Both the position numbers and the translations under genes were made by a program. From NCBI GenBank assembly GCA_009784275.1, contig WRCA01000001.1, positions 62,404 to 126,403 on the forward strand: a stretch of DNA of 64,000 bases. The letters are read 5' to 3'. This document shows positions 1-64,000 of this stretch, one piece after another (positions within the stretch are counted from its first letter, which is position 1; each line of letters starts with the position of its first letter). Under the pieces are notes generated by a model that was not told the DNA's origin, did not search any database, and saw only the letters and a program-made list of their open reading frames with translations. This DNA is from Alphaproteobacteria bacterium (GTDB taxonomy: Bacteria > Pseudomonadota > Alphaproteobacteria > Rs-D84).

Positions 1-166
1 CGATGGATTCAGCCAGCGGACGGACGCGTTTTTCCATACGCTCGCTGCCGAATGGCATGGCGATTTCGGCGCCCATTTCTGCGGCCTTTTTCGCAACCGC
101 CCAAGCCATAGACATTTCATTAGCGACACCGTTTACAAGAATTCTTTTGCCTTCCAAAAGCTTCAT
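1..166 (-). CDS. fabI: enoyl-ACP reductase FabI, N-terminal 55 codons (gene continues beyond window start)
   Basis: Reverse-strand translation from the ATG at 166 reads MKLLEGKRILVNGVANEMSMAWAVAKKAAEMGAEIAMPFGSERMEKRVRPLAESI. This matches the FabI N-terminal Rossmann motif (GKxxLxxGVAxxxSIAxxIA). It is absent from the ORF track because the window truncates it. Confidence 0.8.
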   Translation of the reverse strand, partial: MKLLEGKRILVNGVANEMSMAWAVAKKAAEMGAEIAMPFGSERMEKRVRPLAESI

Positions 167-243
167 AATTTTTTCCTCTCTTGTTTTATTGGACCCGGCA
201 ATTTTAGCACCCCGTCACCCCGCGCGCAAGAAAATTAAAAAAA

Positions 244-281
244 GCGGCGAAGCCGCCGCTGGCTTCTAGTCTTTACTCCCC
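244..281 (+). repeat. GC-rich hairpin motif, copy 1 (GCGGCGAAGCCGCCGC-TGGCTTCTAG-TCTTTACTCCCC)
   Basis: The motif recurs at 7678-7715 (38 nt) and 27247-27273 (first 27 nt). It forms a 6-bp stem with a 4-nt loop, and the copies differ by compensatory substitutions. Confidence 0.6.
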
Positions 282-333
282 ATAAAAAAATGCTTGAAAA
301 CCTTAAAAATATGCTATAAACTTGGCGAGCTGT

Positions 334-409
334 TCGGGCATAGTTCAGTCGGTAGAACAACGGACTGTTAATCCGTATGTCGCTGGTTCGAGTCCAGCTG
401 CCCGAGCCA
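334..409 (+). tRNA. tRNA-Asn (anticodon GTT)
   Basis: Cloverleaf read by eye. Acceptor stem is tcgggca/tgcccga, anticodon arm acgga-CTGTTAA-tccgt, T-arm ggttcgagtcc, and the CCA is encoded. Confidence 0.93.
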
Positions 410-410
410 C

Positions 411-486
411 GGAGTTGTAGCTCAGATGGTAGAGCAAGTGACTTTTAATCATTAGGTCCAGGGTTCGAGTCCCTGCAACTCCACCA
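411..486 (+). tRNA. tRNA-Lys (anticodon TTT)
   Basis: Acceptor stem is ggagttg/caactcc, the anticodon loop CTTTTAA, the T-arm gggttcgagtccc, and the CCA is encoded. It lies 1 nt after tRNA-Asn. Confidence 0.93.
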
Positions 487-528
487 CTTTTTGTTGCTAT
501 GCGGCCCCTGTGCGGCATAGCAAAAAGT

Positions 529-560
529 AAAATGGCTCCACAGGGCCATTTTACTTTTTT
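529..560 (+). terminator. intrinsic terminator after the tRNA pair
   Basis: Hairpin aaaatggc/gccatttt followed by a T-run (acttttttat). It is preceded by a second hairpin, ttgctatgc...gcatagcaa, at 494-523. Confidence 0.7.
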
Positions 561-594
561 ATGTGTTATTAATTGCTAATTTTTAATAAAATCC

Positions 595-623
595 TTGATT
601 TAGCATATAATATTGTGTATAAT
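595..623 (+). promoter_or_regulatory. sigma70-like promoter TTGATT-17nt-TATAAT
   Basis: Consensus-like -35 and -10 hexamers with a 17-nt spacer. It would give a leader of about 230 nt before the 859 gene. Confidence 0.45.
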
Positions 624-858
624 CACTCAAATTTAGATCGGGTTTAGAGGCCCATTGCATAGAATAAAGCGATAAAATGTATTTATTATCATTTGTAATA
701 AATGCGAGACTATCTTTTCCAGGTGGTCTTTTTTTTAACCTGGAGGGACAATATGTTTTCAGCTGAAAAAGTAGCGATATCTGTGATGGTAATAGAACTT
801 TATTACGTGATGGCCGGTCACTTGCATTTTTAAATCAAAAATTAAGGGAGAGAAAAAT

Positions 859-2214
859 ATGTCGAAAAAGAACAAAACTAGCAAATGCACATTCTTCAAA
901 TTCTTTTTATTTTTCTTGTTTTGTTCAATTACGCCCGCTATCAGCGCATGCAATCCTGGATGTTTTGATAACGGAATAGATTGTGAACCATGCTTAACAG
1001 GAACATATTCCGAAAATGGCGATACATGCATCAGCTGCCCCAATGGAAAGACTGGAAATATTACTGTTGGTTCTACATACTGCGTCAATTACATAAATTT
1101 GAAAAGCAGCACCAACGCGTCAGTAATATTAAGAGCAAATAAAAATACTACGCCCAACTTGTGCATAGAAACAAATAGTGGGGATAAATACTACGCTGAT
1201 CTGTCATCTATTCTTACTGGCAAATTCAAGATAATTCATAACAGCACAGCTTACTCTGTCGTGGAACCCGCCGGGAAACTGGCCAGTGAATGCGGTATTC
1301 CTGATCGCGGTTTTCAAGTGACCTTGCAGGGTATGTTTACAAATAACACTTTTAGTTTCGAAATTTCTTCACAGGGAAATTTCCAAGTAGATTGGGGTGA
1401 TGGTACAGCAATACAACAAATAAACAAAGCGAATACCACAAAAACTACTTATTCGCATACATATACTTTTTCTGGTGGTGGAACCAAGGACTACATCGTA
1501 ACTTTAACTGGCCAGGCGACGGGACATAGCTCTGGCATTATGGCGCCAGCGATATCTTTTGAAAATTCTTTCAGCAGGAGTAAAATAGTCGCTATCACCG
1601 GCGATCTGGGTGCGATATTTCCGATATTGGGCAACCCCGTTGGCAGCACAATCGGCAGTCCACAGTTTTATCAAACATTCTATGGTTGCAGTGGTCTTAC
1701 TAAAATACCGGACAACCTGTTTGCCGGTCTTAATGGCCCTCCGCTGACTTTTATGTTTTATGGCACATTCCAAAACTGCACTGGTCTTACCAAGATACCA
1801 GCCGATTTGTTTGCCAGTGTAAAAGGCGCACCAGCGAATGGTATGTTCTATGCTACATTTCAGGGCTGTACTGGTTTGAAAGGAGAAATACCAGGCAGCT
1901 TGTTTGCAGGAATCAAGGGCGCGCCAATAAGCTGGATGTTTGGGCTTACATTTTCTGGATGCAGCGGTTTAACCAGCATTGGCGATGGATTATTCGATGG
2001 CATATCAGGAGCAATGGCAAGCTATGCATTCACAAGCACATTTGATGGATGTGCTAATCTTACTGGGCCATCAGCAACAACCAAAGGCAGCAACGGCATC
2101 AGAAAACCTTTATACCAGGAATGGCCATCAGCGTTAACTGGCCAAGTCGGAAACTGTTACACCGGCGCGAACAAACTTACTGATTGGGGCAGCATTCCAG
2201 CAGCATGGAAATAA
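859..2214 (+). CDS. secreted multidomain surface protein: Cys-rich module, PKD-like domain and ~30-aa FxxTFxGCxGLTxIP repeats (paralogue A)
   Basis: 451-aa ORF with SD gggagag upstream and a hydrophobic signal peptide. The Cys-rich module reads CNPGCFDNGIDCEPCLTGTYSENGDTCISCPNGKTG. A PKD-like signature reads FQVDWGDGT...YSHTYTF...YIVTLTG. Four to five repeats of about 30 aa follow. A paralogue lies at 29294-30229. Confidence 0.85.
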   Translation: MSKKNKTSKCTFFKFFLFFLFCSITPAISACNPGCFDNGIDCEPCLTGTYSENGDTCISCPNGKTGNITVGSTYCVNYINLKSSTNASVILRANKNTTPNLCIETNSGDKYYADLSSILTGKFKIIHNSTAYSVVEPAGKLASECGIPDRGFQVTLQGMFTNNTFSFEISSQGNFQVDWGDGTAIQQINKANTTKTTYSHTYTFSGGGTKDYIVTLTGQATGHSSGIMAPAISFENSFSRSKIVAITGDLGAIFPILGNPVGSTIGSPQFYQTFYGCSGLTKIPDNLFAGLNGPPLTFMFYGTFQNCTGLTKIPADLFASVKGAPANGMFYATFQGCTGLKGEIPGSLFAGIKGAPISWMFGLTFSGCSGLTSIGDGLFDGISGAMASYAFTSTFDGCANLTGPSATTKGSNGIRKPLYQEWPSALTGQVGNCYTGANKLTDWGSIPAAWK

Positions 2215-2288
2215 ATAAGAATATAGCCCTATTCGTAAATTATGCCAGAAATAGTATAATTGCATTGCGGAATCAAAAAGGAGCAAAA

Positions 2289-2486
2289 ATGAAAATGTGG
2301 AAAAACTATGTGATAAAACCATTGGTTTTAATAGGGGCCTTGAACTGGGGATTCATAGGTGCATTCAACTATGATGTTCTGGCGGCTATTTTTCAAAATG
2401 TAACAATGCTGCGCATCGTTGATATCTTGATCGGCCTTGCTGCGGTCGCATGCATCGTAATGTGGTTCATGGGTAAAGATGAGTAA
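2289..2486 (+). CDS. DUF378-family small membrane protein
   Basis: MKMWKNYVIKPLVLIGALNWGFIGAFNYDVLAAIF... matches the DUF378 pattern (GALNWG..G.F.fD.v). SD aaaggag lies upstream of the ATG at 2289. The ORF-track start at 2184 is judged an upstream extension. Confidence 0.75.
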   Translation: MKMWKNYVIKPLVLIGALNWGFIGAFNYDVLAAIFQNVTMLRIVDILIGLAAVACIVMWFMGKDE

Positions 2487-2512
2487 AAATCCGCGCGATG
2501 CGCGGATTTTTT
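2486..2512. terminator. bidirectional intrinsic terminator
   Basis: aaaaatCCGCGcgatgCGCGGatttttt lies between convergent genes. Confidence 0.75.
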
Positions 2513-2514
2513 AT

Positions 2515-3081
2515 TTAGGCTTTTTTGTAGTATCGACTAAAGTGCCGACGACAGACAGATTTATAGTGATCGTTACCCAAGGATAACTGTGGTCCATCGA
2601 TCACAACTTCTCCATTCTCATCATACCGCAGATGGTGATCCGCCTTGCGCATACAGCCCTTTATCTGACAAGTGGATTCCATAGGTCTCAACTTTGCGGC
2701 AACTTCGACAAGACGCTGGGCGCCCGGGAACAACCGGCCGTTGCTGTCCGCCATAAGGCCATAACACATTACCAAAATCTCGAAATTATCTGCAATATAC
2801 ACCAAATGATCAATATCTGATGGTGCGAAAAAATGCACTTCGTTAACTAATATTACCCTGGTATCCGACTGCGGAGAATAGCCTTCGAAGCTGACCAATG
2901 ACAAAGCGGGTATTTCAATTCCCAATCGAGATATAATCTTGTTGTCATTGGGAACTCCTTTGACAACAGGCTTTATGCATTCAACCCCAATCGCATTTTG
3001 CCGAAAGTTATGCGCATCCGTAATAAGACTTGCCGATTTGGATACCCCCATCGTTCCATAATGAAAATGTAGATTTGCCAT
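2515..3081 (-). CDS. tdk: thymidine kinase
   Basis: 188 aa, colinear with Tdk. Matching segments include the P-loop region GTMGVSKS, VDEVHFF-like NEVHFF, CYGL and the C-terminal Cys cluster with SVCRRH. Confidence 0.85.
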   Translation of the reverse strand: MANLHFHYGTMGVSKSASLITDAHNFRQNAIGVECIKPVVKGVPNDNKIISRLGIEIPALSLVSFEGYSPQSDTRVILVNEVHFFAPSDIDHLVYIADNFEILVMCYGLMADSNGRLFPGAQRLVEVAAKLRPMESTCQIKGCMRKADHHLRYDENGEVVIDGPQLSLGNDHYKSVCRRHFSRYYKKA

Positions 3082-3113
3082 TTTTCATGCCTTTGATTTA
3101 GTGTTTCAATTTT

Positions 3114-4703
3114 TCATTCCGACCTGTTTGGAAACTCTCCACGATCAAGCATCGCTGCGATTTCAAAGTGTTTGATTTTCCTTGTACTTGTTTGAGGCAA
3201 TTCATCTTCCGTTATCGCAAAATGGGTCACCCATTTATAAGGCGCTATTGTCAGATTGGACACCTTCAACAACAAGGCAATCTTATCAACTGTCGTTCCG
3301 GGTTTTACCTGAAACACGCCGTATACAACAGTTTTACCTCTGATTTGACGTTCCATTACTGCCGCCGCAAGTATCTCATCGTTCTGCAGGTAAAGGTCTT
3401 CCAACTCATCCGGATACACATTTTTACCACTATCCAGGATAACAATCTGCTTTTTACGGCCCTTTATAACCAGATAACGGTGTTTGCCTTCGAATCTGCC
3501 AAGATCGCCTGTTTTGAACCAGCCGTCCTTAAACACTTCCGCATTTGCCTTTGGATTATTTATATAGCCATTCATCACTACGTTTCCGCGTGCCCAGATT
3601 TCGCCGACTCCATCCTTGTCCGGATTATGGATTTTAACCTGGTTACCTTCCAAGGGCGCCGCGTAATGCATTTTGCCGTTCGCCATTTTGAATTTAAAAT
3701 TAAAATGAACCGCACCCGTCGTTTCAGTTAAACCATATCCATCGCCAACCGCAAAACCCAAGCTTTCAAAGAACTTACGGACTTTTGGTTTTAATGTAGC
3801 ACCGGCAGACAGCAGAACTTTGGTATTACCACCGAAGATTTCATGGATTGGATTCGTTACTTTTTTTACAAGGAATCCCATGCCTATGGTGCGCCAGAAT
3901 CGCCTGGTACTGATGATAATTCTCATCATCGTATACTTTCTCTTTTCCTTGGCACCGTCGATTATATTTTTGTAAAAGACTTCCCAGATGCGAGGAACGC
4001 CTGGGATAACCTCTGGACGATACTGGGCAAAGTCTTTTAAGAATTCTTTCGGATTCAAGATGGGCTGCAACAATACCTTGCCTTTCACGGCCAGCGGAGC
4101 AATGATATTCACAGTCACACCGTATATATGATACAAGGGTAGAAAACCATAGATTGTGGCGCCATTACCCAATGCCGGCTCGTAACGTCTAATTGCTGTT
4201 TCCAGTGATATAAGGTTGCTGTGCGTCAGCCCCACAACCTTTGGATTGCCCGTAGACCCTGATGTAAAAGACAACATAGCCAAGTCTTCACGATCAACAT
4301 CCGCCGCGACAAAATCTCTTTCATCGGTGGTGTCCAATGTTTCGATATCGAACATTTCTGGACCACCTTCGACAAAATAAGACTTTTGCGCCAATGCCAG
4401 CTTGCAATTCGTATGCTTCATCATATTCAAATGCTCGGCCCTTGATAATCCTGTATCCAGCATCAAAGCCTTTGCGCCCTGTGAAGTTATCGCAAAATAA
4501 GAACTGATGAATTCGGGTGTGTTTCCGGATAGAATCGCGACAGTATCGCCTTTTTTGATTTTAAAGTTCTGCGCCAATAGAACCGCGCGCTTTTTTACAT
4601 TACACAACAAATCCGCATAGGTTTGACCCTGGCGGACAAAGAAAGTGCTTGCACTATTTTCGATACATACCTTGTGCAGCATTTCATAAATGTTTTTTAT
4701 CAT
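3114..4703 (-). CDS. AMP-dependent acyl-CoA synthetase/ligase (long-chain fatty acid-CoA ligase-like)
   Basis: 529 aa. AMP-binding motif SFTSGSTGNPKVV, plus GYGLTETT and TGDLG...GRKK. Confidence 0.85.
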   Translation of the reverse strand: MIKNIYEMLHKVCIENSASTFFVRQGQTYADLLCNVKKRAVLLAQNFKIKKGDTVAILSGNTPEFISSYFAITSQGAKALMLDTGLSRAEHLNMMKHTNCKLALAQKSYFVEGGPEMFDIETLDTTDERDFVAADVDREDLAMLSFTSGSTGNPKVVGLTHSNLISLETAIRRYEPALGNGATIYGFLPLYHIYGVTVNIIAPLAVKGKVLLQPILNPKEFLKDFAQYRPEVIPGVPRIWEVFYKNIIDGAKEKRKYTMMRIIISTRRFWRTIGMGFLVKKVTNPIHEIFGGNTKVLLSAGATLKPKVRKFFESLGFAVGDGYGLTETTGAVHFNFKFKMANGKMHYAAPLEGNQVKIHNPDKDGVGEIWARGNVVMNGYINNPKANAEVFKDGWFKTGDLGRFEGKHRYLVIKGRKKQIVILDSGKNVYPDELEDLYLQNDEILAAAVMERQIRGKTVVYGVFQVKPGTTVDKIALLLKVSNLTIAPYKWVTHFAITEDELPQTSTRKIKHFEIAAMLDRGEFPNRSE

Positions 4704-4725
4704 GCATTCTGCTCTTTTATTTACA

Positions 4726-4744
4726 TTGGGTCACCATGACCCAA
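4726..4744. promoter_or_regulatory. perfect palindrome TTGGGTCA-cca-TGACCCAA upstream of the acyl-CoA ligase gene (candidate operator)
   Basis: 8-bp inverted repeat with a 3-nt spacer, about 23 nt upstream of the start codon at 4703. Confidence 0.4.
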
Positions 4745-4779
4745 CGCAGCAGTATAGACCATAAATCCTGGGAAAAACA

Positions 4780-4808
4780 ACCCAAAATAAAACCCGCAAT
4801 TGCGGGTG
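4780..4808 (-). terminator. intrinsic terminator of the 912-aa gene
   Basis: Hairpin acccgcaattgcgggt followed on the minus strand by a T-rich run. Confidence 0.7.
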
Positions 4809-4821
4809 TGTTTTTACGCTG

Positions 4822-7560
4822 TTATGCCGCTCTATCATAATCATGCGTTGCCAGATAACCCGAAGTCTTCATCCAGCGCTTATCAAAATTATTCGTCGGG
4901 TCGGCTTCTTCACGAATTGTTTTAGAGCTGCGGAATATGTTATGGTCATTGACCTTCGCGCCAGTATATCCATTCACATAATTCCAGAAGAAAACCAATT
5001 CATCAAATTTGGTCATCTCATCAGCTTCACGCTTCGCTGGTTTGCTATCTGTGGCTTTGGCCTCATCTTTTTCTTTTTTGGTATTTCTGATATTATGCGC
5101 TGCTTCCGCGTATTGTTTCTCGTTCTGCGCAATAAGCAAATTACGACGAACAGTATATTGTTTTTCTTTGGTTATTTGCAGCCCTTCCAATCTTGCTTCT
5201 TCATTGGCATAATCAACTTTTCTTTTCTCTACATACTCTTCAAGTCTCCTGGCTTGTTCGTCATTCCGGAGATCTTTATAATCACCAATTTCATTTTCAA
5301 GTAATTGTTTTCTTTTAGCTAATGGCTTTAATTGCTGTTCAAGACGCAAATATTGCGCTTCTTCCCTTTCTGTTAATTCTCCTTCAGCCTCTGCTTTGAC
5401 TTCTAATACTTCCTTTTGTTCTTCAATGTGTCTTTCAGCTTCTATTAATTCATCTAATTCTCTTCTTACTTCTGATAATTTATAATATCTTGCAAGTCTT
5501 GCTTCGCAACTAGTTATAATATCTTCTAATGCATCCAAGCCCTGCATGGGTCTTGCAGCATCCTCGGCGATTCTCAAATCCTCATTAGCTCTATTCAATC
5601 TCTCTTTTGTTTCATCCCAGTAATTAAAACCTTCCGGGGAAACTTTTTCAGGATATCTGCGACCACCCATAATACGATTTTTACTATCGCGCTTTGCATC
5701 CGAAATTCCGTCGGTAAGCCGCTTATTATCTAATTTGACTTTTCCGCGACGGAATTGATATTTATTTCGTCCAGCAATGGCCAGTTTGTATCCGCCTTTC
5801 ATTAAAAGATTTAATCCGGTGGTTGCAGCACCGACTACCTGTTTCACCCCTTCATGTTTCATAAAACTTGCATCTTTGAGGGGGTCAAACTTATCCTTGA
5901 AAATCTCGTTATAATGTGCAGATGAAAAAGTGTCATAACGCATCACAGCCAGAACTTCCAACGCGACCTTTGCCTTTTCAACTTCGCGATGTTTTACGCC
6001 CCGTTTGATGATTTCCATGGCAATGGCCTGACACTTGGCTCCATTACGCAATGCGCCTTCCAAAGCCTTATCCATCTCACCAGAATTTTTCATTTCTGTC
6101 AGGCTGGCCATCAAGAAATCGAAACCTTTTAATGATGCAGTAGATTTCGCTTGAATTTTTGGGCGAAGTTCATCCTTCTTTTCCAAAACTTTCAGAATAC
6201 CATCAGTGGGGGAAATTTTGGCCTTGCAGATCGCAGCTACTATTCCTTGGGCATTGGGTGCACTGTAAATATGAGAATGCTGCTTTTTCCAAAGTTTCTC
6301 TATGTGCTGCTCGCGCCAATCATCCCATTTTTTCTGAACTGTCTGAACTACATTCCGCTTTTCTTCATATTTGGGGACTAACTGGTTGTCACCGGAAGAA
6401 TAGTTGCTTTTTTCCAGCGCATAACTCATATAACCAGTCAGCTTATTGCCATTATATTTTTCAAATTGCTTAAAGAATGCGGATTTATTTTCTTTATCTT
6501 CTTTGTCATAGAAATCTTTCAGCAGCTCCTGATAAAACTCCGGCTGCTTGAACATTTGCATCTGATCTGGAGTAACTTCATCGTTTTCAGGATTCATCCT
6601 GGCAGATAGTTTTGTTAAGTCGCCAAGTTGTTTTATTCGTCTTATTCGATCTCGTTTGTCTTCCAAAGAACTATCGTCAATCGTCGCAACAGAATTTTCA
6701 ACATAGTCTTGCAAACGAATTGCAACCAGACGCAAATGTTCTCTGCATTTAGAATTGCCCATAAAATCTTTGTCAGATAGATCTTTGGCAAATTGCGTTA
6801 TAGGATATTCTTTGGTGAAAATCTTGTTATAATCGGGTAGATTTTCTAAATAGTCGTATATGATACCTTTCGCATCTAGTTCTCGTTTTATATTTGCAAT
6901 AGTACTTATCGCACCTGCATCTTTCGAAGGGTCCAGCTGTGGTTTGGAAAAAGGTTTTAATCCTTTTTTACCAAAATACTTATCCAAAGTCGCAGTGCCA
7001 TTTTCTGGGTCTGCGCGTGACAGCTCCGTCCGATCGTCATCCATAGATCGAAGTGTATTCTGAACAACTCTATAAAACTCATCCCAGCCGGGGTCATCAA
7101 GTTCCAGCGTCAAATCCGGAACTGTATCCAGTAGTTCACCCGTCTTTGGATCACCCCAACCTTTCTGCGCTGCGCTGCGTTTGTCATCAAGGAAAATTTT
7201 GTTCCCGTTCGGAGCAATTTCAAACCGCTTACCACGCAAATCATACCATCTTGCACGCTGGTCTGCGCTCATTTTGGAAATATGATACTGCTTAAACCAT
7301 TTTTTCAGAGAGTTTTCAAAAGTGTCTGCCTTTACCCCTTTGGCGGTGCGTTCAGCATCAATTGGGGTAACCCTTTCTGTACTGCGCTTATTAAATTCCT
7401 CACTTATAGCACTTTGTATTCTTTCCTTTTCTTCATCATTGGAAGCATACTTTTCCGCCCAATCCGAAATTTCAGCATCCGAAAGAACGCTAGAAACCAT
7501 AGCGCGAGCAAGCGCAAATTTGCGAGCTTGGTTGATAATGATATCTAATTTATCTGCCAC
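4822..7560 (-). CDS. large hypothetical protein with a long charged coiled-coil-like C-terminal third
   Basis: Uninterrupted 912-aa ORF. I recognise no family motif. A K/E/R-rich heptad-like region lies near the C-terminus. I see no signal peptide. Confidence 0.8.
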   Translation of the reverse strand: MADKLDIIINQARKFALARAMVSSVLSDAEISDWAEKYASNDEEKERIQSAISEEFNKRSTERVTPIDAERTAKGVKADTFENSLKKWFKQYHISKMSADQRARWYDLRGKRFEIAPNGNKIFLDDKRSAAQKGWGDPKTGELLDTVPDLTLELDDPGWDEFYRVVQNTLRSMDDDRTELSRADPENGTATLDKYFGKKGLKPFSKPQLDPSKDAGAISTIANIKRELDAKGIIYDYLENLPDYNKIFTKEYPITQFAKDLSDKDFMGNSKCREHLRLVAIRLQDYVENSVATIDDSSLEDKRDRIRRIKQLGDLTKLSARMNPENDEVTPDQMQMFKQPEFYQELLKDFYDKEDKENKSAFFKQFEKYNGNKLTGYMSYALEKSNYSSGDNQLVPKYEEKRNVVQTVQKKWDDWREQHIEKLWKKQHSHIYSAPNAQGIVAAICKAKISPTDGILKVLEKKDELRPKIQAKSTASLKGFDFLMASLTEMKNSGEMDKALEGALRNGAKCQAIAMEIIKRGVKHREVEKAKVALEVLAVMRYDTFSSAHYNEIFKDKFDPLKDASFMKHEGVKQVVGAATTGLNLLMKGGYKLAIAGRNKYQFRRGKVKLDNKRLTDGISDAKRDSKNRIMGGRRYPEKVSPEGFNYWDETKERLNRANEDLRIAEDAARPMQGLDALEDIITSCEARLARYYKLSEVRRELDELIEAERHIEEQKEVLEVKAEAEGELTEREEAQYLRLEQQLKPLAKRKQLLENEIGDYKDLRNDEQARRLEEYVEKRKVDYANEEARLEGLQITKEKQYTVRRNLLIAQNEKQYAEAAHNIRNTKKEKDEAKATDSKPAKREADEMTKFDELVFFWNYVNGYTGAKVNDHNIFRSSKTIREEADPTNNFDKRWMKTSGYLATHDYDRAA

Positions 7561-7620
7561 TTTTAATTATTACCTAACATAATTAACTAATTTTATCAGA
7601 AAGCGCGATTTTTTACTAGC

Positions 7621-7649
7621 TTGATTTTTTGTATGATTTATGGTACAAT
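7621..7649 (+). promoter_or_regulatory. sigma70-like promoter TTGATT-17nt-TACAAT
   Basis: -35 and -10 hexamers with a 17-nt spacer and TG two bases upstream of the -10. Confidence 0.5.
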
Positions 7650-7656
7650 TATTTCC

Positions 7657-7762
7657 ATGACTGGCTGCCTTTGGCGGGCGGCGAAGGCGCCGCGGCCTTC
7701 TGGTTTTTACTCCCCGTTTTTACGGGATTTTTTTTATAAAAATTATAACAAAAGGAAGACTT
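7657..7762 (+). promoter_or_regulatory. structured 5' leader of the 7763 gene (or short attenuated RNA) carrying hairpin-motif copy 2 (7678-7715)
   Basis: No ORF. It contains the GC-rich hairpin GCGGCG-aagg-CGCCGC, then a weak 4-bp hairpin (cccg/cggg) followed by T8 at 7713-7735. Confidence 0.35.
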
Positions 7763-8365
7763 ATGACACGGATTTTACAAATTCGGCGTGGCACTGCTGC
7801 GCAAAATGATAATTTCACCGGCCTCGCCGGGGAAATTTCCATGGATACAGACACCAAGACTTTGCGCATTCATGACGGCGAAACACTCGGCGGATTTCTG
7901 CTTGCACGCGCAGATATGGAAAACACAAACGGCGCGCCATCAGGAGAAGGCACAAACTTCGACATCGAAACTGTGCCCGTTGGATTTTGGAATGGTTTAT
8001 TCGCAGCGCATAATCTGCGCCCCGCCCGCTTTCTGGAAAGCACGCTTTGCACTGTTGCCAACACCAGTTTTTATGACTACGCGTTTGATGAAGTTACCCT
8101 GGACACTGACATATCCTCTGCAATTGCCGAATGTGTTTTGGTTTGCCAGACGCCAGAGGCTGGCTGGGCTGTCGGGGACATTGTTCGCGGATTCGGCATA
8201 GGGAATCGCGCAAACCCAAGCCCCAACTTGTTTTTGGACTCTAACGGTCTGCATATTCGACTAGGTATCGGGACAGAGAATTTTTGGGTATCCCATAAAA
8301 CAACTGGCGTAACGACAAATATCACCAATGCCAATTGGAAAATAAAATTTCGAGTTTGGTATTGA
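7763..8365 (+). CDS. phage tail-fibre-like protein (Mtd/hyaluronidase-type N-terminal motif)
   Basis: The N-terminus MTRILQIRRGTAAQNDNFTGLAGEISMDTDTKTLRIHDGETLGG matches the tail-fibre N-domain pattern (RRGT...L..GE...DTDT..L..GDG.T.GG). SD aaggaag lies upstream. Confidence 0.7.
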   Translation: MTRILQIRRGTAAQNDNFTGLAGEISMDTDTKTLRIHDGETLGGFLLARADMENTNGAPSGEGTNFDIETVPVGFWNGLFAAHNLRPARFLESTLCTVANTSFYDYAFDEVTLDTDISSAIAECVLVCQTPEAGWAVGDIVRGFGIGNRANPSPNLFLDSNGLHIRLGIGTENFWVSHKTTGVTTNITNANWKIKFRVWY

Positions 8366-8415
8366 AATCCTAAAAAACATTTGTTATTCTTTTGCCCTAA
8401 ACAAAAGGATAGTTT

Positions 8416-9663
8416 ATGTATATATTAGCTTTGAACTGCGGTTCTTCGACCCTAAAATTCCAAGTATTTGATACAGATACACACATGCCCGTATTCGGCG
8501 GAAATGCCGAAAAAATTAACGAATTCGGTTCTTTTATCAGATTTAAGTCCAAGTCCAACAAAGGCCAAAAAGATATTCAGCTGAACAATCATTCCGAAGC
8601 GCTTACCGCCGTTATCGAACTATTAAAAGAAAACGGCATTTCGCTGGAATCGATCATTGGGGTCGGCCATCGCGTCGTTCATGGCAGTGATAAATTCGCA
8701 TGCAGTGTCGAAGCAACAGATGAAGTAATAAAAGCTATCAACGATTTTTCTGACTTGGCACCATTACATAATCCGGCTAACTTAACCGGCATCGTCGCGG
8801 CAAAGACAATATTGCCAAATGCAAAACAAGTAGCCGTTTTCGACACCGCGTTTCATCAGACTATGCCGGATTATAATTACCGCTATGCGGTGCCGGGCGC
8901 ATGGTATCGCGAACTGAAAGTGCGTAAGTATGGATTCCATGGAACTTCGCACTTGTATGTATCAAAGCGCGCAGCAGCGCTGCTGGGCAAGCCTGCATCG
9001 AAATGCAATATTATTTCCATGCATATGGGTTCGGGCTCTTCCGCTTGCGCAATAAAGCATGGAATCAGCATCGATACATCGCTGGGCATGACGCCGCTGG
9101 CGGGCCTTATGATGGGTACGCGCTGTGGTGATCTGGATCCATCGGTGCCGTTTTATGTAAAGGAAAAACTGGGGCTGTCCGACAAATCAATTCTGGATTC
9201 TTTGAACAAACTATCTGGAATTCTGGGTGTTACAGAATGCTATTCCGACCGTCGTGATGTAGAAGATCATATGGGAGAAAACGACAACTGCCGATTGGCC
9301 GTCGATATGGAAGCATCACGCGCAAAGAAGTTTATCGGCCAATATATAGCAGCGATCGGAGAACAACTGGATGCAATAGTCTTTACTGCTGGCGGCGGAG
9401 AAAATGATTATATCCTGCGTGAAAAAACCTGCGAAGGATTAGAACACCTGGGAATTAAACTGGACAAGGAACTGAACAAGAAAACCCTTACATTCATGGG
9501 TGCAGGCGAAACTGAAATTTCTGCGCCTGATAGCCGTATCAAAGTCTTTATGATTCCGACCAACGAAGAATTAGTTTTGGTCGAAGACACGATCGCAATC
9601 ATGGATGGAACATATAATCCAAACCATCTAAAGATGGCTTATAGTTTTGCGAAACAACATTAA
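8416..9663 (+). CDS. ackA: acetate kinase
   Basis: 415 aa. Matching segments are ILALNCGSSTLKFQVF, VGHRVVHG, FDTAFHQTMP, YGFHGTSH and the C-terminal IPTNEELV. Confidence 0.92.
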   Translation: MYILALNCGSSTLKFQVFDTDTHMPVFGGNAEKINEFGSFIRFKSKSNKGQKDIQLNNHSEALTAVIELLKENGISLESIIGVGHRVVHGSDKFACSVEATDEVIKAINDFSDLAPLHNPANLTGIVAAKTILPNAKQVAVFDTAFHQTMPDYNYRYAVPGAWYRELKVRKYGFHGTSHLYVSKRAAALLGKPASKCNIISMHMGSGSSACAIKHGISIDTSLGMTPLAGLMMGTRCGDLDPSVPFYVKEKLGLSDKSILDSLNKLSGILGVTECYSDRRDVEDHMGENDNCRLAVDMEASRAKKFIGQYIAAIGEQLDAIVFTAGGGENDYILREKTCEGLEHLGIKLDKELNKKTLTFMGAGETEISAPDSRIKVFMIPTNEELVLVEDTIAIMDGTYNPNHLKMAYSFAKQH

Positions 9664-9690
9664 AAAATCGCCGCAAACGCGGCGATTTTT
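9664..9690. terminator. bidirectional intrinsic terminator
   Basis: aaaaatCGCCGcaaacGCGGCGattttt lies between convergent ackA and the collagen-like gene. Confidence 0.75.
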
Positions 9691-9709
9691 ATTAGACATT
9701 TATTTTTTA

Positions 9710-12250
9710 TTAACAACGAGTACCCGGCGGAGCACCCGGTTTCGGTATACTGATAGTTTGCTGTCTCATCGGAGGTCCCGTCGTAAATGTAATCCGAATA
9801 CACATATCATCTTCTTCTTGTGTAATATCAAATTCACAGGGGCATCCTTCGCCGTCAGCACCGCCACCGGGAGGCCCCGCAGGACCGACAGGACCAGTAT
9901 CACCTTTCGGACCTACTGGGCCTTGTGCGCCATTTGTGCCTGCAGCCCCTTGATTGCCTTGCGGGCCTTGCGAGCCTGTACCAGTTAAACCTTGGTTACC
10001 CTGATTTCCTTGTGGGCCTTGGGCACCTGTACCAGTTAAGCCCTGATTACCTTGAGAACCGGTTGCTCCCTGGTTTCCTTGTGGTCCTTGTGAACCTACA
10101 CCAGTAAAGCCTTGATTTCCTTGATTACCTTGAGATCCAGTCGCACCAGCTGTACCTTGGTTACCTTGTGGACCCTGCGAGCCTATACCAGTCAAACCTT
10201 GGTTACCCTGATTACCTTGTGGCCCTTGCGCACCTGTACCAGTTAAGCCTTGATTACCTTGTGATCCGGTTACTCCTTGATTTCCTTGCGGACCTTGCGA
10301 ACCTACACCAGTAAAGCCTTGGTTGCCTTGCTGGCCGTTCGTGCCAGCCGTACCTTGATTGCCTTGGTTCCCTTGGGGCCCTTGCGCGCCTGTACCAGTT
10401 AAACCCTGATTACCTTGCGATCCAGCCGCGCCGGCTATACCTTGGTTACCTTGTTGGCCATTAGTACCAGCGGTACCTTGATTACCCTGTAAACCAGTTC
10501 CGCCAGTTAAGCCTTGATTGCCTTGTGATCCGGTTGCGCCAATTGTACCTTGGTTGCCTTGCTGACCGTTCGTACCAGCTATACCCTGGTTACCTTGTTG
10601 GCCATTTGTGCCGGCCGTACCTTGATTGCCTTGCGAACCAGTTGCGCCCTGATTCCCTTGAGAACCTGTGGCTCCCTGTACACCTATGCCAGTTGCACCC
10701 TGTGAACCATCTATACCTGCAGTGCCTTGATTTCCTTGGGCACCAGCCGCTCCTTGCGAACCTGTCGATCCTTGTGCGCCAGCGGTACCTTGTGGACCAG
10801 GTATTCCTATACCAACTCCATCCTCACCAGGTATACCTTGCGGGCCGGCGCCGCCTGTTGCACCAGTAGACCCCTGTGCACCAGTTGTACCTTGTGCTCC
10901 TGTTGCGCCCTGGGCGCCATTTATTCCATCAATACCATCTGCGCCTTGGGCCCCTGTTGCACCTTGGGAACCCGTGGCGCCTTGTGCACCAGCAGAACCC
11001 TGCGCACCAGCTGCTCCTTGGGCGCCATCTGTACCATCAATACCATTTGCACCTTGCGGACCTGTGGCGCCTTGTGCGCCTGTCACACCTTGGGCACCAT
11101 TGGTACCGTCTGAACCATCGGTTCCTCGTTCACCTGGTTCACCTTGGTCACCTTTGACACCTTGCGGACCTGTATCACCGATTTCGCCCGTCGGACCAAT
11201 ATCACCCTGTGGACCTTTTTCACCTGGATCACCCAGGGGACCCTTGTCACCCTGCGGACCTTTATCACCATGGGCACCATCCGTACCAGGCATGCCTGGT
11301 AACCCTTCTAAACCCGGTTCTCCATCTGGACCTCTTTCACCTGGATCTCCTTGGGGACCCTTGTCGCCTTGGGCGCCTTTATCTCCGGGATTACCATCAG
11401 CGCCTGGAGCACCAGCCGCACCTTGTGCGCCATCTGGGCCTTGATTGCCATCGGGACCTGCACCATCTGGACCTTGTGCGCCAGTTGCACCCTGTGCACC
11501 GGCAGAACCTTGCGGACCAGCAGCACCTTGTGCGCCATCAGGACCTTGATTACCTTCGGGACCAGCACCATCTGGACCTTGGGCGCCAGTCGCACCTTGG
11601 GAACCTGTGGTTCCTTGCGAACCAGCCGCGCCTTGCGAGCCAGAAGCACCTTGATTACCGTCAAACCCTTGACCGCCAATCGTACCGATAGCGCCTTGGG
11701 TACCAGCAGAACCTTGCGGACCGATCACACCCTGTGCACCAACTGGACCTTGGGCGCCATCTGGACCCTGGACGCCAGATCCGCCTTCACCCCCGCCTTG
11801 CGGGCCTTGAGGACCAGTAGCACCGGTCGCACCTTGGGGACCTGTTGTTCCGGTTCCTGTGGAACCTTGGATACCTTGGGCTCCTTGAAATCCTTGCGGG
11901 CCATGGGCACCCTGCGGGCCGGCTTCGCCGTCGCCGATGCCATCTATTATGTTATAGATAACATCTTGAAAATTATTGAACTCGCTGTAAGTAACATAAT
12001 TAGAAAGGTCAATTGAACCACCACCGCCGCCGCCACCAGGAACTTTTACAATAGACCCAGGCTTCAGCGTATATGCTGTAGACTGAAGATACTTGCTGAT
12101 GGTATTAGTCATACGAGGCTGGTTCGCAGCGCTACGCGCAATAGAAGCACTGGTAGTAGTAGATGCAGGGATTTTTACAGTAGCCGCCGCCATAGAATCG
12201 GTAAACGATACCAATGACACCGTAAGAGCAAGCATGGAAACTCGTAACAT
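9710..12250 (-). CDS. secreted collagen-like (Gly-X-Y) repeat protein, paralogue 1 of 3
   Basis: 846-aa ORF with SD ggaaaggaaggg upstream and a signal-peptide-like N-terminus. A conserved ~105-aa N-module ends in [26 protein letters not shown]. Hundreds of residues of G-X-Y repeat follow. The protein ends in a short Cys-containing tail (GCPCEF...). Confidence 0.9.
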
Positions 12251-12271
12251 ATCCCTTCCTTTCCGCGGAAT

Positions 12272-12322
12272 TTATTCTCTGATTGGAAAAGTATATTACA
12301 AAAGCTTTTGTCCACGCAAGCG
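12272..12322 (-). promoter_or_regulatory. conserved upstream block shared with the 52290-54776 paralogue (promoter / 5' UTR)
   Basis: About 50 nt are near-identical to 54799-54850 (ttattctctgatwggaaaaktatattacaaaagcwtttgtccasgcaagcg). Confidence 0.55.
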
Positions 12323-12367
12323 TTTATTTTTCAATTAATTTTTAGGATATAATATAAAAACTATTCG

Positions 12368-13087
12368 TCAATCTTCCAGAACTTGTTTCTGCAGGTCAAT
12401 AAGCTTTGCGCATCCAGTTGACGCAAGCTTCATCAGCTCTATCATTTTCTCTGCTTCAAAAGGATGTTCTTCGCCTGTTGCCTGCACTTCTATAAATTTT
12501 CCACTGCCCGACATTACAAAATTCGCGTCCAATTCTGCACAGCAGTCTTCTTCAAAATCCAAATCCAAAATCAAATCCCCATTGCGAATGCCAGCGCTTA
12601 CCGCTGCCACAAAATCCGAAATAGGATTTTCACGAATACGCTCGTTCTTCAACAACCAGCGCACCGCCAATTGTAATGCTATAAACCCGCCGGTAATAGA
12701 TGCGCAGCGCGTTCCGCCATCTGCCTGTATAACATCACAATCTATTGTAATCGTATGTTTGCCCAATTTTTCCATATCGCAGACCGACCGGAAAGAGCGT
12801 CCTATTAAACGCATAATTTCCGCACCGCGATGATCGCGCATTAACTGTTCACGTCCTTTTCTAGTTTCAACAGAACGCGGCAGCATATTATATTCCGCCG
12901 TAATCCATCCACCTGTTTTATTCTGCTGGCGCTTCCACAAGGGTTGTTGCATATCCACCGACGCAGTGCACAGCACTTGTGTTCCGCCGATTTTAATAAG
13001 GCAGCTTCCTTCTGCCCATTTATTCACATTTGTTTCTATTGATACCGGACGCATTTGGTCTGGTTTACGCAGCGAAGGTCTTTGCAT
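12368..13087 (-). CDS. rph: ribonuclease PH
   Basis: MQRPSLRKPDQMRPVSIETNVNKWAEGSCLIKIGGTQVLCTASV... is colinear with RNase PH. The start is set at the internal Met (13087), giving a length of about 239 aa. The ORF-track start is 13123. Confidence 0.9.
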   Translation of the reverse strand: MQRPSLRKPDQMRPVSIETNVNKWAEGSCLIKIGGTQVLCTASVDMQQPLWKRQQNKTGGWITAEYNMLPRSVETRKGREQLMRDHRGAEIMRLIGRSFRSVCDMEKLGKHTITIDCDVIQADGGTRCASITGGFIALQLAVRWLLKNERIRENPISDFVAAVSAGIRNGDLILDLDFEEDCCAELDANFVMSGSGKFIEVQATGEEHPFEAEKMIELMKLASTGCAKLIDLQKQVLED

Positions 13088-13210
13088 AATGATTCCTTTT
13101 GTTCGCGAAAATGATAGCCACACGAAATAATTTTCGCAACTTATAATTTTATTGACAAATAGTATTTTAATTGTAAAGATAGCGGGGCCAAGAAATAAAA
13201 GGGATATAAA

Positions 13211-13489
13211 ATGGTAAAAACGATAACTTCATACCCGATCACGAGACTGGTAAAAACTATTCAAGGTCATTCTAAAAAATTAGCTGGAGATAAAAGCAAG
13301 GTTCAGGCGTTTAAAGACATGCTGGGCGACACAGACTTCCAAATTTCCAAAAAGGCTGTTTATGCCATGGAAGCCCAATGCAACCAACTCGAAATGGGTC
13401 TCGCGAATACTTATTCATATCTTGAAAAGAAAATGCCGGAAGAATTACATCGTTATCATTTTGGCGTTCGCGTATATGACGGAATGTAA
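13211..13489 (+). CDS. hypothetical protein (92 aa)
   Basis: ORF with SD aaaggga upstream and a promoter-like TTGACA at about 13158. No motif recognised. Confidence 0.5.
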   Translation: MVKTITSYPITRLVKTIQGHSKKLAGDKSKVQAFKDMLGDTDFQISKKAVYAMEAQCNQLEMGLANTYSYLEKKMPEELHRYHFGVRVYDGM

Positions 13490-13501
13490 AGGGATATTTA
13501 A

Positions 13502-13702
13502 ATGAAACGCAAACCTGAAAATCTTTCAACGGTTTTGAAACCTGTTTTATCTAAAACAAAACATTTTGTCGGACATAATACAATTGCATATGTTATTAAG
13601 TCTTTTGTACATGCATACAGGGTTCGAGATCTGCAAAGAGAATTGAACAATTTAAAAAGAGTACATCGATACAATAATGAATCCCCTACCCTTCAAATGT
13701 AA
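13502..13702 (+). CDS. hypothetical basic protein (66 aa)
   Basis: ORF 12 nt after the previous one, followed directly by a terminator. No motif recognised. Confidence 0.45.
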   Translation: MKRKPENLSTVLKPVLSKTKHFVGHNTIAYVIKSFVHAYRVRDLQRELNNLKRVHRYNNESPTLQM

Positions 13703-13730
13703 AAATCCCGCCAAACGGCGGGATTTTTTT
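13701..13730 (+). terminator. intrinsic terminator
   Basis: aaaaatCCCGCCaaacGGCGGGattttttt. Confidence 0.8.
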
Positions 13731-13787
13731 AGGTTTGCTTTTTTGATGCGATTTGACTATTCTCTGTCCTGCTAAAAAAGGATAACC

Positions 13788-14810
13788 ATGTCAGCCAAAA
13801 CAAAACGACTGTTCAAAAAATTTGTTTCTTGGTCAGGGATTTTGTTTTTTATGATTGCCGCAGGAATGCTGTACTGGCAGCTGCGCCATCATTCCCTTTA
13901 TGAAATAGCCCGCGCATTATGGAATATTCCGTTTATCAATTTGGTTTGGGCATTGTTGGCTGCGATCGCAGGATATATCACTTTGTCTTTCTATGACTAT
14001 CTGGCGCTGCGATATATAGGCAAGATGGTTTCATGGTGGAAATGGATGCTGGCGGGCGTAATCGGCTTTGCCATCAGCAATAATGCAGGCCATGCGGTTG
14101 TTTCTGGCGGCGCGATCAGATACAGGCTTTACACGCGTTGGCGAATACGCGCAGGCGATATTGTAAAGATTTTGACTTATAACGGATTTACTTATTTCTT
14201 GGGTTGTACCGCGATTGTGATTCTGGGTTATTTCATGGTTCCGCATTCGCTGTTCGCAGAATCCGTTGGCGCCAGCATAGGCTTGCACGGGCTGTTTATT
14301 TTCTGCGTCGCGTCACTGGGGGCTTACTTTGTGATGACCCAGCTGTTCAGGAATAAAACCATAAAGATAGGCGATTTGCACTTTCAGATTCCAACCACTG
14401 GGGCTGCATTCCTCCAAGTGCTGGTAGGAATACTGGACAGCGTATTTGCCGGGTTAGTGTTGTACTTCTGTCTGATTCATTTTGTAGATATTCCGTTTGG
14501 CATTTTCATTGGGCTTTTTGTGATTGCCCAAGTCGCAGGGGTATTCAGCCAGGTTCCAGGCGGTATTGGCGTATTTGAAAGTGTGTTTATGCTGGCGCTG
14601 CCGGGGGATGTAGACAAGGCCAGTATTTTTGGGGCTTTGTTGGCATACCGCATAATTTACTACGTGCTGCCGCTGATAGGCGCTGGGGGATTATTCTTGA
14701 TTTACGAAAATTATCTGCGTGCCAGGATGAAGCGCTGGCTGGCGGAAGCATCCGCGCTGGCGCATAAAATTCCCCACCCGAAAATTCCGAAGCTGGGAAA
14801 GAAAAAATAA
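13788..14810 (+). CDS. MprF/YbhN-type flippase-like integral membrane protein (UPF0104), stand-alone
   Basis: 340 aa with multiple TM segments. The motif GGAIRYRLYTRWRI resembles the MprF flippase-domain signature. No C-terminal synthase domain is present. Confidence 0.65.
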   Translation: MSAKTKRLFKKFVSWSGILFFMIAAGMLYWQLRHHSLYEIARALWNIPFINLVWALLAAIAGYITLSFYDYLALRYIGKMVSWWKWMLAGVIGFAISNNAGHAVVSGGAIRYRLYTRWRIRAGDIVKILTYNGFTYFLGCTAIVILGYFMVPHSLFAESVGASIGLHGLFIFCVASLGAYFVMTQLFRNKTIKIGDLHFQIPTTGAAFLQVLVGILDSVFAGLVLYFCLIHFVDIPFGIFIGLFVIAQVAGVFSQVPGGIGVFESVFMLALPGDVDKASIFGALLAYRIIYYVLPLIGAGGLFLIYENYLRARMKRWLAEASALAHKIPHPKIPKLGKKK

Positions 14811-15009
14811 ATTTCTTGCCTATTGCATATTTCAATGATAGGCTTCTCTACGCAACAAAAAATAGGCGAAACAGTGTTCAGCGTGCTGGCTCTTTTTCTA
14901 TTGATTTTCGCACTGCCAATCATCACAGCGCAGTCCCTTGGCATAGCCATAGGCTCATGGGGACGGGTCAATACTATGTTTTTGTTCGCAAAACACAAAG
15001 GATTTAACA
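14811..15009 (+). promoter_or_regulatory. long 5' untranslated region of rne
   Basis: About 200 nt of non-coding leader precede RNase E. In E. coli the rne 5' UTR mediates autoregulation. No conserved motif was verified here. Confidence 0.3.
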
Positions 15010-16812
15010 ATGAGCAAGAGAATCTATGTGGATGCGGTCCACCCGGAGGAAACCCGGGTTGTGGTCATAGAATCCGCGAACAACAGGGTTTCGGATTTTG
15101 ATGTAGAAACAACAACTAAACCCCAAATCAAAGGCAATATTTATCTGGCAAAGGTTATTCGCGTAGAACCGTCATTGCAGGCGGCTTTCGTGGATTACGG
15201 TACAGGTAAGAACGGATTTCTGCCTTTTTCTGAAATTCATCCGGACTATTACCAGGTTACCCCAGAACAAAAAAAGAAACTGTTAGAGCTGGCACATGCC
15301 GCCATTGTCGACGACGATGAAGATCCAAATGAAAATGACGAAGTCGCCGAATACGACGACAATGATTCTGGCGAGGATAACAAGGAATTTCAAAAACGGG
15401 CCAGAGAATTCAAGATCCAGGACGTCATAAAGCCAAAGCAGATTCTGCTGATCCAAGGAGTCAAGGAAGAGCGCGGGCAAAAAGGCGCGTCCATGACGAC
15501 TTACCTGTCTTTGGCGGGGCGCTTTGCCGTTCTTATGCCGAACAGCCGCAAGCGGAACAGCTATGGCATTTCCAAGAAAATCAGCGACCGACCGGAACGC
15601 GCGCGCTTGCGTGACATCCTGCATAGCTTGAAGATACCAAAGGGAATGACCGTTGTATTACGTACGGCGGCATTTGGCACATCTGGCGAAGATATCGCGA
15701 AAGACTATGATTATCTGGTTAATCTGTGGAACGATATTCGGAAAACAACGCTTGAATCCGTCGCCCCGGCGATTATTCATACTGAAGATTCCTTGCTGCG
15801 TCGCGTGGTTCGCGACTTTTTGTCTGAACCAGAAGATATTCTGGTGATTCAGGGCGAAGACGCATTCGAAGCAGCGACCAACTATTTCAAGCAGATGTAT
15901 GGCCGCACACCGAAAAAGCAGCTGGCGCTGTATTCGGATGGGGGTGTGCCACTGTTCGTAAAAGCAGGTGTGGAGCAGCAATTGGAAGGCTTGCATGGCC
16001 CATATGTTCAGCTGAAATCCGGCGGCAGTTTAGTTATCAATTCGACCGAGGCAATGGTCACAATCGACGTTAACTCCAGCCGCGCGATCAAGGAAAAAGA
16101 TATCGAAGCAACCGCCCTTTCTACCAATTTAGAAGCCGCGGAAGAAATCGCCCTGCAGCTGCGCTTGCGTGACTTGGCCGGCATAATTGCGATCGACTTC
16201 ATCGATATGGAAGACGAAAAGAACAATCGCAAGCTGGAAACCAAAATGCGCGAAGTGATGAAACGCGACCGCGCACGCACCCAAGTTGCAAAAATCAATA
16301 ACTTTGGGGTTTTGATGTTGTCACGCCAACGGATGCGTTCTTCATTTATCGAATCCAGCTATATTCAATGTCCGCACTGCCTGGGTGCCGGAGTAGTGCC
16401 TTCGATTCAAACTGCGGCGGTGATTTTATTCCGTCACTTGCAGGAAAAACTGTTGGCAAAATCCGCGCAAAAGATCATCATGACGGTGCCGTCTGATGTT
16501 GCTATTTACCTGTTGAATAACAAGCGTTCAGAACTGGCGGCGATGGAACAAGAATTCGATACTGAAATTGTGATAGTCGGCGACGACAGTTTGATGAATA
16601 TCGATCAGTACTCAATACATCGCGTTGCGCCAGAGGCTAATAAGACAGACGATATTTTGAACGCTCATTCGCCAAGCACTGATGTAAAGAAAAAGAATGC
16701 GGAGCATCAAGAGGCAAAAAAGACCACGGTAAACGCGCCAAAGCGCAGACGTCGCAAGTCTGCGCCAAAGCCGGCACCAAAAAAGACCATCTGGCAAAAA
16801 ATTGTCGGGTAA
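15010..16812 (+). CDS. rne: ribonuclease E/G family endoribonuclease (RNase E-like, short C-terminal tail)
   Basis: 600 aa. An S1 domain (GNIYLAKVIRVEPSLQAAFVDYG) is interrupted by an acidic insertion. The DNase-I-like segment includes IDVNS, a Zn-link CPHCxG is present, and the tail is basic. Confidence 0.9.
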   Translation: MSKRIYVDAVHPEETRVVVIESANNRVSDFDVETTTKPQIKGNIYLAKVIRVEPSLQAAFVDYGTGKNGFLPFSEIHPDYYQVTPEQKKKLLELAHAAIVDDDEDPNENDEVAEYDDNDSGEDNKEFQKRAREFKIQDVIKPKQILLIQGVKEERGQKGASMTTYLSLAGRFAVLMPNSRKRNSYGISKKISDRPERARLRDILHSLKIPKGMTVVLRTAAFGTSGEDIAKDYDYLVNLWNDIRKTTLESVAPAIIHTEDSLLRRVVRDFLSEPEDILVIQGEDAFEAATNYFKQMYGRTPKKQLALYSDGGVPLFVKAGVEQQLEGLHGPYVQLKSGGSLVINSTEAMVTIDVNSSRAIKEKDIEATALSTNLEAAEEIALQLRLRDLAGIIAIDFIDMEDEKNNRKLETKMREVMKRDRARTQVAKINNFGVLMLSRQRMRSSFIESSYIQCPHCLGAGVVPSIQTAAVILFRHLQEKLLAKSAQKIIMTVPSDVAIYLLNNKRSELAAMEQEFDTEIVIVGDDSLMNIDQYSIHRVAPEANKTDDILNAHSPSTDVKKKNAEHQEAKKTTVNAPKRRRRKSAPKPAPKKTIWQKIVG

Positions 16813-16823
16813 TATATGGAGAG

Positions 16824-16854
16824 AAAAAACGCGGCAATTGCCGCGTTTTATTTT
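16824..16854 (+). terminator. intrinsic terminator
   Basis: aaaaaaCGCGGCaattGCCGCGttttatttt. Confidence 0.8.
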
Positions 16855-16904
16855 GAATATAATTTCCCATTGCCTAATTGCGGTAAATTTCGGATAATTG
16901 TTTC

Positions 16905-18215
16905 GTGAAAAAATTTCTTTTACTCTTTTACTCTATTACTCTTCTATTCTGTGCGGGCGTATCTGCGCAGGCAGCCACAGAAATTCGCGACACAGAGACT
17001 GAATCCGTATTGATGGAACTTATTACTCCCATTACTCGCGCGGCCGGCATTGCCGACGGGCGCGTGCGCTTGCATATCATCGGCGATGATGACTTCAATG
17101 CTTTCGTATCCAATGGCGAAGATATTTTTGTTTATACAGGCTTACTGATACGCATTAAATCAGCGAACGCTTTGCAAGCCGTCGTCGCGCACGAAATGGG
17201 TCATATGATCGGCGGGCACATGGCGCAGATGTCCGCGCGCATGAAGGCTGAAATGACGCGCAGTTTGATAATGCAAGTGCTGGGCGTTGGACTGATGGTT
17301 GCGAATCCTATGGCCGGCGCCGGATTGTTGGCGGGCAGCCAAAGCGTCGCGAAACAATCCATGCTGTCATTTTCCCGTGATGAAGAACGCCTGGCTGACG
17401 ATGCCGCCATAAATTTGCTGGTGAAAGCAAAGCTTGACTCGAATGGACTAATCGAGGTACTGGAACAGATGCAAGAAATCACCGGCGCCGCGGAAGCCCG
17501 TATTAATCCGAATAACGCAAACCATCCACTTACAGCAGAAAGACTGAAGAATGTAAGGGAAAAGATAAAGGAAAGTAAAAAAGGACAAAAGACAAACGGA
17601 GAAAGTTATGAACTGATCCGTGCGAAGCTGATCGGGTATTTGCAGAAAGAAACACAAGTTGAAACCAAGTATCCTTCCAAAGATACTGGGGACCCGGCGG
17701 TTTATGCTCATTCCATCAGATTCATGCGCAGCGGAAATTTGCAGATGGCGAAGACTGGCGCACAGACCCTGATTTCACGGCACCCCGACAATCCTTTCTT
17801 TTATGAATTGTTGGGCGATATCGAATATCAATTCGGACATTATGATGACAGCGTAAAGGCATATGAAAAAACACTTGATGAATTAAAAGCAAAAGGCACA
17901 AATGCTCCGCAGATAGAAACTGCATTGGCATTGGTTTTAAGTGAGCGCAAAAAGCCCGGTGATAACGAACGCGCAATAGAATTAAGCAAACGCGCAATTC
18001 TGTCCGAACCAATTCCGCTTTCTTATTGGGTTTTGGCAAAGGCTTTTGGCGACAAGGATGGACGTAGTGACTGGGCGCGCGCCGAATACTATAACCTGAT
18101 GAAAAACGAAAAACAGATGAAACGCTATGCGAAATCCGCGCGTGAAAAACTGCAAAAAAATTCCCCGGAATATCTTAAAGCGGGGGATCTTTTAAATAAA
18201 AAAATAGAAAAGTAA
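16905..18215 (+). CDS. M48-family zinc metalloprotease with TPR-like C-terminal domain (BepA-like)
   Basis: 436 aa with a signal peptide and the motif HEMGHMIGGH (HExxH). The helical repeat-like C-terminal half is as in BepA/YfgC. Confidence 0.8.
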   Translation: MKKFLLLFYSITLLFCAGVSAQAATEIRDTETESVLMELITPITRAAGIADGRVRLHIIGDDDFNAFVSNGEDIFVYTGLLIRIKSANALQAVVAHEMGHMIGGHMAQMSARMKAEMTRSLIMQVLGVGLMVANPMAGAGLLAGSQSVAKQSMLSFSRDEERLADDAAINLLVKAKLDSNGLIEVLEQMQEITGAAEARINPNNANHPLTAERLKNVREKIKESKKGQKTNGESYELIRAKLIGYLQKETQVETKYPSKDTGDPAVYAHSIRFMRSGNLQMAKTGAQTLISRHPDNPFFYELLGDIEYQFGHYDDSVKAYEKTLDELKAKGTNAPQIETALALVLSERKKPGDNERAIELSKRAILSEPIPLSYWVLAKAFGDKDGRSDWARAEYYNLMKNEKQMKRYAKSAREKLQKNSPEYLKAGDLLNKKIEK

Positions 18216-18218
18216 TTC

Positions 18219-18584
18219 TTATTTCGGCGCGACTGTAAACTTTGCGCTTAATGGTTCAGTCGTTATTATTTCTATCTTCAATTCTTCCCCGCCACGTGTG
18301 AATATTTGCAGGTTGCTGTCATCTTTAATCTTCTTCCATCCCAATTCATCCAAAGCATCACGATAAAAACGTTGGAACTGGCGACGAGTAACCTCATCAC
18401 TGGCCACCGTGGTTTGCGCTATTTTTCCATCCGGCTGGGAATACACAAATCCATCGTCTTCCACGACATAAGTTTTTTCCATCTTCGGTATGTCTTCAAA
18501 ATTAGGCAGCCATTCATCAGCGCTGGCACCGCCCGCGTAGAGAAAAAGGGAAGAAGAGAAAAAGAGAATAAAAAATTTCCTCAT
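18219..18584 (-). CDS. small secreted hypothetical protein
   Basis: The start is set at MRKFFILFFSSSLFLYAGGASA (signal peptide). The ORF-track start is 18632. Confidence 0.6.
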   Translation of the reverse strand: MRKFFILFFSSSLFLYAGGASADEWLPNFEDIPKMEKTYVVEDDGFVYSQPDGKIAQTTVASDEVTRRQFQRFYRDALDELGWKKIKDDSNLQIFTRGGEELKIEIITTEPLSAKFTVAPK

Positions 18585-18665
18585 TATTTTTATTTTATCA
18601 TAAATAAAAAATCCGTGCAATCGTATTCGCAAAATGGTATAATATTACAATAAATAGGGGCGGAG

Positions 18666-20486
18666 ATGAGAGTTTTAACAAGTTTTTTTGTTATTTCAGC
18701 CTTGGTCTTGATGGATTCCGTTGCTGTCAGTGCCGTGGGCAGCGGGCGCGCAAGGCCCGGGTCTGTCACCGGCGTGCTGATGCAGAAAGCGCAAGATGAA
18801 GCGCGCATGCCTGGACTGGATGTAAATAATTGCCCGAACTGTGAAAAGCCTACCCCGCCGCCGCCACCGCCGCCGCCAATAAAGCCAGAAAACCCTTGCG
18901 GTGAAGTTATTCCTATGCTGGGCGTTGATATTTGCGTTGCACGCAATGCTTGCGAAGGCATCAAAGCTGATGGACATTCCGGTGTTTTTGATGAAACCAA
19001 GATGAAATGTCAGATTCCGGTTTGCGCACATAACTGGTCTGGGGTTATTAAAAAAGGCGGCGAAGATGTTTGCGGGTTGGTAGAAATGGGCACCGCACTA
19101 CGATGTGATGCCAATTTATTTGACCAGATTACCGTGATGCGGCGAACCAGCCAATGGGTTGCACCCTTGATGGCTGCGGGCGGCGCAGGAATTGGCGCGG
19201 GCGTTGGCGCGATAATCGATAAGAATCAAAATGCGAAAGCAGCGCACTTGGCAACATTGGCCAATGAAAATGAAGCCGCTTATAAAGGCGGTCAAGCTGG
19301 CGCCGCAAAGATAATGTTTGATGGCAGACCTTATGATCTGCCGGCGCAAGCCGCGGAATTAAGGGCCGCGCTGTCGGGCAATCGAAACTTGGACAACAAG
19401 ATTCAGCAAGCGATTAATTTGATCAATAACTGCACTGCACGCATATTCCATGACTTGGTACGCCTCGATGTCGATGGTTTCAGAAAATGGGGACGGATAA
19501 AGGTAACGGTGGGATCTGACTGCACATCCGATGTACATGACAACAGCGTAAAATTCTGCCAGTTTCAGAATATACATGCATCGACAGATAAAACTGCAGA
19601 TTGCAGCAAAGTCAGCTTTGTCAGGGCTTCGAATTTCAGCAATCCATACTTGCCGAATAACAAGCATCAAAATCCAAAACTGGAAGAATATTATTTTTAT
19701 CCTGAAAATAATGGGAATTTAATGTCGGGGGAAATATCTTCTGCTACTTGCCTGTTCCGTGACAGTCAAGGTTCCGCTGAACTTGATAATGACGCGACAA
19801 TACAGATGGATCTTTGGCGTATGAACTTTCTGACGCGTTATATTATGATGGCAACACAAGCGCAAAATTCAAAATTTAAATCCGACCTGGTAACCGCTTT
19901 GAATAAGTTTGAATTTTCCGCTAGCTCGGTAGACTCTGGGGTAAATAATTATGACATATTAAACTGGATCGTCGTAAGAAGTAAAAATGACAGCGATAAT
20001 TTCGGAAACGTTCCAAACGGTACTTGCAATTGGCAAGGCATTAACAGCTTGTTACCTGGCGAAGAATATCTGGGCAGCGCGGCATCTGTGGCGGATGATT
20101 CTACTAAAAACATTTTGATGGAAGCTTATGGCGCCCTTTTGGCATTAAGAGCACATGGTAATTTGAATGCCGAATTAGAAGCTTTGTTTGGAGTGTTGGA
20201 TTCGATTCAAGTCAATGCCGTTGGTATCGGCGGTATTCATGAAGGGTTAGGTGATCGCATAAATAAAGACCTTGGCAAGGATCGTCCTTGGTATCAGACC
20301 GCAACTGCACGCGGCGCACTGATTGGCGGTTTGGCGGGCGCAGCTGGCGGATTAGGATATTGGTTCGCCGAAGGCGCCAGCACGTTCTGTAATGTCGGCG
20401 GGTTCGAGCAAGTGAAACTAAACAAAAGTTATTCAGTTCCAACATTCAGAGAATACTTACTGAATAAAGGATTCATGCAACAATAA
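18666..20486 (+). CDS. secreted Cys-rich hypothetical protein with poly-Pro tract and glycine-zipper segments
   Basis: 606 aa with a signal peptide and a PPPPPPPP tract. Gly-zipper-like segments are AAGGAGIGAGVGAII and ARGALIGGLAGAAGGLG. The C-terminal tail resembles that of the 37259-38884 protein. Confidence 0.8.
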   Translation: MRVLTSFFVISALVLMDSVAVSAVGSGRARPGSVTGVLMQKAQDEARMPGLDVNNCPNCEKPTPPPPPPPPIKPENPCGEVIPMLGVDICVARNACEGIKADGHSGVFDETKMKCQIPVCAHNWSGVIKKGGEDVCGLVEMGTALRCDANLFDQITVMRRTSQWVAPLMAAGGAGIGAGVGAIIDKNQNAKAAHLATLANENEAAYKGGQAGAAKIMFDGRPYDLPAQAAELRAALSGNRNLDNKIQQAINLINNCTARIFHDLVRLDVDGFRKWGRIKVTVGSDCTSDVHDNSVKFCQFQNIHASTDKTADCSKVSFVRASNFSNPYLPNNKHQNPKLEEYYFYPENNGNLMSGEISSATCLFRDSQGSAELDNDATIQMDLWRMNFLTRYIMMATQAQNSKFKSDLVTALNKFEFSASSVDSGVNNYDILNWIVVRSKNDSDNFGNVPNGTCNWQGINSLLPGEEYLGSAASVADDSTKNILMEAYGALLALRAHGNLNAELEALFGVLDSIQVNAVGIGGIHEGLGDRINKDLGKDRPWYQTATARGALIGGLAGAAGGLGYWFAEGASTFCNVGGFEQVKLNKSYSVPTFREYLLNKGFMQQ

Positions 20487-20510
20487 AAATCCGGCGAAAG
20501 CCGGATTTTT
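20486..20510. terminator. bidirectional intrinsic terminator
   Basis: aaaaatCCGGCgaaaGCCGGattttt lies between convergent genes. Confidence 0.75.
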
Positions 20511-22563
20511 AATTTACTATTAACTCTTTCCCTTTCACATCTACATCGACTGTGGTGCCGTCAAGGATTGTGCCCGCAAGTATTTTATCCGCAATCGGAT
20601 CTTCGACCGCTGACATAATCAAGCGTTTCAATGGCCTTGCGCCAAACATCGGGTCATATCCATTTTCGCCCAGCCATGCGATTGCTTTATCGGAAACATG
20701 CAATGTAATGCGACGCTCGCTTAAACGGTGTTCCAGATTCCGCAATTGGATTTTTACGATGCCCGGCATTACATTTTTACCCAGCGCATCAAACCAAACT
20801 ATTTCATCGATACGATTTATAAACTCTGGGCGGAAGTGTTTGCGCACCGATGCATCGTCCCGCAAGTTACTGGTCATGATTATAATTGTATTCGTAAAGT
20901 TAACCGTCCTGCCCTGTCCATCTGTCAGTCTTCCATCATCTAATATCTGCAGAAAGATATTGAATACATCTGGATGGGCTTTTTCGATTTCATCAAACAG
21001 CAAGACTTGATAAGGGCGGCGACGGACCGATTCCGTTAACGCCCCACCTTGTTCATAACCGACATATCCCGGGGGACTGCCGATAAGGCGCGATACGCTG
21101 TGCGATTCCATATATTCGCTCATATCAATTCTTGTCATTGCCGTATCATCGTCGAATAATTGTTCCGCCAAGGCTTTGGCAAGTTCCGTCTTACCCACTC
21201 CTGTCGGTCCCAGGAACATAAAGCTGCCTGATGGACGATGCGGGTCTGATAATCCTGCACGTGAACGGCGCACTGCACGCGCAACTGCGCCGACCGCATT
21301 ATCTTGTCCCACGACACGTTTTTTCAATTCGTCTTCCAGATTTAGTAATTTCGATTGTTCGTCGCCTGTTAATTTTTCTGCCGGGACGCCAGTCCAGCGG
21401 CTGACTACCGCGGCAATATGTTCCGGCAATACTGTCTTATATTCTTTTGCAGTCTCGAATTCCGCGATGATTTTTTCTAATTCCGGAATTTTTCCATACT
21501 GCAGCGCGCTGGCTTTTTCAAAATCACCCGCACGCATCGCGACGGCAACCTCTGCCTTTGCACTATCCAGCACCGCCATAGCATCCGACAGTCCGCGCAT
21601 TTTCTTTTGCTCTGCCTTCCAGTCCGCGGTCATCTTTTCGGATTCAGCCGATACGTCCGCGATTTGTTTTTCCAATTCTTTCAAGCGTTTTTTAGAATCT
21701 TCGTCTTTTTCTTTTTTCAATGCTTGCTGTTCGATTTTCAGCTGCATCAATCGACGGTCGATTTCATCCAGCTTTTCTGGCTTGCTGGCGATTTCGATGC
21801 GAACGCGCGCCGCGGCTTCGTCCATTAAATCAATCGCCTTATCCGGCAGAAATCTATCCGTGATATAGCGGTCTGACAGGCGCACCGCCGCAACAATCGC
21901 GGCGTCGCTGACGCGCACTCCGTGATGGCCTTCGTATTTTTCCTTTAATCCGCGCAGGATAGAGATTGAATCCGCGACACCCGGCTCATCCACAAACACA
22001 GGCTGGAAGCGTCGCGCCAGCGCTGGGTCTTTTTCGATATACTGGCGATACTCGTCCAGTGTCGTTGCGCCCATCGCATGCAATTCCCCGCGCGCAAGCA
22101 TGGGTTTCATCAGATTTCCGGCATCCATGGAACCTTCGCCTTTACCAGCGCCGACCATTGTATGAAGTTCATCAATAAACAAAATAATCTGCCCATCGGA
22201 ATCCTTGACGGCTTTCAGTACCGCCTTTAAGCGGTCTTCGAATTGTCCGCGAAACATAGCGCCCGCCATAAGCGCGCCTATATCCAGCGACAGTAATTTT
22301 TTACGCAGCAGATTTTCCGGAACGTCGCCCGCAATGATGCGGTTGGCCAAACCTTCGACGATTGCCGTTTTCCCGACGCCAGGATTTCCAATTAAAACAG
22401 GATTATTTTTTGTGCGGCGTGATAATACCTGAATCGACCGACGAATTTCTTCGTCACGTCCTATAACAGGGTCCAGCTTTCCATTTGCCGCCAGAGCGGT
22501 AAAGTCAGTTGTGTATTTTTTTATCGCCTGTTCAGGTGTTTCTTTCATATCATCTGGATTCAC
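20509..22563 (-). CDS. clpB: ClpB-type AAA+ disaggregase lacking the N-terminal domain
   Basis: Two Walker A motifs ([16 protein letters not shown]), a coiled-coil middle domain, and [31 protein letters not shown] near the N-terminus. The start is placed at the GTG at 22563, 6 nt after SD AAGGAG. The ORF-track TTG start is 22584. Confidence 0.88.
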
Positions 22564-22583
22564 ATCGAACTCCTTTATGCGCA

Positions 22584-22613
22584 AAATATAGTTATTTTTG
22601 CTTGACTTTCAAG
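22584..22613 (-). promoter_or_regulatory. candidate heat-shock (RpoH-type) promoter of clpB
   Basis: The minus strand reads CTTGAAA-15nt-CTATATTT. The -35 equals the sigma32 consensus and the -10 matches only partially. Confidence 0.35.
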
Positions 22614-22657
22614 GCGGCTTAATGTAATTTATCCCGCAGTCAATAAAGGATTATACC

Positions 22658-23026
22658 ATGCCAAGAATGTGCCAAGTCACAGGAAAGAAAACACAAGTCG
22701 GAATGAATGTTTCGCACTCAATGCGTCATACAAAACGCACATTTCTGCCGAATTTACAAAAATTGAAGTTCAAGAGCGAGATTCTGGGACGCGAATTTTC
22801 GCTGCGTATCTCTACCGCAGGCTTGCGCACCTTGATAAAGCACGGCGGATTGGACGCATATGTCATGGCAAAGCCGATTTCCCGCTTGTCCGAAGATATG
22901 GCAGCGGTTAAAAAGGCGATCGATAAAAAGCTGGGCAATAAACCAGTTGCGAAGCCGGCGAAAAAGCCAGCGCACAAGCCTTTGCGCAGCGCGCGTTTGG
23001 TAAAAAAGACAGCCGCAAAGAAATAA
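22658..23026 (+). CDS. rpmB: 50S ribosomal protein L28 with Lys/Ala-rich C-terminal extension
   Basis: MPRMCQVTGKKTQVGMNVSHSMRHTKRTFLPNLQ matches the L28 N-terminus. Confidence 0.9.
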   Translation: MPRMCQVTGKKTQVGMNVSHSMRHTKRTFLPNLQKLKFKSEILGREFSLRISTAGLRTLIKHGGLDAYVMAKPISRLSEDMAAVKKAIDKKLGNKPVAKPAKKPAHKPLRSARLVKKTAAKK

Positions 23027-23033
23027 ACCATCT

Positions 23034-23118
23034 GGCCTTGTGGCGGAACTGGTAGACGCGCTTGACTCAAAATCAAGTTCTGAAAGGAGTGTCGGTTCGA
23101 TTCCGACCAAGGCCACCA
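23034..23118 (+). tRNA. tRNA-Leu (anticodon CAA)
   Basis: Acceptor stem is ggccttg/caaggcc, the anticodon loop CTCAAAA. It has a long variable arm, the T-arm gtcggttcgattccgac, and an encoded CCA. Confidence 0.92.
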
Positions 23119-23124
23119 GAAACT

Positions 23125-23149
23125 AAACGACCCATTTGGGTCGTTTTTT
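23125..23149 (+). terminator. intrinsic terminator
   Basis: aaaCGACCCatttGGGTCGtttttt. Confidence 0.8.
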
Positions 23150-23153
23150 AATT

Positions 23154-23894
23154 TCAAGATTTGACTCGGCAGATATAGCCTTGGAATACTCTGTTTGTTT
23201 TGCTTTTATCTTTTATTAAAAATGGCATTAATATTTCAAATCCGCTGGATTCTATCAAATCAATAAATGCCTCTAGTGTATAATTTGTGCGAAACCTTTG
23301 TATCTTTTGGTCTTTTAATTTTGAAAATCCAAGGGTTTTCTTTGAGAATATTCCCGATTTTTTATTCTTTTCCACTGAAGTAGAAACATAAATACATCCC
23401 GTCGGTTTAAGCCAAGTTTTGACCCTTTCCAGAAGTTCCCGCGCATCCTCTATCGGCAGCTGGCAGAGCAGTGACATCATGGTTATTACATCAAATTGCT
23501 CCGCCGGAAAATCTCTATCAAATATGTTGCCAGGGAAAATTTCGGATTCTGGGCTTATTTTACCGGCCACTTCGCACATTCTGGAGGATAAATCCACCCC
23601 TGTCGTTTTATACCCCATGTCTGCAAAGTATCGCATTACATAACCAATCGCGACGCCAATATCCAGCATTTTTGGATTTTTTGGCTGCCCTGCAATCAAA
23701 TCGGTAAAAAGAATTTCTTTTCGATAATTAGAGGCGTCTATTTCATGAAATCCCAGCATTCTTCCATTCTTAAGCAATTTAGGGACCAGTTTGAAAAGGC
23801 CGCCATGGTCCGCAGCATCGGCTTGCCGTTGCTGCTCCTCATAAAACGGCGCCAGGATGTCATACGCCTTTTTGTTGATCTCTATATAATTCAT
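23154..23894 (-). CDS. class I SAM-dependent methyltransferase
   Basis: 246 aa. Motif I-like MLDIGVAIG, followed by an acidic residue after beta-2 (GVDLS). Confidence 0.7.
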   Translation of the reverse strand: MNYIEINKKAYDILAPFYEEQQRQADAADHGGLFKLVPKLLKNGRMLGFHEIDASNYRKEILFTDLIAGQPKNPKMLDIGVAIGYVMRYFADMGYKTTGVDLSSRMCEVAGKISPESEIFPGNIFDRDFPAEQFDVITMMSLLCQLPIEDARELLERVKTWLKPTGCIYVSTSVEKNKKSGIFSKKTLGFSKLKDQKIQRFRTNYTLEAFIDLIESSGFEILMPFLIKDKSKTNRVFQGYICRVKS

Positions 23895-24009
23895 GGGGAA
23901 TATATTAGTATTATTGCATTATTTGTCAATACTTAAGTCGTTTTTCACTGGAACATATTTCGGCATATGTTATAATCCTAACTGTCAATATTTTAAGGTT
24001 TGGATAAAC

Positions 24010-25569
24010 ATGAAAAAACTCGTCGTGTATACCTGCATATCTGGCGGTTATGATAATTTGATCAAGCACAAATATATCAATCCTGATTGCGATTATGTTT
24101 GTTTTACTGACAACGAAAAGCTTTTATCACGCGGAAAATCCGGTCCTTGGGAAATTCGTCCGCTGGCGTTTGATAAGATGGACAATGTTCGCAATTCGCG
24201 CTGGCATAAAACTCATCCGCATATTCTTTTTCCAGATTACGAGCAATCTATGTGGATAGACGGCGGCATAGATGTTCTGGGGCCGCAAGTCTTCAATGCT
24301 TATAAAAAAGCTTATAAAAAATCGCGCAGTCCTATTTTACTTGCCGAACATCTCAGCCGTGATTGCGCATATCAAGAATTTGACGCGTGCATAGATTTCG
24401 GCAAGGATTCCATAGAAAAAATAGATGAAGCGCATCAGTTCGTTCTGTCAAAGAAAATGCCGGAAAAATACGGCCTTGCGGTAACAAGAATAATGTTTCG
24501 CCGGCATCTTAACCCGACGATTATAAAAATTGACGAGCAATGGTGGGATATGATAAAAAATCATTCCCGTCGCGATCAGCTGTCATTCACATATGTATTA
24601 TGGAAAAACAAGATAAAGACAAAAGATGTCGCGATTATCCGCCGCAAGCATAATGATGGATGGTACACGATCGATTATGTGCATGACCCGGCCGGAAAGC
24701 CATTTTATGAACGCTTCGGCATAGAAGATACATGGGACGGACATCGCCAATTCAGCGTATTTGGTAAGAAAATTTTTTCTTGGACGCCCCGGTCTGTAAA
24801 AAAAGACTTATTGCTTCGATACAAAAGATGGTTCAACTGGGCGGAATATTCGCTTGTTCGAAAGTCAGACGGAATACATATAGAAGGCAACGGACTTCAT
24901 ATAGTCGGTACCGCTGACAACACCCTGTGGACGGCGAAGGGCGTTCTGCAACGCCGCGAATACAATTTTGATACAGGTCGCGAAGATTGGATGGTAATTG
25001 ACATAGGGCTGAATATCGGAATATCGGCGCTTTATTTTGCTCGTCGTATGGCGGTAAAAGAAATTTATGCATTTGAACCATTTAAACCAACAATGTCCCA
25101 AGCGCGAAAAAATATGCGTCTTAATCCGAAATTAGCAAAGAAAATAAAACTTTTCGATTTCGGATTATCCGATCATGATGAAACCTTGTCTTTACCATAT
25201 AATCCAAAGCTTCCGGGCGCACAGTCGTCCATAAAAGAAAAGCAGATAAAAGACGACGATGCCAAGGTTATAGAAAAAATCAAGTTGCGTCGCGCCAGCG
25301 ATGTTTTGCGTCCGATTTTAACGAAAGATAAAAAACGCAAAATCATGATGAAGATAGACTGCGAAGGGGCAGAACGAGAAATTATCCCAGACCTTGCAAA
25401 GGCAAAATTATTGGGGCGTGTAAACAACATAATTATGGAATACCATGATGGTCATTATAAACCGCTGGTGAAAATCCTGAAGCAAAACGGTTTTAATGTC
25501 AAAGTAACAGATCAACATGAATCCGGTGTTGGTATGATAAAGGCAGAAAGGTTGAAAAAAACCAGATAA
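24010..25569 (+). CDS. fusion protein: DUF616-like glycosyltransferase N-domain + FkbM-family methyltransferase C-domain
   Basis: The N-terminal part (VVYTCISGGYDNL...CDYVCFTD...WHKTHPHILFPDYEQSMWIDGGI) fits the DUF616 pattern. The C-terminal part (VIDIGLNIG...AFEPFKP...IDCEGAEREI) fits FkbM. The start is set at the ATG at 24010. The ORF-track start is 23893. Confidence 0.7.
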   Translation: MKKLVVYTCISGGYDNLIKHKYINPDCDYVCFTDNEKLLSRGKSGPWEIRPLAFDKMDNVRNSRWHKTHPHILFPDYEQSMWIDGGIDVLGPQVFNAYKKAYKKSRSPILLAEHLSRDCAYQEFDACIDFGKDSIEKIDEAHQFVLSKKMPEKYGLAVTRIMFRRHLNPTIIKIDEQWWDMIKNHSRRDQLSFTYVLWKNKIKTKDVAIIRRKHNDGWYTIDYVHDPAGKPFYERFGIEDTWDGHRQFSVFGKKIFSWTPRSVKKDLLLRYKRWFNWAEYSLVRKSDGIHIEGNGLHIVGTADNTLWTAKGVLQRREYNFDTGREDWMVIDIGLNIGISALYFARRMAVKEIYAFEPFKPTMSQARKNMRLNPKLAKKIKLFDFGLSDHDETLSLPYNPKLPGAQSSIKEKQIKDDDAKVIEKIKLRRASDVLRPILTKDKKRKIMMKIDCEGAEREIIPDLAKAKLLGRVNNIIMEYHDGHYKPLVKILKQNGFNVKVTDQHESGVGMIKAERLKKTR

Positions 25570-25590
25570 AATATGATGACCTTTTTCCCC

Positions 25591-25618
25591 TTGCAATTAT
25601 TTCTAATATTCCTATAAT
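25591..25618 (+). promoter_or_regulatory. sigma70-like promoter TTGCAA-16nt-TATAAT
   Basis: Hexamers read directly in the sequence. Confidence 0.45.
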
Positions 25619-25801
25619 GTATATACATAGCCACTTGGTTCCCCCACGGGGGCAGACTGCAATAGTGTAAGTCGGGGTGTAAAAACGCCTGAATGTATGC
25701 TGGGTACATGCTTTCCAGCAAACCAATCCTTAAAAACAACAGAAACCAGTAAATTTGGCAGAAATGCCTGGTTTGCCGTTTTATATCAAAGGATTGAGAC
25801 C

Positions 25802-25993
25802 ATGAAAGAAAAAAATAAGAAAATTGTCAGGATAGTGATCGTTGGTGGTGTTATTCTTGTCATTACTTTGCTGGGGACCGTAGCCCTGTCTATTGTGGCG
25901 CTGGGAAAAGGCCACGAAATGTGGGAAGAATATAAATATAACAAACAAGAAACAGCCAAAATTACAAACCAACAGACTATCAAACAGCAGTAA
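25802..25993 (+). CDS. small single-pass membrane protein (63 aa)
   Basis: MKEKNKKIVRIVIVGGVILVITLLGTVALSIVALG..., one TM helix. The ORF-track start at 25697 is judged an extension. Confidence 0.5.
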   Translation: MKEKNKKIVRIVIVGGVILVITLLGTVALSIVALGKGHEMWEEYKYNKQETAKITNQQTIKQQ

Positions 25994-26078
25994 AAAGTCC
26001 ATTTTTGGGACAGAATGAGGCTTTTTTGCTTGATTTTTCGCCATAATTTATTGCCAAAACTTTTTTGTTAATTCATGC

Positions 26079-26106
26079 TTGACAAATGGTGTTTTTGTAT
26101 TATATT
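26079..26106 (+). promoter_or_regulatory. sigma70-like promoter TTGACA-16nt-TATATT
   Basis: Consensus -35 hexamer. It drives the candidate sRNA. Confidence 0.55.
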
Positions 26107-26112
26107 AGTAGA

Positions 26113-26280
26113 CGTAAAGGGGGTTCGCTCTCTTTATAGGGCGCAGGGGATTAGACTCCCTCCTACATTCTCTCTCCTCTAACCCTTGCGTCCGAACCAG
26201 TTCAGAATGTCCCATTTTTCTCCTTTCCTTCCTTCCTTTTGGGCACATTCGGAAAAGTCCCGCGAAAGCGGGACTTTTTT
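26113..26280 (+). ncRNA. candidate trans-acting sRNA (~170 nt) with CU-rich loops
   Basis: A strong promoter and a strong terminator (AGTCCCGC-gaaa-GCGGGACT + T6) bracket a region with no credible ORF. Two stems (gggcgcagggg/cccttgcgtcc and gaatgtccca/tgggcacattc) present large loops rich in CUCCCUCCU / CUCUCCUCU / CUCCUUUCCUUCCUUCC. Confidence 0.5.
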
Positions 26281-26294
26281 CTTTATCTCTGATA

Positions 26295-26411
26295 TCAGTA
26301 AAGCCCGCTTTGTACCTCGCGAAGAAGTGCATCATCGCCATATCGGGTTGCGCACCCGCCAACCGCGACAATCAAGGCAAAACAAAAAACAAGCGGAATA
26401 AATTTCTTCAT
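26295..26411 (-). CDS. mini-lipoprotein (38 aa), below ORF-track cutoff
   Basis: The minus strand reads MKKFIPLVFCFALIVAVGGCATRYGDDALLREVQSGLY. It has a signal peptide plus lipobox (VGGC). It ends at the shared terminator at 26253-26280. The SD is weak. Confidence 0.4.
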   Translation of the reverse strand: MKKFIPLVFCFALIVAVGGCATRYGDDALLREVQSGLY

Positions 26412-26448
26412 AGTTGAATTTTATCATAAAATCCCTTATCATAAAAGC

Positions 26449-27246
26449 ATGAAAAAAATTGCTTTGTTTTGTGGCGCCCATCGCCTGCCCTTTTTGGTTC
26501 GTGATTCATTACGTGCGAATGGCTGGGAAGTTTTTGTTATCGGCCTGCGTGGGTTTTATGATCCGGCATTAAAACCTGACTTGGTTATTCGTCTGGGCGG
26601 CGCCGGTACAGCGGCCAAAGAATGCAAAAAGCGCGGCATCACTTTATTGACCTTCGTTGGCGCAATCGGACATCCTAACTTATCCGACATTCGACCAGAC
26701 TTATGGTCTATCAGTGTTCTGGCAAAAGTTTTAAAGCATCAAAAAGGATATGACTCGATGGCGTCCGCACTTATTGCCGGCATCGAATCCAAGGGATATA
26801 AAATTATTGGTGCGCAAGAATTATGCCCTGACCTCGTCTTTGCCCCAGGTATTCAGACTCGCGTAAAACCAAGCAAGGATGACCCGAGCGTTATAGAGCG
26901 CGCGATTCACGTGTCACGTTTGATCGGTGCTGAAGATATTGGGATGAGCGTTGTCGTAGATAGACAAGTTCTGGCGATCGAGGCGGCCGAAGGTACCGCG
27001 GAAATGTTGAAACGCGTTATCAAAATTCGCAAAGGTCGCAAAGGAAGCGGCGTATTCGCAAAAATGACAAAGCCAAAGCAAGACTTGCGCATCGACATTC
27101 CAGCAATTGGTGTTGACACTGTGCGCGATGTTGCGGCAGCAGGACTTCGCGGAATTATCGTTAATGCAAAAACCTGCTTTGTCATAGACCGTGATGCAGT
27201 TATCAACGTCGCAAACAAAGCTAAAATTTTCATCATTGCCAAATAA
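26449..27246 (+). CDS. lpxI: UDP-2,3-diacylglucosamine pyrophosphatase LpxI (DUF1009)
   Basis: 265 aa. DIGMSVVVDRQVLAIEAAEGTAEMLKR...AKMTKPKQDLRIDIPAIG matches the LpxI pattern. Confidence 0.8.
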   Translation: MKKIALFCGAHRLPFLVRDSLRANGWEVFVIGLRGFYDPALKPDLVIRLGGAGTAAKECKKRGITLLTFVGAIGHPNLSDIRPDLWSISVLAKVLKHQKGYDSMASALIAGIESKGYKIIGAQELCPDLVFAPGIQTRVKPSKDDPSVIERAIHVSRLIGAEDIGMSVVVDRQVLAIEAAEGTAEMLKRVIKIRKGRKGSGVFAKMTKPKQDLRIDIPAIGVDTVRDVAAAGLRGIIVNAKTCFVIDRDAVINVANKAKIFIIAK

Positions 27247-27273
27247 CCGGCGAAGCCGCCGGTGGCTTCTAGT
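27247..27273 (+). repeat. GC-rich hairpin motif, copy 3 (CCGGCGAAGCCGCCGG-TGGCTTCTAGT)
   Basis: It lies immediately after the lpxI stop codon. The outer stem pair covaries relative to copies 1 and 2. Confidence 0.6.
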
Positions 27274-27296
27274 TGGACCGAAACTCTTTAATAACA

Positions 27297-27896
27297 ATGG
27301 CGACAATAATTCCTCTTTCTGACTATTTGCGTGAACCGTTTGATATTTCGAAGAACGTGTTATTGGGCGCGACTTTATATTCGCGCATCGATGGAAAATT
27401 ATGCGCAGGACGTATTGTTGAGTTAGAGCTTTATAAAGGCGATTGCGATCGCGCCTGTCATGCCTTTCCAAATAAGAAGACCCCGCGCAATGCAGCGATG
27501 TTCGGGATGGGTGGGCATGCTTATGTTTATTTCGTTTATGGAATGCATAACATGTTTAATGTTGTAATCGGTGATAAGAATTGTCCAAATGCTATATTGA
27601 TTCGCGCGCTGGAACCAACCGTTGGAATTGATATTATGCAAGCACGACGCGGGATTGCCGATGTACGAAACCTATGCAATGGTCCGGCGAAATTGACCGA
27701 GGCGCTGGGCATTACGACAAAACATAATGGTTTGGATTTAATCAATGGCGACAAAATCTGGATAGAATCACGGGTTGGCGTAGCGCCGAAAATCGCGGCT
27801 GGCGCGCGCATAGGGGTGGATTACGCTGGCGATGACGCAAAGTTGCCCTGGCGATTTGTCATCGCAGGCAGCAAATTCATCAGCCGGTCAATTTAA
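27297..27896 (+). CDS. mpg: DNA-3-methyladenine glycosylase (Mpg/AAG family)
   Basis: GRIVELELYKGDCDRACHAF...RNAAMFGMGGHAYVYFVYGMHNMFNVV...ILIRALEP matches the AAG-family pattern. The ATG at 27297 is preferred to the TTG at 27273. Confidence 0.85.
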   Translation: MATIIPLSDYLREPFDISKNVLLGATLYSRIDGKLCAGRIVELELYKGDCDRACHAFPNKKTPRNAAMFGMGGHAYVYFVYGMHNMFNVVIGDKNCPNAILIRALEPTVGIDIMQARRGIADVRNLCNGPAKLTEALGITTKHNGLDLINGDKIWIESRVGVAPKIAAGARIGVDYAGDDAKLPWRFVIAGSKFISRSI

Positions 27897-27912
27897 TAGA
27901 AAAAACAAGTTA

Positions 27913-27942
27913 TTGATTAAGAATTCGCTTTTATAGTATAAT
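27913..27942 (+). promoter_or_regulatory. sigma70-like promoter TTGATT-18nt-TATAAT placed for a leaderless transcript
   Basis: The -10 hexamer ends 6 nt before the ATG at 27949, and there is no SD between them. Confidence 0.45.
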
Positions 27943-27948
27943 TTTCCC

Positions 27949-29292
27949 ATGACAGCAAAGTTTAAAGTTTCCATAATCGCAATAGCGGCATCTTTGGTGT
28001 CGTTTTCTAATTCCATTGCTGCTGTCCCCAAAAAAATTCCTGCATCTACTATTAGCGCCCCTATTGCGCGCAGTGCCGCCAGTCAGCCGCGCGCTTCAAC
28101 ACAAACCTCCTTGGCTCTGTCGCGAATGCCTTCCTTTAAACTAGGTTCCGGCACAAACATTCCTGGTGGCGGTGGTTATGTAGACCTGTCTAATTATATA
28201 ACCATAAGCGAATTCAATAACTTTCAAGATGTTATCTATAACATAATAGATGGCATAGGCGACGGAGATACCGGTGCACAAGGCGCGACAGGTGCCCAGG
28301 GTCCGCAAGGCTCACAAGGCGCAACTGGTCTGCAGGGACCACAGGGCGCAAGCGAAGGCGGTTTTGGCGCACAAGGTGATATTGGTCCGCAAGGATCAAA
28401 GGGGGATCAAGGCAATACCGGCACGCAGGGCGCGCGAGGATTTCAAGGTGACAATGGTACCCCAGGTATAAAAGGTGATCAAGGGGATACAGGCGCACAA
28501 GGCGCAACTGGCGCGCAAGGTCCGACCGGAGAAGGAATAGGGATTCCTGGGTCCCAAGGAGAGCAAGGTACACAAGGTGTAACTGGGACACAAGGTTTTC
28601 AGGGTGCAAACGGAGCACAAGGCGTAACGGGCACAACTGGTCCGCAAGGCTATACCGGTGCAATGGGTCCACAGGGACATAATGGTGCGGACGGAGCCCA
28701 AGGTTATCAAGGCGAACCGGGAGTTGGCGCAAAAGGTGACCAAGGATATCAGGGTCAGAAAGGTGAATCTGGCGAAGGCATTGGAATTGCCGGACCACAA
28801 GGTCATCAGGGTGGACCAGGCGCACAGGGGAACCAAGGTTACCAAGGAGAATTGGGGGTTGGCGCGAAAGGCGATCAGGGCCATACCGGGGTGCAGGGTG
28901 CGACAGGCCAACAGGGATCGCAAGGAACCCAAGGCGCACAAGGCGCGGATGGTATGGGCTCGCAAGGCTTACAAGGTGTCCAAGGTGATGCCGGCGTCCA
29001 AGGTATAAAAGGCGATCAGGGGGATATCGGCGCACAAGGCAACCAAGGTTATACCGGCACGATAGGCCCGCAAGGCTATAACGGCGACCAAGGCCTGCAG
29101 GGATTCCAAGGCAATACTGGTAATACCGGAGCACAAGGACATCAAGGGTTCCAAGGCTATACCCCTGCAATCGGCACAACGTCCGGTACTATTGCCGGCG
29201 GCGATGACGATCGGTTCGATACTGTCCCAGATTTGCCCGGGGCGCCGGCAGGTACGCCACCCGCGGGTCGCGTTTATGTCTGGGTGCAATAA
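27949..29292 (+). CDS. secreted collagen-like (Gly-X-Y) repeat protein, paralogue 2 of 3
   Basis: 447 aa with the same N-module (…[29 protein letters not shown]) followed by G-X-Y repeats. It contains no Cys. The C-terminal tail reads [15 protein letters not shown].... Confidence 0.9.
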
Positions 29293-29293
29293 T

Positions 29294-30229
29294 ATGAAAA
29301 ATATTTGCAAATATTTTTTCCTTTTTCTGATTCCTATAATTTTCATTAGTGATGCACATGCAGCAAGCAGCTGTGAACCGGGGTGTCATTTGGATGGGGG
29401 AATATGCAATCCATGCGACACAGGGACATATGAAAACAATGGCAACTGCATCGCATGCCCGGCGGGACAGACGGGCAATATCTTGACCGGCGCAACATCT
29501 TGCGTTAATTACAGAACTTGGAATACCAGCAATGGCGTGTCGGCATTCTTGCGTTCGACAAAAACCACAACGCCCAGCTTGATGATAAAGGATTCAGTCG
29601 GCGGTATTTATTACGGCAATTTATCCAGCACATTGCCCGGAGTATTCAAACTGGTGCATAACGGCACGTTGTATTCATTGGCAGAGCAAGGCAAGCTGCA
29701 ATCTTCTTGCGGCGGCATACCATCAGGTTTTCGAGTGATGCTGGACGGGATAAATCCCAGCGATACTTTCAACTTTCAAATATCAGCGCCCGGCAATTAT
29801 GCAATTCACTGGGGCGACGGCAACATGGATACAGTTAACAAAGCTGGCACAGCATTGACGACATATTCGCATGTGTATGCAGCCGGTGGAAATTATACGG
29901 TGACAATCGGCGGCGGCGCGACCGGGTATAGCAACAATACGACGACCGCGGCGATAAGTTTTTATAACTCGATAAACAAAAATAAAATTGTCGGCATTGA
30001 TGGCGACCTGGGCGCGATATTCCCGATACTGAATACATCCGATACCGGCAGCCCGCGGTTTTACAGAACATTCAAGGATTGCATCAATATGGCCGGCGAA
30101 GTTCCCAGCGATTTGTTTGCTGGAATTGTCGGCTTGCCGGTAACAAACATGTTTGCTGAAACATTCATGGGATGCACAAGTATCGATAGCATAGGCGACG
30201 GTCTGTTCGATGGTCTGATCGCTCAATAA
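29294..30229 (+). CDS. Cys-rich / PKD-like / 30-aa-repeat protein, truncated paralogue B
   Basis: The ATG lies 1 nt after the collagen gene stop. Signal peptide MKNICKYFFLFLIPIIFISDAHA, Cys module CEPGCHLDGGICNPCDTGTYENNGNCIACPAGQTG, and PKD-like HWGDGN...YSHVYAAGGNYTVTIGG. It has two repeats and stops after GDGLFDGLIAQ. Confidence 0.85.
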   Translation: MKNICKYFFLFLIPIIFISDAHAASSCEPGCHLDGGICNPCDTGTYENNGNCIACPAGQTGNILTGATSCVNYRTWNTSNGVSAFLRSTKTTTPSLMIKDSVGGIYYGNLSSTLPGVFKLVHNGTLYSLAEQGKLQSSCGGIPSGFRVMLDGINPSDTFNFQISAPGNYAIHWGDGNMDTVNKAGTALTTYSHVYAAGGNYTVTIGGGATGYSNNTTTAAISFYNSINKNKIVGIDGDLGAIFPILNTSDTGSPRFYRTFKDCINMAGEVPSDLFAGIVGLPVTNMFAETFMGCTSIDSIGDGLFDGLIAQ

Positions 30230-30239
30230 GAAGGGTATA

Positions 30240-31619
30240 ATGTTTTATAAAAAATTATTCTTATTAGCGTTTTTGTTTTTTGCGACCATTGGTATTGCAG
30301 TCGCCGATCCCGATACGAACCAAGGCAAAGGCCTTGCGTTGGGCAATCAAGAGCCGACAGAAATTTTGGTAAAGTTTGTACAGAATGTTGGCAAAGGCCA
30401 AGTGCCAGAATTGTCCGATGCAACAGAGGTCGGCAGCATCCCGCAAATTGGAGTAAAAATATTAAAGGTCAAAAATCCAAAAGCCATCGCAAAACTGTTG
30501 GAACATAACAAGCATGTCGTATACGCCGAACCGAACTTTATTATGCACTTCAACATCATTCCAAATGATCCGCAATGGAAATCACAATCAGCAGCACTGA
30601 ACATCATTAACGCACCGGCGGGCTGGGATATCACCACCGGTGTTGGCAGTCCCATTATCGCCATAGTCGACAGTGGCGTCGCGAGCGGCCATACCGACTT
30701 GCCTCTGCTGTTACCGGGCTATGCGGCCGTTTCTGGTCTTTCACCAAATAACGACAAGGTGGGACATGGCACCGGTGTTGCCGGCACTGCGGGCATGATT
30801 GGGAACAATGGAATCGGCGGCGCGGGCATAAACTGGAACGCACAAATTCTGCCGGTCAAAATTGACGATGCCAATGGCACAATAACGGTCGCCAATGTTG
30901 CAAAAGGCGTTATATGGGCATCAGACAATAACGCAAAGGTCATGAATCTTTCTTTGGGGACTACATCAGACAGTGTGACATTGAAAAACTCCATAGATTA
31001 TGCTTATAACAAAGGCGTCGCTATTTTCGCGGCGACCGGTAACGATGGAAAAAACAGCATCGATTGGCCTGCGCGATATCCCAACGTTATCGCTGTCGGC
31101 AGCACAGGCAACGGCACAACACGTTATTCATCTTCCAATTACGGACCCGGCATGGACGTAGTGGCCATCAGCAGTTATTACACAACAACAGCCGCGGGCG
31201 GTTGGTTGAATATGGCCGGCACATCATTCGCATCGCCCCAAGCTGCGGGCTTGGCATCGCTGGTCTTTGCGGTTTGGCCCAGTGCGACGCCCGCCCAAGT
31301 ATATGATGTTATTCGGGACGGAGCAACGACACTGGGGGGCGGATATAATCAAGAAACGGGTTATGGACTTATTAATATGAGTGCAACTTTGACGCTGGCC
31401 GTGCAACGGGCTAGCAGCGGCAATAATATCATTTGGCCAGATAGCGCGTTTGAAAATATGTTTTCTGGTTGCACTTCTCTTTCTGGACCATCCGCGAAAT
31501 CGAGCGGTCAGTTTCTTTATCAAATCGCCCCAGCACTTGTTACTGGTGCCTATACCGGCGCCACCGGGCTTTCCGATTATAACCAAATTCCCGCGTCATG
31601 GGGCGGCGGAGGCATGTGA
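30240..31619 (+). CDS. S8 subtilisin-like serine protease with I9-like propeptide and a C-terminal tail homologous to the end of paralogue A
   Basis: 459 aa with a signal peptide. Catalytic triad motifs are AIVDSGV (Asp), HGTGVAG (His) and GTSFASPQAAG (Ser). The last ~65 aa (AFENMFSGCTSLSGPSAKSSG...YNQIPASWGGGGM) align with the C-terminus of the 859-2214 protein. Confidence 0.9.
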   Translation: MFYKKLFLLAFLFFATIGIAVADPDTNQGKGLALGNQEPTEILVKFVQNVGKGQVPELSDATEVGSIPQIGVKILKVKNPKAIAKLLEHNKHVVYAEPNFIMHFNIIPNDPQWKSQSAALNIINAPAGWDITTGVGSPIIAIVDSGVASGHTDLPLLLPGYAAVSGLSPNNDKVGHGTGVAGTAGMIGNNGIGGAGINWNAQILPVKIDDANGTITVANVAKGVIWASDNNAKVMNLSLGTTSDSVTLKNSIDYAYNKGVAIFAATGNDGKNSIDWPARYPNVIAVGSTGNGTTRYSSSNYGPGMDVVAISSYYTTTAAGGWLNMAGTSFASPQAAGLASLVFAVWPSATPAQVYDVIRDGATTLGGGYNQETGYGLINMSATLTLAVQRASSGNNIIWPDSAFENMFSGCTSLSGPSAKSSGQFLYQIAPALVTGAYTGATGLSDYNQIPASWGGGGM

Positions 31620-31665
31620 TTTTTTGTTGAAATTTACCCAGAAATAAATATAATGAGCCCCACAT

Positions 31666-31742
31666 GGATGATTAGCTCAGTTGGTTAGAGCGCTTCGTTC
31701 ACATCGAAGAGGTCGGAGGTTCGAGTCCTCTATCATCCACCA
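31666..31742 (+). tRNA. tRNA-Val (anticodon CAC)
   Basis: Acceptor stem is ggatgat/atcatcc, anticodon arm cttcg-TTCACAT-cgaag, T-arm ggaggttcgagtcctc, and the CCA is encoded. Confidence 0.92.
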
Positions 31743-31767
31743 ACTACTTTGTTATTTTCTTCAAATT

Positions 31768-31789
31768 AAAACCCCGCAAATTGCGGGGT
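31768..31789 (-). terminator. intrinsic terminator of the 31809-32195 gene
   Basis: Hairpin accccgcaaattgcggggt with a T-rich run on the minus strand. Confidence 0.65.
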
Positions 31790-31808
31790 ATAAAATACGC
31801 TGTGAATT

Positions 31809-32195
31809 TTACTTTCTTTCCGAAATGCCTCTTTCCGAAACACCGCGTTCTGGGCGTTGAGTTTTATCATCTTTCATACGCTCTGGCATTTGGATACCGC
31901 AAGTTTCAAATGCTTTTTTCATGCATTCGCGGCTGGCTTCGCGGGCAGCCTTTTCTTCCTCTGTTAATTCTCTTTTATCCGGCAATTGCCCCGACTTTAA
32001 TTCTTCGCCGGATTTTTTCATTTTCATTCCGGACTTCGGACAATCTTGTTCTGCCAGGCAGGCTTTTTGTTCATCAGTGAGTTGTTCCATAAAACTGCCG
32101 ATCTTACCGCCGCTAAATTTTCCATCGGGGACGGCTTCGGCATTCGCCATAACAGGCAGCGTCAATAAAAATGCCATAATAAATATTTTTCTCAT
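31809..32195 (-). CDS. small secreted charged protein (128 aa)
   Basis: The start is set at MRKIFIMAFLLTLPVMANA (signal peptide). The ORF-track start is 32276. Confidence 0.6.
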   Translation of the reverse strand: MRKIFIMAFLLTLPVMANAEAVPDGKFSGGKIGSFMEQLTDEQKACLAEQDCPKSGMKMKKSGEELKSGQLPDKRELTEEEKAAREASRECMKKAFETCGIQMPERMKDDKTQRPERGVSERGISERK

Positions 32196-32350
32196 TTTAT
32201 TTCTCCTTTGCATTCCTGTGCGCATTATACTACATACATACAACATGACACAATTGTTATTAAATTCTTTCGACAAATGTTTTGCGTATATTAAATAAAG
32301 TATTCATTCCTATTTGCTAATCCGCGCAACGTCTATAGAATTTGCTGGAA

Positions 32351-33487
32351 ATGAATACCAAATATCTTTCCGCATCACGGCGCAATTTTTTGAAATACTT
32401 TGATTCGAAGTCTGATATGGATGCGGATTTGGGCATTAGTGTGCTGCCGCATGCTGCAGTTTCCATTAGTAAGCGGGACATAAAATTATCCCCCCAGAAA
32501 ATCAAGAACGTAAAAATTTGGCGCAAGTCACCAAAAGGCGCTGAATACATAGACGAAGATGTTATCTTCCTGGGTTATGCGGAACCTTTCATCGGGCACT
32601 TTCTGGCGGACAGCCTGTCGCGCGCTTGGCCTGTGTTAGAAGAAAAGTATGCTAATTATACCTTTGCCATTGTCAGCGATGGTCCGCTGTCTTCGCGGCT
32701 GCCAATGGACAAGTCCGCGACAAAAGCTTCTGCGGCAGAATTATTTTCGCTTTTGGGTATTAAAAAATTGTTGGTGGTGCAACGGCCGACAGCTTTCAGA
32801 AACTTACTGGTTCCGGATTCTTCTTTCAATTATATGAAAAAGATTTACAATCGGAAATACAGCGATACTTTTGCCAAGATTGCGCAAGCCGTGGAATCGG
32901 ATGAAACACTTCCAAAGAAGATTTATTTATCGCGGACAAAGCTGATTCATAATCCTGTCATTGGCGAATCCCGCATAGAAAAAATTTTCCAAGATAACGG
33001 TTACACTATTATTCACCCACAGGAATTTCCGATAGTCGAACAAATCGCAATGATAAAAAATGCGACCGATATTGCCGGGATAGAAGGAACCGCCCTGCAC
33101 CTTTCATTGTTCGCGCGCGATGGAATTAATTTGATTTGCATACATAGGTATAATGTGCCGATACCAATGCAGATACTTATCGACAAGTTGAAAAATTTCA
33201 ATGCCCAGTATGTCGACGCATCTATCGATCCTTTTTCAAAGGAGAAAAATATTTGTCCGGCATGCATAATCGGCATCAATGAAAACCTGCGCAGGTTTTT
33301 CAACGACAATAATTTTAAGCATAAGGATGATGCGGCCGCCGGCGATGCAGAGATGAAAACTTTCTTGGAAATTTACGCCCAGAATCATCGTATTTTACCA
33401 AAATGGCTTATTAACCTGATGCTGGCATTCGTTACTTCGCGAGAACGGCGACAAAAGCTGCGCAAAAAATTCGCGATTAAGTTTTAG
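32351..33487 (+). CDS. putative glycosyltransferase (GT61/DUF563-like)
   Basis: IYLSRTK...IGESRIEKIFQDNGYTIIHPQEFPIVEQIAMIKNATDIAGIEGTALHLSLF fits the DUF563 C-terminal pattern. The assignment is moderate only. Confidence 0.55.
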   Translation: MNTKYLSASRRNFLKYFDSKSDMDADLGISVLPHAAVSISKRDIKLSPQKIKNVKIWRKSPKGAEYIDEDVIFLGYAEPFIGHFLADSLSRAWPVLEEKYANYTFAIVSDGPLSSRLPMDKSATKASAAELFSLLGIKKLLVVQRPTAFRNLLVPDSSFNYMKKIYNRKYSDTFAKIAQAVESDETLPKKIYLSRTKLIHNPVIGESRIEKIFQDNGYTIIHPQEFPIVEQIAMIKNATDIAGIEGTALHLSLFARDGINLICIHRYNVPIPMQILIDKLKNFNAQYVDASIDPFSKEKNICPACIIGINENLRRFFNDNNFKHKDDAAAGDAEMKTFLEIYAQNHRILPKWLINLMLAFVTSRERRQKLRKKFAIKF

Positions 33488-34724
33488 TAATGAATGGCTT
33501 CAATTCCTTCATAACAATCGTAAGAGTATTTTCTTTTTTCTCTATAAATCTTTCAACCGCTTGATGTTGCTGCGCGTGATATTTCTTATCGGTTAATAAT
33601 TTTTCAATCGCATCCGCAAGCTGCGCGCTGTCTGCGACACGTTCCAGCGCTCCATCATTTTCCATTTCATCATACACTTCATCAAATGTCGATGTATATT
33701 TTCCCGTAACAACCACATTGCCCAACTTCATTGCTTCTATTGGGTTTGATCCGCGACAATCCGGCAACAAGGAACGTCCCATAAATGTCACATTCGAACA
33801 TCTATAGAATAAACCCATTTCGCCGATCGTATCTGCGACATATACATCGCCCGAAGGCTCTGCACCATCTGAACGAAAAGTTAGTTTTAAATTGCCCGAC
33901 CTTTTCGCTAACTCCCCCCTCGCACTGGGATGTCGCGGTGTAATCAGCAATAAAATATTTGGAACTTTTTTCTTTAATTCGCGATGTGCGGCAAACACTA
34001 TTGGACCTTCGGTTTCGCCCAATACAGCCGCGTGCCACACCGGACGGCTGCCTATTATCGCTTGTAACTTTTTACGATCTTCCGATTTATCCTGCGGCGG
34101 CGGGGTTGTATATTTCAGGTTATCAATCACCGATACATTTTCTGCACCCAGCGCAGTTAATCGCGCCGCATCTGTTTTTGATTTTGCCATAATTTTTGTA
34201 AAAGACTTTAGCATTCCATGCGCGAATGCTTTATTTCTCTTGTTGCGCGTGAAAGACTTTTCCGACATTGCCCCATTGATTAAGAAATTTGGAACACCCG
34301 CGCGATGCAAAGCATCCAGCTGTATCGGCCACAAATCAGAATCCACACGCACCGCCAAGTCCGGATGCCAATGCCGCATAAAGCGCCGCACCGCGAATGG
34401 CACATCAATCGGCACATACTGATGGAGCGCATCAAAATTCTTTGCGACTTTCGCCGATGTAACTGTGCCGCTGGTCAGTAATATACTAGCCTTTGGATAT
34501 TCTTTATGAATCCTGCCAATAAGACCGCGCATGGAATTTATTTCCCCGACGCTTGCGCCATGCAGCCATATCAGAAATCCCTGTGGACGTGCAAGGCTGG
34601 GGCGCCCCAGCCTTTCCGCAAATCTGTCGGGATGGGCATCTTCCTTGCCCCGGCGGCGCCTTATCCCCAGATATAATCTTATCAACGGATACAGAAGTGT
34701 TATTAGAGATTTATACATAAACAT
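33477..34724 (-). CDS. waaA: 3-deoxy-D-manno-octulosonic acid (Kdo) transferase
   Basis: 415 aa. The N-terminal membrane anchor and LIWLHGASVGE are colinear with WaaA/KdtA. Confidence 0.88.
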   Translation of the reverse strand: MFMYKSLITLLYPLIRLYLGIRRRRGKEDAHPDRFAERLGRPSLARPQGFLIWLHGASVGEINSMRGLIGRIHKEYPKASILLTSGTVTSAKVAKNFDALHQYVPIDVPFAVRRFMRHWHPDLAVRVDSDLWPIQLDALHRAGVPNFLINGAMSEKSFTRNKRNKAFAHGMLKSFTKIMAKSKTDAARLTALGAENVSVIDNLKYTTPPPQDKSEDRKKLQAIIGSRPVWHAAVLGETEGPIVFAAHRELKKKVPNILLLITPRHPSARGELAKRSGNLKLTFRSDGAEPSGDVYVADTIGEMGLFYRCSNVTFMGRSLLPDCRGSNPIEAMKLGNVVVTGKYTSTFDEVYDEMENDGALERVADSAQLADAIEKLLTDKKYHAQQHQAVERFIEKKENTLTIVMKELKPFITKT

Positions 34725-34735
34725 TTATTTTTCCT

Positions 34736-36028
34736 TTACTCGCACACAGCCACGAACGGCGGCAACGAACGGTCCGTATCAATTCTGCCGCCCATGCCGC
34801 AATCAAGACAATTGAATTTTCTATTTTGAGAATGCGTGCTGTCCATTGGAATTTCAACTTCATCAAGGCTGGGGATATGCTCCACAACCGCGGCTATGTA
34901 TTCCATATCCATCGGAAAGCCAAAATAAAATGCGCGTCCTGTTCCTTTGCATTCGCCCGGATTAGGATAACATACATGGCTGCTCAATTTCGTTTCGTCC
35001 GGTATGCAAACTATTTCGCAAGTATCTGGATCCGTTATCATCCTTTCACAATTATTACACAGATTTCCCGGCTTCAGCAAAGTTCCGCCCATTGCGCGAG
35101 TTTTAGCAATTTGTGCATTCTTGCATTTTGTCGTGCCGGTCGTGGCAACTTCTGCAACGCATGTCCATTCCAAAGCCGTATAATCCAATTGGGGCGTTGA
35201 GCCCGGCGGACAAGTGCGTTCCATTGTTGGCTCTAAACAATACCAAGTGCCGTCTACATCAACCGCCGTTTGACCGCTGCCGCATAATGGACGACGGGCC
35301 GGGTCAATTTCACAGCTTTGGGTTTCATATCGCCATATCGTATCGCCCGTGCAAATTTCCGGAAAATTTTGCGGCATGCATTCCCATTTGTTAAAGCGAA
35401 ATATCTTTTGTTCCCAAGGAGCACAAAATACTTTTTCAGCTGTCTCTACCGGCATACCCAGATTAACTTCCGCTGATGCTGAATATTGCGTAATATATAC
35501 CAGCTGCCCTTCTTCCAATTCTGCCGCTTTTACAATACTGTCTGGAATAACGCGCCTGTGGCCGTTGCCGGAAAGTATTGAAAAAGACCCGTCCGTTTTT
35601 ACTATTAAGCCAAAATTCGGCGCGGCTTCATATTCTTGCGACAGAATTTTCAATATCAGATTAGAATGTTTTGCGCCGACCATATCACCCGTCGTAACAA
35701 TAAAGTTTCCTATGGTTTTGCCCGCTCGGTCGGGGGTGCAGGCCGAGACTTCGCGCCTTTCATCCGCGCACAATTTTCGACTTTCAACATTGTATTTTTC
35801 CATGCATGGCATGTCCGAACCCAATTCTTCCGAAGCCTCGGCGCCACCCGCAGCGTCCAAGTCTATGGCCGCCGCATGCGCGCGCGCCATGCATGCCAAG
35901 ACGGATTTTACTTCGGTTACTTCGATCGCGGAACTTATGCTATCATTCTTCAAGCGTTGGCTGGGCGAATCCATCAGATAGTACCCCGCCATCAGAACAA
36001 AAACCAAAATCATTATAAAAATGTTCAT
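34736..36028 (-). CDS. membrane-anchored Cys-rich hypothetical protein
   Basis: 430 aa with an N-terminal TM helix. The C-terminal half holds more than 20 Cys residues. The stop lies 12 nt upstream of the waaA start on the same strand. Confidence 0.75.
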   Translation of the reverse strand: MNIFIMILVFVLMAGYYLMDSPSQRLKNDSISSAIEVTEVKSVLACMARAHAAAIDLDAAGGAEASEELGSDMPCMEKYNVESRKLCADERREVSACTPDRAGKTIGNFIVTTGDMVGAKHSNLILKILSQEYEAAPNFGLIVKTDGSFSILSGNGHRRVIPDSIVKAAELEEGQLVYITQYSASAEVNLGMPVETAEKVFCAPWEQKIFRFNKWECMPQNFPEICTGDTIWRYETQSCEIDPARRPLCGSGQTAVDVDGTWYCLEPTMERTCPPGSTPQLDYTALEWTCVAEVATTGTTKCKNAQIAKTRAMGGTLLKPGNLCNNCERMITDPDTCEIVCIPDETKLSSHVCYPNPGECKGTGRAFYFGFPMDMEYIAAVVEHIPSLDEVEIPMDSTHSQNRKFNCLDCGMGGRIDTDRSLPPFVAVCE

Positions 36029-36158
36029 GTCTTGATATTAGTGCATGTATATATGCGCGTGCAAGTGGAGAATTATTCCCATTTTCTTATATGCATTTCG
36101 TCTTTTTATTTTCACCCTATTTATGATATAATCTTTGAAGAGGGAGTTTTAAAAGCCC

Positions 36159-37250
36159 ATGAAAAAAATTGCTATTTTTGCCGTTTTTGCGGGACTGGCC
36201 GCAGGGTCAAGTGCTTTTGCTGTCTATCCTGTGTATAACCAACAGCCAATGCAACCGCAATATGTACAGCCAATGCAGCCACAATATGTGCCGGTGACCG
36301 GGAATGGAACCCTGTCTACTGCTGCAAATCCGAATCGCGTTACAGGCGCAGTGCCACGCGTTGGAAGCAGCGCCGCAGCCGCAGGACGCCAGTATTATCA
36401 GCCCTCGGATTATGATCGCTTGGCAGACAGTGGGCTGTACATCGGACTTTCCGTTGGATACACCATGTCGCTGAATGGCGGAATGCGCGCCAATTATCAG
36501 AATGAAAAAGATGCGTACTTTGCACCGGGTGCCTTTGCCACAGCAAACTATAAAAAAGATACCATACTTCCATTGCAGCTGTCGGTCGGTGCCGCGATAA
36601 ACAGCGATATTCGCGTTGACTTCTCTTATTCCAGATACAGCGGTTTTTCTTATCCTGACCATGTTATGACAGGTGACGGCGTGGGCGGATATACCCCGGC
36701 AATTGCGACCGGCGGCGCGATTTCCAGTACTGCGACCATGTTGAATCTTTACTATAACCTGGATTCTTATACAGGATATATGGCGGGTGGTGCTTTGCGC
36801 CCTTATGTCGGAGTAGGTTTGGGTATTGCGACAAATACTATTTCGGACTATTTGGTTTATGACCCGGAATTTTACGGCGAATATGGGATAGAAGACGGTA
36901 TTACATACCCGGCGGGAACCTTGACCGCTATATCAGATATCTATGCATATCATGCTGGCGGAACAACTGAACAGCTGGCATATATGTTGGAAGGCGGTCT
37001 GTCTACGGAATTAGAAGGCGGAATAAAGCTGGACTTTTTTGTGCGTTGGACAGGACTCGGCAAAGTGCAGTCTTCGGGAAGCATCGTAGTTTCCCAAACT
37101 GAATGGCTGTCGACTGGGATGGCGCCAATTGGTACGCCTGGTTCGGAAGAACCCGGGGCTTACGACAGCGTGTTTCATTATACAAACTGGTATGAAAGCG
37201 GAAACCTGGGAACGCTGGACTTGGGCGTAAGAATGAGAATTCAGTTCTAG
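36159..37250 (+). CDS. outer-membrane beta-barrel protein with N-terminal QPMQPQYV repeat
   Basis: Signal peptide, alternating amphipathic strands, and a C-terminal ...GVRMRIQF ending in Phe. Confidence 0.7.
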   Translation: MKKIAIFAVFAGLAAGSSAFAVYPVYNQQPMQPQYVQPMQPQYVPVTGNGTLSTAANPNRVTGAVPRVGSSAAAAGRQYYQPSDYDRLADSGLYIGLSVGYTMSLNGGMRANYQNEKDAYFAPGAFATANYKKDTILPLQLSVGAAINSDIRVDFSYSRYSGFSYPDHVMTGDGVGGYTPAIATGGAISSTATMLNLYYNLDSYTGYMAGGALRPYVGVGLGIATNTISDYLVYDPEFYGEYGIEDGITYPAGTLTAISDIYAYHAGGTTEQLAYMLEGGLSTELEGGIKLDFFVRWTGLGKVQSSGSIVVSQTEWLSTGMAPIGTPGSEEPGAYDSVFHYTNWYESGNLGTLDLGVRMRIQF

Positions 37251-37258
37251 AGCAGAGT

Positions 37259-38884
37259 ATGAAAAAAACATCAGTATCTTTGTATGTGCTCTGTGTTGTG
37301 TTTTGCGTCGGTAACGCCGGTGCTGCATTGCGCATTGGAAATTCCGGGACCGGTCGCGGGGGTACTTATGCTGCCCCGCAAGGAAGCGAAATTGTTGTGC
37401 AACAACAAGCAGAAATGCAAGAAATGTTGGAAACAGCGCAGAACTCGACAGAGCTGGGGCTGCCTGTGCGCGTGGCGAACATGGACATGGCGCGCGCTAT
37501 TGCCAGCGGACAATTTTACAATGGCGTTTCCATGGCAAATTTGGATTCTTGCGCTAATATTTTTCCAAATGGGTCTTTTGCTTGGGATAGAGCCAATGCT
37601 GGTTTAAAAACAAGCTCTGGTTGTGTTGCAGAGGTAGAGCTGCGTAAAATTGAAGGTACAGAAGATATTATTCTGGCGCGTGCACGTGTTGCGGCGGGTG
37701 GTTCCATAGACTGTAATATTGACGCGTTTCCTGCGGATGGTCTTACCATAGAAGCCGGCAAAGTTATTTTCCCTGCGGATCGCGAGCCCACATTGGCGGA
37801 AGTAAAACAGGCAATGAACCAGGAACAAAAACAAGGCGCCGGATTAAAGATTGCGGCGGCTGCGCTTATTGGTGGAATTGGCGGTAACTTCTTGGGTCAA
37901 AATGATCCTGGAAAAGGCGGCATGATCGGGACAAGCGGCGACAAAATGAAAAAGACCGCGATCGGCGCGGTGGCTTTGGGCGGTGCGACTGCGGTCAGCA
38001 CCCAAACGGGCAAAATCGGCGGCGATGTTGTCATGGGCGCAACGGTCAATGCCATAGGTGGCGGATTAATCGGTAACATGTCCGGTATCGGGGAAGCTGT
38101 TCTGCTGATAAAAAAATGCGAAGGATATGATTGCCTTTATGGAATTGTGTCAAAGGTTGCACCGATCACGGGTCCTGCTTTCTGGGGAAATCTGGGCAGC
38201 ATGGTAAAATGCACGGAATCAACAAAAGATGGCAAAACAATTTATGAACAATGCGGTGTTTCACAGATTCCATACTGGAGAATTGGCCAATGGAACCAGG
38301 ATTCCAAGATAGAAGATATTAATCGCGAGATGATGGGTAAAGGCTCCTTTTGTCTGATAGACGGCAAAATGGAAGACGCGACTGTGGGATGTGACGGCGG
38401 CGAAGGATTTTATAAACTGGATTCTGCGGAAGAAATGACAAGTTCAGAACCCGCGGTTATCGTGGACTGGGATGCCAGAAAATACAAAACCTATGCAGAT
38501 TTCAAGACATGGCGTGCTGGTGGTCCAAAGAATGTGGATATTAGATTCCGCTATGCTGATGGAACCATAGGGAAACAGGCGGTTGGAAGGGATGGCACGA
38601 CCTTTACAGCAAGAGATTTCAACGCTTTAACCCAGGATGCAACTGACGGCGGCATCATTGATCTTAATAACAAAGCACGGACGGGCGCGACAGCAACTGG
38701 TGCCGGTATAGGTGCAGGATTGGGGGCTTTCTCTTCTTTCCAGGGCGCCAAGGATGAAGTTGAAAATCGTCATGTCGCGGAAGTAACGGCTTATAAAGAT
38801 TCCCTTACGAAATTCTATTGCGCGACGGGCAAAAGATTCCTGTCGCAATATAACGAAGTTGTAATTATCCCGAATGAGAAATAA
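37259..38884 (+). CDS. secreted hypothetical protein with glycine-zipper segments
   Basis: 541 aa, starting 8 nt after the OMP gene, with a signal peptide. It has Gly-rich hydrophobic segments. The C-terminal ARTGATATGAGIGAGLG...FYCATGKRF tail resembles the 18666-20486 protein. Confidence 0.8.
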   Translation: MKKTSVSLYVLCVVFCVGNAGAALRIGNSGTGRGGTYAAPQGSEIVVQQQAEMQEMLETAQNSTELGLPVRVANMDMARAIASGQFYNGVSMANLDSCANIFPNGSFAWDRANAGLKTSSGCVAEVELRKIEGTEDIILARARVAAGGSIDCNIDAFPADGLTIEAGKVIFPADREPTLAEVKQAMNQEQKQGAGLKIAAAALIGGIGGNFLGQNDPGKGGMIGTSGDKMKKTAIGAVALGGATAVSTQTGKIGGDVVMGATVNAIGGGLIGNMSGIGEAVLLIKKCEGYDCLYGIVSKVAPITGPAFWGNLGSMVKCTESTKDGKTIYEQCGVSQIPYWRIGQWNQDSKIEDINREMMGKGSFCLIDGKMEDATVGCDGGEGFYKLDSAEEMTSSEPAVIVDWDARKYKTYADFKTWRAGGPKNVDIRFRYADGTIGKQAVGRDGTTFTARDFNALTQDATDGGIIDLNNKARTGATATGAGIGAGLGAFSSFQGAKDEVENRHVAEVTAYKDSLTKFYCATGKRFLSQYNEVVIIPNEK

Positions 38885-38910
38885 AAGATCCCGCAAAAGC
38901 GGGATTTTTT
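38883..38910. terminator. bidirectional intrinsic terminator
   Basis: aaaagaTCCCGCaaaaGCGGGAtttttt. Confidence 0.75.
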
Positions 38911-39253
38911 ATTTAGTATCTATTTTTCTTACCGTTAAGAAGTAGAACCTGTTATCGCGTTGTTTTATTACTGCTTGCGCAGCCTGCCGTGCAGCTATTT
39001 TTTCACTGACAAACGAAATATCTCGCCTGCACAAGGGCTCTCTGGCACGGTCTTCCAAATCACTTACATCCAACCATTTGTGTTCTTGTTCAAAATCATT
39101 TTTTTCCACGGTCAGCTTATCAATTTCTTTTTGAATTTCAGCAATTTCTTGGCCATCAAATGCATCTAAAAGATTTGCCTGAAGAAACTTTAGATTTTTT
39201 TTATCTAACTCTTCGTAAAGACCTGGTTGGATAAATTGCGAATTTTTATTCAT
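38909..39253 (-). CDS. hypothetical protein (114 aa)
   Basis: ORF with a charged helical sequence. No motif recognised. Confidence 0.55.
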   Translation of the reverse strand: MNKNSQFIQPGLYEELDKKNLKFLQANLLDAFDGQEIAEIQKEIDKLTVEKNDFEQEHKWLDVSDLEDRAREPLCRRDISFVSEKIAARQAAQAVIKQRDNRFYFLTVRKIDTK

Positions 39254-39320
39254 AGGGCGTCCTCGACATGCAAAATTATTGTTCTTGCCCGCCTACGCCC
39301 GCAACATAGTAATAAAGTTC

Positions 39321-39788
39321 TTAATTGTCAACCAAAATGCTTTCTATCTTCAACAGCTTTCTTTTCATATCCAAACCCAGCGAAAATCCGCCAATTTTGT
39401 TGTTTGCGGCCAGCACCCTGTGACATGGAATTATTATTGGGATTGGATTCTTGCCCACTGCCCCGCCGACGGGGCGTGCGGCCTTATCACGTCCTGTGGC
39501 AGCCGCCACTTGCGCATAGCTTTTCGTTTCCCCAAACGGTATTTCCAACAATGCATTCCATACATCGCGCTGAAATTTTGTACCGATTGGATTCAGCGGC
39601 AGATCAAATATCTGACGCCGACCAGAAAAATATTCTGATAATTGTTTTGCAGCCATGCGCAAGAGAGGAGTTTCTTTTTGCATCCCACAACACCCATGGG
39701 CATCAAAAGACAATTCGACAATCGCACCATCTTCTTCTGATAAAACTGCTGTTCCGAACGGAGTTTGAATTAGGCTGTAGTATTTCAT
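39321..39788 (-). CDS. ogt: methylated-DNA-protein-cysteine methyltransferase
   Basis: Active-site motif IIIPCHRVL, plus the upstream YAQVAAATGRDKAARPVGGAVGKNP. The start is set at MKYYSLIQTPFG. The ORF-track start is 39914. Confidence 0.88.
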   Translation of the reverse strand: MKYYSLIQTPFGTAVLSEEDGAIVELSFDAHGCCGMQKETPLLRMAAKQLSEYFSGRRQIFDLPLNPIGTKFQRDVWNALLEIPFGETKSYAQVAAATGRDKAARPVGGAVGKNPIPIIIPCHRVLAANNKIGGFSLGLDMKRKLLKIESILVDN

Positions 39789-39801
39789 ATGCCGATTATA
39801 A

Positions 39802-40332
39802 TCAATTTCTTTGATATAATCCAGTAATCGTTGCTTGGCCGATTGAATTTGCCCTGACCACGGCTTCGATTTGATGCGGCGCCAAGCCGGGCGCCAGATC
39901 CAAACTGGCAACATTCAACGCATACAGTGTAAAATAATAATGATGCGCGCCATGCCCGACCGGCGGACAAGGCCCGTTATATCCCGGCATCCCGAAATTA
40001 GTAACCTGCTCTCTGGCCGGCGCGGGGAACCTTGCGCCTTTTGCAATTCCTGTTACAGTTGCTGCGATATTTGTAACAATCCAATGATAAAATCCATACT
40101 CATTCATCGAGTCCGGATCATGAACAATTAATGCAAAACTTTTTGTTCCCTGTGGCGCATTGGTCCATCGCAAATCCGGGGAGATATTATCGCCGCCGCA
40201 TCTGTTGTTTGCTTGTTCTGACGACATGAATGTATTGTTTTGTATTGTGTTGCTGTAAAGCTGTAATGCCTGTGCCGCATGTCCCGTCATGATAAACGCC
40301 CCCATAAATATTGCTGCGAAAATTTTTTTCAT
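39802..40332 (-). CDS. YbhB/YbcL-family (PEBP-like) periplasmic protein
   Basis: Signal peptide, then SPDLRWTNAPQGTKSFALIVHDPD...YHWIV...GYNGPCPPVGHGAHHYYFTLYAL. An alternative GTG start lies at 40347. Confidence 0.85.
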   Translation of the reverse strand: MKKIFAAIFMGAFIMTGHAAQALQLYSNTIQNNTFMSSEQANNRCGGDNISPDLRWTNAPQGTKSFALIVHDPDSMNEYGFYHWIVTNIAATVTGIAKGARFPAPAREQVTNFGMPGYNGPCPPVGHGAHHYYFTLYALNVASLDLAPGLAPHQIEAVVRANSIGQATITGLYQRN

Positions 40333-40419
40333 GAACGAATTATACACTCATTCGATAACGCACGCACTTTGAATATCTTCCTGTTTCAAAAGATAGCGCA
40401 ATAAGATAAAATCATTATT

Positions 40420-40776
40420 ATGCTGAATATAAAAAGAATTTATGATGTCCCGTCAAAAGAAGACGGGTATAGGATACTCGTCGATCGGCTTTGGCCGCGC
40501 GGGGTTTCCAAGGAACGCGCACATCTTTATCAGTGGGCAAAAGATATAACTCCATCGTCCGCCCTGCGATATTCTATACATCATGAAGGCGCTGATTTCA
40601 GCTGGTTAAAAGCGGCTTATGCTGACGAGCTGAATGAAAACCCGGAAACGAAAAATTTTATCGGCGAAATTAAAAAGCTTCTTTCCAAAGGCAATGTAAC
40701 TTTTTTAACTGCATCCAAAAACCCAGATACAAGCCATCTGGCCGTTCTTAAAAATTATTTGGAAAAGAGAATTTAA
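40420..40776 (+). CDS. DUF488 (YeaO-like) protein
   Basis: IKRIYDVPSKEDGYRILVDRLWPRGVSKERAHLYQWAKDITPS matches the DUF488 pattern. Confidence 0.8.
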   Translation: MLNIKRIYDVPSKEDGYRILVDRLWPRGVSKERAHLYQWAKDITPSSALRYSIHHEGADFSWLKAAYADELNENPETKNFIGEIKKLLSKGNVTFLTASKNPDTSHLAVLKNYLEKRI

Positions 40777-41549
40777 TTTTCTTCCCAAATTAAATGATTA
40801 ATACTCTCAAAGCCTTTTCCATGTTTGGCATTCGGGATAATTATAATTCGTTCCGGATTATTTATAAACTCTGCCGTTAATATTATCGGTATCACACTAT
40901 CTTCTGTACCGACATAATGTATTTGTGGAAATTTATTATATTCCTCTTTATATAAATTCAAATCTAATGACTGGTTTAATGGCGGAAGATTTTTCATTCT
41001 CGTCCATTCCGGATGATTTAGATTCCCAGCAATCGTTATTAATTTTTTCACATTTATTTCAAGATGCAATACTGCGACCAGTCCCGCAATTTGCGCGCCG
41101 CCCGAAAAACCGATTAAAATCATAGGACGGCGGTCAACAATTTGCTTTATAACCTCTGCCGATGCATCTACTGCTTTTTTCGAAAACCTGGCGGTTGTCC
41201 AATCGGTTTCTGTGCAGATCGGATCTTTTATATACTGACAAGGACGCGCGATATATACAACATTAGGAGAAGGATCTTCGAACGCAAGCCTTTGCATAAA
41301 ATCATCACGCGGCGTCGGGTCGGATGTTGGATGACCCCAGCCATCAAAGGCATTTCCGTCGCCTTCGATATAAATTTTTATAACAGCTGTTGAGTTTGTT
41401 AATTTCTGATAAATGCGCAAAGTAAACGTATCTGTATGTATATCGTGTTGCATAAAAGAATCCGGCGGCAAAATTTTCTGCGCGCATGCCGATACTAAAA
41501 ATAAACAAAGGAGCGCAATTTGCGCCCTTTGTTTTCCTCTCCCCAACAT
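40773..41549 (-). CDS. alpha/beta-hydrolase-fold lipoprotein
   Basis: Lipobox LVSAC and nucleophile elbow GFSGG. The start codon overlaps the stop of the upstream autotransporter by 1 nt (TGATG). Confidence 0.7.
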   Translation of the reverse strand: MLGRGKQRAQIALLCLFLVSACAQKILPPDSFMQHDIHTDTFTLRIYQKLTNSTAVIKIYIEGDGNAFDGWGHPTSDPTPRDDFMQRLAFEDPSPNVVYIARPCQYIKDPICTETDWTTARFSKKAVDASAEVIKQIVDRRPMILIGFSGGAQIAGLVAVLHLEINVKKLITIAGNLNHPEWTRMKNLPPLNQSLDLNLYKEEYNKFPQIHYVGTEDSVIPIILTAEFINNPERIIIIPNAKHGKGFESINHLIWEEN

Positions 41550-43777
41550 CAGAATCTGTACTTCAGTGTTACCAAGCCGGTGTTATCGGTATAGTTGCTG
41601 CGGAATCGGCCGATATAGCTGACCGTTAAATCAACCCTGTCTATTGCCATCGTTAAGCCAGCGCCGGCTTCCATGCCAAAGCGTTCCAACGCGCTGCCGC
41701 GCACATTAATAACAGCGCCATTCGCCATCGTCATATATGCAGATACATCGTCCGTTATAATATCATATATTGCACCAGCATAAATTTCTGGCCGCAGACT
41801 GCATTTCGATGCGCCGCCGTATTCATGCGATTGTCTTTTGTACTCGTAAGCCAGTTTTACACCCGCAATACCGGTTAAGTAATTAAAATTGCCGCTGTGG
41901 GTAGATGAACCCGTAGAATCCGTAAATGATTCTTGTGATACATTCAAATATCGCAAGCCTGCTTGGGGTGTTAACATTACATCATGATCGGAAAGCTCGT
42001 ATCCAGTAATACCTTGGGCTGCGAATGTATTGATAGTATGTTCACTGGTTACCGTCGACCCCAGGATATGTTTTTCGTCGTCATAGTTACTCCAAGTATA
42101 ACTGGCGGCACCATTCACGAACCAAGCTGTTGGTTTATATTCGCCATACAGCAAAGCAGTATGCGAATTGATTTTGCTTTCGCTTATAGTTGGGGTCACA
42201 TGCGTGTTAGTATAAGCATAACCAACACCCAGCTTTACGGATTCTGATACAAGCGCTTCCGCCCCGGCTGCTGCCCCGCGCGAGTCAGAAGAGAATCCGT
42301 TATTCCCGCGCAATCTTGAACCATTAATTAAACCTTGGACCCAGATCGCTTCTCGTCTTAATCGCAGATCACCAGAAGATTGTCCGCTGGCCGTCGGAAT
42401 ACCGCCGGAAAGTCGGGTTCCGATCGCATCCAAAACTTGCAATGAATTCTGTGTCGCGATTGCTTGCGCCGATGGCGCGGATGTCGGAGCAAACGCTTCT
42501 GCCGCCGCCAAAGCTTCCGCAACTTCTGCCGGATTTCCAGACTGCATCAAATCAGTAATATTATTCGCAATCGTATTAAACTGACTGTTGCTGGAAGGGC
42601 CACTTATAAGACCCATCAGCGCCGAGACCTGATTAGAATTTGCGCCGGTGTTTGCTGCTATTTGGTCAGCGGTTTTTTGCGACACATTAAATGTATCATC
42701 CGCGTTCTGCGTAATATTATACAATGCATTAATCCCAGTATAAGCAAACGAGCCCGTGGCATTTGCTATATCCCATAGTTCCAGATTATTGCCGCTGACG
42801 CCGGTTCCAATAACCAGATTGCTTAATGTGCTGCCGCTGCCTATTGTAATAGTATCCGCCATAATTGTCGGTGTCATCTGCAGCTTTGCAATCAATGTCG
42901 TATTCGGATCAAATGTGATAGAGCTGCCTGTGCCACCGATAACACCCCCATCCAGGGTTACTGTTCCGCTACCCGTAAAGCTTACATCCCCCAGGCTGTA
43001 GATATCATTCAAAACTCCCGCAGCTGTGTTATTTGCAAATGTAACATTACCATCAAAGGTTATCGTTCCTGTATTATAAATCGCGCCGCCTTGGCCGCCT
43101 GCGGTATTTCCAGAAAATGTCGCGCCGCTGCCAATCGTAATATCACTGACGTAATTGGCAATTGCGCCACCGTTGGTTTTAGCAGAATTATTTGTGAACG
43201 AAGCATTATTTCCAATCGTTGCTGCGCCTGTGGTAGACGCGAAATTCCAATTGAAGATCGCGCCGCCGTGTATGCCAGACATATTACTATCGAATATAGC
43301 ACCATCGCCGATATTGGTCGTTACGTCTTGCAGGTACAACGCGCCACCCCATCCCAAGGGAGCTGTATTCCCTATAAATGAAACATTATTCAAGATGGCT
43401 AATATAGATGGGGCCGCATTTCCCGAAACATAAATCGCGCCACCGGCATCGGCTACTGCGGTGTTTTGTAAAAATAGAACACCGTTTCCAACAGTCAATG
43501 TCGCCGGCGGATGGCCAACGGTACTGTCAGGAACGCTATAAATAGCGCCTCCGGCATCGGCCTGGTTTAAAGAAAACTTAAGATTGTCTTCTATAATTAC
43601 CGTTCCTGAATAATTCGCGATGACACCGCCGCCATTCGGTCCGAAATATTTCAAGCCCGTCGCGCCGCTGGTAATCGTTTGAATTTCGCCATAGTTAACC
43701 TCTATCCTATTCGCGGCAAGGGCCGGCGTGGACGCCAAGATAAATCCGATGACGGCTAAAATCTTTTGATACCTCAT
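41549..43777 (-). CDS. autotransporter with Pmp-type (GGAI / FxxN) passenger repeats
   Basis: 742 aa with a signal peptide. Six GGA(I/L) motifs are each paired with FxxN (FLQNTA, FIGNTA, FDSNMS, FTNNSA, FSGNTA, FANNTA). The C-terminal beta-barrel ends ...VTLKYRF. Confidence 0.85.
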   Translation of the reverse strand: MRYQKILAVIGFILASTPALAANRIEVNYGEIQTITSGATGLKYFGPNGGGVIANYSGTVIIEDNLKFSLNQADAGGAIYSVPDSTVGHPPATLTVGNGVLFLQNTAVADAGGAIYVSGNAAPSILAILNNVSFIGNTAPLGWGGALYLQDVTTNIGDGAIFDSNMSGIHGGAIFNWNFASTTGAATIGNNASFTNNSAKTNGGAIANYVSDITIGSGATFSGNTAGGQGGAIYNTGTITFDGNVTFANNTAAGVLNDIYSLGDVSFTGSGTVTLDGGVIGGTGSSITFDPNTTLIAKLQMTPTIMADTITIGSGSTLSNLVIGTGVSGNNLELWDIANATGSFAYTGINALYNITQNADDTFNVSQKTADQIAANTGANSNQVSALMGLISGPSSNSQFNTIANNITDLMQSGNPAEVAEALAAAEAFAPTSAPSAQAIATQNSLQVLDAIGTRLSGGIPTASGQSSGDLRLRREAIWVQGLINGSRLRGNNGFSSDSRGAAAGAEALVSESVKLGVGYAYTNTHVTPTISESKINSHTALLYGEYKPTAWFVNGAASYTWSNYDDEKHILGSTVTSEHTINTFAAQGITGYELSDHDVMLTPQAGLRYLNVSQESFTDSTGSSTHSGNFNYLTGIAGVKLAYEYKRQSHEYGGASKCSLRPEIYAGAIYDIITDDVSAYMTMANGAVINVRGSALERFGMEAGAGLTMAIDRVDLTVSYIGRFRSNYTDNTGLVTLKYRF

Positions 43778-43904
43778 TTTCTCTCTCCTTTTATTATCAA
43801 ATATAACTAACTTATAAAAATATATCCCCAGGTTTGTATTCTCATATTATTGACAAATATATTGACAAACGGTACAATAGTGATAAAATAAGAACAAAAT
43901 AACT

Positions 43905-44648
43905 ATGCCAGAACAAGGCTGGCACGCAAAAAAAGACAAAATCATGAATCAGCTATATCATAATATCGCGATGGGAGATATTTCAGGGAATGCTGGGATA
44001 AGTTATTTTCTTGAACTAAACAAGATTATTCAAAACATACTGCGTAATGGCCCTTCCCCGACAGAATATCGCATTGAAACTTCGTCGGATGCTTTTTCGG
44101 TAAATCCGAAAGTTGCTGGTTACACATGTCATGGAGGGTATTATATTGACGAAGCATTCGCGTGGGATATGAATAAAATTCTCCGCAATGAAAAGAATCA
44201 GTACAACATCTCGAAACCGAAAGAGTTTTTCGCTGAATTCATAAATAGATTAAAGAATAAAACAACAGTTCTCAATGATCCCGGGCTTTACGGATTACGT
44301 TTTAAAGTTAATGCGCCATCTTCTGACTATGTTGTCATAACAAATAGAAAGACCCTGGGGATATTCGAAGAACTTATGAAGGTGAACAAGATCAGATTAC
44401 AGGAACCACTGGAAGAATTCAGGGCCCTGGCATGTCAAAATAACCATGAAATGACCAAAGTCGATATCAATTTAATAAAGTCTCAAAAATCTGAAATGGA
44501 TGGTGACATCCTTGTGTTCGAGAAAAACGGCGAAGAATTTGAAGCCCCTGATATCTATGAGGGCAGGAAACAAATATATTATTTTGCAGATGATAATTTT
44601 ATTCCGACATATTGTATGTGTAATGGCAAAAGAAACAGAATAAAGTAA
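43905..44648 (+). CDS. hypothetical protein (247 aa)
   Basis: ORF with its own promoter (TTGACA-17-TACAAT at about 43853-43881) and terminator. No motif recognised. Confidence 0.6.
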   Translation: MPEQGWHAKKDKIMNQLYHNIAMGDISGNAGISYFLELNKIIQNILRNGPSPTEYRIETSSDAFSVNPKVAGYTCHGGYYIDEAFAWDMNKILRNEKNQYNISKPKEFFAEFINRLKNKTTVLNDPGLYGLRFKVNAPSSDYVVITNRKTLGIFEELMKVNKIRLQEPLEEFRALACQNNHEMTKVDINLIKSQKSEMDGDILVFEKNGEEFEAPDIYEGRKQIYYFADDNFIPTYCMCNGKRNRIK

Positions 44649-44660
44649 AAACTTCCTTTA

Positions 44661-44686
44661 AATCCGCATTTATGCGGATTTTTTTA
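44661..44686 (+). terminator. intrinsic terminator
   Basis: aaATCCGCAtttaTGCGGATttttttt. Confidence 0.8.
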
Positions 44687-44746
44687 ATATAAAAACATCA
44701 AAATCCTGCCCTATTCCTATATTTATAACATTTTGATAAAAACATC

Positions 44747-44776
44747 TTGACATTAATATAAATATATTGTTATAAT
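44747..44776 (+). promoter_or_regulatory. sigma70-like promoter TTGACA-18nt-TATAAT of the NAD salvage operon
   Basis: Both hexamers match consensus. Confidence 0.55.
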
Positions 44777-44817
44777 CACTCTGTAAATAACACAACCGAT
44801 TCGCAAGGGACAGAAAA

Positions 44818-45867
44818 ATGAAGAAATACAAGACATCTTTAACAATTATGAGGGCACAGCCATTTCATATGGGGCATGAATCCATCATTCGCCAGATGCT
44901 GGATGAGTCCGAAAATGTTTATCTGCTGATTGGCAGCGCCCAGGAATCCGGTACTGACCGCAATCCTTTTACATATGCCCAGCGTCGCCAGATGGTTGAA
45001 AATGTGTTTCCGTCCGAGTCTCGCCTGTGCATAAAACCAATAGCGGACCTGTATGACTATAAAAGATGGGCGAATTATGTCATCGCCAACCTGGGTCTTA
45101 CACCAGACGCTTATTACTGCGGCGATGACCAAGACAAAGAACTATTTCAAGCAATTGGCGTAAACACAGTAGAAATCCCACGCGACATTATCCCTATCAG
45201 TGCGAGCAAAATCCGCGAAACAGGCGACTTGTCGATGGTTAGCCCGTTAAATCACAACCTTATAACCCAGGAGAATAAAATGACTCTTTCCAAACCCCAT
45301 GAAATCCCAATCAGCGCGCGCATCGCCGCCAGAACGGATAATTACGATATCTGGGAATATCCAGTGGTTTTACCAAATGGCAAAGCCGCGATTTATGAGA
45401 CTTGTGTTCGCCAAGATGCCGCATTGGTTCTGGCGGAACAAGACGGCCAGATCGTTCTGACACGTCAGATCCAAAGAAAAGGCGAAAAGCCAAGATACTG
45501 CCTGTTGGGCGGGATGATGAACCCGGGTGAAACCCCGCAGCATGCCGCAGCGCGCGAAATGCTTGAAGAATCCGGAATGGCCAGCGATGACTGGGAACTT
45601 TTGGGCGGCGTTCGGCATTCGAACCGCGTTATATGGTCGGATTACTTTTACATCGCGCGCAACTGCAAAAAGGTGAAAGAACCTAAACTGGACGACGGTG
45701 AACAAATAGAGCTGGTTCGCGTATCCCCTGAAAAATTCATGAACGAAATTTTGATGTCGGATGGCTTTCGGGAAGGATGCTTGAAAAGCTTGCTAATCAA
45801 AAAACCTTCAGCCGAAGACATACAAAGTTTTTGCAAAATAACCACAGCAAAAACCAAGGCCAGATAA
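44818..45867 (+). CDS. nadM: bifunctional NMN adenylyltransferase (NadM-type) / Nudix hydrolase
   Basis: The N-terminal MRAQPFHMGH (GRFQPFHxGH-type) and ISASKIR place it in the NadM family. The C-terminal Nudix box reads GGMMNPGETPQHAAAREMLEESG. Confidence 0.8.
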   Translation: MKKYKTSLTIMRAQPFHMGHESIIRQMLDESENVYLLIGSAQESGTDRNPFTYAQRRQMVENVFPSESRLCIKPIADLYDYKRWANYVIANLGLTPDAYYCGDDQDKELFQAIGVNTVEIPRDIIPISASKIRETGDLSMVSPLNHNLITQENKMTLSKPHEIPISARIAARTDNYDIWEYPVVLPNGKAAIYETCVRQDAALVLAEQDGQIVLTRQIQRKGEKPRYCLLGGMMNPGETPQHAAAREMLEESGMASDDWELLGGVRHSNRVIWSDYFYIARNCKKVKEPKLDDGEQIELVRVSPEKFMNEILMSDGFREGCLKSLLIKKPSAEDIQSFCKITTAKTKAR

Positions 45868-45929
45868 CATATTTTTTTACGAAATTATGTTTTTAACAAT
45901 TTAACATTAACAAAAAAAAGGAAAACAAA

Positions 45930-47372
45930 ATGAAAACGAAAAACTTCTGGTGCGACTTTTATCACCTGACAACTGCACAAACTTTGTTCAAAGAAAACAT
46001 GCACGAAACGCCCGATACGTTCGAAGCCTTTATTCGCAAAAACCCATTCAATGGCGGATACACGATTTCGGCAGGTTTGGGACCAATTCTGCAATGGCTG
46101 AACAAACCCGGTTATTCGGATCGTCAAATCGCGAAGCTGGTAAAAATGAAGTATGCCGATGGCACTCCAAAATTTTCATCCGAATTTTTGGGATACATCA
46201 AAAATGCGCCTTGCATGATCAGTGTAAAGGCATTGCCTGAAGGGGAACTGGCATTCCCGAACGAGCCAACCTATCAAGTCATCGGCCCGAAATGGCAAGT
46301 CTTGATGGTTGAAACGGCGATCCTGAACGCGATGAATTCTTCATCTTTGATTGCTACCAAAACCTCTCGCGTGAAATATGCGGCAGGCGACAAAGTTGTA
46401 TCTGAATTCGGCCTGCGCCGCATGCAAGAACTGTACGGCTTGAACGTCACCCGCAGTGCGATTATCGGCGGCGCGGACTTCACATCGAATGTTGATGCAG
46501 GATTAGAATTCGATGTTCCTTTATCAGGCACTCACCCGCATGCATACGTAATGTCTTTCGACAGTGAATACGAAGCATTTTATACATGGCTGAAACATAA
46601 TCCGAACAATCCAACTTTGTTGGTGGATACATACGATACCATTACCGGTGTAAAGAACGCAATCAAGGCCGCCAAAGCCCTGGGCATGAAAGCAATAAAT
46701 ATTCGTTTGGACAGCGGTGACTTGGCATACCTGTCAAAGCAAGCGCGCAAGATGTTTGATGATGCCGGCATGCATGATTCGAGGATCGTGGCCAGCAATG
46801 ATTTGGACGAGCATGTCATTCAATCACTTAATGCTGAAGGCGCGCAGATAGATATTTACGGCGTTGGAACAAACATGGTTACATCGGCGGATCAGCCTGC
46901 ATTGGGCGGTGTTTATAAAATTAAAAAATCTGCGGGCAAAGACAAAATCAAATTTTCCGAAGATCCAATCAAAACAACTATTCCCGGCGCGACGGAAACT
47001 ATCCGCATGTTGGACATGGATGGAAAATTTAACGGCGATGTAATCATGTCCGTGAACAACATATTCGAATCTTCGGGCGTTTTAAAACAGCCGTTGTATT
47101 CAATAAATCCCCAAAACGGAAAAGTAAAAGTTTTCGATGTCGGACAACGGTTTTACAAGCCCGCTGTTTATGTGGTCAAAAACGGCACGGTAGATAAAAA
47201 AGCCATGAAGCGCACCGTTTCGGAAATCAGCAAATCCCGCAAAGAAAATCTGGATCGATTGGACGAAGCACACAGACAGTTGCGAAATCCGCGTGAATAC
47301 GTCGCAGGCATCGAACAGAGCCTTTATCAGTATCAGCAAAAACTAATCGAACAAAACCAGAAAATTTTTTAA
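45930..47372 (+). CDS. pncB: nicotinate phosphoribosyltransferase (class II PncB-like)
   Basis: 480 aa. The N-terminal DFYHLTTAQ (D.YqLTMaq pattern) and the downstream GTHPHAYVMSF are as in NAPRTases. Confidence 0.75.
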   Translation: MKTKNFWCDFYHLTTAQTLFKENMHETPDTFEAFIRKNPFNGGYTISAGLGPILQWLNKPGYSDRQIAKLVKMKYADGTPKFSSEFLGYIKNAPCMISVKALPEGELAFPNEPTYQVIGPKWQVLMVETAILNAMNSSSLIATKTSRVKYAAGDKVVSEFGLRRMQELYGLNVTRSAIIGGADFTSNVDAGLEFDVPLSGTHPHAYVMSFDSEYEAFYTWLKHNPNNPTLLVDTYDTITGVKNAIKAAKALGMKAINIRLDSGDLAYLSKQARKMFDDAGMHDSRIVASNDLDEHVIQSLNAEGAQIDIYGVGTNMVTSADQPALGGVYKIKKSAGKDKIKFSEDPIKTTIPGATETIRMLDMDGKFNGDVIMSVNNIFESSGVLKQPLYSINPQNGKVKVFDVGQRFYKPAVYVVKNGTVDKKAMKRTVSEISKSRKENLDRLDEAHRQLRNPREYVAGIEQSLYQYQQKLIEQNQKIF

Positions 47373-47403
47373 CCAAAACTGTTTTTAACCAAAGGAGCAA
47401 AAC

Positions 47404-48003
47404 ATGAAAAAACTTTTAACGATCATAGACATGCAATATGACTTTGTTATGCCGAAAGGCAAGCTGAGCCTTAATTGCCCGCAGATAGTAAAACCTGCGA
47501 ACGTTTTTGTTCGCGAACATGCGAATAAGTTCGACCACATACTTGCCACTCGCGACGATCACATAGAGCCCGAATACACCGAATGCAAATATTCGGATGA
47601 AGCAAAAAAGTTTCCAATACATTGCGAAGTCGGAACCCAGGGTCACAAGTGGCTGATAAAAATGCCGGCGAACAAAGTTTCCTGGTTGGGCAAAAAAGAC
47701 AATTCAATGTGGCACGCCAGCGCGAATATCGATGGTACCGGAAATGCGAATGTGCCCTTGAAATGGAATCCCGCCGAATGGGAAATGGTTCTATTCGGTG
47801 TCGCGTCCGACATATGCGTTGCTTATGCGATGGATGGATTTCTGAAACGGGGCTATTCCGTAACTGTGCTGACGGATTTATGCAAAGGCTTGTTCAAAGA
47901 AATGGATGCCGTCGCCAATGAAACCTATGTGGACTATTTGAAATCCGGTCAGCTGCGCTTGATAACCAGCACACAATTCACCAAAGAAAACAAAGGAAAA
48001 TAA
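47404..48003 (+). CDS. pncA: nicotinamidase / isochorismatase-family hydrolase
   Basis: Motifs IIDMQYDF (Asp), HC..GTQGH (metal site) and GVASDICV (Cys nucleophile). Confidence 0.8.
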   Translation: MKKLLTIIDMQYDFVMPKGKLSLNCPQIVKPANVFVREHANKFDHILATRDDHIEPEYTECKYSDEAKKFPIHCEVGTQGHKWLIKMPANKVSWLGKKDNSMWHASANIDGTGNANVPLKWNPAEWEMVLFGVASDICVAYAMDGFLKRGYSVTVLTDLCKGLFKEMDAVANETYVDYLKSGQLRLITSTQFTKENKGK

Positions 48004-48004
48004 A

Positions 48005-48751
48005 ATGAAGAAAGATATCAAACTTATAAAAGAAAATTTAGTTTCTGACCTGCGCAACTTTTGCAAAAACGCTGGATTTACCGATGTAACGTTCGGCTTG
48101 TCCGGGGGCATGGATTCTGCGCTGGTGCTGATGCTGGCCGCCGAAGCGCTGGGGCCAAAGCATGTTCACACCATGATGATGAAGACCAAGTACACATCGC
48201 AACTGTCCATCGATTTGGCAAACGAACTTGCAAAGAATGTCGGCAATCCACATAAAACCATCGACATCCAGCCTTTGGTCGACATGGCAGAAGCAACTTT
48301 GTCTTTCACTCCGCAAAATAAGGTGACACTGGAAAATTTGCAATCGCGTATTCGTGGACTGATTTGCATGACCTATTCCAACGATTTCAATCGGATGGTT
48401 TTGGCATGCGGCAACAAATCCGAAATCGCGATGGGATATTGCACTTTGTACGGCGATACTTGCGGCGCGCTGGCGCCACTGGGCGACCTATACAAAACCC
48501 AAGTTTATGAAATGGCGGAATTATATCCGCAAATACCGCGCGGAATTATCACGAGGCCTGCATCTGCGGAACTGGCGCATGGACAAAAAGACACAGACAG
48601 CATGCCGGACTATTGCATCCTTGACCCGATGCTTTCCTCCATAGAACAAGGCGCGGATTCCAAAGTTCCGGAATCCATAAAAAAGCGCTATGCGGGCGCT
48701 GCGTTCAAGCGGGTCCAGATGCCACCAATCCTGAAAATCCGCACCAGATAA
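48005..48751 (+). CDS. nadE: NH3-dependent NAD+ synthetase
   Basis: 248 aa with PP-loop SGGMDSA. There is no glutaminase domain. The start lies 1 nt after the pncA stop. Confidence 0.85.
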   Translation: MKKDIKLIKENLVSDLRNFCKNAGFTDVTFGLSGGMDSALVLMLAAEALGPKHVHTMMMKTKYTSQLSIDLANELAKNVGNPHKTIDIQPLVDMAEATLSFTPQNKVTLENLQSRIRGLICMTYSNDFNRMVLACGNKSEIAMGYCTLYGDTCGALAPLGDLYKTQVYEMAELYPQIPRGIITRPASAELAHGQKDTDSMPDYCILDPMLSSIEQGADSKVPESIKKRYAGAAFKRVQMPPILKIRTR

Positions 48752-48763
48752 AAGGAGTTTACC

Positions 48764-49153
48764 ATGACCAAGAAAATAGTATGCCGCGTGTGCACCATGG
48801 ACGGCATCGGCGAAGGCATCTGGTACGACAAAGATGGCCAGCAAAAGAACAATGGCCTGCCTGGCTTTTCATTCTATCACGCACCAGCATTTCCTATGCC
48901 TTTTTCCAGAGACCATTCAGGGTTCATTTCCGTCGTGTGCAACATAGAAGACTTGTTGTTTTGGTTTAACGCGGATGATATGAAGCAACTTGAGCCTTGC
49001 GGATATTTCATCACTTTATTCGAAGCAGAGAATATCAAGCAGTATGAATTCGAACCCGGAAAATTCCACACAATCGCCGAAAAGAAAACGATGAAGCGGC
49101 TGGGGACTGTAACAATAGAAGACTATTTAAAACAGTTGAAAGCGGATGCCTAG
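48764..49153 (+). CDS. hypothetical protein embedded in the NAD operon (129 aa)
   Basis: The ORF starts 12 nt after nadE with SD aaaggag upstream. No motif recognised. The N-terminus contains a CxxC. Confidence 0.65.
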   Translation: MTKKIVCRVCTMDGIGEGIWYDKDGQQKNNGLPGFSFYHAPAFPMPFSRDHSGFISVVCNIEDLLFWFNADDMKQLEPCGYFITLFEAENIKQYEFEPGKFHTIAEKKTMKRLGTVTIEDYLKQLKADA

Positions 49154-49188
49154 TCTGATATTATCAATCTGATAAAAAAGGAAGTGAT

Positions 49189-49932
49189 ATGCCAGACTAT
49201 AAAACCGAAGCAGAATTCCTGAAAGATTATAATCCAGGCGAATTCGATCGACCATCCGTCACCAGCGATATTCTGATATTTTCCGTATCCAGCGAAGAAG
49301 GTGAAAACTGGCGCCGCACGGAAAAAAAGAAGTTCAGCGTTCTGCTGGTGCATCGCGACAAGTTCCCATTTAAAGACAAATGGAATTTGCCGGGCGGATT
49401 TATGGGGATTCGCGAGACAGCTGAAGATGCGGCAAAGCGCGTATTATTGAATGAAACCGGATTGCGGAATATTTATATCGAACAGCTTTATACTTTCGAT
49501 GATCCACGGCGCGATCCGCGCATGCGCATTATATCAGTTGCTTTTATGGCGCTGGTGGATAAAAGCCAATTGAAATATGCAGGACATCGCAATGCAGACT
49601 TCTTTGATATAAAAATGGATGGAGATAAACTGGCTTTGACCAACGACAATATACGCATTACAGAAAAAGATTTGGCATTCGACCATGCGGAAATAATAAA
49701 TTATGGGATTAATCGTCTGCGCAATAAAATCGAATACACGGATATTGTATTCAACATGATGCCACATGAATTTACTCTTGGTGAACTGCAACAGGTTTAT
49801 GAAGCAATCTTGGGAAAAAAATTACTGGCAGCTGCGTTTCGCAGAATAATAGCGAACAAAGTAATTGCGACTGGCAAGATGCGTACTGGCGGCGGACATC
49901 GCCCCAGCCAATTATTCAGATATAAAGCATAG
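49189..49932 (+). CDS. nrtR: NrtR-type Nudix-related transcriptional regulator
   Basis: The Nudix fold carries a degenerate box (GGFMGIRETAEDAAKRVLLNETG). The C-terminal winged-helix FTLGELQQVYEAILGKKLLAAAFRRIIANKVI...GGGHRPSQLFRY is typical of NrtR. Confidence 0.78.
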   Translation: MPDYKTEAEFLKDYNPGEFDRPSVTSDILIFSVSSEEGENWRRTEKKKFSVLLVHRDKFPFKDKWNLPGGFMGIRETAEDAAKRVLLNETGLRNIYIEQLYTFDDPRRDPRMRIISVAFMALVDKSQLKYAGHRNADFFDIKMDGDKLALTNDNIRITEKDLAFDHAEIINYGINRLRNKIEYTDIVFNMMPHEFTLGELQQVYEAILGKKLLAAAFRRIIANKVIATGKMRTGGGHRPSQLFRYKA

Positions 49933-49935
49933 CTA

Positions 49936-50895
49936 TTATAAATCTTCTATAATCGGAATCAGCACACGAGCGTTGTAATCGCGAGCGGTTTTGAAAATTA
50001 CAATTTTTTCGTCTATCAAAGCATCGACATCCAGCCATACGATTTTGAATCCTGGATTATCTTTTTCGCAAAAGACAAATTCAGTTGTCGCCGGAATTTT
50101 TGTGATAAAAAATGTATGCTCTTCATTTTTTGCGCGGCGGAATGAGACATCCCGAATTTCGGCATGCATTTTTTCCGGAACTTCGATCGCATTGTCGGTT
50201 ATAAATTTTGCGCTTTCGCCCAGCTCCTCAAGAATCTCTCTGCACAATGCTTCACGCGGGGTTTCATCCCCGTCCTGTCGTCCGCCAATCGCACCGTGCC
50301 AGCCGCTTTTATACCTGATAAAAGCAACTTGTTTTTTGCCGTTGATTTCGCGTACCGGCAGAATATATGCAGCATATCGCCATTCTTTGATTTCTATATC
50401 CCCGCTTTCAGATTCTGAATTATTGTCGTAAGTAATAACTTTGAATCCTTCGTCATCAGATATAGGTTCGAATTTAGAAAGCAGTGCGTCAAACGCATCC
50501 GCGCATATAAACAATTCATTGCCACCGGATTCTGTGCGCCGCACACATCGCGCCCGTGCAACATCAATATCGCATTTAATATTATGAAAAATAACCTTGT
50601 CCGCGAATTCCAAAGCGCGTGCGACGGATTCTTTGCGACCAGATTTTGACCACGTACCACAATCAAAAATAACATCGCCGCCGGCGCGAACAATTTCGCG
50701 CGCCAGGTCCCATTGAACTTTATCTATACGCTGAACGTAATCAAGATGTTTATCTCCATGCGGACCACGACCGTAAAGAAGTACAATCCAATCATCATTG
50801 TTCAAACGCACAGCTGGCAATTCACGCGCCAACCGCTTTGCGATTGTGGTTTTTCCAGATCCAATAAAACCGTGCATAAAATGAACCGTTGCCAT
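49936..50895 (-). CDS. fusion protein: P-loop kinase-like (AAA_33/zeta-like) N-domain + Nudix hydrolase C-domain
   Basis: Walker A GFIGSGKTT and an intact Nudix box GGRQDGDETPREALCREILEELG. Confidence 0.75.
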   Translation of the reverse strand: MATVHFMHGFIGSGKTTIAKRLARELPAVRLNNDDWIVLLYGRGPHGDKHLDYVQRIDKVQWDLAREIVRAGGDVIFDCGTWSKSGRKESVARALEFADKVIFHNIKCDIDVARARCVRRTESGGNELFICADAFDALLSKFEPISDDEGFKVITYDNNSESESGDIEIKEWRYAAYILPVREINGKKQVAFIRYKSGWHGAIGGRQDGDETPREALCREILEELGESAKFITDNAIEVPEKMHAEIRDVSFRRAKNEEHTFFITKIPATTEFVFCEKDNPGFKIVWLDVDALIDEKIVIFKTARDYNARVLIPIIEDL

Positions 50896-50899
50896 AATT

Positions 50900-51235
50900 T
50901 TATCTCAAAATAATATGTTTGAACCATTTTTCTTGGTATGCAGTTTCAGATTCTATAATTTCATCATCTAAATCCAAACCATCTGGGACAACTATCAACT
51001 TGTCATCGTTATCATCTGTTCTGTGAATAACCGCGATACAGCGACCAGTAAATTCATCCAATGGTTTATCGATACCCAAAACATAAGCATCTAATTCCTC
51101 TCCGTCACCGGAAATCGTATTCGGAATAAACCCATAGTTAGTTTCATAAACCCAGTCATGTTTTGGGTGCTTTGTTCCAAGCGGCCGATCCATTTTTACA
51201 GTCACGATTTTGTTTAGATATTGTTTGCTTAACAT
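50900..51235 (-). CDS. short inorganic-pyrophosphatase-like protein (111 aa)
   Basis: DRPLGTKHP...YETNYGFIPNTISGDGEELDAYVLG...IAVIHRTDDNDDKLIV resembles the core of family I PPase in a shortened form. Confidence 0.6.
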   Translation of the reverse strand: MLSKQYLNKIVTVKMDRPLGTKHPKHDWVYETNYGFIPNTISGDGEELDAYVLGIDKPLDEFTGRCIAVIHRTDDNDDKLIVVPDGLDLDDEIIESETAYQEKWFKHIILR

Positions 51236-51275
51236 TATATTATCCTATAATATACCGTAGAGTGATACATATGTT

Positions 51276-51932
51276 CTATTGCTTGCTGGCATAGCAGAAA
51301 ACCCGTTCGTTTTCTTCGAATATTTTTTCAGCCTTCAGCCCAGATTCGCCAAGCCACTTTTTCAAATCTTTCATCGGGACACCCCGCACGTGGGTGTTAT
51401 TCCCCCAATGTTTGGTGGGGCTGGATATGTAAATCAGTCCGTCTTTACCGATGCATTGCGCGGCTTTTTTAAGGATTAGCAAGGGGTCTGACACATGCTC
51501 TAACACTTCGGTGACCAAGACATAGTCGTATTTTTTCTGCGGCTTGAAATCTTCTATCCATCCTTTGAATATTCTCATTCGTTTTTGAACATCTGACGGT
51601 TCAAGCTTGGCGTGTTTTTCAAAAGTTTCTATAAGCGTGTCGGATATTTCGACCCCATCGATCATGTGCCCCAGCCTTGCATAATAGATCAAGTTAGGCC
51701 CGTTATGCGCACCCAACTCAAGAATTGCGGATCCGGGTCGGGGATCAAATTGACTCATCCATTCTTCGCGCCATACCACGGATTTGTTCGCTTTGATCGT
51801 TCCGACTTCGTCATACATCGCCTTGAAAATTTCACGATCGTTCAGGTGGGAAAAATCCTGATCGTTTTTGATATACTTCAGTTTTGATTCGGGTTTTGTT
51901 AAAAGTGATTTCAACTTGGTTATTATGCTCAT
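51276..51932 (-). CDS. class I SAM-dependent methyltransferase
   Basis: Motif I ILELGAHNG, D/E-loop GVEIS, and the post-I segment YVLVTEVLEHV. The start is set at the Met at 51932, because the ORF-track extension to 52067 overlaps tRNA-Ser. Confidence 0.75.
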   Translation of the reverse strand: MSIITKLKSLLTKPESKLKYIKNDQDFSHLNDREIFKAMYDEVGTIKANKSVVWREEWMSQFDPRPGSAILELGAHNGPNLIYYARLGHMIDGVEISDTLIETFEKHAKLEPSDVQKRMRIFKGWIEDFKPQKKYDYVLVTEVLEHVSDPLLILKKAAQCIGKDGLIYISSPTKHWGNNTHVRGVPMKDLKKWLGESGLKAEKIFEENERVFCYASKQ

Positions 51933-51962
51933 CTGGCCCTCGCTTTGCCCGGTGAAAATCGA

Positions 51963-52052
51963 TGGCGGATGGGGAGGGATTCGAACCCCCGGTGGAGTTG
52001 CCCCCACGACGGTTTTCAAGACCGTTGCATTCAACCGCTCTGCCACCCATCC
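51963..52052 (-). tRNA. tRNA-Ser (anticodon TGA)
   Basis: The minus strand gives acceptor stem ggatggg/cccatcc, anticodon arm acggt-CTTGAAA-accgt, a long variable arm, T-arm gggggttcgaatccctc, and an encoded CCA. Confidence 0.9.
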
Positions 52053-52163
52053 AAAAATATTAACCAACGGTCTTTCAACCGACGGTTTTCGCTCGCCGCT
52101 TTACGTCTGCGCGTATCCTCGTAATTATTCAATCTTCGCTTCGCTCGATTTCATATACTCGGA

Positions 52164-52201
52164 TTCAAGACCGTTGCATTCAACCGCTCTGCCACCCATC
52201 C
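52164..52201 (-). repeat. 38-nt exact duplicate of the tRNA-Ser 5' half (positions 1 to anticodon); tRNA fragment
   Basis: Identical to 52015-52052 and lying 149 nt upstream in tRNA orientation. Confidence 0.85.
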
Positions 52202-52210
52202 GTGCAGAAT

Positions 52211-52238
52211 ATTATATATAAATGAAATTTATTTGCAA
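52211..52238 (-). promoter_or_regulatory. sigma70-like promoter TTGCAA-16nt-TATAAT positioned for the tRNA-Ser fragment
   Basis: On the minus strand the -10 hexamer ends about 10 nt before the fragment's first base. I see no comparable promoter directly upstream of the intact tRNA. Confidence 0.45.
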
Positions 52239-52254
52239 GTCTTACGAGATAATA

Positions 52255-52278
52255 AAAACCGCCGCAGATGCGGCGGTT
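52255..52278 (-). terminator. intrinsic terminator of the collagen-like gene
   Basis: Hairpin aaaccgccgcagatgcggcggttt with a T-run on the minus strand. Confidence 0.75.
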
Positions 52279-52289
52279 TGCTTTCAGCT

Positions 52290-54776
52290 TTATTTTGGGA
52301 TTTTACAATCAACTTGTGATATCGAACACGGTGGCGGTTGATATAGCTGGTCAATATAGACTTCGCCATCTGTCTTCATCTTTACAATCGCACAACCTGA
52401 TGGACTGCTTACTACGTTGCATCTCACCTCTTCTGATGGTTTCTCCAGCCCTTCCGCTTCAAAGTCTATTTTTCCTAATGTGCGATCACCAGATTCAAAT
52501 AGTATAGTCAACAATTCAGAAGAGAGATATCCTGACAAAGTGAATCTATAGCCATTCTGCCAAGTTGAAGCCCAGGCGTTTTCAAAATGCCCTTTATCAA
52601 AACCTGCATCCCAGTCTTTTTCCTTTTCTCCAAGATCAACGGTTTCACCATCACAAGGACATGTTCCCGGGGGGCCAGAAGGTCCCGTCGGTCCCATTGG
52701 GCCTGTTGCACCGGTGGAACCATTCGCTCCTGCTGAACCTTGTGGGCCGGCGGGGCCTTGCGGACCTTCCACGCCATTCAAAGCCAGATTAGTAACAAAC
52801 TCTGAAAGACTTGTGAACTCGGATTGAAGAGTTGTGAACTCATTCAAAAGATTATTGAACGTTTCTATATCAACATAAGGACCGCCTTCGCATGTTTCGC
52901 ATGTGCCAGGTTCGCCGTCATTACCTTTATCGCCTTTCAAGTCATCTTTTGTGAGATTCAGATTCTTCCATTCTTCATCGCACGGTTCCATCTTATACTG
53001 AATCGTTCCATCTTCGTTCATATGCATTTGAAAATTCATGCCATCGCAAGGATCCCCTGTCCCGCCTGTTCCCGGGGGTCCGGGAGGCCCTTGGACACCT
53101 TCGCATATTTCACATGCGCCGATATCCCCCTGATCGCCTTTTGCACCATTTGCACCGTCCGCACCTTGCGGACCTTGTGTTCCATCTGCGCCTTGGACAC
53201 CTTGCGGGCCAGAATCACCTTGTGGTCCGGGTATTCCGATGCCAGCCCCATCCGCACCTTGCGCGCCTTGTGTTCCGTCTGCACCTTGGGCACCAGTGAC
53301 ACCCTGCGGACCAGCGCCCCCTTGGTCGCCTTGCGTGCCATTCGTACCTTGATTACCTTGCACACCGGCCGTACCTTGGGTGCCCGTGGTGCCCTGTGTA
53401 CCGGCTGTGCCTTGGTCACCCTTTACCCCTTGTGGGCCTTCGGGACCGGGTATTCCAATGCCTTCCCCATCTGCGCCCTGCGGGCCAGAATCACCTTGTG
53501 GGCCTATCGGGCCCCTTACGCCATCTGCACCAGTCGCACCTTGGGCCCCGGCTGCACCTTGTGGACCTTCTGAACCTGCTGGGCCTGCTGGGCCCCTCGC
53601 ACCATCTGAACCCGGTGTACCCGGTGTTCCTGCCGCGCCGGTTGCGCCCTGTGCCCCTGCTGCACCCGCCGGACCCCTTGCGCCATCCATACCCGGCGCG
53701 CCTTGCGGACCTGGCTCACCCGGTGTGCCGGGTTCCCCTATCAATGATTCAAGCCACTCTTCAAAGGTTCCTTCGAATCCTTCTTCTACCGCCAGATCAT
53801 ATGCAGATTTGCCCTGTGGGCCTTGGGCACCTATTTTAAATGAACCAAACCAATTGGTTATATTGGTCCATGTGGGATCCCCGCCATCAAGCTCATACGC
53901 TGATTGTCCTGCGGAACCTTGCGGGCCTGTTGGGCCCGTTGGGCCAATCGGGCCTGTCGCACCAGCTGGACCTGGCGCACCGGTCGCACCCTGTGAGCCC
54001 GCTGGACCCGTTGAACCACCGCCGTTCCATGGAACATTTACAAACATACGCTCGCTGCCATCAAGCTGCACCGGATACATTCTGTCCGGATCCGCAATTG
54101 CGACCCCCAGTTCAGGAGTTCCGTTAATCGTAACGTCAGAGCCAAGTTTTGCACCACCACGGACTGTCACTTGGGCCAGAGGCAAAACATACGCATCAGG
54201 AATAAACGGTTTGTTCGCCAAATCATCATAATCACCGGTTTTCGAAACCTTGTGCAATTGCACGGTTCCATCAAATGACTCGGAAGGATTGGGGATCAGC
54301 GATGTAACAATCGTAGTATTCAATGTTCCTGTGGCACCGCCGCCGGCTGATCCCTGGGGACCAATCGGACCTTGCACGCCTTGCGGACCTGTTGTGCCAA
54401 TGCCAGTTGCACCTTGCGAACCTTGTGGCCCGGTGGTGCCCTGTGGGCCGCTACCGCCGCTTATGCCATCTATTATACTATAGATAAGATCTTGAAAATT
54501 GTTGAAATCGCCAAAGGTCACATAATTAGAAAGATCGACATAATCACCGCCGCCACCCCCGATGCCGCTGGGACTCGGAACCTTTACAGTGGCCCCAGGT
54601 TTTATTGCGTACGCCGTAGAACCAAGATATTTGCTGATGGTATTTGTACGTGGCGCACTGGCATTGCGCGCAACACCAGCAGTAGTGGATGCAGGAATCT
54701 TCACGGTAGCTGCCGCAACAGAGCTTGCGAATGGCGCCAACGACACCGCAAGTGCAAGCATGGAAATTCTTCTCAT
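52290..54776 (-). CDS. secreted mosaic collagen-like / tail-fibre-like protein, paralogue 3 of 3
   Basis: 828 aa sharing the N-module of paralogues 1 and 2. G-X-Y blocks are interrupted by tail-fibre-type segments (HKVSKTGDYDDLANKP, GKSAYDLAVEEGFEGTFEEWLESL), Cys knots, and a globular C-terminal domain of about 150 aa. Confidence 0.9.
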   Translation of the reverse strand: MRRISMLALAVSLAPFASSVAAATVKIPASTTAGVARNASAPRTNTISKYLGSTAYAIKPGATVKVPSPSGIGGGGGDYVDLSNYVTFGDFNNFQDLIYSIIDGISGGSGPQGTTGPQGSQGATGIGTTGPQGVQGPIGPQGSAGGGATGTLNTTIVTSLIPNPSESFDGTVQLHKVSKTGDYDDLANKPFIPDAYVLPLAQVTVRGGAKLGSDVTINGTPELGVAIADPDRMYPVQLDGSERMFVNVPWNGGGSTGPAGSQGATGAPGPAGATGPIGPTGPTGPQGSAGQSAYELDGGDPTWTNITNWFGSFKIGAQGPQGKSAYDLAVEEGFEGTFEEWLESLIGEPGTPGEPGPQGAPGMDGARGPAGAAGAQGATGAAGTPGTPGSDGARGPAGPAGSEGPQGAAGAQGATGADGVRGPIGPQGDSGPQGADGEGIGIPGPEGPQGVKGDQGTAGTQGTTGTQGTAGVQGNQGTNGTQGDQGGAGPQGVTGAQGADGTQGAQGADGAGIGIPGPQGDSGPQGVQGADGTQGPQGADGANGAKGDQGDIGACEICEGVQGPPGPPGTGGTGDPCDGMNFQMHMNEDGTIQYKMEPCDEEWKNLNLTKDDLKGDKGNDGEPGTCETCEGGPYVDIETFNNLLNEFTTLQSEFTSLSEFVTNLALNGVEGPQGPAGPQGSAGANGSTGATGPMGPTGPSGPPGTCPCDGETVDLGEKEKDWDAGFDKGHFENAWASTWQNGYRFTLSGYLSSELLTILFESGDRTLGKIDFEAEGLEKPSEEVRCNVVSSPSGCAIVKMKTDGEVYIDQLYQPPPCSISQVDCKIPK

Positions 54777-54798
54777 TCCCCATCCTTTTTGAATAGGA

Positions 54799-54850
54799 TT
54801 ATTCTCTGATAGGAAAATTATATTACAAAAGCATTTGTCCAGGCAAGCGC
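54799..54850 (-). promoter_or_regulatory. conserved upstream block shared with the 9710-12250 paralogue
   Basis: Near-identical to 12272-12322. Confidence 0.55.
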
Positions 54851-54918
54851 TTATTTCTCGATTGCCATAATTTCAATTTTTAGTATGTAAAATAAAAACT
54901 TGTCAATCCTATAAAAAA

Positions 54919-55716
54919 CTATTTTTTCCGCATTGCAATTGTAAAGATAATGCCACCCGCGATAAACATCAATGCACTTAACAACTGTCCCATTGTTAAG
55001 CCCCAGCTGGTCAGGAACCCCAGCTGTGCGTCCGGCGCGCGGAACTGTTCCGCAAATATTCTAAAGCACGCGTAAAGCATCGCAAAAATTCCGCTTAATG
55101 CACCCGTCTTTTCGCGTAGCTTTGTGAATTTCCACAAGCAGAACATTATTATAAAAAGAAGTAATCCTTCCAATGTTGCTTCATATAACGGACTAGCATG
55201 TCTTGGGACTGTATCACCCGTGCCTGCGAACACTACTCCGAATGGCTGTGTTGTTTCGCGTCCCATAACTTCCATATTTATAAAATTCGCAATGCGGCCA
55301 AAAAACAGACCGATCGGTGCGACCACTGTCAGCAAGTCCAATATAGAAAAAGTTGTTATCTTTTGTTTTCTTGCGACCAGGAATGCCGCGATAATGACAC
55401 CCAACAAACCGCCATGGAATGACATTCCGCCATTCCAGATAGCAATTACCTCCAATGGATGCGCGATAAAAAACGGCAGGTTATAAAACAGCACATAACC
55501 CAGCCGGCCGCCGATTATAACACCCAATATCATTGCAGTGAATAAATCATCAAAAGCCTTCTTTGAAGAAAGGATTTTATTCCCGCCGCGTTGTGAAAGT
55601 TTTCTGAAAATCCATGCGCCCAGCACAAATGCCGCGATATACGCCAGCGCATACCAGCGCACTGCAAAGCCCGCGATACTGAACGCCACCGGAGAAATAG
55701 GATTTATAATTATCAT
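54919..55716 (-). CDS. lgt: prolipoprotein diacylglyceryl transferase
   Basis: 265 aa. Matching segments are VRWYALAYI, GGRLGYVLFYN, HGGLLG and RHASPLYEATLEG. Confidence 0.9.
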   Translation of the reverse strand: MIIINPISPVAFSIAGFAVRWYALAYIAAFVLGAWIFRKLSQRGGNKILSSKKAFDDLFTAMILGVIIGGRLGYVLFYNLPFFIAHPLEVIAIWNGGMSFHGGLLGVIIAAFLVARKQKITTFSILDLLTVVAPIGLFFGRIANFINMEVMGRETTQPFGVVFAGTGDTVPRHASPLYEATLEGLLLFIIMFCLWKFTKLREKTGALSGIFAMLYACFRIFAEQFRAPDAQLGFLTSWGLTMGQLLSALMFIAGGIIFTIAMRKK

Positions 55717-56084
55717 TTTATCTTTTTCTTTTGGGTTATCCCACGCCCTGATTTTACTGTGCTGACAGCTTTATGCGCAGCAATGGCGACTGACTTTTTA
55801 TATTTTTCCGCAGTTCCATTTTTCATATCTATTCTTGCCTTGTATATCGGCAATCTGGCTGTTACGGCAGTCACAATTTTATTAACATGATTTCTTCGTT
55901 GTACTAATTCTTTGTTAGATCCATTGGATGTCAGTTTTGCATCAAGCAGATTCAGTTCGTTTTTATATATCTCTAATTTTCTCTTTTCAAATTCGTGTCT
56001 TTCTTTGACATCAAAACCATATCCTTCCTTTGCGCCAACTATTAAAAGTTTTTCCATTTGTTCTCTATCGCGAATACTTACCAT
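55713..56084 (-). CDS. hypothetical basic protein (123 aa)
   Basis: The ORF overlaps the lgt start by 4 nt (coupled). No motif recognised. Confidence 0.55.
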   Translation of the reverse strand: MVSIRDREQMEKLLIVGAKEGYGFDVKERHEFEKRKLEIYKNELNLLDAKLTSNGSNKELVQRRNHVNKIVTAVTARLPIYKARIDMKNGTAEKYKKSVAIAAHKAVSTVKSGRGITQKKKIK

Positions 56085-56163
56085 TATATCATCCTTTGAT
56101 TATTTGCCTTGAATTTATAGCCGCATTGTATTATATTATTCGGGCAAATTAAAGGAGAAAATC

Positions 56164-56877
56164 ATGGCAATAAAGAAAGCTGTCCCCATGCAACGATCTG
56201 CCGATAACGGCCTGGGGTTGTATCTTCAAAGGGTGTTTTCGCTGATGTTTGGCGCAGTTATGTTAACTGCGGTCGCATCATATCTGACCATATATGCTGG
56301 CGGAATTACACTGTTCGTAAATCAAGGCGGATTTTCCGCGCTGTATTACATAGTTTTGTTCGGCGGTCTGGGTCTGTCGATCTTTGCGCAGGCGCGCGCT
56401 TTTCACATGTCGCCCGCAACAGGCGGACTGCTGCTGGCTGTTTATTCCGTACTGATGGGGTTCGTGATGACTCCGTTGATTTGGGGCGCGCTGGCTGTTA
56501 ACCCAGCATCGATTCTGCAAGCCTTTGTTCTGGCATCGGTGATGTTCGGATGCATGGCTTTGTTCGGATACAAGACCGCAAGGGATTTATCTTTCTTGGG
56601 GGTTTTCCTGTTTATCGGAATGATCGGCCTTATCCTGATTGGACTGGCGTCAATGATTTGGCCGCTGGGAGGAACCTTTGCAACAATCGTTTGTGCGATT
56701 GGCGTTTTGGTTTTCGCATTATTCACCGCATACGATATGCAATTCCAAAAGAAAGCATATGCGGCCATGGGCGATGAAACACAAAAGAATCAGCTGGCGG
56801 TTTTGGGTGCGCTGCACCTTTACATCAGCTTTATCGCAATGTTCCAATATATCTTGAGCTTACTGAATAGGAGATAA
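56164..56877 (+). CDS. BAX inhibitor-1 / YccA-family membrane protein
   Basis: 237 aa with seven hydrophobic segments. The N-terminal YLQRVFSLMFGAVMLTA and the C-terminal LGALHLYISFIAMFQYIL fit the family pattern. Confidence 0.8.
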   Translation: MAIKKAVPMQRSADNGLGLYLQRVFSLMFGAVMLTAVASYLTIYAGGITLFVNQGGFSALYYIVLFGGLGLSIFAQARAFHMSPATGGLLLAVYSVLMGFVMTPLIWGALAVNPASILQAFVLASVMFGCMALFGYKTARDLSFLGVFLFIGMIGLILIGLASMIWPLGGTFATIVCAIGVLVFALFTAYDMQFQKKAYAAMGDETQKNQLAVLGALHLYISFIAMFQYILSLLNRR

Positions 56878-56879
56878 TC

Positions 56880-57053
56880 GTGACTTTTAAAATTGATTCA
56901 AATAAATGTCAGTCCTGTGGGGCTTGCGTGGGAGGATGCCCGATGGGTGCAATCATCGCGGCCGGCGGGAAATATAAGATAGACCAAAGTATTTGCGCAG
57001 GATGCGGGATGTGCGTCCGATCTTGCCCCGTTGAAGCGATTGTGGAGGAATAA
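56880..57053 (+). CDS. 2x[4Fe-4S] ferredoxin (57 aa), below ORF-track cutoff
   Basis: A GTG start lies 6 nt after SD AGGAG. The translation is VTFKIDSNKCQSCGACVGGCPMGAIIAAGGKYKIDQSICAGCGMCVRSCPVEAIVEE, with two CxxCxxCxxxCP motifs. A terminator follows. Confidence 0.78.
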   Translation: MTFKIDSNKCQSCGACVGGCPMGAIIAAGGKYKIDQSICAGCGMCVRSCPVEAIVEE

Positions 57054-57080
57054 AAAAGCTGGGGCTTCCCAGCTTTTTCT
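57052..57080. terminator. bidirectional intrinsic terminator
   Basis: aaaaaAGCTGGGgcttCCCAGCTtttt. Confidence 0.75.
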
Positions 57081-57668
57081 TTAGAAGTTAACCAGTACGG
57101 CGCCACCAACAAAGTTATAGCCGCCATTAATCGAAGTTAAACCCCCATTATCAAAATGATGAGTATAAATTTCTGCGGACCAGCGCTGTGAAATCCTGTA
57201 TCCAAAAAACAGTTTTGACCCGAACATAAACAATGAATCTTGGCGATCCCTGGCATAATCTGGCTTTATAAATCCACCCAAACCCGCACCAAAATAAAAA
57301 CCACAAAGCTGCAACAAAGCAACATCCCAGCTTAATCCTGCAGCAGGCAGTGTTCGAACATCAACATCTCCGTGTCTCCAGAAAAGCGTCGCATGAACAT
57401 TTTGTCGCGCAGGAAGACGAAAGAACTCGAACGGTTGACTATATTGAAATGCAATTTGTTCAAATGGTTCAGACTGCCAGTTTTGGTTTGGCAATACCCT
57501 GAGAATAGGTCCCGGTCCGACACTGTGGCCTATATAAAGCCCTAATTGATTCTTATAGTTTCCAAAGAATGGATTATCTCTTTTTTCTGACTTACTGGCA
57601 ACTGCGGGCACGGCAATAAACACAAACAATAAAAATACAAATAATTTTCTCATCTCTCTTTTCTCCAT
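57081..57668 (-). CDS. PagL-like (acyloxyacyl hydrolase family) outer-membrane beta-barrel, paralogue c (HFDNG variant)
   Basis: About 190 aa with a signal peptide. It is colinear with the two upstream paralogues and ends ...VLVNF. The putative catalytic motif reads HHFDNG instead of HFSNG. Confidence 0.6.
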   Translation of the reverse strand: MEKREMRKLFVFLLFVFIAVPAVASKSEKRDNPFFGNYKNQLGLYIGHSVGPGPILRVLPNQNWQSEPFEQIAFQYSQPFEFFRLPARQNVHATLFWRHGDVDVRTLPAAGLSWDVALLQLCGFYFGAGLGGFIKPDYARDRQDSLFMFGSKLFFGYRISQRWSAEIYTHHFDNGGLTSINGGYNFVGGAVLVNF

Positions 57669-57669
57669 T

Positions 57670-58233
57670 TTAAAAATTATATGACACCCCTAGTCCAAAA
57701 GTATTCATTCCACAATTTAGCTCTGATAAATGTCCATCTGAAAAATGCAAGAATAAAAGCTCTATATTGAAATCTCCAAAAGAATAACCTGCGAATCCGC
57801 GGACTCCGAACATAAACCGAGCATTTACAAAATCATTCTTATGTTCTTTGACATAAGGCCCAATTCCACCACCAACATAAAATCCGCCAGCCTTCCAAAA
57901 TGCGACTTCTTGGGTAATACCAACACCGAATTGAGAAATGTTTTTATTTTCGCTTACGCCATAAAACCTCAATTCTGCCACCGGTTCTAATAACTTCGTA
58001 GTTCCCGAAATATATAAAAGATGAATAGCACGGCGGCCTTCTAGTCTGAAAAATGTATTCGGCTGGGTATAGCTGAACTGAAAATTGAAAACAGTTTTGG
58101 AAAACCGATCTGTAATATCGTAAGTAGCTTCTAAACGCAGCGAATTCTTTTGGTCACCATGCATCACATTGCTTGCCTGCGCGCTGAAACAAACAAGGCA
58201 AAAAACTAAAAAACTGCCGATTTTTCTGAACAT
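57670..58233 (-). CDS. PagL-like outer-membrane beta-barrel, paralogue b (HFSDG)
   Basis: 187 aa with a signal peptide, the motif LHFSDG, and a C-terminal ...GVSYNF. Confidence 0.6.
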   Translation of the reverse strand: MFRKIGSFLVFCLVCFSAQASNVMHGDQKNSLRLEATYDITDRFSKTVFNFQFSYTQPNTFFRLEGRRAIHLLYISGTTKLLEPVAELRFYGVSENKNISQFGVGITQEVAFWKAGGFYVGGGIGPYVKEHKNDFVNARFMFGVRGFAGYSFGDFNIELLFLHFSDGHLSELNCGMNTFGLGVSYNF

Positions 58234-58298
58234 TTTGCATTTTTACATAAATGCAATTGGCAAATCTATGGGAACAATTTCTTCAACCAGCGCGGAGA

Positions 58299-58895
58299 TT
58301 AAAAATTATACGCGACGCCAAGTCCCCAGAAATCATAACTATTATTTTCTGTGCCTGTGTCGCCATTAGAAAAATGCTGCATGACCAGTTCAAGATTCCA
58401 ATTCTCGGTCATTTTATATCCCGCGAACAAACGAAAACCTATCAAGAATTTTGTATTTTCGCGTTCATTCTGTCTGCCCTGCACAGCCAATCCCATGCCT
58501 GTGCCAAAATACCAGCGCTCTGTATTATACAGCGCCACATCCTGGGATAGCATAAAAATCTCGGCCTCATAGTCCCGCCAGTTACACGCATAATATCGAC
58601 ACCCGCCACCGTAATTACTTCTTCCAAACCCCAATGTCTTCACGGCATTTATAGATTGCCGCGCAGGTAGTCTGAAAAAAGTCGTCGGCTGTGAATACTG
58701 CAAGTTCATCATGTAATACGGCGCCGGATGGTTGAGATGCTTGAACGCGATAAGTTCCCCGGAATCAAATCCCTGCCCGATTGTTAACATAATTTGATTT
58801 TTATACTCGCCAAAAAACGGATTCCCCGCCTGGGCGTTTGCACCAAGCGCACAGAGCACTATAAAAAAACTAACTTTTCTAAACATATGTGACAT
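58299..58895 (-). CDS. PagL-like outer-membrane beta-barrel, paralogue a (HFSNG)
   Basis: 198 aa with a signal peptide, the motif QHFSNG (His-x-Ser as in PagL), and a C-terminal ...GVAYNF. Confidence 0.6.
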   Translation of the reverse strand: MSHMFRKVSFFIVLCALGANAQAGNPFFGEYKNQIMLTIGQGFDSGELIAFKHLNHPAPYYMMNLQYSQPTTFFRLPARQSINAVKTLGFGRSNYGGGCRYYACNWRDYEAEIFMLSQDVALYNTERWYFGTGMGLAVQGRQNERENTKFLIGFRLFAGYKMTENWNLELVMQHFSNGDTGTENNSYDFWGLGVAYNF

Positions 58896-58993
58896 CTACA
58901 TATTATACCAAATCATCAAGCCTTTGGGAATAATTTCTTTTATTGATTTTCTGCGTAAATTCTGTAAAATCTAAATGATAAAGGATTATTTAA

Positions 58994-60346
58994 ATGGTAA
59001 CCATCAATGATATTGTCGCATTATGCAAGCGCCGCGGGTTCATCTTTACAGGTTCTGAAATTTATGGCGGAATGGCGGGAACTTACGATTACGGCCCTTA
59101 TGGGGTAGAGCTGATGAAGAATATCCGCGATGCGTGGTGGCGCGCGATGGTGTATGAACGCGACGATGTCGAAGGTTTGGATGCTGCGCAGATTTCAAAC
59201 CGATTGATGTGGAAATACAGCGGGCACGAGGGAACTTTCGGCGACATGATGGTGGAATGCAAAAAGTGCAAGCTTCGCATGCGCCAGGACAAGATGGCCG
59301 ACCAGACAAAATGCGATGTCTGCGGATCCAAAGATTTGACGGAACCCCGCGTTTATCAGGTAATGATGGGACTTTCCATAGGTGCGACCATGGATGGCGA
59401 AATCAACGCATACTTGCGGCCGGAAACTGCGACGACCACGTTTACTAATTTCAAAAATGTTCTGGATTCAGTGCCTCATAAGCTGCCTTTTGGAATCGTC
59501 CAAAATGGCAAGGCTTTCCGGAATGAGATTTCTCCACGCGGATTTGTTTTTCGTATGCGGGAATTCGAGCAAGCAGAACTGCAATATTTTGTTAAGCCGG
59601 GCGATGATGAAAAACAATACGAAGAATGGAAAGCCACGCGCATGGCATGGTGGATAAATGAATTGGGAATCCCGGCGAAAAAGCTGCGTTTCCAGCCACA
59701 TGAAAAACTGGCGCACTATGCCAAGGCGGCCGAAGACATAGAATACGAATTTCCGGACGGATTCGACGAAGTCGAAGGAATTCACAACCGCGCCGATTTC
59801 GATCTGGGTTCACATACTAAATCCCAAAAAGAATTCGATATAAAATCGACAGTACCAGAGAATAATGAATCGACGATGAAACTGTCGTACAGCGATCCGC
59901 AGACGGGTGAAAGCTTTATCCCGTATGTGATCGAAACCGCGATGGGGGTAAATCGGTGCATGTTCGCAGTTATGCTGAATGCTTATACCGAAGAAGATCT
60001 GGGCGACGGAAAGACTCGTACTGTTTTAAAATTGAAGCCACGCTTGGCGCCGGTAAAGGCCGCGGTTATTCCGCTGGCGCGCAATGTGCCAGAGTTACTG
60101 AACCGCGCGAACGAAATTGTAGCGGACTTGCGCAAGTTGGGACTTGGCCGTATAGAAATGGAAAATTCTGGAAACATTGGAAAAAATTACCGCCGGCATG
60201 ATGAGATTGGCACGCCGGTCTGCATTACTGTTGACCATCAAACTTTGGAAGACGGTATGGTAACATTGCGTCATCGCGACACGATGGAGCAAGAACGCAT
60301 CGCGATAAAAGATGTTTCTAAAAAACTGAAATCCATAATCAAATAA
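58994..60346 (+). CDS. glyQS: glycine-tRNA ligase (dimeric GlyQS type)
   Basis: 450 aa. The N-terminus IVALCKRRGFIFTGSEIYGGMAGTYDYGPYGVELMKNI and class II motifs (FRNEISPR, GIHNRADFDL) match. Confidence 0.92.
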   Translation: MVTINDIVALCKRRGFIFTGSEIYGGMAGTYDYGPYGVELMKNIRDAWWRAMVYERDDVEGLDAAQISNRLMWKYSGHEGTFGDMMVECKKCKLRMRQDKMADQTKCDVCGSKDLTEPRVYQVMMGLSIGATMDGEINAYLRPETATTTFTNFKNVLDSVPHKLPFGIVQNGKAFRNEISPRGFVFRMREFEQAELQYFVKPGDDEKQYEEWKATRMAWWINELGIPAKKLRFQPHEKLAHYAKAAEDIEYEFPDGFDEVEGIHNRADFDLGSHTKSQKEFDIKSTVPENNESTMKLSYSDPQTGESFIPYVIETAMGVNRCMFAVMLNAYTEEDLGDGKTRTVLKLKPRLAPVKAAVIPLARNVPELLNRANEIVADLRKLGLGRIEMENSGNIGKNYRRHDEIGTPVCITVDHQTLEDGMVTLRHRDTMEQERIAIKDVSKKLKSIIK

Positions 60347-60373
60347 AAAATCGTGGCAATCGCCACGATTTTT
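60345..60373. terminator. bidirectional intrinsic terminator
   Basis: aaaaaaTCGTGGCaatcGCCACGAtttttt. Confidence 0.75.
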
Positions 60374-61032
60374 TATGCCGCTTTCGCATAGATTTTCTGC
60401 TGACCATTGCGCCATATGGCTTGCTGTTGGGCTTTTTGCCATAGGTCGACAATATTCGATGGCAACTGTGCCGCTTTATCAGATGTTTTCAGCGACTTTA
60501 ATGCTTCGTTCAATCCTTTCATGCCGCTGTTATAGCTGTTATCGCCAATCTTTTTATATTCTGCAATTTGATCCTGCGGCACATTCATAGGATGTTGCGT
60601 ATGCGGATGTTTTGCTATAAATTGCTGCGTTTCCAATTTTTTCTTTTCCAGATGTTTCTGTAAATATTCGATACCGGGATTATTTTTCTGCTGCTTTTCC
60701 CTTTGCGCGAATATCTGATTCAACATGTTTAGCGACTGCATCCATGCGCTTGCTAATGAAGTTCCTGGTTGCATCCAATAACGCCAAGCCAATCCAAAGA
60801 ACAGATCGCTGAAAGCATTATTTAATTTTTTTTCTATTTCAGGGGGAATAGTAGATTTCTCTGCAGGCTTTGCTTTCTGTATAGATTCTTTTTCAACCAG
60901 CCTTGTAAAAAACTCAAGTGGATTTTGGTCTTCTGGCCAGCCCCTGAAATGTTCCATCGCATCCGGGTCTTGTTTCACCAGCTTTATCAGCATAAAAAGC
61001 AGATGTTTATTTTGCGCATTTTGTTTCTTCAT
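60373..61032 (-). CDS. hypothetical protein (219 aa)
   Basis: Helical, Q/K-rich ORF. No motif recognised. Confidence 0.6.
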   Translation of the reverse strand: MKKQNAQNKHLLFMLIKLVKQDPDAMEHFRGWPEDQNPLEFFTRLVEKESIQKAKPAEKSTIPPEIEKKLNNAFSDLFFGLAWRYWMQPGTSLASAWMQSLNMLNQIFAQREKQQKNNPGIEYLQKHLEKKKLETQQFIAKHPHTQHPMNVPQDQIAEYKKIGDNSYNSGMKGLNEALKSLKTSDKAAQLPSNIVDLWQKAQQQAIWRNGQQKIYAKAA

Positions 61033-61169
61033 AGCGCGCTCCTTTGGCTATACGGGATGCTCTTTTTGCTTCCCATCTACATATAATGCACAAAGTAATT
61101 CTGTCAAGGGTTTCGATTTTCCTTTGACTTCTCTCCTATTCTCTGCAACGATTCGAATTGCCATCTTCG

Positions 61170-61271
61170 TGACATCTGCTGTTGCCAATCATGGGCGGTG
61201 GAAAGATGACATCTGCTGTTGCCGATAACGGGCGGCGGGAAATCCAATTGTTGCCGATAACGGGCGATTGG
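61170..61271 (+). repeat. three direct repeats with core TGTTGCCRATMAYGGGCG upstream of the OMP gene
   Basis: Cores start at 61180, 61217 and 61249 (spacing 37 and 32 nt). The first two units are 32 nt long and differ at only a few positions. Confidence 0.7.
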
Positions 61272-61292
61272 TCATCAAAACCAAAAGGAGTA

Positions 61293-62408
61293 ATGATGAG
61301 AAAAACACTTAAACTGGCCGCCGCTGCTGCTGTATTTGCAACACCTGCGATGGCTGTTAATATGGAAAATCCGCTTTATCTGCCGGGCGCAGGCGAAGTG
61401 TATACAAAACTGGGCGCTGGCATAATGTATAAGAAAGCCAACGACAATCTGGCCATGCAGGCCAAAGACCATGTCGGTGCAGTCGAATTTCCAATCTGGC
61501 GCGGCAATTTGGATATTGGCGTCGGTATAACCGACTGGCTGACAGTGCGTGGACAATTCGGATATACCTATGACGGTGATATTGACCGCAAGGGTATGCA
61601 TAATGGACGACTGGGCCTGAACGCGCGCGCGTTTGACGGCAGCTTTACCGATGGCTGGGTCTGGGATATCTATGCAGACGCGCAACTGGGCGGCATATCG
61701 AAGATGAGCGCCGAACTGGTGATGTCGCCGAACACTTTGGGTGGGACATATCCTTTGTCGTTCAACTATGACAATTATTCCAACGGGCGCTGGGGCGCAT
61801 ACTTGGGAACTCAGGTTGGTAAAACTTGGGATAATTTCACAGCTGCCGCATTCGCAGAAGTTTTGCGCACAATTGGAAATAACAATAATGAAATTGGAAT
61901 TTCCTCCAGCGCAAAAGGCGTGGTTAACGCGATGCTTGCCGGCAGCCTTCCTGGACCATTGGTGCCTTTGATCCCAACTTATATGAGCGGTTTGCCGGAT
62001 TCGTTCAGCGTTTACACTAAATCGACTTGGGAATACTCGGCCGGATTGAAAGCGTTTTACGAGTTTAATAGCGATTGGTCATTAGGGGGCGGTTTCACAT
62101 ACAAGCATCGTGCAGAAAATGTGATTACCAGCGTGGATTTAACCAATTCTAACGCGGCGACTATCGACGGTTTGACGGCGCCGGGCACGACTGCTGCTAT
62201 AACCGCAGGCATTGCTGATAACTTTATCGGCGGGCTGCAGGATGCTATCGACGAATATATCTTGACCGTGGCGGTTGCTCGCATGGTTACGGAAAGTGTA
62301 CAAGTCGCTGTTTACGGCGAATATACGTTTGACGATGCCCAGCCGAAATCCCAGAATGGTACGGATATAAAGGCTGAAGTCGGCGTTCGCGTCAACGTAG
62401 CGTTCTAA
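61293..62408 (+). CDS. outer-membrane beta-barrel (porin-like) protein
   Basis: The start is set at MMRKTLKLAAAAAVFATPAMA (signal peptide, SD aaaggag). The protein ends ...VGVRVNVAF. The ORF-track start is 61182. Confidence 0.7.
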   Translation: MMRKTLKLAAAAAVFATPAMAVNMENPLYLPGAGEVYTKLGAGIMYKKANDNLAMQAKDHVGAVEFPIWRGNLDIGVGITDWLTVRGQFGYTYDGDIDRKGMHNGRLGLNARAFDGSFTDGWVWDIYADAQLGGISKMSAELVMSPNTLGGTYPLSFNYDNYSNGRWGAYLGTQVGKTWDNFTAAAFAEVLRTIGNNNNEIGISSSAKGVVNAMLAGSLPGPLVPLIPTYMSGLPDSFSVYTKSTWEYSAGLKAFYEFNSDWSLGGGFTYKHRAENVITSVDLTNSNAATIDGLTAPGTTAAITAGIADNFIGGLQDAIDEYILTVAVARMVTESVQVAVYGEYTFDDAQPKSQNGTDIKAEVGVRVNVAF

Positions 62409-62441
62409 TCGAACAAAAAATCAACTTATATTGGACAGAAC

Positions 62442-62469
62442 AAATCCGCGCTTGCGCGGATTTGTTTTT
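62442..62469 (+). terminator. intrinsic terminator
   Basis: aaATCCGCGCttGCGCGGATttgttttt. Confidence 0.8.
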
Positions 62470-62498
62470 GTTGTATAATCCGCGGAAAGGCAAGACTT

Positions 62499-64000
62499 AT
62501 GACAGATAATAAAATTAAAATTCGTGAAGAAAAGTGGCAGAAAAAGTGGCGTGAAGCCCGCGCTTTTGTTCCGAAAAACGACGGCAGTAAGCCAAAGTAT
62601 TACACGCTTATTGAATTCCCATTTCCATCCGGCAACGGAATGCATGTGGGTCACACAATACCATTTGTCAGCATGGACATAATCGCGCGATTTATGCGTA
62701 TGCGCGGGTTTGATGTATTGTTGCCAATGGGGATTGATTCCATGGGTATATCAGCAGAGAATTATGCGAAAAAAATTGGAAAGACCCCGGCTGAATCCGT
62801 AAAAGAACTATTTAAAATTTTCGAACGGGATTCTGATTTAATCGGACTTTCGTATGACCCGGAATCATATCTGGCGTCTTCTGATATTGGGTATGTAAAG
62901 TGGACTCAGTGGTTGTTTTTGCAATTATATAATGCTGGTCTTTTGTATAAAGCCTTTTCTCCGATGAACTGGTGTCCAAGCTGTCTGACTACCTTTACCA
63001 ATGAAGAATTGGAAGACGACAAATGTCCGCGCTGTCATGGCGAAATCGAAAAGAAGATGAAAGAGCAATGGACATTCGCTATTACTAAATATGCTGACAG
63101 ATTAGTGGATGATTTGGCCTTGGTTGATTTCCCGGATAATGTGAAAGCGGTTATGGAAAATTGGGTTGGACGTTCTTATGGCGCAGAAGTGGACTTTGCC
63201 GTGGGCGCCGACACAATGACCGTTTACACTACGCGTGTGGATACCATATTTGGTGCTACATTCTGTGTGATTGCTCCGGAACACAAGCTGGTTGCGAAAT
63301 GGCTGGATGAAGGTAAAATTGAAAACGCCGATGAAGTGCGCGCTTATATCGCGACGGCAAAAGCCAAAGATGAATTTGAACGTACCAATGCTGGTCATGA
63401 AAAGACCGGTGTGCAATTGCGTGGATTAATGGCGCGAAATCCTTTTAACGGCAAAGAAATTCCAATTTTCGCGGCTGATTATGTTTTGGCTGACTATGGT
63501 CTTGGTGCAATCATGGCGGTGCCTGCGCATGACCAGCGTGATTATGACTTTGCGAAAAAATTCGGTTTGAAAATCATTCCAGTTTTGGATAATGGTGATA
63601 TTTCAGAGCATGCCCAGGATGGGGATGGCCCGCACATCAACAGCGAATTTCTGAATGGATTAAACAAGGAAGATGCGATTGCTGCGGCTTTGGCACATGG
63701 TGACAATTTTGCACGTGCTGCAAAACAATACAAAATGCACGACTGGTGCTTTTCGCGTCAGATGTACTGGGGCGAACCGATACCGTTGGTGCACTGCGAC
63801 AAATGCGGATGGGTGCCAATACCCGAAGATCAATTACCATTAGAATTGCCGTACCTTACCGATTATACGCCTACGGAAACGGGCGAAGGTCCATTAGCGC
63901 GCGCGACTGATTGGGTAAATACTACTTGTCCAAAATGCGGCGGCGCAGGCAAACGCGAAACAGATACTATGCCGCAATGGGCGGGTTCTTGTTGGTACTT
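62499..64000 (+). CDS. leuS: leucine-tRNA ligase, N-terminal ~500 codons (runs off the window end)
   Basis: The translation from the ATG at 62499 is MTDNKIKIREEKWQKKWREARAFVP...YYTLIEFPFPSGNGMHVGH...LLPMGIDSMGISAENYA (HIGH-type motif). The frame stays open to 64000. It is absent from the ORF track because no stop is reached. Confidence 0.9.
   Translation, partial: MTDNKIKIREEKWQKKWREARAFVPKNDGSKPKYYTLIEFPFPSGNGMHVGHTIPFVSMDIIARFMRMRGFDVLLPMGIDSMGISAENYAKKIGKTPAESVKELFKIFERDSDLIGLSYDPESYLASSDIGYVKWTQWLFLQLYNAGLLYKAFSPMNWCPSCLTTFTNEELEDDKCPRCHGEIEKKMKEQWTFAITKYADRLVDDLALVDFPDNVKAVMENWVGRSYGAEVDFAVGADTMTVYTTRVDTIFGATFCVIAPEHKLVAKWLDEGKIENADEVRAYIATAKAKDEFERTNAGHEKTGVQLRGLMARNPFNGKEIPIFAADYVLADYGLGAIMAVPAHDQRDYDFAKKFGLKIIPVLDNGDISEHAQDGDGPHINSEFLNGLNKEDAIAAALAHGDNFARAAKQYKMHDWCFSRQMYWGEPIPLVHCDKCGWVPIPEDQLPLELPYLTDYTPTETGEGPLARATDWVNTTCPKCGGAGKRETDTMPQWAGSCWY

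Follow-up and report, generated by a model that had tools for sequence, protein, structure and literature searches.

A common N-terminal module, the proposed fibre base, of three collagen-like paralogues in a Gram-negative alphaproteobacterium

For Gram-negative bacteria only a handful of collagen-like fibres have been described, Lcl and Bucl among them, and how the base of such fibres is attached to the outer membrane is poorly understood. The stretch of alphaproteobacterial DNA analysed here (64,000 nucleotides, referred to as the window) encodes three collagen-like proteins, W1, W2 and W3, which start alike.

Anatomy of the paralogues and their N-module

The three open reading frames agree in position, strand and length with an earlier reading of this DNA made from the letters alone (the sequence-only reading), and each matches the Pfam family PF01391 (Collagen).

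9710..12250 (-): W1, collagen-like paralogue, 846 aa; ORF, PF01391 E = 1e-84
27949..29292 (+): W2, collagen-like paralogue, 447 aa; ORF, PF01391 E = 1e-38
52290..54776 (-): W3, collagen-like paralogue, 828 aa; ORF, PF01391 E = 5e-40
11936-12250 (-): N-module of W1
27949-28263 (+): N-module of W2
54462-54776 (-): N-module of W3

The predominant part of W1 (~690 aa) is built of Gly-X-Y triplets with breaks of 1-2 residues, and uninterrupted runs reach 71 triplets within the set. Such breaks are frequent and the Pro content is low, so that a stable triple helix is putative. The W3 sequence is identical across independent assemblies (ENA, Logan), and the flanking proteins of the window are also present in NCBI and JGI data, so the genes do not stem from faulty assembly.

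Pairwise alignment of the first ~105 residues gave 63-72% amino-acid identity, and with the W1 N-module as tblastn query the other two copies were found in the window at E = 1e-22. Chance would give far less similarity than this, and the three genes form a true paralogous family with a common N-module, as had been proposed. The same query revealed no fourth copy in the window, and the ~7 kb past its right end contain none. The family evolves under purifying selection (dN/dS 0.15-0.5 at dS about 1). A recent duplication as the origin of the shared module was rejected, because a dS of about 1 favours old copies. Gene conversion is a weak possibility, given that the peak of nucleotide identity in the helix region (0.87-0.96) exceeds by just a small margin the level that invariant residues would produce.

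The module consists of five parts: a Sec signal peptide, a cationic tail, a Gly hinge, a DLSNYVT cap and an amphipathic helix of ~2.5 heptads. In W1 these are arranged as follows.

12188..12250 (-): Sec-type signal peptide, aa 1-21, predicted cut between SMA and AA; read from sequence
12038..12187 (-): cationic tail without acidic residues, predicted disordered, aa 22-71, carrying ATVKIP plus the core motif; from charge, pLDDT and conservation
12017..12037 (-): poly-Gly hinge, 7 Gly
11930..12016 (-): DLSNYVT cap and amphipathic helix, aa 79-107, with the first Gly-X-Y at G108; from AF2 and heptad analysis

All elements named in the sequence-only reading were found, namely the signal-peptide-like start, VKIPAS/KKIPAS, poly-Gly and the segment (I/V)DLSNY(V/I)T..(E/D)FNNFQD(V/L)IY(N/S)IIDGI, which stops 2-3 residues ahead of the first Gly-X-Y. 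The W1 signal peptide displays a basic n-region, a hydrophobic core of 13 aa and small residues at -3/-1, and a cleavage site after A-x-A, followed by A(V/A)T, is common to 15 family members. The hinge varies between the paralogues, with 7, 4 and 5 Gly in W1, W2 and W3, respectively.

The position of the module ahead of the first triplet had led to the expectation of a trimerisation or registration domain. Of the whole module, only its final ~20 residues fit this idea. In an AF2 model of the N-module monomer a helix spans residues 88-106 (pLDDT 60-70), and the module overall is mostly disordered (pLDDT 50). The heptad a/d positions of W1 are occupied by F91, F94, I98, I101 and I105, with a helix length of only ~2.5 heptads. 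Compared with shuffled sequences the hydrophobic moment of the helix reaches z = 2-3.3 (muH z = 3.3 in W1), and the amphipathic a/d register recurs in 10/12 family segments, with the pattern F,F,I,I,I for the window genes. From the helix and its register we infer a trimerisation role. The putative trimerisation helix and a GxGIGIPG kink are limited to the paralogues of one genome; that this reflects joint assembly of the paralogues into heterotrimeric collagens is a remote possibility.

Conservation and genomic setting

The sequence-only reading had stressed the DLSNYVT segment as nearly invariant and passed over the cationic tail upstream of it. This emphasis had to be revised. DLSNYVT is a generic repeat with many occurrences in unrelated fibre-like proteins, and the part conserved family-wide is the tail, with AVT[VI]KP at the mature N-terminus and NTI[SG]KYL..T...LKPGS.IK[VI]P as the best-conserved motif. 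In W2 this core motif is lost or degenerate and the helix is kept; if the motif is an anchor, W2 may consequently behave differently. The tail is rich in Ser, Thr, Ala, Gly and Pro. Its net charge lies between +5 and +10 in all 15 of 15 family members, acidic residues numbering 0-2. In W1, where it is predicted to be disordered (AF2 pLDDT < 50), the tail has a net charge of +6 without any Asp or Glu vs -39 for the remainder of the protein; for the three paralogues the non-tail remainder ranges from -22 to -59.

Comparison with Pfam, NCBIfam, PHROGs and PDB yielded no match to the N-module, and neither did 50,697 GenBank phages or 2.9 million IMG/VR contigs. Hence, as judged by Pfam, PHROGs, PDB and the phage sets, the module is not a characterised phage-fibre or BclA-type N-domain, and the shared N-terminal unit is previously undescribed. 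Only about eight relatives were found in 1.84 billion representative proteins, labelled as Alphaproteobacteria or Rickettsiales MAGs, including one genome from termite gut. A word-indexed protein search with the W1 module returned nothing; with a profile of 10 sequences, words of low complexity dominated and the output was mainly generic DLSNYVT repeat proteins. A profile search of genome contigs with an alignment of the window copies only was likewise empty.

Related strains carry intact copies and not pseudogenes. Positional orthologues of W3 adjoin lgt in two of them (L014 and L011), and these orthologues keep the lgt synteny but differ in their C-terminal halves (710 vs 828 vs 994 aa). The interior and C-terminal parts of W1 and W3 contain the following elements.

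9713..9859 (-): W1 C-terminal Cys-containing tail, 49 aa, in which aa 803-805 form a CPC knot
54018..54335 (-): W3 phage-fibre-like insert, aa 148-253; tblastn and PHROG
52776..52898 (-): W3 CETC knot and second coiled coil, aa 627-667, ahead of the last collagen segment; heptad analysis
52293..52658 (-): W3 C-terminal Cys-containing domain, 122 aa

The W3 insert matches phage tail-fibre and head-fibre genes (tblastn E = 2e-6 to 3e-4) and is also covered by PHROG tail-fibre families. The second coiled coil of W3 has F, L, F, L, F, L, V and L at its a/d positions. No match to the C-terminal pieces was obtained in Pfam, NCBIfam, PHROGs or PDB, the W1 tail being without a Pfam or NCBIfam match. 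The W3 domain is homologous to the C-terminus of the L014 copy (E = 2.5e-11), and its single-sequence AF2 model (pLDDT 40) is unusable. In one relative, P0012, the distal part holds a CBM5/12 carbohydrate-binding module. C-terminal domain swapping between W1 and the L011 copy was discarded, as the similarity is too weak (E about 1e-3 in a tiny database). Phase variation of the VNTR type in W1 is unsupported, since the TRF repeats (periods of 18-207 nt) are imperfect with 63-85% matches.

The block shared by W1 and W3 extends ~100 nt upstream of the genes and comprises a common promoter, 5′UTR and ribosome-binding site. The elements flanking the genes are listed below.

12290..12320 (-): W1 promoter-like CTTGCGT-N18-TATACT, homologous to the W3 promoter
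12252-12262 (-): W1 RBS AAAGGAAGGGA
54817..54847 (-): W3 promoter-like CTTGCCT-N18-TATAAT
54778-54788 (-): W3 RBS
27913..27942 (+): W2 promoter-like TTGATT-N18-TATAAT, with its end 6 nt upstream of the ATG
9663..9690 (-): terminator-like hairpin 3′ of W1, common to the convergent ackA, with a 12-bp stem and then a T run
52256..52279 (-): terminator-like hairpin 3′ of W3

The W1 promoter-like element is conserved among W1, W3 and three further copies (L011, L013, L014), and upstream nucleotide identity is maximal at -85..-45 (0.8-0.89). In the alignment the 5′UTR and RBS of W1 and W3 are deleted at W2, the mRNA of which is a candidate leaderless transcript. Rfam found only tRNAs in the window, so that no known RNA element resides in the conserved 5′ regions.

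All three loci sit among housekeeping and Gram-negative envelope genes. Their neighbours are ackA, RNase PH, LpxI, a DNA glycosylase, lgt and a methyltransferase, and no phage genes were found around them. The window also encodes a Kdo transferase, LpxI, Lgt, three PagL genes and an autotransporter, and its GlyRS is 80-87% identical to proteins of Alphaproteobacteria MAGs. An outer-membrane-crossing secretion system is not identifiable in the window. A surface protein gene begins 2 nt 3′ of W2, followed by a gene for an S8 subtilase with a fervidolysin-like prodomain. A gene with an Mtd_N domain is located 1.3 kb from W1.

A model of the fibre base and its alternatives

According to the model that we propose, and to which we give an even chance, this Gram-negative gut bacterium, an alphaproteobacterium, exports W1-W3 by the Sec route as collagen-like fibres, each a parallel homotrimer, in which the N-module serves as common base and assembly unit. 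After cleavage of the signal peptide at A-x-A, the exposed cationic tail would tether the base of the strongly acidic fibre to the anionic envelope, with LPS or an outer-membrane protein as possible partner. The Gly hinge would follow between tail and coiled coil. The short Phe/Ile-zipper coiled coil may then join three chains in register and nucleate zippering of the Gly-X-Y helix from N to C, and CxC/CxxC knots could lock segments in W1 and W3. The variable C-terminal parts would point outward from the cell surface as a ligand-binding or antigenically variable end, as in a putative adhesin. The model builds on the observed anatomy, conservation and charge asymmetry, on the helix with its heptads, on purifying selection and on the cellular gene context, whereas trimer formation, folding direction, anchoring, surface location and adhesin role are inferred. 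The shortness and modest AF2 confidence of the helix, the frequent triplet breaks and the secretion system that is not identifiable in the window weigh against it.

It appears unlikely that the tail, instead of being a general electrostatic tether to LPS, serves in docking or sorting to one small, dedicated outer-membrane β-barrel, which would hold the fibre base or aid its export. This reading is suggested by three relatives (L006, L007 and L009), in which the N-module gene lies directly 3′ of a gene for a ~300-aa OMP_b-brl protein (PF13505) in a conserved fabF-mltG-OMP-fibre order; this count leaves out L008, where the N-module is present and the flanking genes are unread. In L007 the OMP stop even overlaps the fibre start at nt 7752, and AVT[VI]KP at the mature N-terminus as well as GS.IK[VI]P resemble β-strands able to pair with the sheet of another protein. 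However, the window contains no homologue of this OMP, no OMP adjoins W1-W3 or the copies L010, L011, L013 and L014, and an 8-stranded barrel by itself would be unable to export a trimeric fibre. The further-reaching proposal of a new envelope-anchoring or sorting signal for trimeric fibres of diderm Alphaproteobacteria, paired with such a dedicated barrel, is very unlikely. We consider it decidedly unlikely, too, that W1-W3 are released, as a matrix or biofilm scaffold or a host-mimicking collagen, with the tail acting as a pro-peptide or chaperone-like segment that is removed after export, for example by the S8 subtilase. The genes for the surface protein and the protease downstream of W2 would fit such a release, the Gly hinge would offer an accessible cleavage region, Lcl occurs in culture supernatants too, and the N-terminus of BclA undergoes processing. 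However, the protease adjoins W2 alone, whose tail is degenerate, and the exact mature N-terminus and the core motif are conserved across distant members, which points to a function of the tail in the mature protein.

A descent from phage tail-fibre genes, remnant or domesticated, with the N-module as virion-attachment domain, is scarcely credible, even though it could account for several observations. PHROG tail-fibre scores are strong, largely owing to the collagen repeats; residues 148-253 of W3 and the SAY(E/D)L...EWLESL modules look like phage fibre modules; DLSNYVT is frequent in fibre-like proteins; and the Mtd_N-domain gene lies close to W1. The N-module alone, however, is unmatched in PHROGs and both phage collections, and every copy has a Sec signal peptide, for which a tail fibre has no need. 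Moreover, the genes form three separate monocistronic loci with their own promoters among housekeeping genes, capsid, terminase, baseplate and integrase genes were not found nearby, and the lgt synteny is retained between strains. The gene context is thus cellular.

If the fibre-base model is correct, the family offers a compact base unit composed of signal peptide, cationic tether, hinge and minimal Phe/Ile coiled coil. Because this unit is conserved and the distal parts are shuffled, anchoring and registration can be tested with short constructs. The unit also provides a candidate for a small tag with which recombinant bacterial collagens could be trimerised, and the genes point to a probable adhesion system in an uncultured termite-gut lineage. 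General concepts are unchanged by the finding.

Comparison with known collagen-like proteins

Streptococcal Scl1 and Scl2 possess a signal peptide, a non-collagenous N-terminal region that trimerises and a stalk that is collagen-like, and they fold from N to C. W1-W3 share the signal peptide, the N-terminal non-collagenous region and the stalk. In contrast, the anchor of Scl proteins is an LPXTG at the C-terminus, and their N-terminal V domain is distal; LPXTG is absent from the C-termini of W1-W3, as read directly, and no PDB chain was matched by sequence. Bacillus BclA resembles the proposed layout of W1-W3 in its conserved N-terminal attachment base, collagen stalk and variable distal C-terminus, but belongs to Gram-positive spore formers, trimerises through a C1q/TNF-like domain at its C-terminus, contains GPT repeats and is attached via exosporium proteins. 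Pfam detected neither a BclA_C nor a C1q domain in W1-W3, the genome context of which is Gram-negative, nor a C-terminal anchor of the YadA type as in trimeric autotransporter adhesins.

In the EHEC prophage proteins EPclA-D collagen is likewise mixed with phage-fibre stretches, as in W3, and EPclA trimerises by a coiled coil that precedes the collagen on its N-terminal side (PMC3368898). However, EPcl proteins have PfN (PF08400) at the N-terminus and PfC (PF06820) at the C-terminus, are without a signal peptide and reside in prophages, none of which applies to W1-W3. Several collagen-like genes within one Gram-negative genome are also found in Burkholderia with its 13 Bucl genes (PMC4565658), so that three in 64 kb, which had been regarded as a high density for a Gram-negative chromosome, are unremarkable in themselves. 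The Bucl genes, however, are mutually unrelated and encode diverse known non-collagenous domains, whereas W1-W3 represent one paralogous family.

The best functional analogue is Lcl of Legionella pneumophila, a type II secretion substrate in which a signal sequence and a 30-aa N-terminal helix, which forms a coiled coil and attaches to the bacterial surface, precede collagen repeats and a domain at the C-terminus (PMC11162425). Both are Gram-negative proteins with a signal sequence, a short N-terminal amphipathic helix just before the collagen repeats and a C-terminal non-collagenous domain, yet the likeness is one of layout, without detected sequence homology. W1-W3 lack the C-terminal DUF1566 domain (Pfam gave Collagen alone at E <= 0.01) and the 15-aa VNTR repeat GPQGLPGPKGD(K/R)GEA of Lcl, TRF detecting only imperfect repeats in W1. 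They possess an additional 50-90-aa cationic disordered tail and a Gly hinge before the helix, and come as three paralogues with mosaic interiors. In conclusion, W1-W3 are a variant of known bacterial collagen-like adhesins and not a new kind of system.

The three genes and the anatomy of the N-module

The presence of three collagen-like paralogues with a common N-module in the window is real. Their open reading frames lie exactly where the sequence-only reading had placed them, all motifs quoted there are present, and each protein gives a strong match to Pfam Collagen (PF01391).

Collagen-like genes of the window
9710-12250, minus strand, W1, open reading frame of 846 aa
27949-29292, plus strand, W2, open reading frame of 447 aa
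52290-54776, minus strand, W3, open reading frame of 828 aa

Alignment bears out the common first ~105 residues (63-72% identity); in tblastn the copies match each other with E = 1e-22, and no fourth copy was detected in the window. An identical W3 is encoded in ENA ERZ27257304 (contig k141_2131074) and in a Logan contig of SRR10512951, which were assembled independently. W1 and W2 are carried by ENA contig k141_1693273, and the flanking proteins of the window are also found in NCBI (longest contig 196,885 bp) and JGI data.

Parts of the N-module in W1 numbering
aa 1-21, signal peptide as read from the sequence: basic n-region, 13-residue hydrophobic core, S-M-A|A
aa 22-71, cationic tail: Ser/Thr/Ala/Gly/Pro-rich, net charge +6, zero Asp/Glu, disordered in the AF2 model
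Gly hinge of seven Gly
DLSNYVT cap, between Gly hinge and helix
aa 88-106, helix, pLDDT 60-70

The helix ends two residues before the first Gly-X-Y (G108) and displays hydrophobic a/d positions at F91, F94, I98, I101 and I105. Its hydrophobic moment exceeds that of shuffled sequences (z = 2-3.3), and the heptad register recurs in 10 of the 12 family segments tested. As reported for Harbury's GCN4 variants, trimeric coiled coils are classically marked by beta-branched Ile in both the a and the d positions. The proposed trimerisation function is plausible for the last ~20 residues of the N-module, with their helix and heptad register, and not for the rest of it. Beyond the N-terminal tail, W1, W2 and W3 are strongly acidic, with net charges of -39, -22 and -59, respectively.

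A lineage-restricted family

A filter-free HMM search with the window profile against 1.84 billion representative proteins (cut-off E <= 1e-3) gave 12 matches, about eight of which are true relatives; further loci, L006-L014, came from scanning genome and metagenome contigs. The relatives are named 'MAG: Rickettsiales bacterium' (Hm464_bin176) or 'Alphaproteobacteria bacterium', and the Hm464 bins derive from a Hodotermes termite-gut metagenome (PMC11707648). Conserved in all members are the cleavage context A-x-A|AVT[VI]KP, the core NTI[SG]KYL..T...LKPGS.IK[VI]P, a Gly-rich hinge, DLSNY[VY]T and the heptad register, and 15/15 have an acid-free, cationic tail (+5 to +10). The FNNFQD helix sequence is not conserved across the whole family, and DLSNYVT plus helix is a generic repeat with many occurrences in unrelated fibre-like proteins (P0008, P0009, P0015, P0018-21). 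The conserved heart of the N-module is the cationic tail.

A match to a known phage domain, which the sequence-only reading had named as counting against its claim, was sought and not found: nothing in Pfam, NCBIfam, PHROGs or PDB, in 50,697 GenBank phages or in 2.9 million IMG/VR contigs matches the entire N-module. The N-module is a lineage-restricted, previously undescribed unit; the proteins that bear it belong to a well-known type, the collagen-like surface fibres of bacteria.

Three relatives' loci, L006, L008 and L009 (CAZUED01, CAZHPG01, CAYJAG01), lie on MAG contigs titled 'uncultured Muribaculaceae', a label that looks doubtful. In L006 and L009, a fabF-mltG-OMP-fibre locus is collinear with that of the Rickettsiales MAG (L007), and the proteins of both resemble those of this MAG; L008 has the same N-module.

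Divergence, interiors and transcription units

Directly downstream of lgt, two loci hold positional orthologues of W3: L014 (994 aa) and L011 (an open reading frame of 710 aa if a TTG further upstream is taken as start, or 673 aa with the conserved MLRIS start). Both copies are intact, so the other counter-case named by the sequence-only reading, decay into pseudogenes in related strains, does not hold for the fibre genes. Compared with W3, their N-modules are conserved whereas interiors and lengths differ; the C-terminal domain is homologous between L014 and W3 (E = 2.5e-11). The dN/dS of 0.15-0.5 and dS of ~1 show that the N-module copies are old and that purifying selection acts on them. 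In W2 the core tail motif is lost, but the helix is the same as that of W1. The exact helix sequence is common to W1, W2 and W3 and absent from L011 and L014, as is a one-residue collagen interruption, GxGIGI[PA]G, with five copies.

GxGIGI[PA]G sites
10816-10839, in W1
28528-28551 and 28771-28794, in W2
53443-53466 and 53224-53247, in W3

Moreover, the N-module of W3 is nearer to that of W1 (73%) than to that of its own positional orthologue (65%). Together, these paralogue-specific features may point to exchange within the genome or to co-adaptation.

Gln, Thr and Ala are abundant and Pro is scarce in the collagen parts, which are interrupted by many breaks of 1-2 residues. Besides its N-terminal coiled coil, W3 has a longer one (aa 630-667; a/d = F, L, F, L, F, L, V, L); a CETC motif stands before it, and the last collagen segment follows directly. 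Where collagen segments begin or end, W1 and W3 have CPC or CxxC motifs that might serve as disulfide knots between chains. The non-collagen modules of W3 are of three kinds: one matches phage tail-fibre and head-fibre genes, the second reads SAY(E/D)L...EWLESL, and the third, a single 'IQYKM' module, resembles the DGREVEMR..IQWKY repeats of relatives. Given these modules and the CBM5/12 of one relative (P0012), the interiors are mosaics of modules that phage fibres also use, which the base is not.

A short C-terminal motif of the type P.P..C..(6-8)..C.L ... W.W(L/V) occurs in many fibre-like proteins of the lineage, with or without the N-module (L006 8922-9563, L007 8822-11308, P0001, P0002, P0004). 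The W2 C-terminus (29164-29289; final 11 residues not shown) resembles a form of this motif that lacks Cys.

A promoter-like CTTGC..-N18-TA(A/T)A(A/C)T and the ribosome-binding site AAAGGA(A/T)GGG are common to W1, W3, L011, L013 and L014, and the block shared by W1 and W3 continues upstream of the N-module coding part. Since each also ends in a terminator-like hairpin, W1 and W3 are monocistronic units. In W2, the 5'UTR and ribosome-binding site of W1/W3 are deleted, and the -10 box of a promoter-like TTGATT-N18-TATAAT ends 6 nt before the ATG (27913-27951), which makes its mRNA a leaderless candidate.

Starting 2 nt past the W2 stop, a secreted protein gene (29294-30229, plus strand; the public gene call takes a shorter start) precedes an S8 subtilase (30240-31619) whose prodomain is fervidolysin-like, and the three genes may form an operon. 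The 29294-30229 protein is paralogous to that of 859-2214 (plus strand); both are secreted and combine a Cys-rich TNFR/ephrin-receptor-like N-domain with F..TF.GC..L..I....F repeats.

Genomic setting and proposed mechanism

The window consists of ordinary cellular chromosomal DNA from a Gram-negative bacterium, with housekeeping genes (ackA, RNase PH, RNase E/G, ClpB), envelope genes (LpxI, Kdo transferase, Lgt, three PagL paralogues), an autotransporter, an NAD-salvage cluster, five tRNAs and GlyRS, which shares 80-87% identity with many MAG proteins labelled 'Alphaproteobacteria bacterium'.

Each of the three fibre genes has envelope-modifying genes nearby, perhaps by coincidence: W3 lies near a tandem of three PagL (lipid A deacylase) paralogues (57081-58895, minus strand), W2 adjoins LpxI, and an LPG_synthase_TM protein is encoded near W1. 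Many surface or exported proteins of the region have no assigned function, including large secreted or Cys-rich proteins without family assignment at 18666-20486, 34736-36028 and 37259-38884. The autotransporter (41549-43777, minus strand; beta-domain E = 2e-37) has a passenger with Chlamydia polymorphic-membrane-protein repeats. A Lys/Glu-rich, coiled-coil-like protein of 912 aa without signal peptide (4822-7560, minus strand) matches neither Pfam nor NCBIfam. Between its gene and ackA, 1.3 kb from W1, a stand-alone 200-aa protein (7763-8365, plus strand) matches in its first ~40 residues Pfam Mtd_N (E = 2e-13), the N-terminal domain of the phage major tropism determinant, and also a PHROG tail protein. 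Neither a reverse transcriptase nor any further DGR component was seen in the window. The NAD salvage/biosynthesis cluster (44818-50895) comprises NadR/NMNAT-Nudix-like, NAPRTase, isochorismatase-type nicotinamidase and NadE genes, an NrtR regulator and a kinase-Nudix fusion.

The best-supported reading is that W1-W3 are secreted parallel homotrimers. The coiled coil would set the register and nucleate the triple helix at its N-terminal end, the fibre base would be tethered to the anionic envelope by the cationic tail, and the acidic shaft and variable C-terminus would point outward. The tail might instead be an OMP-docking element, in line with the adjacent OMP and fibre genes in L006, L007 and L009; however, no such OMP is present in the window. 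Alternatively, W1-W3 could be released matrix proteins whose tail is processed. Their origin as a phage remnant is poorly supported; capsid, terminase, baseplate, integrase and reverse-transcriptase genes were not seen in the window.

For the envelope-tethered homotrimer, the closest functional precedent is Legionella Lcl, in which an N-terminal helix of 30 residues assembles into a coiled coil and attaches to the bacterial surface (PMC11162425). Likewise, EPclA illustrates that a coiled coil N-terminal of collagen can serve as trimerisation module (PMC3368898).

What the first reader, a model, noticed from the sequence alone, without database searches (positions are those of the whole stretch)
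27913..31619. Compact candidate surface-fibre module: leaderless collagen-like gene, Cys-rich/PKD/30-aa-repeat protein and S8 subtilase
Three co-directional genes are packed with gaps of 1 nt and 10 nt behind a single promoter. The promoter's -10 hexamer ends 6 nt before the first ATG and there is no SD, which implies a leaderless start. All three products have signal peptides. The products are a Gly-X-Y triple-helix protein, a protein combining a eukaryote-like Cys-rich module, a PKD-like domain and BspA/DUF285-like repeats, and a subtilase with a propeptide. Paralogues of the first two components recur in this window (859-2214, 9710-12250, 52290-54776), so this is a gene-family system rather than a one-off. 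I do not know of a described bacterial system with this composition. A plausible function is assembly or processing of collagen-like surface fibres or adhesins by a dedicated adaptor and protease.
Basis: partly seen in the sequence, partly recalled or inferred. Interest (0 to 1): 0.8.

Follow-up and report, generated by a model that had tools for sequence, protein, structure and literature searches.

The report
Subtilase-split surface gene beside collagen-like gene
Three tightly packed secreted-protein genes in an uncultured gut-type alphaproteobacterium are real, but they are a one-off rearrangement rather than a conserved three-part system: a subtilisin-type protease gene has landed inside a repeat-protein gene next to a collagen-like gene, and only the pairing of protease with collagen-like protein recurs in related genomes.

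Summary
The three genes, the 1-nt and 10-nt gaps and the TTGATT-18-TATAAT site ending 6 nt before the first ATG are all present. G1 is a collagen-like protein with 97 Gly-X-Y triplets. G3 is an intact S8 subtilase with a prodomain.

The trio is not a conserved module. G2 is the N-terminal five-sixths of a rare PARCEL/LRR-like repeat protein; the search for its relatives listed 11 proteins, and G2 alone lacks the family's C-terminal cap. That missing ~60-aa cap is fused in frame to the end of G3. So an S8 gene sits inside a split repeat gene.

No other locus examined combines all three families. G3's closest relatives, from Alphaproteobacteria MAGs partly of termite gut, sit in a different, conserved two-gene operon. 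In six loci (about five lineages) the S8 gene is followed by a short collagen-like gene carrying G1's N-terminal module, and both products end in CxCxC.

G1 shares its promoter with the two collagen paralogues in the window. It has a 25-nt deletion that removed the Shine-Dalgarno site and the old start codon, leaving an ATG at the predicted transcription start. The leaderless state is therefore derived.

My reading is a lineage-specific surface-protein islet next to tRNA-Val, with a probable but untested functional link between protease and collagen-like protein. Interest is moderate.

The parts
27913..27942 (+). Promoter-like site: -35 TTGATT (27913-27918), 18-nt spacer, -10 TATAAT (27937-27942)
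   Evidence: Read directly and listed at 10/12. The same columns are conserved upstream of the collagen paralogues at 12250(-) and 54776(-) (alignment A5).
27949..29292 (+). G1, a collagen-like protein of 447 aa. Signal peptide about res 1-25; shared N-terminal module res 26-105, including [11 protein letters not shown]; Gly-X-Y region res 106-405; short Cys-free C-terminus.
   Evidence: Relative to its paralogues it has a 25-nt deletion that removed the SD and the ancestral ATG.
29294..30229 (+). G2, 311 aa: the truncated N-terminal part of a PARCEL/LRR-like repeat protein. Signal peptide; Cys-rich module about res 26-73; beta-sandwich with the PKD-type WGDG...YSHVY...GNYTV motif about res 145-240; two ~30-aa repeats res 253-311. 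It stops right after SIGDGLFDGL.
   Evidence: 49% identity to the paralogue at 859-2214 over 293 aa. It is the only one of the 11 proteins listed by the G2 search that lacks the C-terminal cap. Weak Pfam hits. AF2 model of the paralogue.
30230..31436 (+). Inserted S8 segment: SD-like GAAGGG, then ATG at 30240, signal peptide, prodomain (res 41-99), catalytic domain (res 108-383) and a linker to res 399
   Evidence: Homology to the S8 relatives ends at ...TLTLAVQ. The junctions were mapped. No target-site duplication or terminal repeats were found.
30240..31619 (+). G3, 459 aa: a chimeric S8 subtilase consisting of the subtilase plus a repeat-family C-terminal cap
31437..31619 (+). 3' end of the interrupted repeat gene (last repeat plus cap, G3 res 400-459), read in frame with the S8
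   Evidence: 44% identity (E 4e-10) to res 390-450 of the paralogue. It aligns with the tails of all family members. The equivalent tail in the paralogue model has pLDDT 92-97.
31627..31742 (+). Promoter-like site (31627-31654, 11/12) and tRNA-Val(CAC) 31666-31742, which bounds the islet
859..2214 (+). Full-length paralogue of G2 plus the G3 tail (451 aa), downstream of tRNA-Asn and tRNA-Lys
9710..12250 (-). Collagen-like paralogue (846 aa) with the same promoter and N-terminal module, an SD-containing leader and a GCPCE motif
52290..54776 (-). Collagen-like paralogue (828 aa) with the same promoter and N-terminal module and an SD-containing leader, next to tRNA-Ser

Best explanation
The 3.7 kb between the methylpurine glycosylase gene and tRNA-Val is a lineage-specific islet of secreted or surface proteins. 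It lies in an uncultured alphaproteobacterium from a metagenome whose closest relatives are termite-gut MAGs. The islet was assembled by rearrangement and is not a conserved three-part machine.

Shown:
1. G1 is one of three dispersed paralogues of a rare collagen-like family. The paralogues share a promoter and a ~100-aa N-terminal module.
2. G2 together with the last 60 residues of G3 makes up one former PARCEL/LRR-like repeat gene. An S8 subtilase gene, with its own ribosome-binding site, signal peptide and prodomain, sits at a single point inside that gene. It now reads through into the gene's 3' end.
3. G3 is the sister of a small alphaproteobacterial S8 clade. The members of that clade lie in a two-gene operon with a short collagen-like gene carrying the same N-terminal module, and both partners end in CxCxC.

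Inferred:
- The three genes are transcribed together from the family promoter. The transcript starts at or next to the G1 ATG, a leaderless state created by the 25-nt deletion.
- G2 is translated by coupling to G1, and G3 from its own SD.
- The protease is exported as a zymogen, self-activates, and acts on or with the collagen-like family. The most likely target is the disordered Ala/Ser/Thr/Arg-rich stretch of the N-terminal module, because triple helices resist subtilases. This would resemble the N-terminal cleavage that accompanies BclA attachment.
- G2 is a bystander or an accidental partner rather than a designed adaptor.
For: Gene anatomy and the split gene:
- Gene anatomy.
- G2 aligns to the 451-aa paralogue at 49% identity, and the G3 tail to that paralogue's last 60 aa at 44% (E 4e-10).
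- G2 stops after SIGDGLFDGL and G3 resumes at SAFENMFSGC, with only about 3-5 residues unaccounted for relative to the paralogue's ...DGISGAMASYAFTSTF....
- The G2 search listed 11 proteins, G2 itself included. The ten others are 351-506 aa; the nine whose sequences reach that region carry the cap, and only G2 (311 aa) lacks it.
- The cap is an integral, high-confidence part of the modelled repeat domain.

The S8 clade and its partner:
- G3 is 57-62% identical to P0002-P0005. Those proteins cover only about 84% of G3 and end in CxCxC instead of the cap. A neighbour-joining tree places G3 as their sister.
- In L002, L003, L004, L005, L045 and L053 the S8 stop is followed after roughly 10-25 nt by an SD and a collagen-like gene. 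Five of these genes are complete (162-207 aa) and end GIC.CEC; in L002 only the first codons lie before the contig end. Four of the five complete proteins carry G1's DLS.Y.T..EF motif, and all share the N-terminal module.
- None of the other S8 loci fetched (Firmicutes, Chloroflexota and others) has any Gly-X-Y ORF.

Promoter and transcription:
- The promoter is conserved and G1 carries a 25-nt deletion.
- No + strand promoter-like site lies in either intergenic gap, and no + strand terminator-like site lies between the genes.
- Leaderless mRNAs are common in alphaproteobacteria: 375 in Caulobacter (PMC4117421).

Analogy: BclA attachment is accompanied by cleavage of its N-terminal domain (PMC10470788).
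Against: - No experiment or expression data exist for this locus.
- The S8-collagen operon is seen only in about five related lineages, three of which share part of their flanks. Shared ancestry could therefore explain some of the linkage.
- In the window the order is collagen, then repeat fragment, then S8, not S8 then collagen. G1 belongs to the long-collagen subfamily and is not the orthologue of the short partner.
- Both G1 and G3 have lost the CxCxC ends that mark the canonical pair.
- The first 60 nt of the putative leaderless mRNA are predicted to pair the AUG in a stem (-13.4 kcal/mol, z = -2.4). That should lower leaderless initiation, for which start-codon accessibility is one of the defining features (PMC8459731).
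- Each of the three genes carries a derived, possibly degenerative change.
Confidence: 0.55

Rival explanations
1. The three genes form a dedicated module in which G2 is an adaptor and G3 a processing protease for collagen-like surface fibres.
For: Tight spacing and a single plausible promoter. All three proteins look secreted. The protease clade is linked to collagen-like genes elsewhere. One repeat-family gene lies 1.4 kb from a collagen-like gene (L115).
Against: The trio occurs nowhere else. The repeat family is absent from every other S8 locus. The repeat-family genes examined sit among housekeeping, integrase or restriction-modification genes. G2 is a truncated gene, not a distinct adaptor family.
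Confidence: 0.1
2. G3 is a general secreted degradative protease acquired horizontally. Its position next to collagen-like genes has no functional meaning.
For: G3 has a thermitase/savinase-type catalytic domain (about 1e-40). The clade is nested beside the S8-DUF5011 proteases of Firmicutes MAGs, some from the same termite-gut MAG series, at up to 67% identity; those have no collagen partner. Three of the collagen-linked loci share downstream context, so synteny may be inherited.
Against: The pair keeps an operon-like spacing of roughly 10-25 nt across S8 divergence of 69-79%, with at least two different upstream contexts. Both partners carry a rare C-terminal CxCxC that the Firmicutes relatives lack. 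The divergent G3 also lies beside a collagen-like gene, in a different arrangement.
Confidence: 0.22
3. The islet is decaying. The three genes are remnants on their way to becoming pseudogenes after rearrangement, and the canonical S8-collagen operon elsewhere does the work.
For: G1 lost its SD and start codon and has no Cys. G2 lost its cap. G3 lost its own promoter region and its CxCxC end. The predicted fold occludes the G1 AUG. A canonical operon (L002) occurs in the same sample with near-identical composition: tetranucleotide r = 0.967, GC 0.457 against 0.454.
Against: All three ORFs are intact at 447, 311 and 459 aa. The catalytic residues are kept. The new G1 ATG is in frame, lies exactly at the predicted transcription start, and restores a basic signal-peptide start. 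The fusion to the cap is in frame. Identical G3 and G2 proteins are on record from more than one source: two index blocks for G3 and a longest contig of 196,885 bp against the 88,678-bp contig returned.
Confidence: 0.12
4. The region is part of a prophage tail-fibre module.
For: G1 and its paralogues hit many PHROG tail-fibre families.
Against: For G1 and its two paralogues all those best hits lie in the Gly-X-Y tracts. The flanks are LpxI, a DNA glycosylase, tRNA-Val, a GT61 glycosyltransferase and KdtA. IMG/VR holds no relatives of the S8 clade, the collagen N-terminal module or the repeat protein.
Confidence: 0.01

Closest known systems
BclA-type collagen-like nap proteins of the Bacillus exosporium (PMC10470788)
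   Same: Both are secreted collagen-like fibres with a short N-terminal attachment module, a Gly-X-Y stalk and a variable C-terminus. BclA attachment is accompanied by proteolytic cleavage within the N-terminal domain.
   Different: The host here is a Gram-negative alphaproteobacterium with no spores. The N-terminal module is unrelated in sequence. A candidate protease is encoded next door here, whereas I know of no adjacent protease gene for BclA (my own knowledge).
Scl1/Scl2 (Streptococcus) and Lcl (Legionella) collagen-like adhesins
   Same: Gly-X-Y tracts. The NCBIfam models hit at 1e-34 to 1e-42.
   Different: The scores (119-147 bits) are far below the curated cut-offs (325-500). The matches rest on the repeat only. 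There is no LPXTG motif and the terminal domains are unrelated.
Thermitase/subtilisin-type S8 peptidases with a fervidolysin-like N-terminal prodomain
   Same: The catalytic D-H-S triad with the oxyanion Asn, a prodomain and a signal peptide.
   Different: G3 carries a foreign 60-aa repeat-protein cap. Its sister clade carries a CxCxC end and a collagen-like operon partner.
PARCEL / DUF285 / TIGR02167 surface repeat proteins (PMC2996958)
   Same: Tandem amphipathic repeats with a ...F..TF.GC.(G)LT.IP..LF.G... pattern. The paralogue scores 28.8 bits on TIGR02167. That paper also describes a PARCEL ORF split into N- and C-terminal parts by insertion of a mobile element.
   Different: The repeat period is about 30 aa rather than the canonical 25. 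The scores are just below or well below the cut-offs. The N-terminal Cys-rich and PKD-like modules are unusual. Here the insert is a single protease gene fused in frame, not a conjugative island.
Collagen-stalked enzyme complexes of animals: MBL/ficolin-MASP, C1q-C1r/C1s, and ColQ-tailed acetylcholinesterase (my own knowledge, not tested)
   Same: A collagen-like trimer paired with a serine hydrolase. In ColQ-AChE the link involves terminal cysteines.
   Different: This is purely an analogy. There is no homology and no evidence of a complex here.

Membership tests
Bacterial collagen-like proteins (Pfam Collagen PF01391) | Long uninterrupted Gly-X-Y tracts | tested here: met
   131 bits against a cut-off of 27.2. 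There are 97 triplets in 7 tracts, res 106-405.
Scl1/Scl2/Lcl adhesin equivalogs (NCBIfam) | Whole-protein score above the curated cut-off | tested here: not met
   147 against 400, 119 against 325, and 119 against 500 bits.
Peptidase S8 (subtilases) | S8 domain with Asp-His-Ser in that order plus the oxyanion Asn | tested here: met
   145.9 bits against a cut-off of 21.8. D144, H176, N236 and S329 are present. Thermitase, Ak.1 protease and savinase match at about 1e-40.
Peptidase S8 (subtilases) | N-terminal propeptide | tested here: met
   Fervidolysin_NPro-like, 33.5 bits against a cut-off of 21, res 41-99. Inhibitor_I9 was not listed at E up to 0.01.
Type VII secretion mycosins (TIGR03921) | Score above the curated cut-off | tested here: not met
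   173 against 278.75 bits.
PARCEL / DUF285 / TIGR02167 repeats | Tandem 25-26-residue repeats recognised by the DUF285 or TIGR02167 HMMs | tested here: inconclusive
   G2 has no hit. The paralogue scores 28.8 against 30 bits on TIGR02167. One of 13 family rows hits DUF285, at 1.3e-4. The period is about 30 aa. The family profile weakly matches LRR proteins in the PDB (E 0.0025).
PKD domain | Pfam PKD or PKD_4 above the cut-off | tested here: inconclusive
   G2 scores 16.9 against 27 bits. Three of 13 family rows hit PKD_4, best 1.7e-4. The WGDG...YSHVY...GNYTV motif is present, and the equivalent region of the paralogue model is a confident all-beta unit.
Ephrin-receptor-like / TNFR-like Cys-rich module | Pfam PF07699 or PF23091 above the cut-off | tested here: inconclusive
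   19.1 against 23.1 bits and 16.7 against 33.2 bits. Five of 13 rows hit PF23091. The best Foldseek match is ELAPOR1 (E 3.9e-4, probability 0.91), but with a low TM-score.
Prophage tail module | Adjacent phage structural or packaging genes, or relatives on viral contigs | tested here: not met
   The flanks are cellular genes. Three IMG/VR scans were negative. The best PHROG hits of G1 and its paralogues lie only in the Gly-X-Y tracts.
Leaderless mRNA | Transcription starts at the first base of an accessible AUG | not testable with these tools
   The geometry fits: the -10 ends 6 nt before the ATG, and the promoter is conserved among paralogues. The AUG is predicted to be paired. No RNA data are available.
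Conserved S8-collagen-like operon of the alphaproteobacterial clade (defined here) | S8 ending in CxCxC, followed after a short intergenic gap by a short collagen-like gene ending GIC.CEC | tested here: not met
   G3 ends in the repeat cap and is followed by tRNA-Val. G1 lies upstream, is long and has no Cys.

The most novel reading that the evidence does not exclude
In this alphaproteobacterial clade the subtilase may be physically mounted on a collagen-like stalk through the matching C-terminal CxCxC motifs. That would be a bacterial 'collagen-tailed protease'. In this window the tether would have been swapped. The protease now carries the C-terminal cap of a solenoid repeat protein, and the capless G2 is made from the same transcript. 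The two chains could therefore re-assemble by fragment complementation, placing the protease on G2's Cys-rich and PKD-like binding modules.
Probability: 0.1. Interest if true: 0.7.

Novelty: new variant of a known kind. Interest (0 to 1): 0.38.

Why it matters
If the link between protease and collagen-like protein is functional, it would provide a genetically defined maturation or tethering enzyme for bacterial collagen-like fibres. To my knowledge none is established for other bacterial collagen-like proteins such as BclA. It would also add a small, tractable two-gene system with a possible cystine-knot end, which is of interest for recombinant collagen design.

The window also offers two clean evolutionary snapshots. 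One is a leadered, SD-dependent gene converted to a leaderless layout by a single 25-nt deletion plus a point change. The other is a gene-within-gene insertion that creates an in-frame domain fusion. Neither changes a major concept. The main practical result is that the proposed three-component system should not be catalogued as one.

Tried and rejected
- PHROGs: many tail-fibre hits, but for G1 and its paralogues only to the Gly-X-Y tracts. Rejected as evidence for a phage.
- PADLOC: generic subtilase hits only. There is no link to a defence system.
- Rfam: tRNAs only.
- Search for target-site duplications or terminal inverted repeats at the S8 junctions: none convincing, so the insertion mechanism is unknown. 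A 20-nt, 90% match between G1 (28246-28265) and G2 (30182-30201) is probably chance.
- Foldseek of the whole paralogue model against the PDB: only weak local matches. The repeat domain has no good solved counterpart.
- AF2 model of G3 with a mixed alignment: mean pLDDT 64.6, because misaligned rows degraded it. It says nothing reliable about how the cap sits on the protease.
- Viral scans with alignments A6 and A3 failed for lack of conserved stretches. I repeated them with A7, A4 and a single protein.
- Look-up of P0132: not on record.
- Literature search for a collagen-like/subtilisin operon: nothing relevant.
- I considered that the split gene could be an assembly chimera. I rejected this because both halves flank the insert in the right order and frame, and because identical G2 and G3 proteins are on record from more than one source, including a 196,885-bp contig longer than the 88,678-bp contig returned for G3.
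- Read-through from G2 into G3 is excluded, because the two genes are in different frames (coordinates).

Full report
**Observation**

The window carries three co-directional ORFs: G1 at 27949-29292 (447 aa), G2 at 29294-30229 (311 aa from its ATG) and G3 at 30240-31619 (459 aa). The G1 stop and the G2 ATG are 1 nt apart. The G2 stop and the G3 ATG are 10 nt apart, with a GAAGGG motif between them. Upstream of G1, TTGATT (27913-27918) is followed by 18 nt and then TATAAT (27937-27942). Six more nucleotides separate the -10 hexamer from the ATG, and there is no SD-like motif.

A consensus scan lists this site at 10 of 12 matches. It finds 12 sites in the region against 8.8 +/- 2.6 in shuffles, so the hexamers alone are not significant. 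No + strand promoter-like site lies in either intergenic gap, and no + strand terminator-like site lies between the genes. The next strong site (31627-31654, 11/12) precedes tRNA-Val at 31666-31742.

All three N-termini have a basic start, a hydrophobic core and an A-x-A-like end.

**Domains**

- G1 matches Pfam Collagen at 1.3e-38. It has 97 Gly-X-Y triplets in seven tracts (res 106-405), is Gln-rich and Pro-poor, and has no Cys. The NCBIfam Scl and Lcl models hit only the repeat and score far below their cut-offs.
- G3 matches Peptidase_S8 (2e-42) and a fervidolysin-type prodomain (5.5e-8). It resembles Ak.1 protease, thermitase and savinase at about 1e-40 over res 108-383. D144, H176, N236 and S329 are present.
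- G2 gives only sub-threshold hits: Ephrin_rec_like 19.1 against 23.1 bits, PKD_4 16.9 against 27, and a TNFR-like model 16.7 against 33.2. Across its family these weak hits recur. An AF2 model of the full-length paralogue (mean pLDDT 81; block means of 87 or more over most of res 150-451, with a dip to 68-73 near res 250-270) shows a beta unit followed by a repeat domain with very short strands. Its best PDB match is ELAPOR1 (E 3.9e-4), with a low TM-score. The family profile weakly matches LRR proteins.

**The key anatomy that was missed**

G2 aligns at 49% identity (E 5e-85) with the 451-aa paralogue at 859-2214, but it stops early. The last ~60 residues of G3 (res 400-459) align at 44% identity (E 4e-10) with the last 60 residues of that paralogue.

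- G2 ends ...CTSIDSIGDGLFDGLIAQ*.
- The paralogue reads ...SIGDGLFDGISGAMASYAFTSTFDGCANLTGPSA....
- G3 resumes ...WPDSAFENMFSGCTSLSGPSA....

A search of 5.8 billion proteins listed 11, G2 itself included. Where a source names the organism, it is 'Alphaproteobacteria bacterium' (MAG). The other ten are 351-506 aa. The nine whose sequences reach that region carry the C-terminal tail F..TF.GC..LTGPSA...GQ.LYQ.WP......Y.GATGLSD..SIP..W. G2, at 311 aa, is the only one without it, and the G3 tail fits the consensus. In the model of the paralogue the tail has block pLDDT of 92-97, so it is the cap of the repeat domain.

Homology of G3 to other S8 proteins ends at ...TLTLAVQ. An S8 gene with its own SD, ATG, signal peptide and prodomain therefore sits at one point inside a former repeat-protein gene and reads through, in frame, into that gene's 3' end. 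G2 and G3 are in different frames, so this is not a read-through product. I found no target-site duplication or terminal repeats. Identical G2 and G3 proteins are on record from more than one source, including a 196,885-bp contig, which argues against a misassembly. A PARCEL ORF split by an inserted element has been described in Mycoplasma (PMC2996958).

**Relatives of the protease**

The window comes from an ENA metagenome contig (ERZ27257304, 88.7 kb). G3's best hits, P0002-P0005, are 59-65% identical over their best local alignments and 404-424 aa long, and they cover about 84% of G3. They come from Alphaproteobacteria MAGs, including the termite-gut series WRIM01 Nt197P3bin44. They lack the cap and end in P[RK][LM]C.C.C.

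The next-best hits are S8-DUF5011 proteins at up to 67% identity; those that carry an organism name are from Firmicutes MAGs. A neighbour-joining tree puts G3 as sister to P0002-P0005, with the two together beside the Firmicutes-type clade. This suggests an old transfer between gut bacteria.

**What is conserved is a pair, not a trio**

In L003, L004, L005, L045 and L053 the S8 stop is followed after roughly 10-25 nt by an SD and a short collagen-like gene (162-207 aa). In L002 the same gene start (MKRISMIA) is cut by the contig end. These short proteins share G1's signal peptide and N-terminal module. Compare AAT.K.P..T...VDLSNYVTLNEFDNL in the short proteins with [15 protein letters not shown] in G1. 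They end GIC[MLA]CEC. L002 and L053 have identical S8 ends, so there are about five lineages.

The S8 genes of this clade also share an upstream CTTGATA-N17-TA.GATTA element that G3 lacks. None of the other S8 loci fetched from genome or metagenome collections has any Gly-X-Y ORF.

Conversely, tblastn with the repeat paralogue found nothing in any of the 112 loci then held, apart from the window itself. Four repeat-family genes examined in context lie beside an integrase and fatty-acid synthesis genes, beside an aldolase and a DHH-family gene, beside a restriction-modification system, or beside an outer-membrane-like gene. There is no G3-like S8 in any of them, and only one has a collagen-like gene, 1.4 kb away on the opposite strand. 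In the window, the paralogues are singletons among thymidine kinase, acetate kinase, RNase PH, Lgt and a methyltransferase, three of them beside tRNA genes.

**The collagen-like family**

G1 and the window paralogues at 9710-12250 and 52290-54776 share the first ~105 residues at 51-63% identity. A profile of this module found only 12 proteins at E up to 1e-3 among 1.84 billion representatives. Several of these carry the same module in front of C-terminal parts that are not collagen-like. It therefore behaves as a shared targeting, attachment and trimerisation module. A word-indexed search found only three short collagen-like proteins from Alphaproteobacteria MAGs.

**Promoter and leader**

Aligning the three collagen-gene upstream regions shows the -35 and -10 hexamers in the same columns (CTTGC.TGGACAAA.GCTTTTGTAATATA.TTTTCC). 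The two paralogues continue with a leader of about 38 nt containing AAAGGA.GGG before their ATG. G1 has a 25-nt deletion covering the SD and the old ATG. Its ATG corresponds to ATC at the predicted start of the ancestral leader.

Leaderless mRNAs are frequent in alphaproteobacteria (PMC4117421). Start-codon accessibility is one of the features that define leaderless initiation (PMC8459731), and here the AUG is predicted to be paired (-13.4 kcal/mol, z = -2.4). About 21 of 36 genes in the window have an SD-like motif.

**Interpretation**

The evolutionary description is well supported. The function is inferred.

The recurrence of an S8 from this clade next to a collagen-like gene with the same N-terminal module, in two different arrangements, argues for a functional link. 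So does the rare shared CxCxC end in the canonical pair. The most economical mechanism is proteolytic maturation of the non-helical N-terminal module, as happens during BclA attachment (PMC10470788). A physical tether is a more speculative option.

In the window both partners lack the CxCxC end. Each of the three genes carries a derived change, so partial decay cannot be excluded. A canonical operon (L002) occurs in the same sample with near-identical composition (r = 0.967), and it may belong to the same genome.

The prophage reading is rejected. No defence-system signature was found.

**Verdict**

This is a new variant of known kinds (bacterial collagen-like surface proteins, subtilases and PARCEL-like repeats), with one hypothesis worth testing (the S8-collagen-like partnership) and two tidy evolutionary events. 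Interest is moderate to low.

Noticed in passing
L002 11213 region; L003 1645; L004 3407; L005 3467; L045; L053 (ends of the S8 genes and of the following collagen-like genes): All six alphaproteobacterial S8 relatives end in C.C.C (for example PRLCPCSC, KKMCECSC). The five complete short collagen-like partners end GIC.CEC. The long collagen paralogues in the window have GCPCE or TCPCD after their last Gly-X-Y run. This may be a shared cystine knot or a tether, and I do not know it as a described motif. Both G1 and G3 lack it.
   Followed up: partly
window 27829-28010 against 12190-12370(-) and 54716-54896(-): A 25-nt deletion in G1 removed the SD and the ancestral start. An ATC-to-ATG change at the predicted transcription start created the present start codon. 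This is a snapshot of a leadered gene becoming leaderless.
   Followed up: yes
window 334-486, 31666-31742, 51963-52052: The surface-protein genes sit next to tRNA genes: tRNA-Asn and tRNA-Lys before the repeat paralogue at 859, tRNA-Val 46 nt after G3, and tRNA-Ser beside the collagen paralogue at 52290-54776. L002 also appears to have a tRNA-like sequence just upstream of its S8 (seen only as a translated ORF, not scanned). This may point to islet-type insertion sites.
   Followed up: no
window 7763-8365 (+): A 200-aa ORF has an Mtd_N domain (major tropism determinant N-terminal domain, 2.3e-13). It lies 1.3 kb from the collagen paralogue at 9710-12250. I did not check whether a diversity-generating retroelement is nearby.
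   Followed up: no
L003 2305-3747(-), L004 4028-5251(-), with 103-aa lipoprotein-like genes at L003 3765-4076(-) and L004 5269-5580(-): Collagen-repeat proteins whose C-terminal sequence looks like a YadA-type membrane anchor by eye (no Pfam hit is on record for them) lie convergent to the S8-collagen operon. Each has a conserved 103-aa Cys-containing lipoprotein-like gene next to it. L005 has a YadA_anchor gene, by Pfam, in the same position.
   Followed up: no
L002 3617-6145(-) and 6164-8398(-): Two large (842 and 744 aa) secreted, very Cys-rich, coiled-coil-like proteins with no Pfam match lie near the canonical S8 gene. They are in the same sample as the window.
   Followed up: no
Proteins P0006-P0050; loci L006, L007, L009: The alphaproteobacterial S8 clade is up to 67% identical to S8-DUF5011 proteases of Firmicutes MAGs (Clostridiales, Oscillospiraceae), some from the same termite-gut MAG series as the alphaproteobacterial relatives. 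This suggests inter-phylum transfer within a gut community.
   Followed up: partly
window 28246-28265 and 30182-30201: A 20-nt direct repeat, 90% identical (ATAGATGGCATAGGCGACGG / ATCGATAGCATAGGCGACGG), encodes IDGIGDG in G1 and IDSIGDG in G2, about 25 nt before the S8 insertion point. It is probably chance.
   Followed up: no
window 41549-43777 (-): A 742-aa autotransporter with faint Chlam_PMP repeats (gene table). It is another surface protein in the same window.
   Followed up: no
window 31809-32276 (-): A 155-aa (128 aa from the called start) Lys/Glu-rich protein with a signal-peptide-like start and no Pfam match lies convergent to the islet. A terminator-like hairpin is at 31771-31789.
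   Followed up: no
L113 3664-4683 and 4988-6259: A phage-type integrase gene lies directly upstream of a repeat-family member (P0125). In this locus the integrase and the repeat gene lie between a NUDIX hydrolase gene and the ACP/KAS II genes. This is a hint that the family moves as small islets.
   Followed up: no

What the first reader, a model, noticed from the sequence alone, without database searches (positions are those of the whole stretch)
30100..31619. S8 protease gene sits exactly inside a split copy of the repeat protein and carries its C-terminal tail
Paralogue A (859-2214) ends ...FSGCSGLTSIGDGLFDGISGAMASYAFTSTFDGCANLTGPSATTKGSNGIRKPLYQEWPSALTGQVGNCYTGANKLTDWGSIPAAWK. Paralogue B stops at ...FMGCTSIDSIGDGLFDGLIAQ. 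After 10 nt and a frame change, the subtilase gene begins with its own signal peptide. The last ~65 aa of the subtilase (31422-31619) resume the A-type sequence: ...PDSAFENMFSGCTSLSGPSAKSSGQFLYQIAPALVTGAYTGATGLSDYNQIPASWGGGGM. Either a complete protease cassette inserted into the last repeat of a paralogue, or the YTGAxxLxD(Y/W)xxIPAxW tail is a portable C-terminal module, for example a sorting or anchoring signal shared by cargo proteins.
Basis: seen in the sequence. Interest (0 to 1): 0.7.

Follow-up and report, generated by a model that had tools for sequence, protein, structure and literature searches.

The report
Protease gene inserted into repeat-protein gene
A secreted subtilisin-type protease gene has landed inside a surface repeat-protein gene of a gut alphaproteobacterium, so the protease now reads through into the host gene's last repeat and end-cap; this is a tidy one-off gene-in-gene insertion, not a shared sorting signal.

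Summary
B (29297-30229) stops where every relative continues. After 10 nt and a frame change the S8 gene starts (30240). Its last ~63 residues (31428-31616) are the family's last repeat plus C-terminal cap: 66 bits against a family tail profile, while 500 shuffles reach at most 4.8.

On a 99-position profile of the family's C-terminus, B covers positions 1-35 and the S8 tail covers 41-98. B(1-308) joined to S8(397-459) aligns without a gap across the joint with intact relatives.

The closest S8 relatives (59-65% identical, termite-gut Alphaproteobacteria) end just after the catalytic domain in their own PRLCxCxCK tail. Only the window's protein among 120 S8 homologues has the cap, and none of 262 family proteins has an S8 core. 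In all tail hits examined, the cap follows repeats, including at internal positions in multi-module proteins. AlphaFold places it inside the repeat domain in A (pLDDT 95-98).

The best reading is a single insertion of a promoterless, 3'-truncated S8 ORF between the penultimate and last repeat of B. The portable-signal and gene-fission readings are not supported. The mechanism of insertion and any function of the tail are unknown. This is an ordinary kind of event and a clean example; interest is modest.

The parts
29297..30229 (+). B': truncated repeat-protein gene (310 aa). It has a signal-like N-terminus, a Cys-rich TNFR/ephrin-receptor-like stretch, a beta-sandwich 'WGDG' domain and two repeats. 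It lacks the family's last repeat and cap.
   Evidence: ORF and translation. 48% identical to A over its full length. Residues 273-307 match positions 1-35 of the 99-position family C-terminus profile, and the protein ends at residue 310. Weak Pfam hits to Ephrin_rec_like and PKD.
30218..30239 (+). Left junction. It holds the last B-derived codon (ATC, I308, 30218-30220), then GCT CAA TAA (B' stop at 30227-30229) and the 10-nt spacer gaagggtata carrying a Shine-Dalgarno-like GAAGG.
   Evidence: Sequence. Profile coordinates. No resemblance to the upstream regions of S8 genes in relatives beyond the start codon.
30240..31619 (+). Chimeric ORF S8::B-tail (459 aa plus stop).
   Evidence: ORF. PF22148 and PF00082. 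Thermitase/Ak.1-type catalytic domain matching PDB subtilases through about residue 383. D144, H176, N268 and S329 are invariant in the alignment of homologues.
30360..30536 (+). Propeptide (fervidolysin N-terminal prodomain type), residues 41-99.
   Evidence: PF22148, 33.5 bits against a cut-off of 21. pLDDT 94-96 in the AlphaFold model.
30651..31367 (+). Peptidase S8 catalytic domain, residues 138-376.
   Evidence: PF00082, 145.9 bits. PDB hits 1dbi and 1thm at E about 1e-39 to 1e-40. pLDDT above 90.
31410..31430 (+). Right junction (S8 residues about 391-397, ...RASSGNNI...). Homology to S8 relatives ends at ...LTLAVQRA. Family homology begins at about I397.
   Evidence: Alignment with P0002-P0005. 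3' ends of relatives. Profile coordinates. Gapless reconstruction.
31428..31616 (+). B-derived tail on S8 (residues 397-459): the start of the last repeat (AFENMFSGCTSLSGPSA) plus the family cap (...QFLYQIAP...YTGATGLSDYNQIPASW) and a GGGGM end.
   Evidence: 66.1 bits against the family tail profile, with 500 shuffles reaching at most 4.8. Matches profile positions 41-98. pLDDT 30-50 on S8, whereas the homologous segment of A has pLDDT 95-98.
859..2214 (+). Paralogue A: an intact family member with five repeats (the fifth being the start of the cap unit), used as the in-genome reference.
27949..29292 (+). Collagen-like gene 4 nt upstream of B'. It is probably the first gene of a coll-B'-S8 operon.
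   Evidence: PF01391, 131 bits. Promoter-like site at 27913-27942 and none directly upstream of S8. Homologous collagen-like genes sit next to S8 in relatives.
31666..31742 (+). tRNA-Val(CAC), 47 nt after the S8 stop codon, with its own promoter-like site at 31627-31654. It marks the 3' limit of the locus.

Best explanation
A single DNA insertion placed the coding region of a secreted thermitase-like S8 protease into gene B. B encodes a member of a large family of surface repeat proteins of gut Alphaproteobacteria. The insertion sits in the loop between B's penultimate and last repeat.

The inserted segment is about 30221-31427, roughly 1.2 kb. It carries a stop codon for the upstream frame, a Shine-Dalgarno-like sequence, the S8 start codon, the signal peptide, the propeptide and the catalytic domain. 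It does not carry the S8 gene's own promoter, native Cys-rich C-terminus or stop codon.

Three consequences follow.

- B is truncated to 310 aa and lacks its last repeat and cap.
- The S8 ORF runs in frame into B's last 63 codons and ends at B's old stop codon.
- S8 is now transcribed with the collagen-like gene and B' as one operon.

The shared tail is the family's structural C-terminal cap, not a sorting signal. On the protease it is most likely a passenger fragment that does not fold on its own.

Shown: the anatomy, the complementarity of the two B pieces, the absence of the tail from all other S8 homologues listed, and the cap's invariable association with repeats. Inferred: that it was one event, the direction (S8 into B), co-transcription, and that the tail has no function.
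For: - **Complementary pieces.** On a 99-position profile of the family C-terminus (80 members), B residues 273-307 match positions 1-35 and S8 residues 401-454 match positions 41-98. There is no overlap and at most a few residues are unaccounted for.
- **Gapless reconstruction.** B(1-308) joined to S8(397-459) gives a 371-aa protein that aligns without a gap at the joint with A, P0131 and P0366.
- **Nearest S8 relatives lack the tail.** P0002-P0005 (59-65% identical, alphaproteobacterial MAGs) are 404-424 aa and end about 15-20 residues after the catalytic domain in PRLCxCxCK.
- **The fusion is unique in what was examined.** Only the window's protein among 120 S8 homologues matches the tail profile. 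None of 262 family proteins matches the S8 core.
- **The cap is a family feature.** It ends nearly all family members, is preceded by repeats in all tail hits examined from a library of 1.84 billion proteins, and recurs internally in multi-module proteins.
- **Structure predictions.** AlphaFold models the cap within A's repeat domain at pLDDT 95-98. The same segment on S8 has pLDDT 30-50.
- **Genomic context elsewhere.** No S8 gene lies near family genes in 79 loci from other genomes. No family gene lies next to S8 in four relatives.
- **Operon layout.** Intergenic gaps are 4 and 10 nt, and there is no promoter-like site directly upstream of S8.
- **Assembly support.** The same 7,380 nt, including both junctions, is identical on a second public contig.
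Against: - No unsplit orthologue of B and no second genome with the B'-S8 arrangement was found, so the pre-insertion state is reconstructed rather than observed.
- The junctions show no target-site duplication, terminal inverted repeats, attC-like site or mobility gene, so no insertion mechanism can be named.
- S8 composition is not atypical for the region.
- S8 genes in relatives also neighbour collagen-like genes. The event could therefore be a local operon rearrangement rather than an insertion from elsewhere.
- The tail scores at the 25th percentile of 97 independent family caps, within the normal range, and has no stop codon or frameshift. That fits either a recent event or selection to keep the tail, so 'passenger' is not proven.
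- The low pLDDT of the tail on S8 is weak evidence, because the alignment used had no other sequences covering the tail.
Confidence: 0.72

Rival explanations
1. The origin is the same (insertion), but the tail is functional. B' lacks its last repeat and cap, and S8 carries exactly those. After separate Sec export the S8 tail could dock onto the open end of B' and complete its repeat domain in trans. That would tether the protease non-covalently to the B' surface protein.
For: - The two pieces are exactly complementary.
- The genes are 10 nt apart on what is probably one transcript, so the products would be made together.
- Both proteins have signal-like N-termini.
- Both ORFs are intact, and the tail is as family-like as a quarter of genuine caps.
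- In A the cap is an integral part of the repeat domain, so an uncapped B' would probably expose core residues.
Against: - There is no direct evidence for any interaction.
- All the supporting observations follow automatically from a recent insertion.
- It is a single occurrence with no conservation in other genomes.
- No complex prediction could be run.
Confidence: 0.12
2. The arrangement arose in several steps within an ancestral operon that already held S8, a collagen-like gene and B. One route would be a tandem duplication followed by deletions, or a local transposition of S8, rather than one insertion from elsewhere.
For: - S8 is next to a collagen-like gene in four relatives, in the order S8 then collagen-like. 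In the window the order is collagen-like, B', S8.
- The block 27949-33487 is missing from the syntenic site of the closest syntenic genome found (L089), where the neighbouring block is inverted. The region is therefore rearrangement-prone.
Against: - A duplication-deletion route needs two independent breakpoints to fall at the same residue of B to give the seamless complementarity seen. A rough estimate of that chance is a few percent.
- No relative shows a family gene next to S8.
Confidence: 0.08
3. The YTGAxxLxD(Y/W)xxIPxxW tail is a portable C-terminal module, such as a sorting, secretion or anchoring signal, attached independently to different cargo proteins including this protease.
For: - The motif is highly conserved and usually sits at the extreme C-terminus, ending in W-K.
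- It is present on two otherwise different proteins in this window.
Against: - In all hits examined it follows the family's own repeats.
- It occurs at internal positions, followed by a Gly-rich linker and another module.
- The piece on S8 includes the start of the last repeat and begins where B breaks off, not at a domain boundary.
- It is modelled as part of the repeat domain.
- It matches no model in NCBIfam or Pfam and has no long hydrophobic stretch (from the sequence).
- It is absent from the other 119 S8 homologues listed.
Confidence: 0.04
4. The arrangement is an assembly chimera, or results from fission of an ancestral repeat-S8-cap fusion protein.
For: The source is a metagenome assembly, and repeat-containing genes are prone to misassembly. 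No isolate genome is available.
Against: - A chimera would need two misjoins at complementary positions that also preserve an in-frame ORF.
- An identical 7,380-nt stretch occurs on a second contig of different length.
- No protein with both the repeats and an S8 core exists among 262 family proteins and 120 S8 homologues.
- S8 has its own signal peptide and propeptide, which makes sense only for a free-standing N-terminus.
Confidence: 0.04

Closest known systems
Thermitase / Ak.1-type secreted subtilases (MEROPS S8A) with a fervidolysin-type N-terminal propeptide
   Same: - Signal peptide, PF22148 propeptide and PF00082 catalytic domain.
- D144, H176, N268 and S329 are invariant in the alignment of homologues.
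- Best PDB matches are 1dbi and 1thm at E about 1e-39 to 1e-40.
   Different: - Its C-terminal extension is the last repeat plus cap of an unrelated repeat-protein family. Relatives carry a short Cys-rich tail or DUF5011, PKD or similar domains.
- The gene has no promoter-like site of its own and sits inside another gene.
PARCEL / DUF285 / TIGR02167 repeat-containing surface proteins (Roske et al. 2010, PMC2996958)
   Same: - Tandem amphipathic repeats with an F..(T)F..C..L core in signal-peptide-bearing proteins of host-associated bacteria.
- 16 of 30 family members match TIGR02167, with best E = 1.4e-16.
- The paper also records a PARCEL ORF split into N- and C-terminal portions by an inserted element.
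   Different: - The repeat period here is 30-31 residues, not 25-26 (from the sequence).
- A itself scores below the curated cut-off (28.8 against 30) and B does not match.
- No Pfam model covers the repeats.
- The family has a conserved beta-sandwich 'WGDG' domain before the repeats and a conserved cap of about 45 residues after them. The keyword hits read in that paper did not mention such a cap.
- Here the insert is a single gene, not a mobile island.
C-terminal capping motifs of leucine-rich-repeat and other solenoid domains (LRRCT-type caps)
   Same: - A non-repeat segment that always terminates the repeat array.
- It is modelled as part of the same domain.
- It recurs at the end of every module in multi-module proteins.
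- The family profile has a weak hit to the FLS2 LRR ectodomain, E = 0.0099.
   Different: - No significant sequence or fold match to any solved LRR cap. The best Foldseek E-value against the PDB for the whole model is 0.02.
- 'Cap' describes how it appears to work. It is not a claim of family membership.
Chimeric bacterial genes created by insertion of one coding region into another (read-through fusion ORFs)
   Same: - The host gene is truncated.
- The incoming ORF is fused in frame to host 3' codons.
- Expression depends on the host promoter.
   Different: - There is no IS element, integron attC site, phage or integrase signature at the junctions.
- The insert is trimmed almost exactly to one ORF.

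Membership tests
Peptidase S8 (subtilase) | Pfam PF00082 match above the gathering threshold | tested here: met
   145.9 bits against a cut-off of 21.8, residues 138-376.
Peptidase S8 (subtilase) | Catalytic Asp-His-Ser triad in that order, plus the oxyanion Asn | tested here: met
   D144, H176, N268 and S329 are invariant across 26 homologues and lie within the region aligned to Ak.1 protease 1dbi. Their identity as the catalytic residues is inferred from these positions and was not checked residue by residue.
Peptidase S8 (subtilase) | N-terminal propeptide (intramolecular chaperone) and a secretion signal | tested here: met
   PF22148, 33.5 bits against a cut-off of 21. The hydrophobic N-terminus MFYKKLFLLAFLFFATIGIAVA/DP was read from the sequence. 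No signal-peptide predictor was run.
PARCEL / TIGR02167 (Liste_lipo_26) repeat proteins | TIGR02167 score at or above the curated cut-off of 30 bits | tested here: not met
   A scores 28.8 bits, matching only model positions 1-11. B has no hit. At family level, 16 of 30 relatives match with best E = 1.4e-16. The family is therefore related, but A and B are not members by the curated rule.
PARCEL / TIGR02167 (Liste_lipo_26) repeat proteins | Tandem canonical 25-26-residue repeats (PMC2996958) | tested here: not met
   Units in A are 30-31 residues, for example FYQTFYGCSGLTKIPDNLFAGLNGPPLTFM.
PARCEL / TIGR02167 (Liste_lipo_26) repeat proteins | Dyad symmetry (palindromic character) of the repeat-coding DNA | not tested
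   Not examined.
C-terminal sorting or anchoring signals (LPXTG, PEP-CTERM, GlyGly-CTERM, T9SS CTD and similar) | Match to a known sorting-domain model, or a motif followed by a hydrophobic helix and a basic tail at the extreme C-terminus | tested here: not met
   No such model was hit by A or S8 in NCBIfam or Pfam. The tail has no long hydrophobic stretch (from the sequence).
C-terminal sorting or anchoring signals (LPXTG, PEP-CTERM, GlyGly-CTERM, T9SS CTD and similar) | Found only at C-termini and on diverse, otherwise unrelated cargo proteins | tested here: not met
   It occurs internally in multi-module proteins. It is always preceded by the same repeats. The only non-repeat carrier is this S8.
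Mobile gene cassette or transposable element (integron cassette, IS, MITE) | attC-like or terminal inverted repeats, a target-site duplication, or a recombinase or transposase gene | tested here: not met
   No flanking inverted or direct repeats of note; there is only a 6-nt CAATAA near both junctions. The insert holds nothing but the S8 ORF.
Gut-alphaproteobacterial repeat-plus-cap family (unnamed; A, B and P0122-P0240) | 'WGDG' beta-sandwich domain, then 30-residue F..TF.GC.GLT.IP..LF.GI.GAP repeats, then the LTGPSA...LY..WP...Y..ATGLSDY..IP..W cap | tested here: met
   A meets all three features. B has the first two only. The S8 tail supplies the third. B and the S8 tail together meet the full definition.

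The most novel reading that the evidence does not exclude
The split is used rather than merely tolerated. The cap fragment on the protease completes the uncapped repeat domain of B' in trans. This would be natural split-solenoid complementation, loading a secreted S8 protease non-covalently onto a cell-surface repeat protein made from the same transcript. It would be a tethering mode created in one step by a gene-in-gene insertion.
Probability: 0.1. Interest if true: 0.65.

Novelty: new member of a known kind. Interest (0 to 1): 0.3.

Why it matters
The locus is a clear, almost residue-exact example of how one insertion can create a chimeric secreted enzyme and a truncated surface protein in a bacterial genome. 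It also shows that a sequence tail shared by two proteins need not be a signal.

The analysis defines the conserved C-terminal cap of a large repeat-protein family in gut Alphaproteobacteria (Candidatus Enterousia and MAGs from termite, ruminant and human guts).

If the speculative trans-complementation held, the locus would be a natural template for split-repeat tethering of enzymes. Otherwise its value is mainly for annotation: B' should be flagged as truncated, and the S8 C-terminus should be annotated as derived from B.

Tried and rejected
- **Unsplit B orthologues or a second B'-S8 locus: none found.**
  - The nearest proteins are only 45-47% identical to B.
  - A JGI metagenome scan with B found nothing.
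  - A DNA pattern for the predicted unsplit junction found nothing.
  - A word-indexed search with the tail alone returned no candidates.
- **Synteny.**
  - The closest syntenic genome found (L089) lacks the whole block 27949-33487 at this site, so it cannot show the ancestral state.
- **Compositional foreignness of S8.**
  - No anomaly was seen.
- **Mobile-element signatures at the junctions.**
  - None were found. The 6-nt CAATAA near both junctions is most likely chance, and a target-site-duplication model built on it would leave a stop codon in B.
- **Fold of the repeat domain.**
  - The Foldseek PDB search with the A model gave nothing significant, best E = 0.02.
  - The profile search against PDB sequences gave only a marginal LRR hit.
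- **Portable-module hypothesis: rejected.**
  - Ten tail hits that looked as if they had few repeats turned out to be ordinary divergent family members, on Pfam scan and on reading seven of the sequences.
- **Other cases of the same kind.**
  - A scan of 79 family loci from other genomes found no S8 nearby. The atypical cap-bearing ORFs appear to be divergent repeats my pattern missed, contig-end fragments or frame-shifted genes.
- **Read-through or frameshift joining of B' and S8: rejected.**
  - A second in-frame stop follows the TAA, and S8 has its own signal peptide.
Full report
**1. What is in the sequence**

Gene A (859-2214, 451 aa) and gene B are paralogues, 48% identical over the whole of B. 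B most plausibly starts at the ATG at 29297 and ends with TAA at 30227-30229 (310 aa).

B ends ...FMGCTSIDSIGDGLFDGLIAQ. Ten nucleotides later (gaagggtata, Shine-Dalgarno-like) and in another frame, an ATG at 30240 opens a 459-codon ORF. That ORF has these parts:

- a hydrophobic N-terminus that looks like a signal peptide (read from the sequence);
- a fervidolysin-type propeptide (PF22148, residues 41-99);
- a Peptidase_S8 domain (PF00082, residues 138-376, 145.9 bits).

D144, H176, N268 and S329 are invariant among homologues. The best solved relatives are Ak.1 protease and thermitase, and their match ends near residue 383.

**2. Is the tail similarity real?**

Yes.

- S8 residues 403-454 align with A residues 390-450 at 44% identity, pairwise E = 6e-10.
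- Against all six frames of the window the match has E about 1e-7, and there is no third copy.
- A 60-position profile built from 80 other family members scores the S8 tail at 66.1 bits and A at 75.4 bits. The best of 500 shuffles of the tail scores 4.8 bits.
- At DNA level the tails of A and S8 are only loosely similar. The S8 tail was therefore not copied recently from A.

**3. What the tail is**

A belongs to a very large family, with 626 hits at E <= 1e-3. Members occur in many gut Alphaproteobacteria: Candidatus Enterousia and MAGs from termite, ruminant and human guts. Several copies can occur per genome.

The module is a beta-sandwich domain with a WGDG motif, then 30-31-residue repeats (F..TF.GC.GLT.IP..LF.GI.GAP...M), then a conserved end: F..TF..C..LTGPSA..NGQYLYEIWP.AT..QVG.MY..ATGLSDY..IP..W(K).

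Four results show that this end is a structural cap and not a signal.

- In multi-module proteins it recurs at the end of every module, followed by a GGGG or GGLG linker and the next WGDG domain. Up to five modules occur in one protein.
- AlphaFold models A residues 150-451 as confidently folded, with the tail at pLDDT 95-98.
- No Pfam or NCBIfam sorting-signal model matches it.
- A phmmer search with the S8 tail against 1.84 billion representative proteins found 305 hits at E <= 1e-3. The top 150 fall into two groups. In one group the cap follows the family repeats. In the other only the F..C..L repeat motif matches. Ten that looked atypical gave no unrelated domain on Pfam scan, and the seven read in full were ordinary divergent members.

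The repeats are distantly related to PARCEL / TIGR02167 repeats. Sixteen of 30 relatives match that model, with best E = 1.4e-16. A itself scores 28.8 against a cut-off of 30, and the period is 30-31 residues rather than 25-26 (PMC2996958).

No solved structure resembles the model. The best Foldseek E-value is 0.02, and a profile search gives only a marginal hit to the FLS2 LRR ectodomain.

**4. The two pieces of B fit together**

On a 99-position profile of the family's C-terminal region, B residues 273-307 occupy positions 1-35 and B stops three residues later. S8 residues 401-454 occupy positions 41-98.

Counting residues through the inter-repeat loop, the best reconstruction is ...GLFDGLI(308) joined to I(397)IWPDSAFENMF.... 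This restores the family's usual eight residues between the conserved L/I and F.

The resulting 371-aa protein aligns with A, P0131 and P0366 without a gap at the joint. If the truncation of B and the acquisition of a tail by S8 were independent events, I estimate only a few-percent chance that they would abut this closely.

**5. The protease did not have this tail before**

- The closest S8 relatives are P0002-P0005, 59-65% identical, from alphaproteobacterial MAGs (P0005 from a termite-gut MAG). They are 404-424 aa and end 15-20 residues after the catalytic domain in PRLCxCxCK.
- Homology between the window's S8 and these relatives runs from the start codon to ...LTLAVQRA (residue about 390). 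The upstream DNA is unrelated.
- Only the window's protein among the 120 S8 homologues listed matches the tail profile. None of 262 family proteins matches the S8 core.
- In four relatives no family gene lies next to S8. In 79 family loci from other genomes no S8 gene lies nearby.

Gene fission of an ancestral fusion protein therefore has no support.

**6. Most likely history and consequences**

One insertion of about 1.2 kb (roughly 30221-31427) explains everything. The insert carried a stop codon for the upstream frame, a ribosome-binding site and the S8 ORF. It lacked the S8 native 3' end, so translation continues in frame through B's last 63 codons to B's old stop codon.

There is no promoter-like site directly upstream of S8. 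The collagen-like gene (27949-29292), B' and S8 are separated by 4 and 10 nt. S8 is therefore probably expressed from the upstream promoter as part of an operon; this is inferred.

The mechanism is unknown. No inverted repeats, target duplication, attC-like site or mobility gene are present, and the composition is unremarkable.

The whole block 27949-33487 is absent from the syntenic site in the closest syntenic genome found, where the adjacent block is inverted. A tRNA-Val gene follows S8 directly. The region is thus accessory and prone to rearrangement.

S8 genes in relatives are immediately followed by a short collagen-like gene. A local rearrangement within an operon is therefore a minor alternative to insertion from elsewhere.

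**7. Does the tail do anything on the protease?**

This is unknown.

- On S8 the segment is predicted to be disordered (pLDDT 30-50). That alignment contained no other tail sequences, so the evidence is weak.
- The tail is intact and scores at the 25th percentile of 97 independent family caps. This fits either a recent event or selection to keep it.
- The most interesting reading not excluded is that the tail docks onto uncapped B' and tethers the protease to it. I put this at about 10%.

**8. Artefact check**

The same 7,380 nt, including both junctions, is identical on a second public contig (ERZ27257304 k141_1693273, 88.7 kb), which differs in length from the 196.9-kb contig on record for the protein. 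The reads were not examined. A double misjoin that preserves complementarity and reading frame is unlikely.

**9. Verdict**

- The insertion alternative is supported, with two corrections: the insert is not a complete cassette, and the break is between repeats.
- The portable-signal alternative is rejected.
- This is a new instance of a known kind of event, a chimeric gene made by insertion. It involves an uncharacterised repeat family whose cap is defined here.
- Interest is modest (0.3).

Noticed in passing
L001 6001-7258; L002 373-2172; L003 2141-3918; L004 2252-3975; window 27949-29292: In four relatives the S8 gene is immediately followed by a short collagen-like gene (162-181 aa where complete). 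The S8 proteins end in PRLCxCxCK... and the collagen-like proteins end in GIC(M/L)CECDKM, so both partners carry Cys-x-Cys tails. The window's S8 has lost that tail. The window's collagen-like gene (447 aa) lies upstream of B' and ends differently. This suggests a protease-collagen-like functional pair.
   Followed up: partly
window 27949-33487; L089 1777-7858: The block holding the collagen-like gene, B', S8, tRNA-Val, a 155-aa ORF and a GT61 glycosyltransferase is absent from the syntenic site in the closest syntenic genome found. There, Mpg is followed directly by an inverted copy of the KdtA-to-37259 block.
   Followed up: partly
window 859-2214 (A residues 150-451); proteins P0241-P0243 and P0196: The repeat domain (30-31-residue period) is modelled at pLDDT above 90 but has no significant structural match in the PDB. 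Relatives contain up to five [WGDG domain, repeats, cap] modules joined by Gly-rich linkers. The S8 tail's ...WGGGGM end resembles these internal cap-linker junctions.
   Followed up: partly
window 30224-30229 and 31421-31426: The hexamer CAATAA occurs close to both junctions of the inferred insert. It is probably chance. Treating it as a target-site duplication would leave a stop codon in the reconstructed B.
   Followed up: yes
window 859-2214 and 29297-30229: Public gene calls start both repeat-protein genes at internal Met codons (317 aa for A, 163 aa for B). This drops the signal peptide and the Cys-rich N-terminal region. A's N-terminus ends ...PAIS-AC, which resembles a lipoprotein box.
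   Followed up: no
protein P0350 (576 aa): A distant F..C..L repeat protein carries two cap-like segments (...TGCTKLYNYPLIPEDWGG and ...CENLLDWEEIPDDWKG). The cap type therefore seems older and more widespread than the alphaproteobacterial family.
   Followed up: no
window 31627-31654, 31666-31742 and 31771-31789: tRNA-Val(CAC) has a near-consensus promoter-like site (11 of 12 matches) starting 8 nt after the S8 stop codon. It is followed by a G+C-rich hairpin that could terminate transcription in both directions.
   Followed up: no
window 2184-2486: A DUF378 membrane-protein ORF overlaps the 3' end of gene A by 31 nt in another frame.
   Followed up: no
L005-L009: The closest S8 sequences outside Alphaproteobacteria are in Oscillospiraceae, Clostridiales and Coriobacteriia MAGs from the same series as the termite-gut MAGs (49-60% identity). 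This suggests exchange of this S8 subfamily within that gut community.
   Followed up: no
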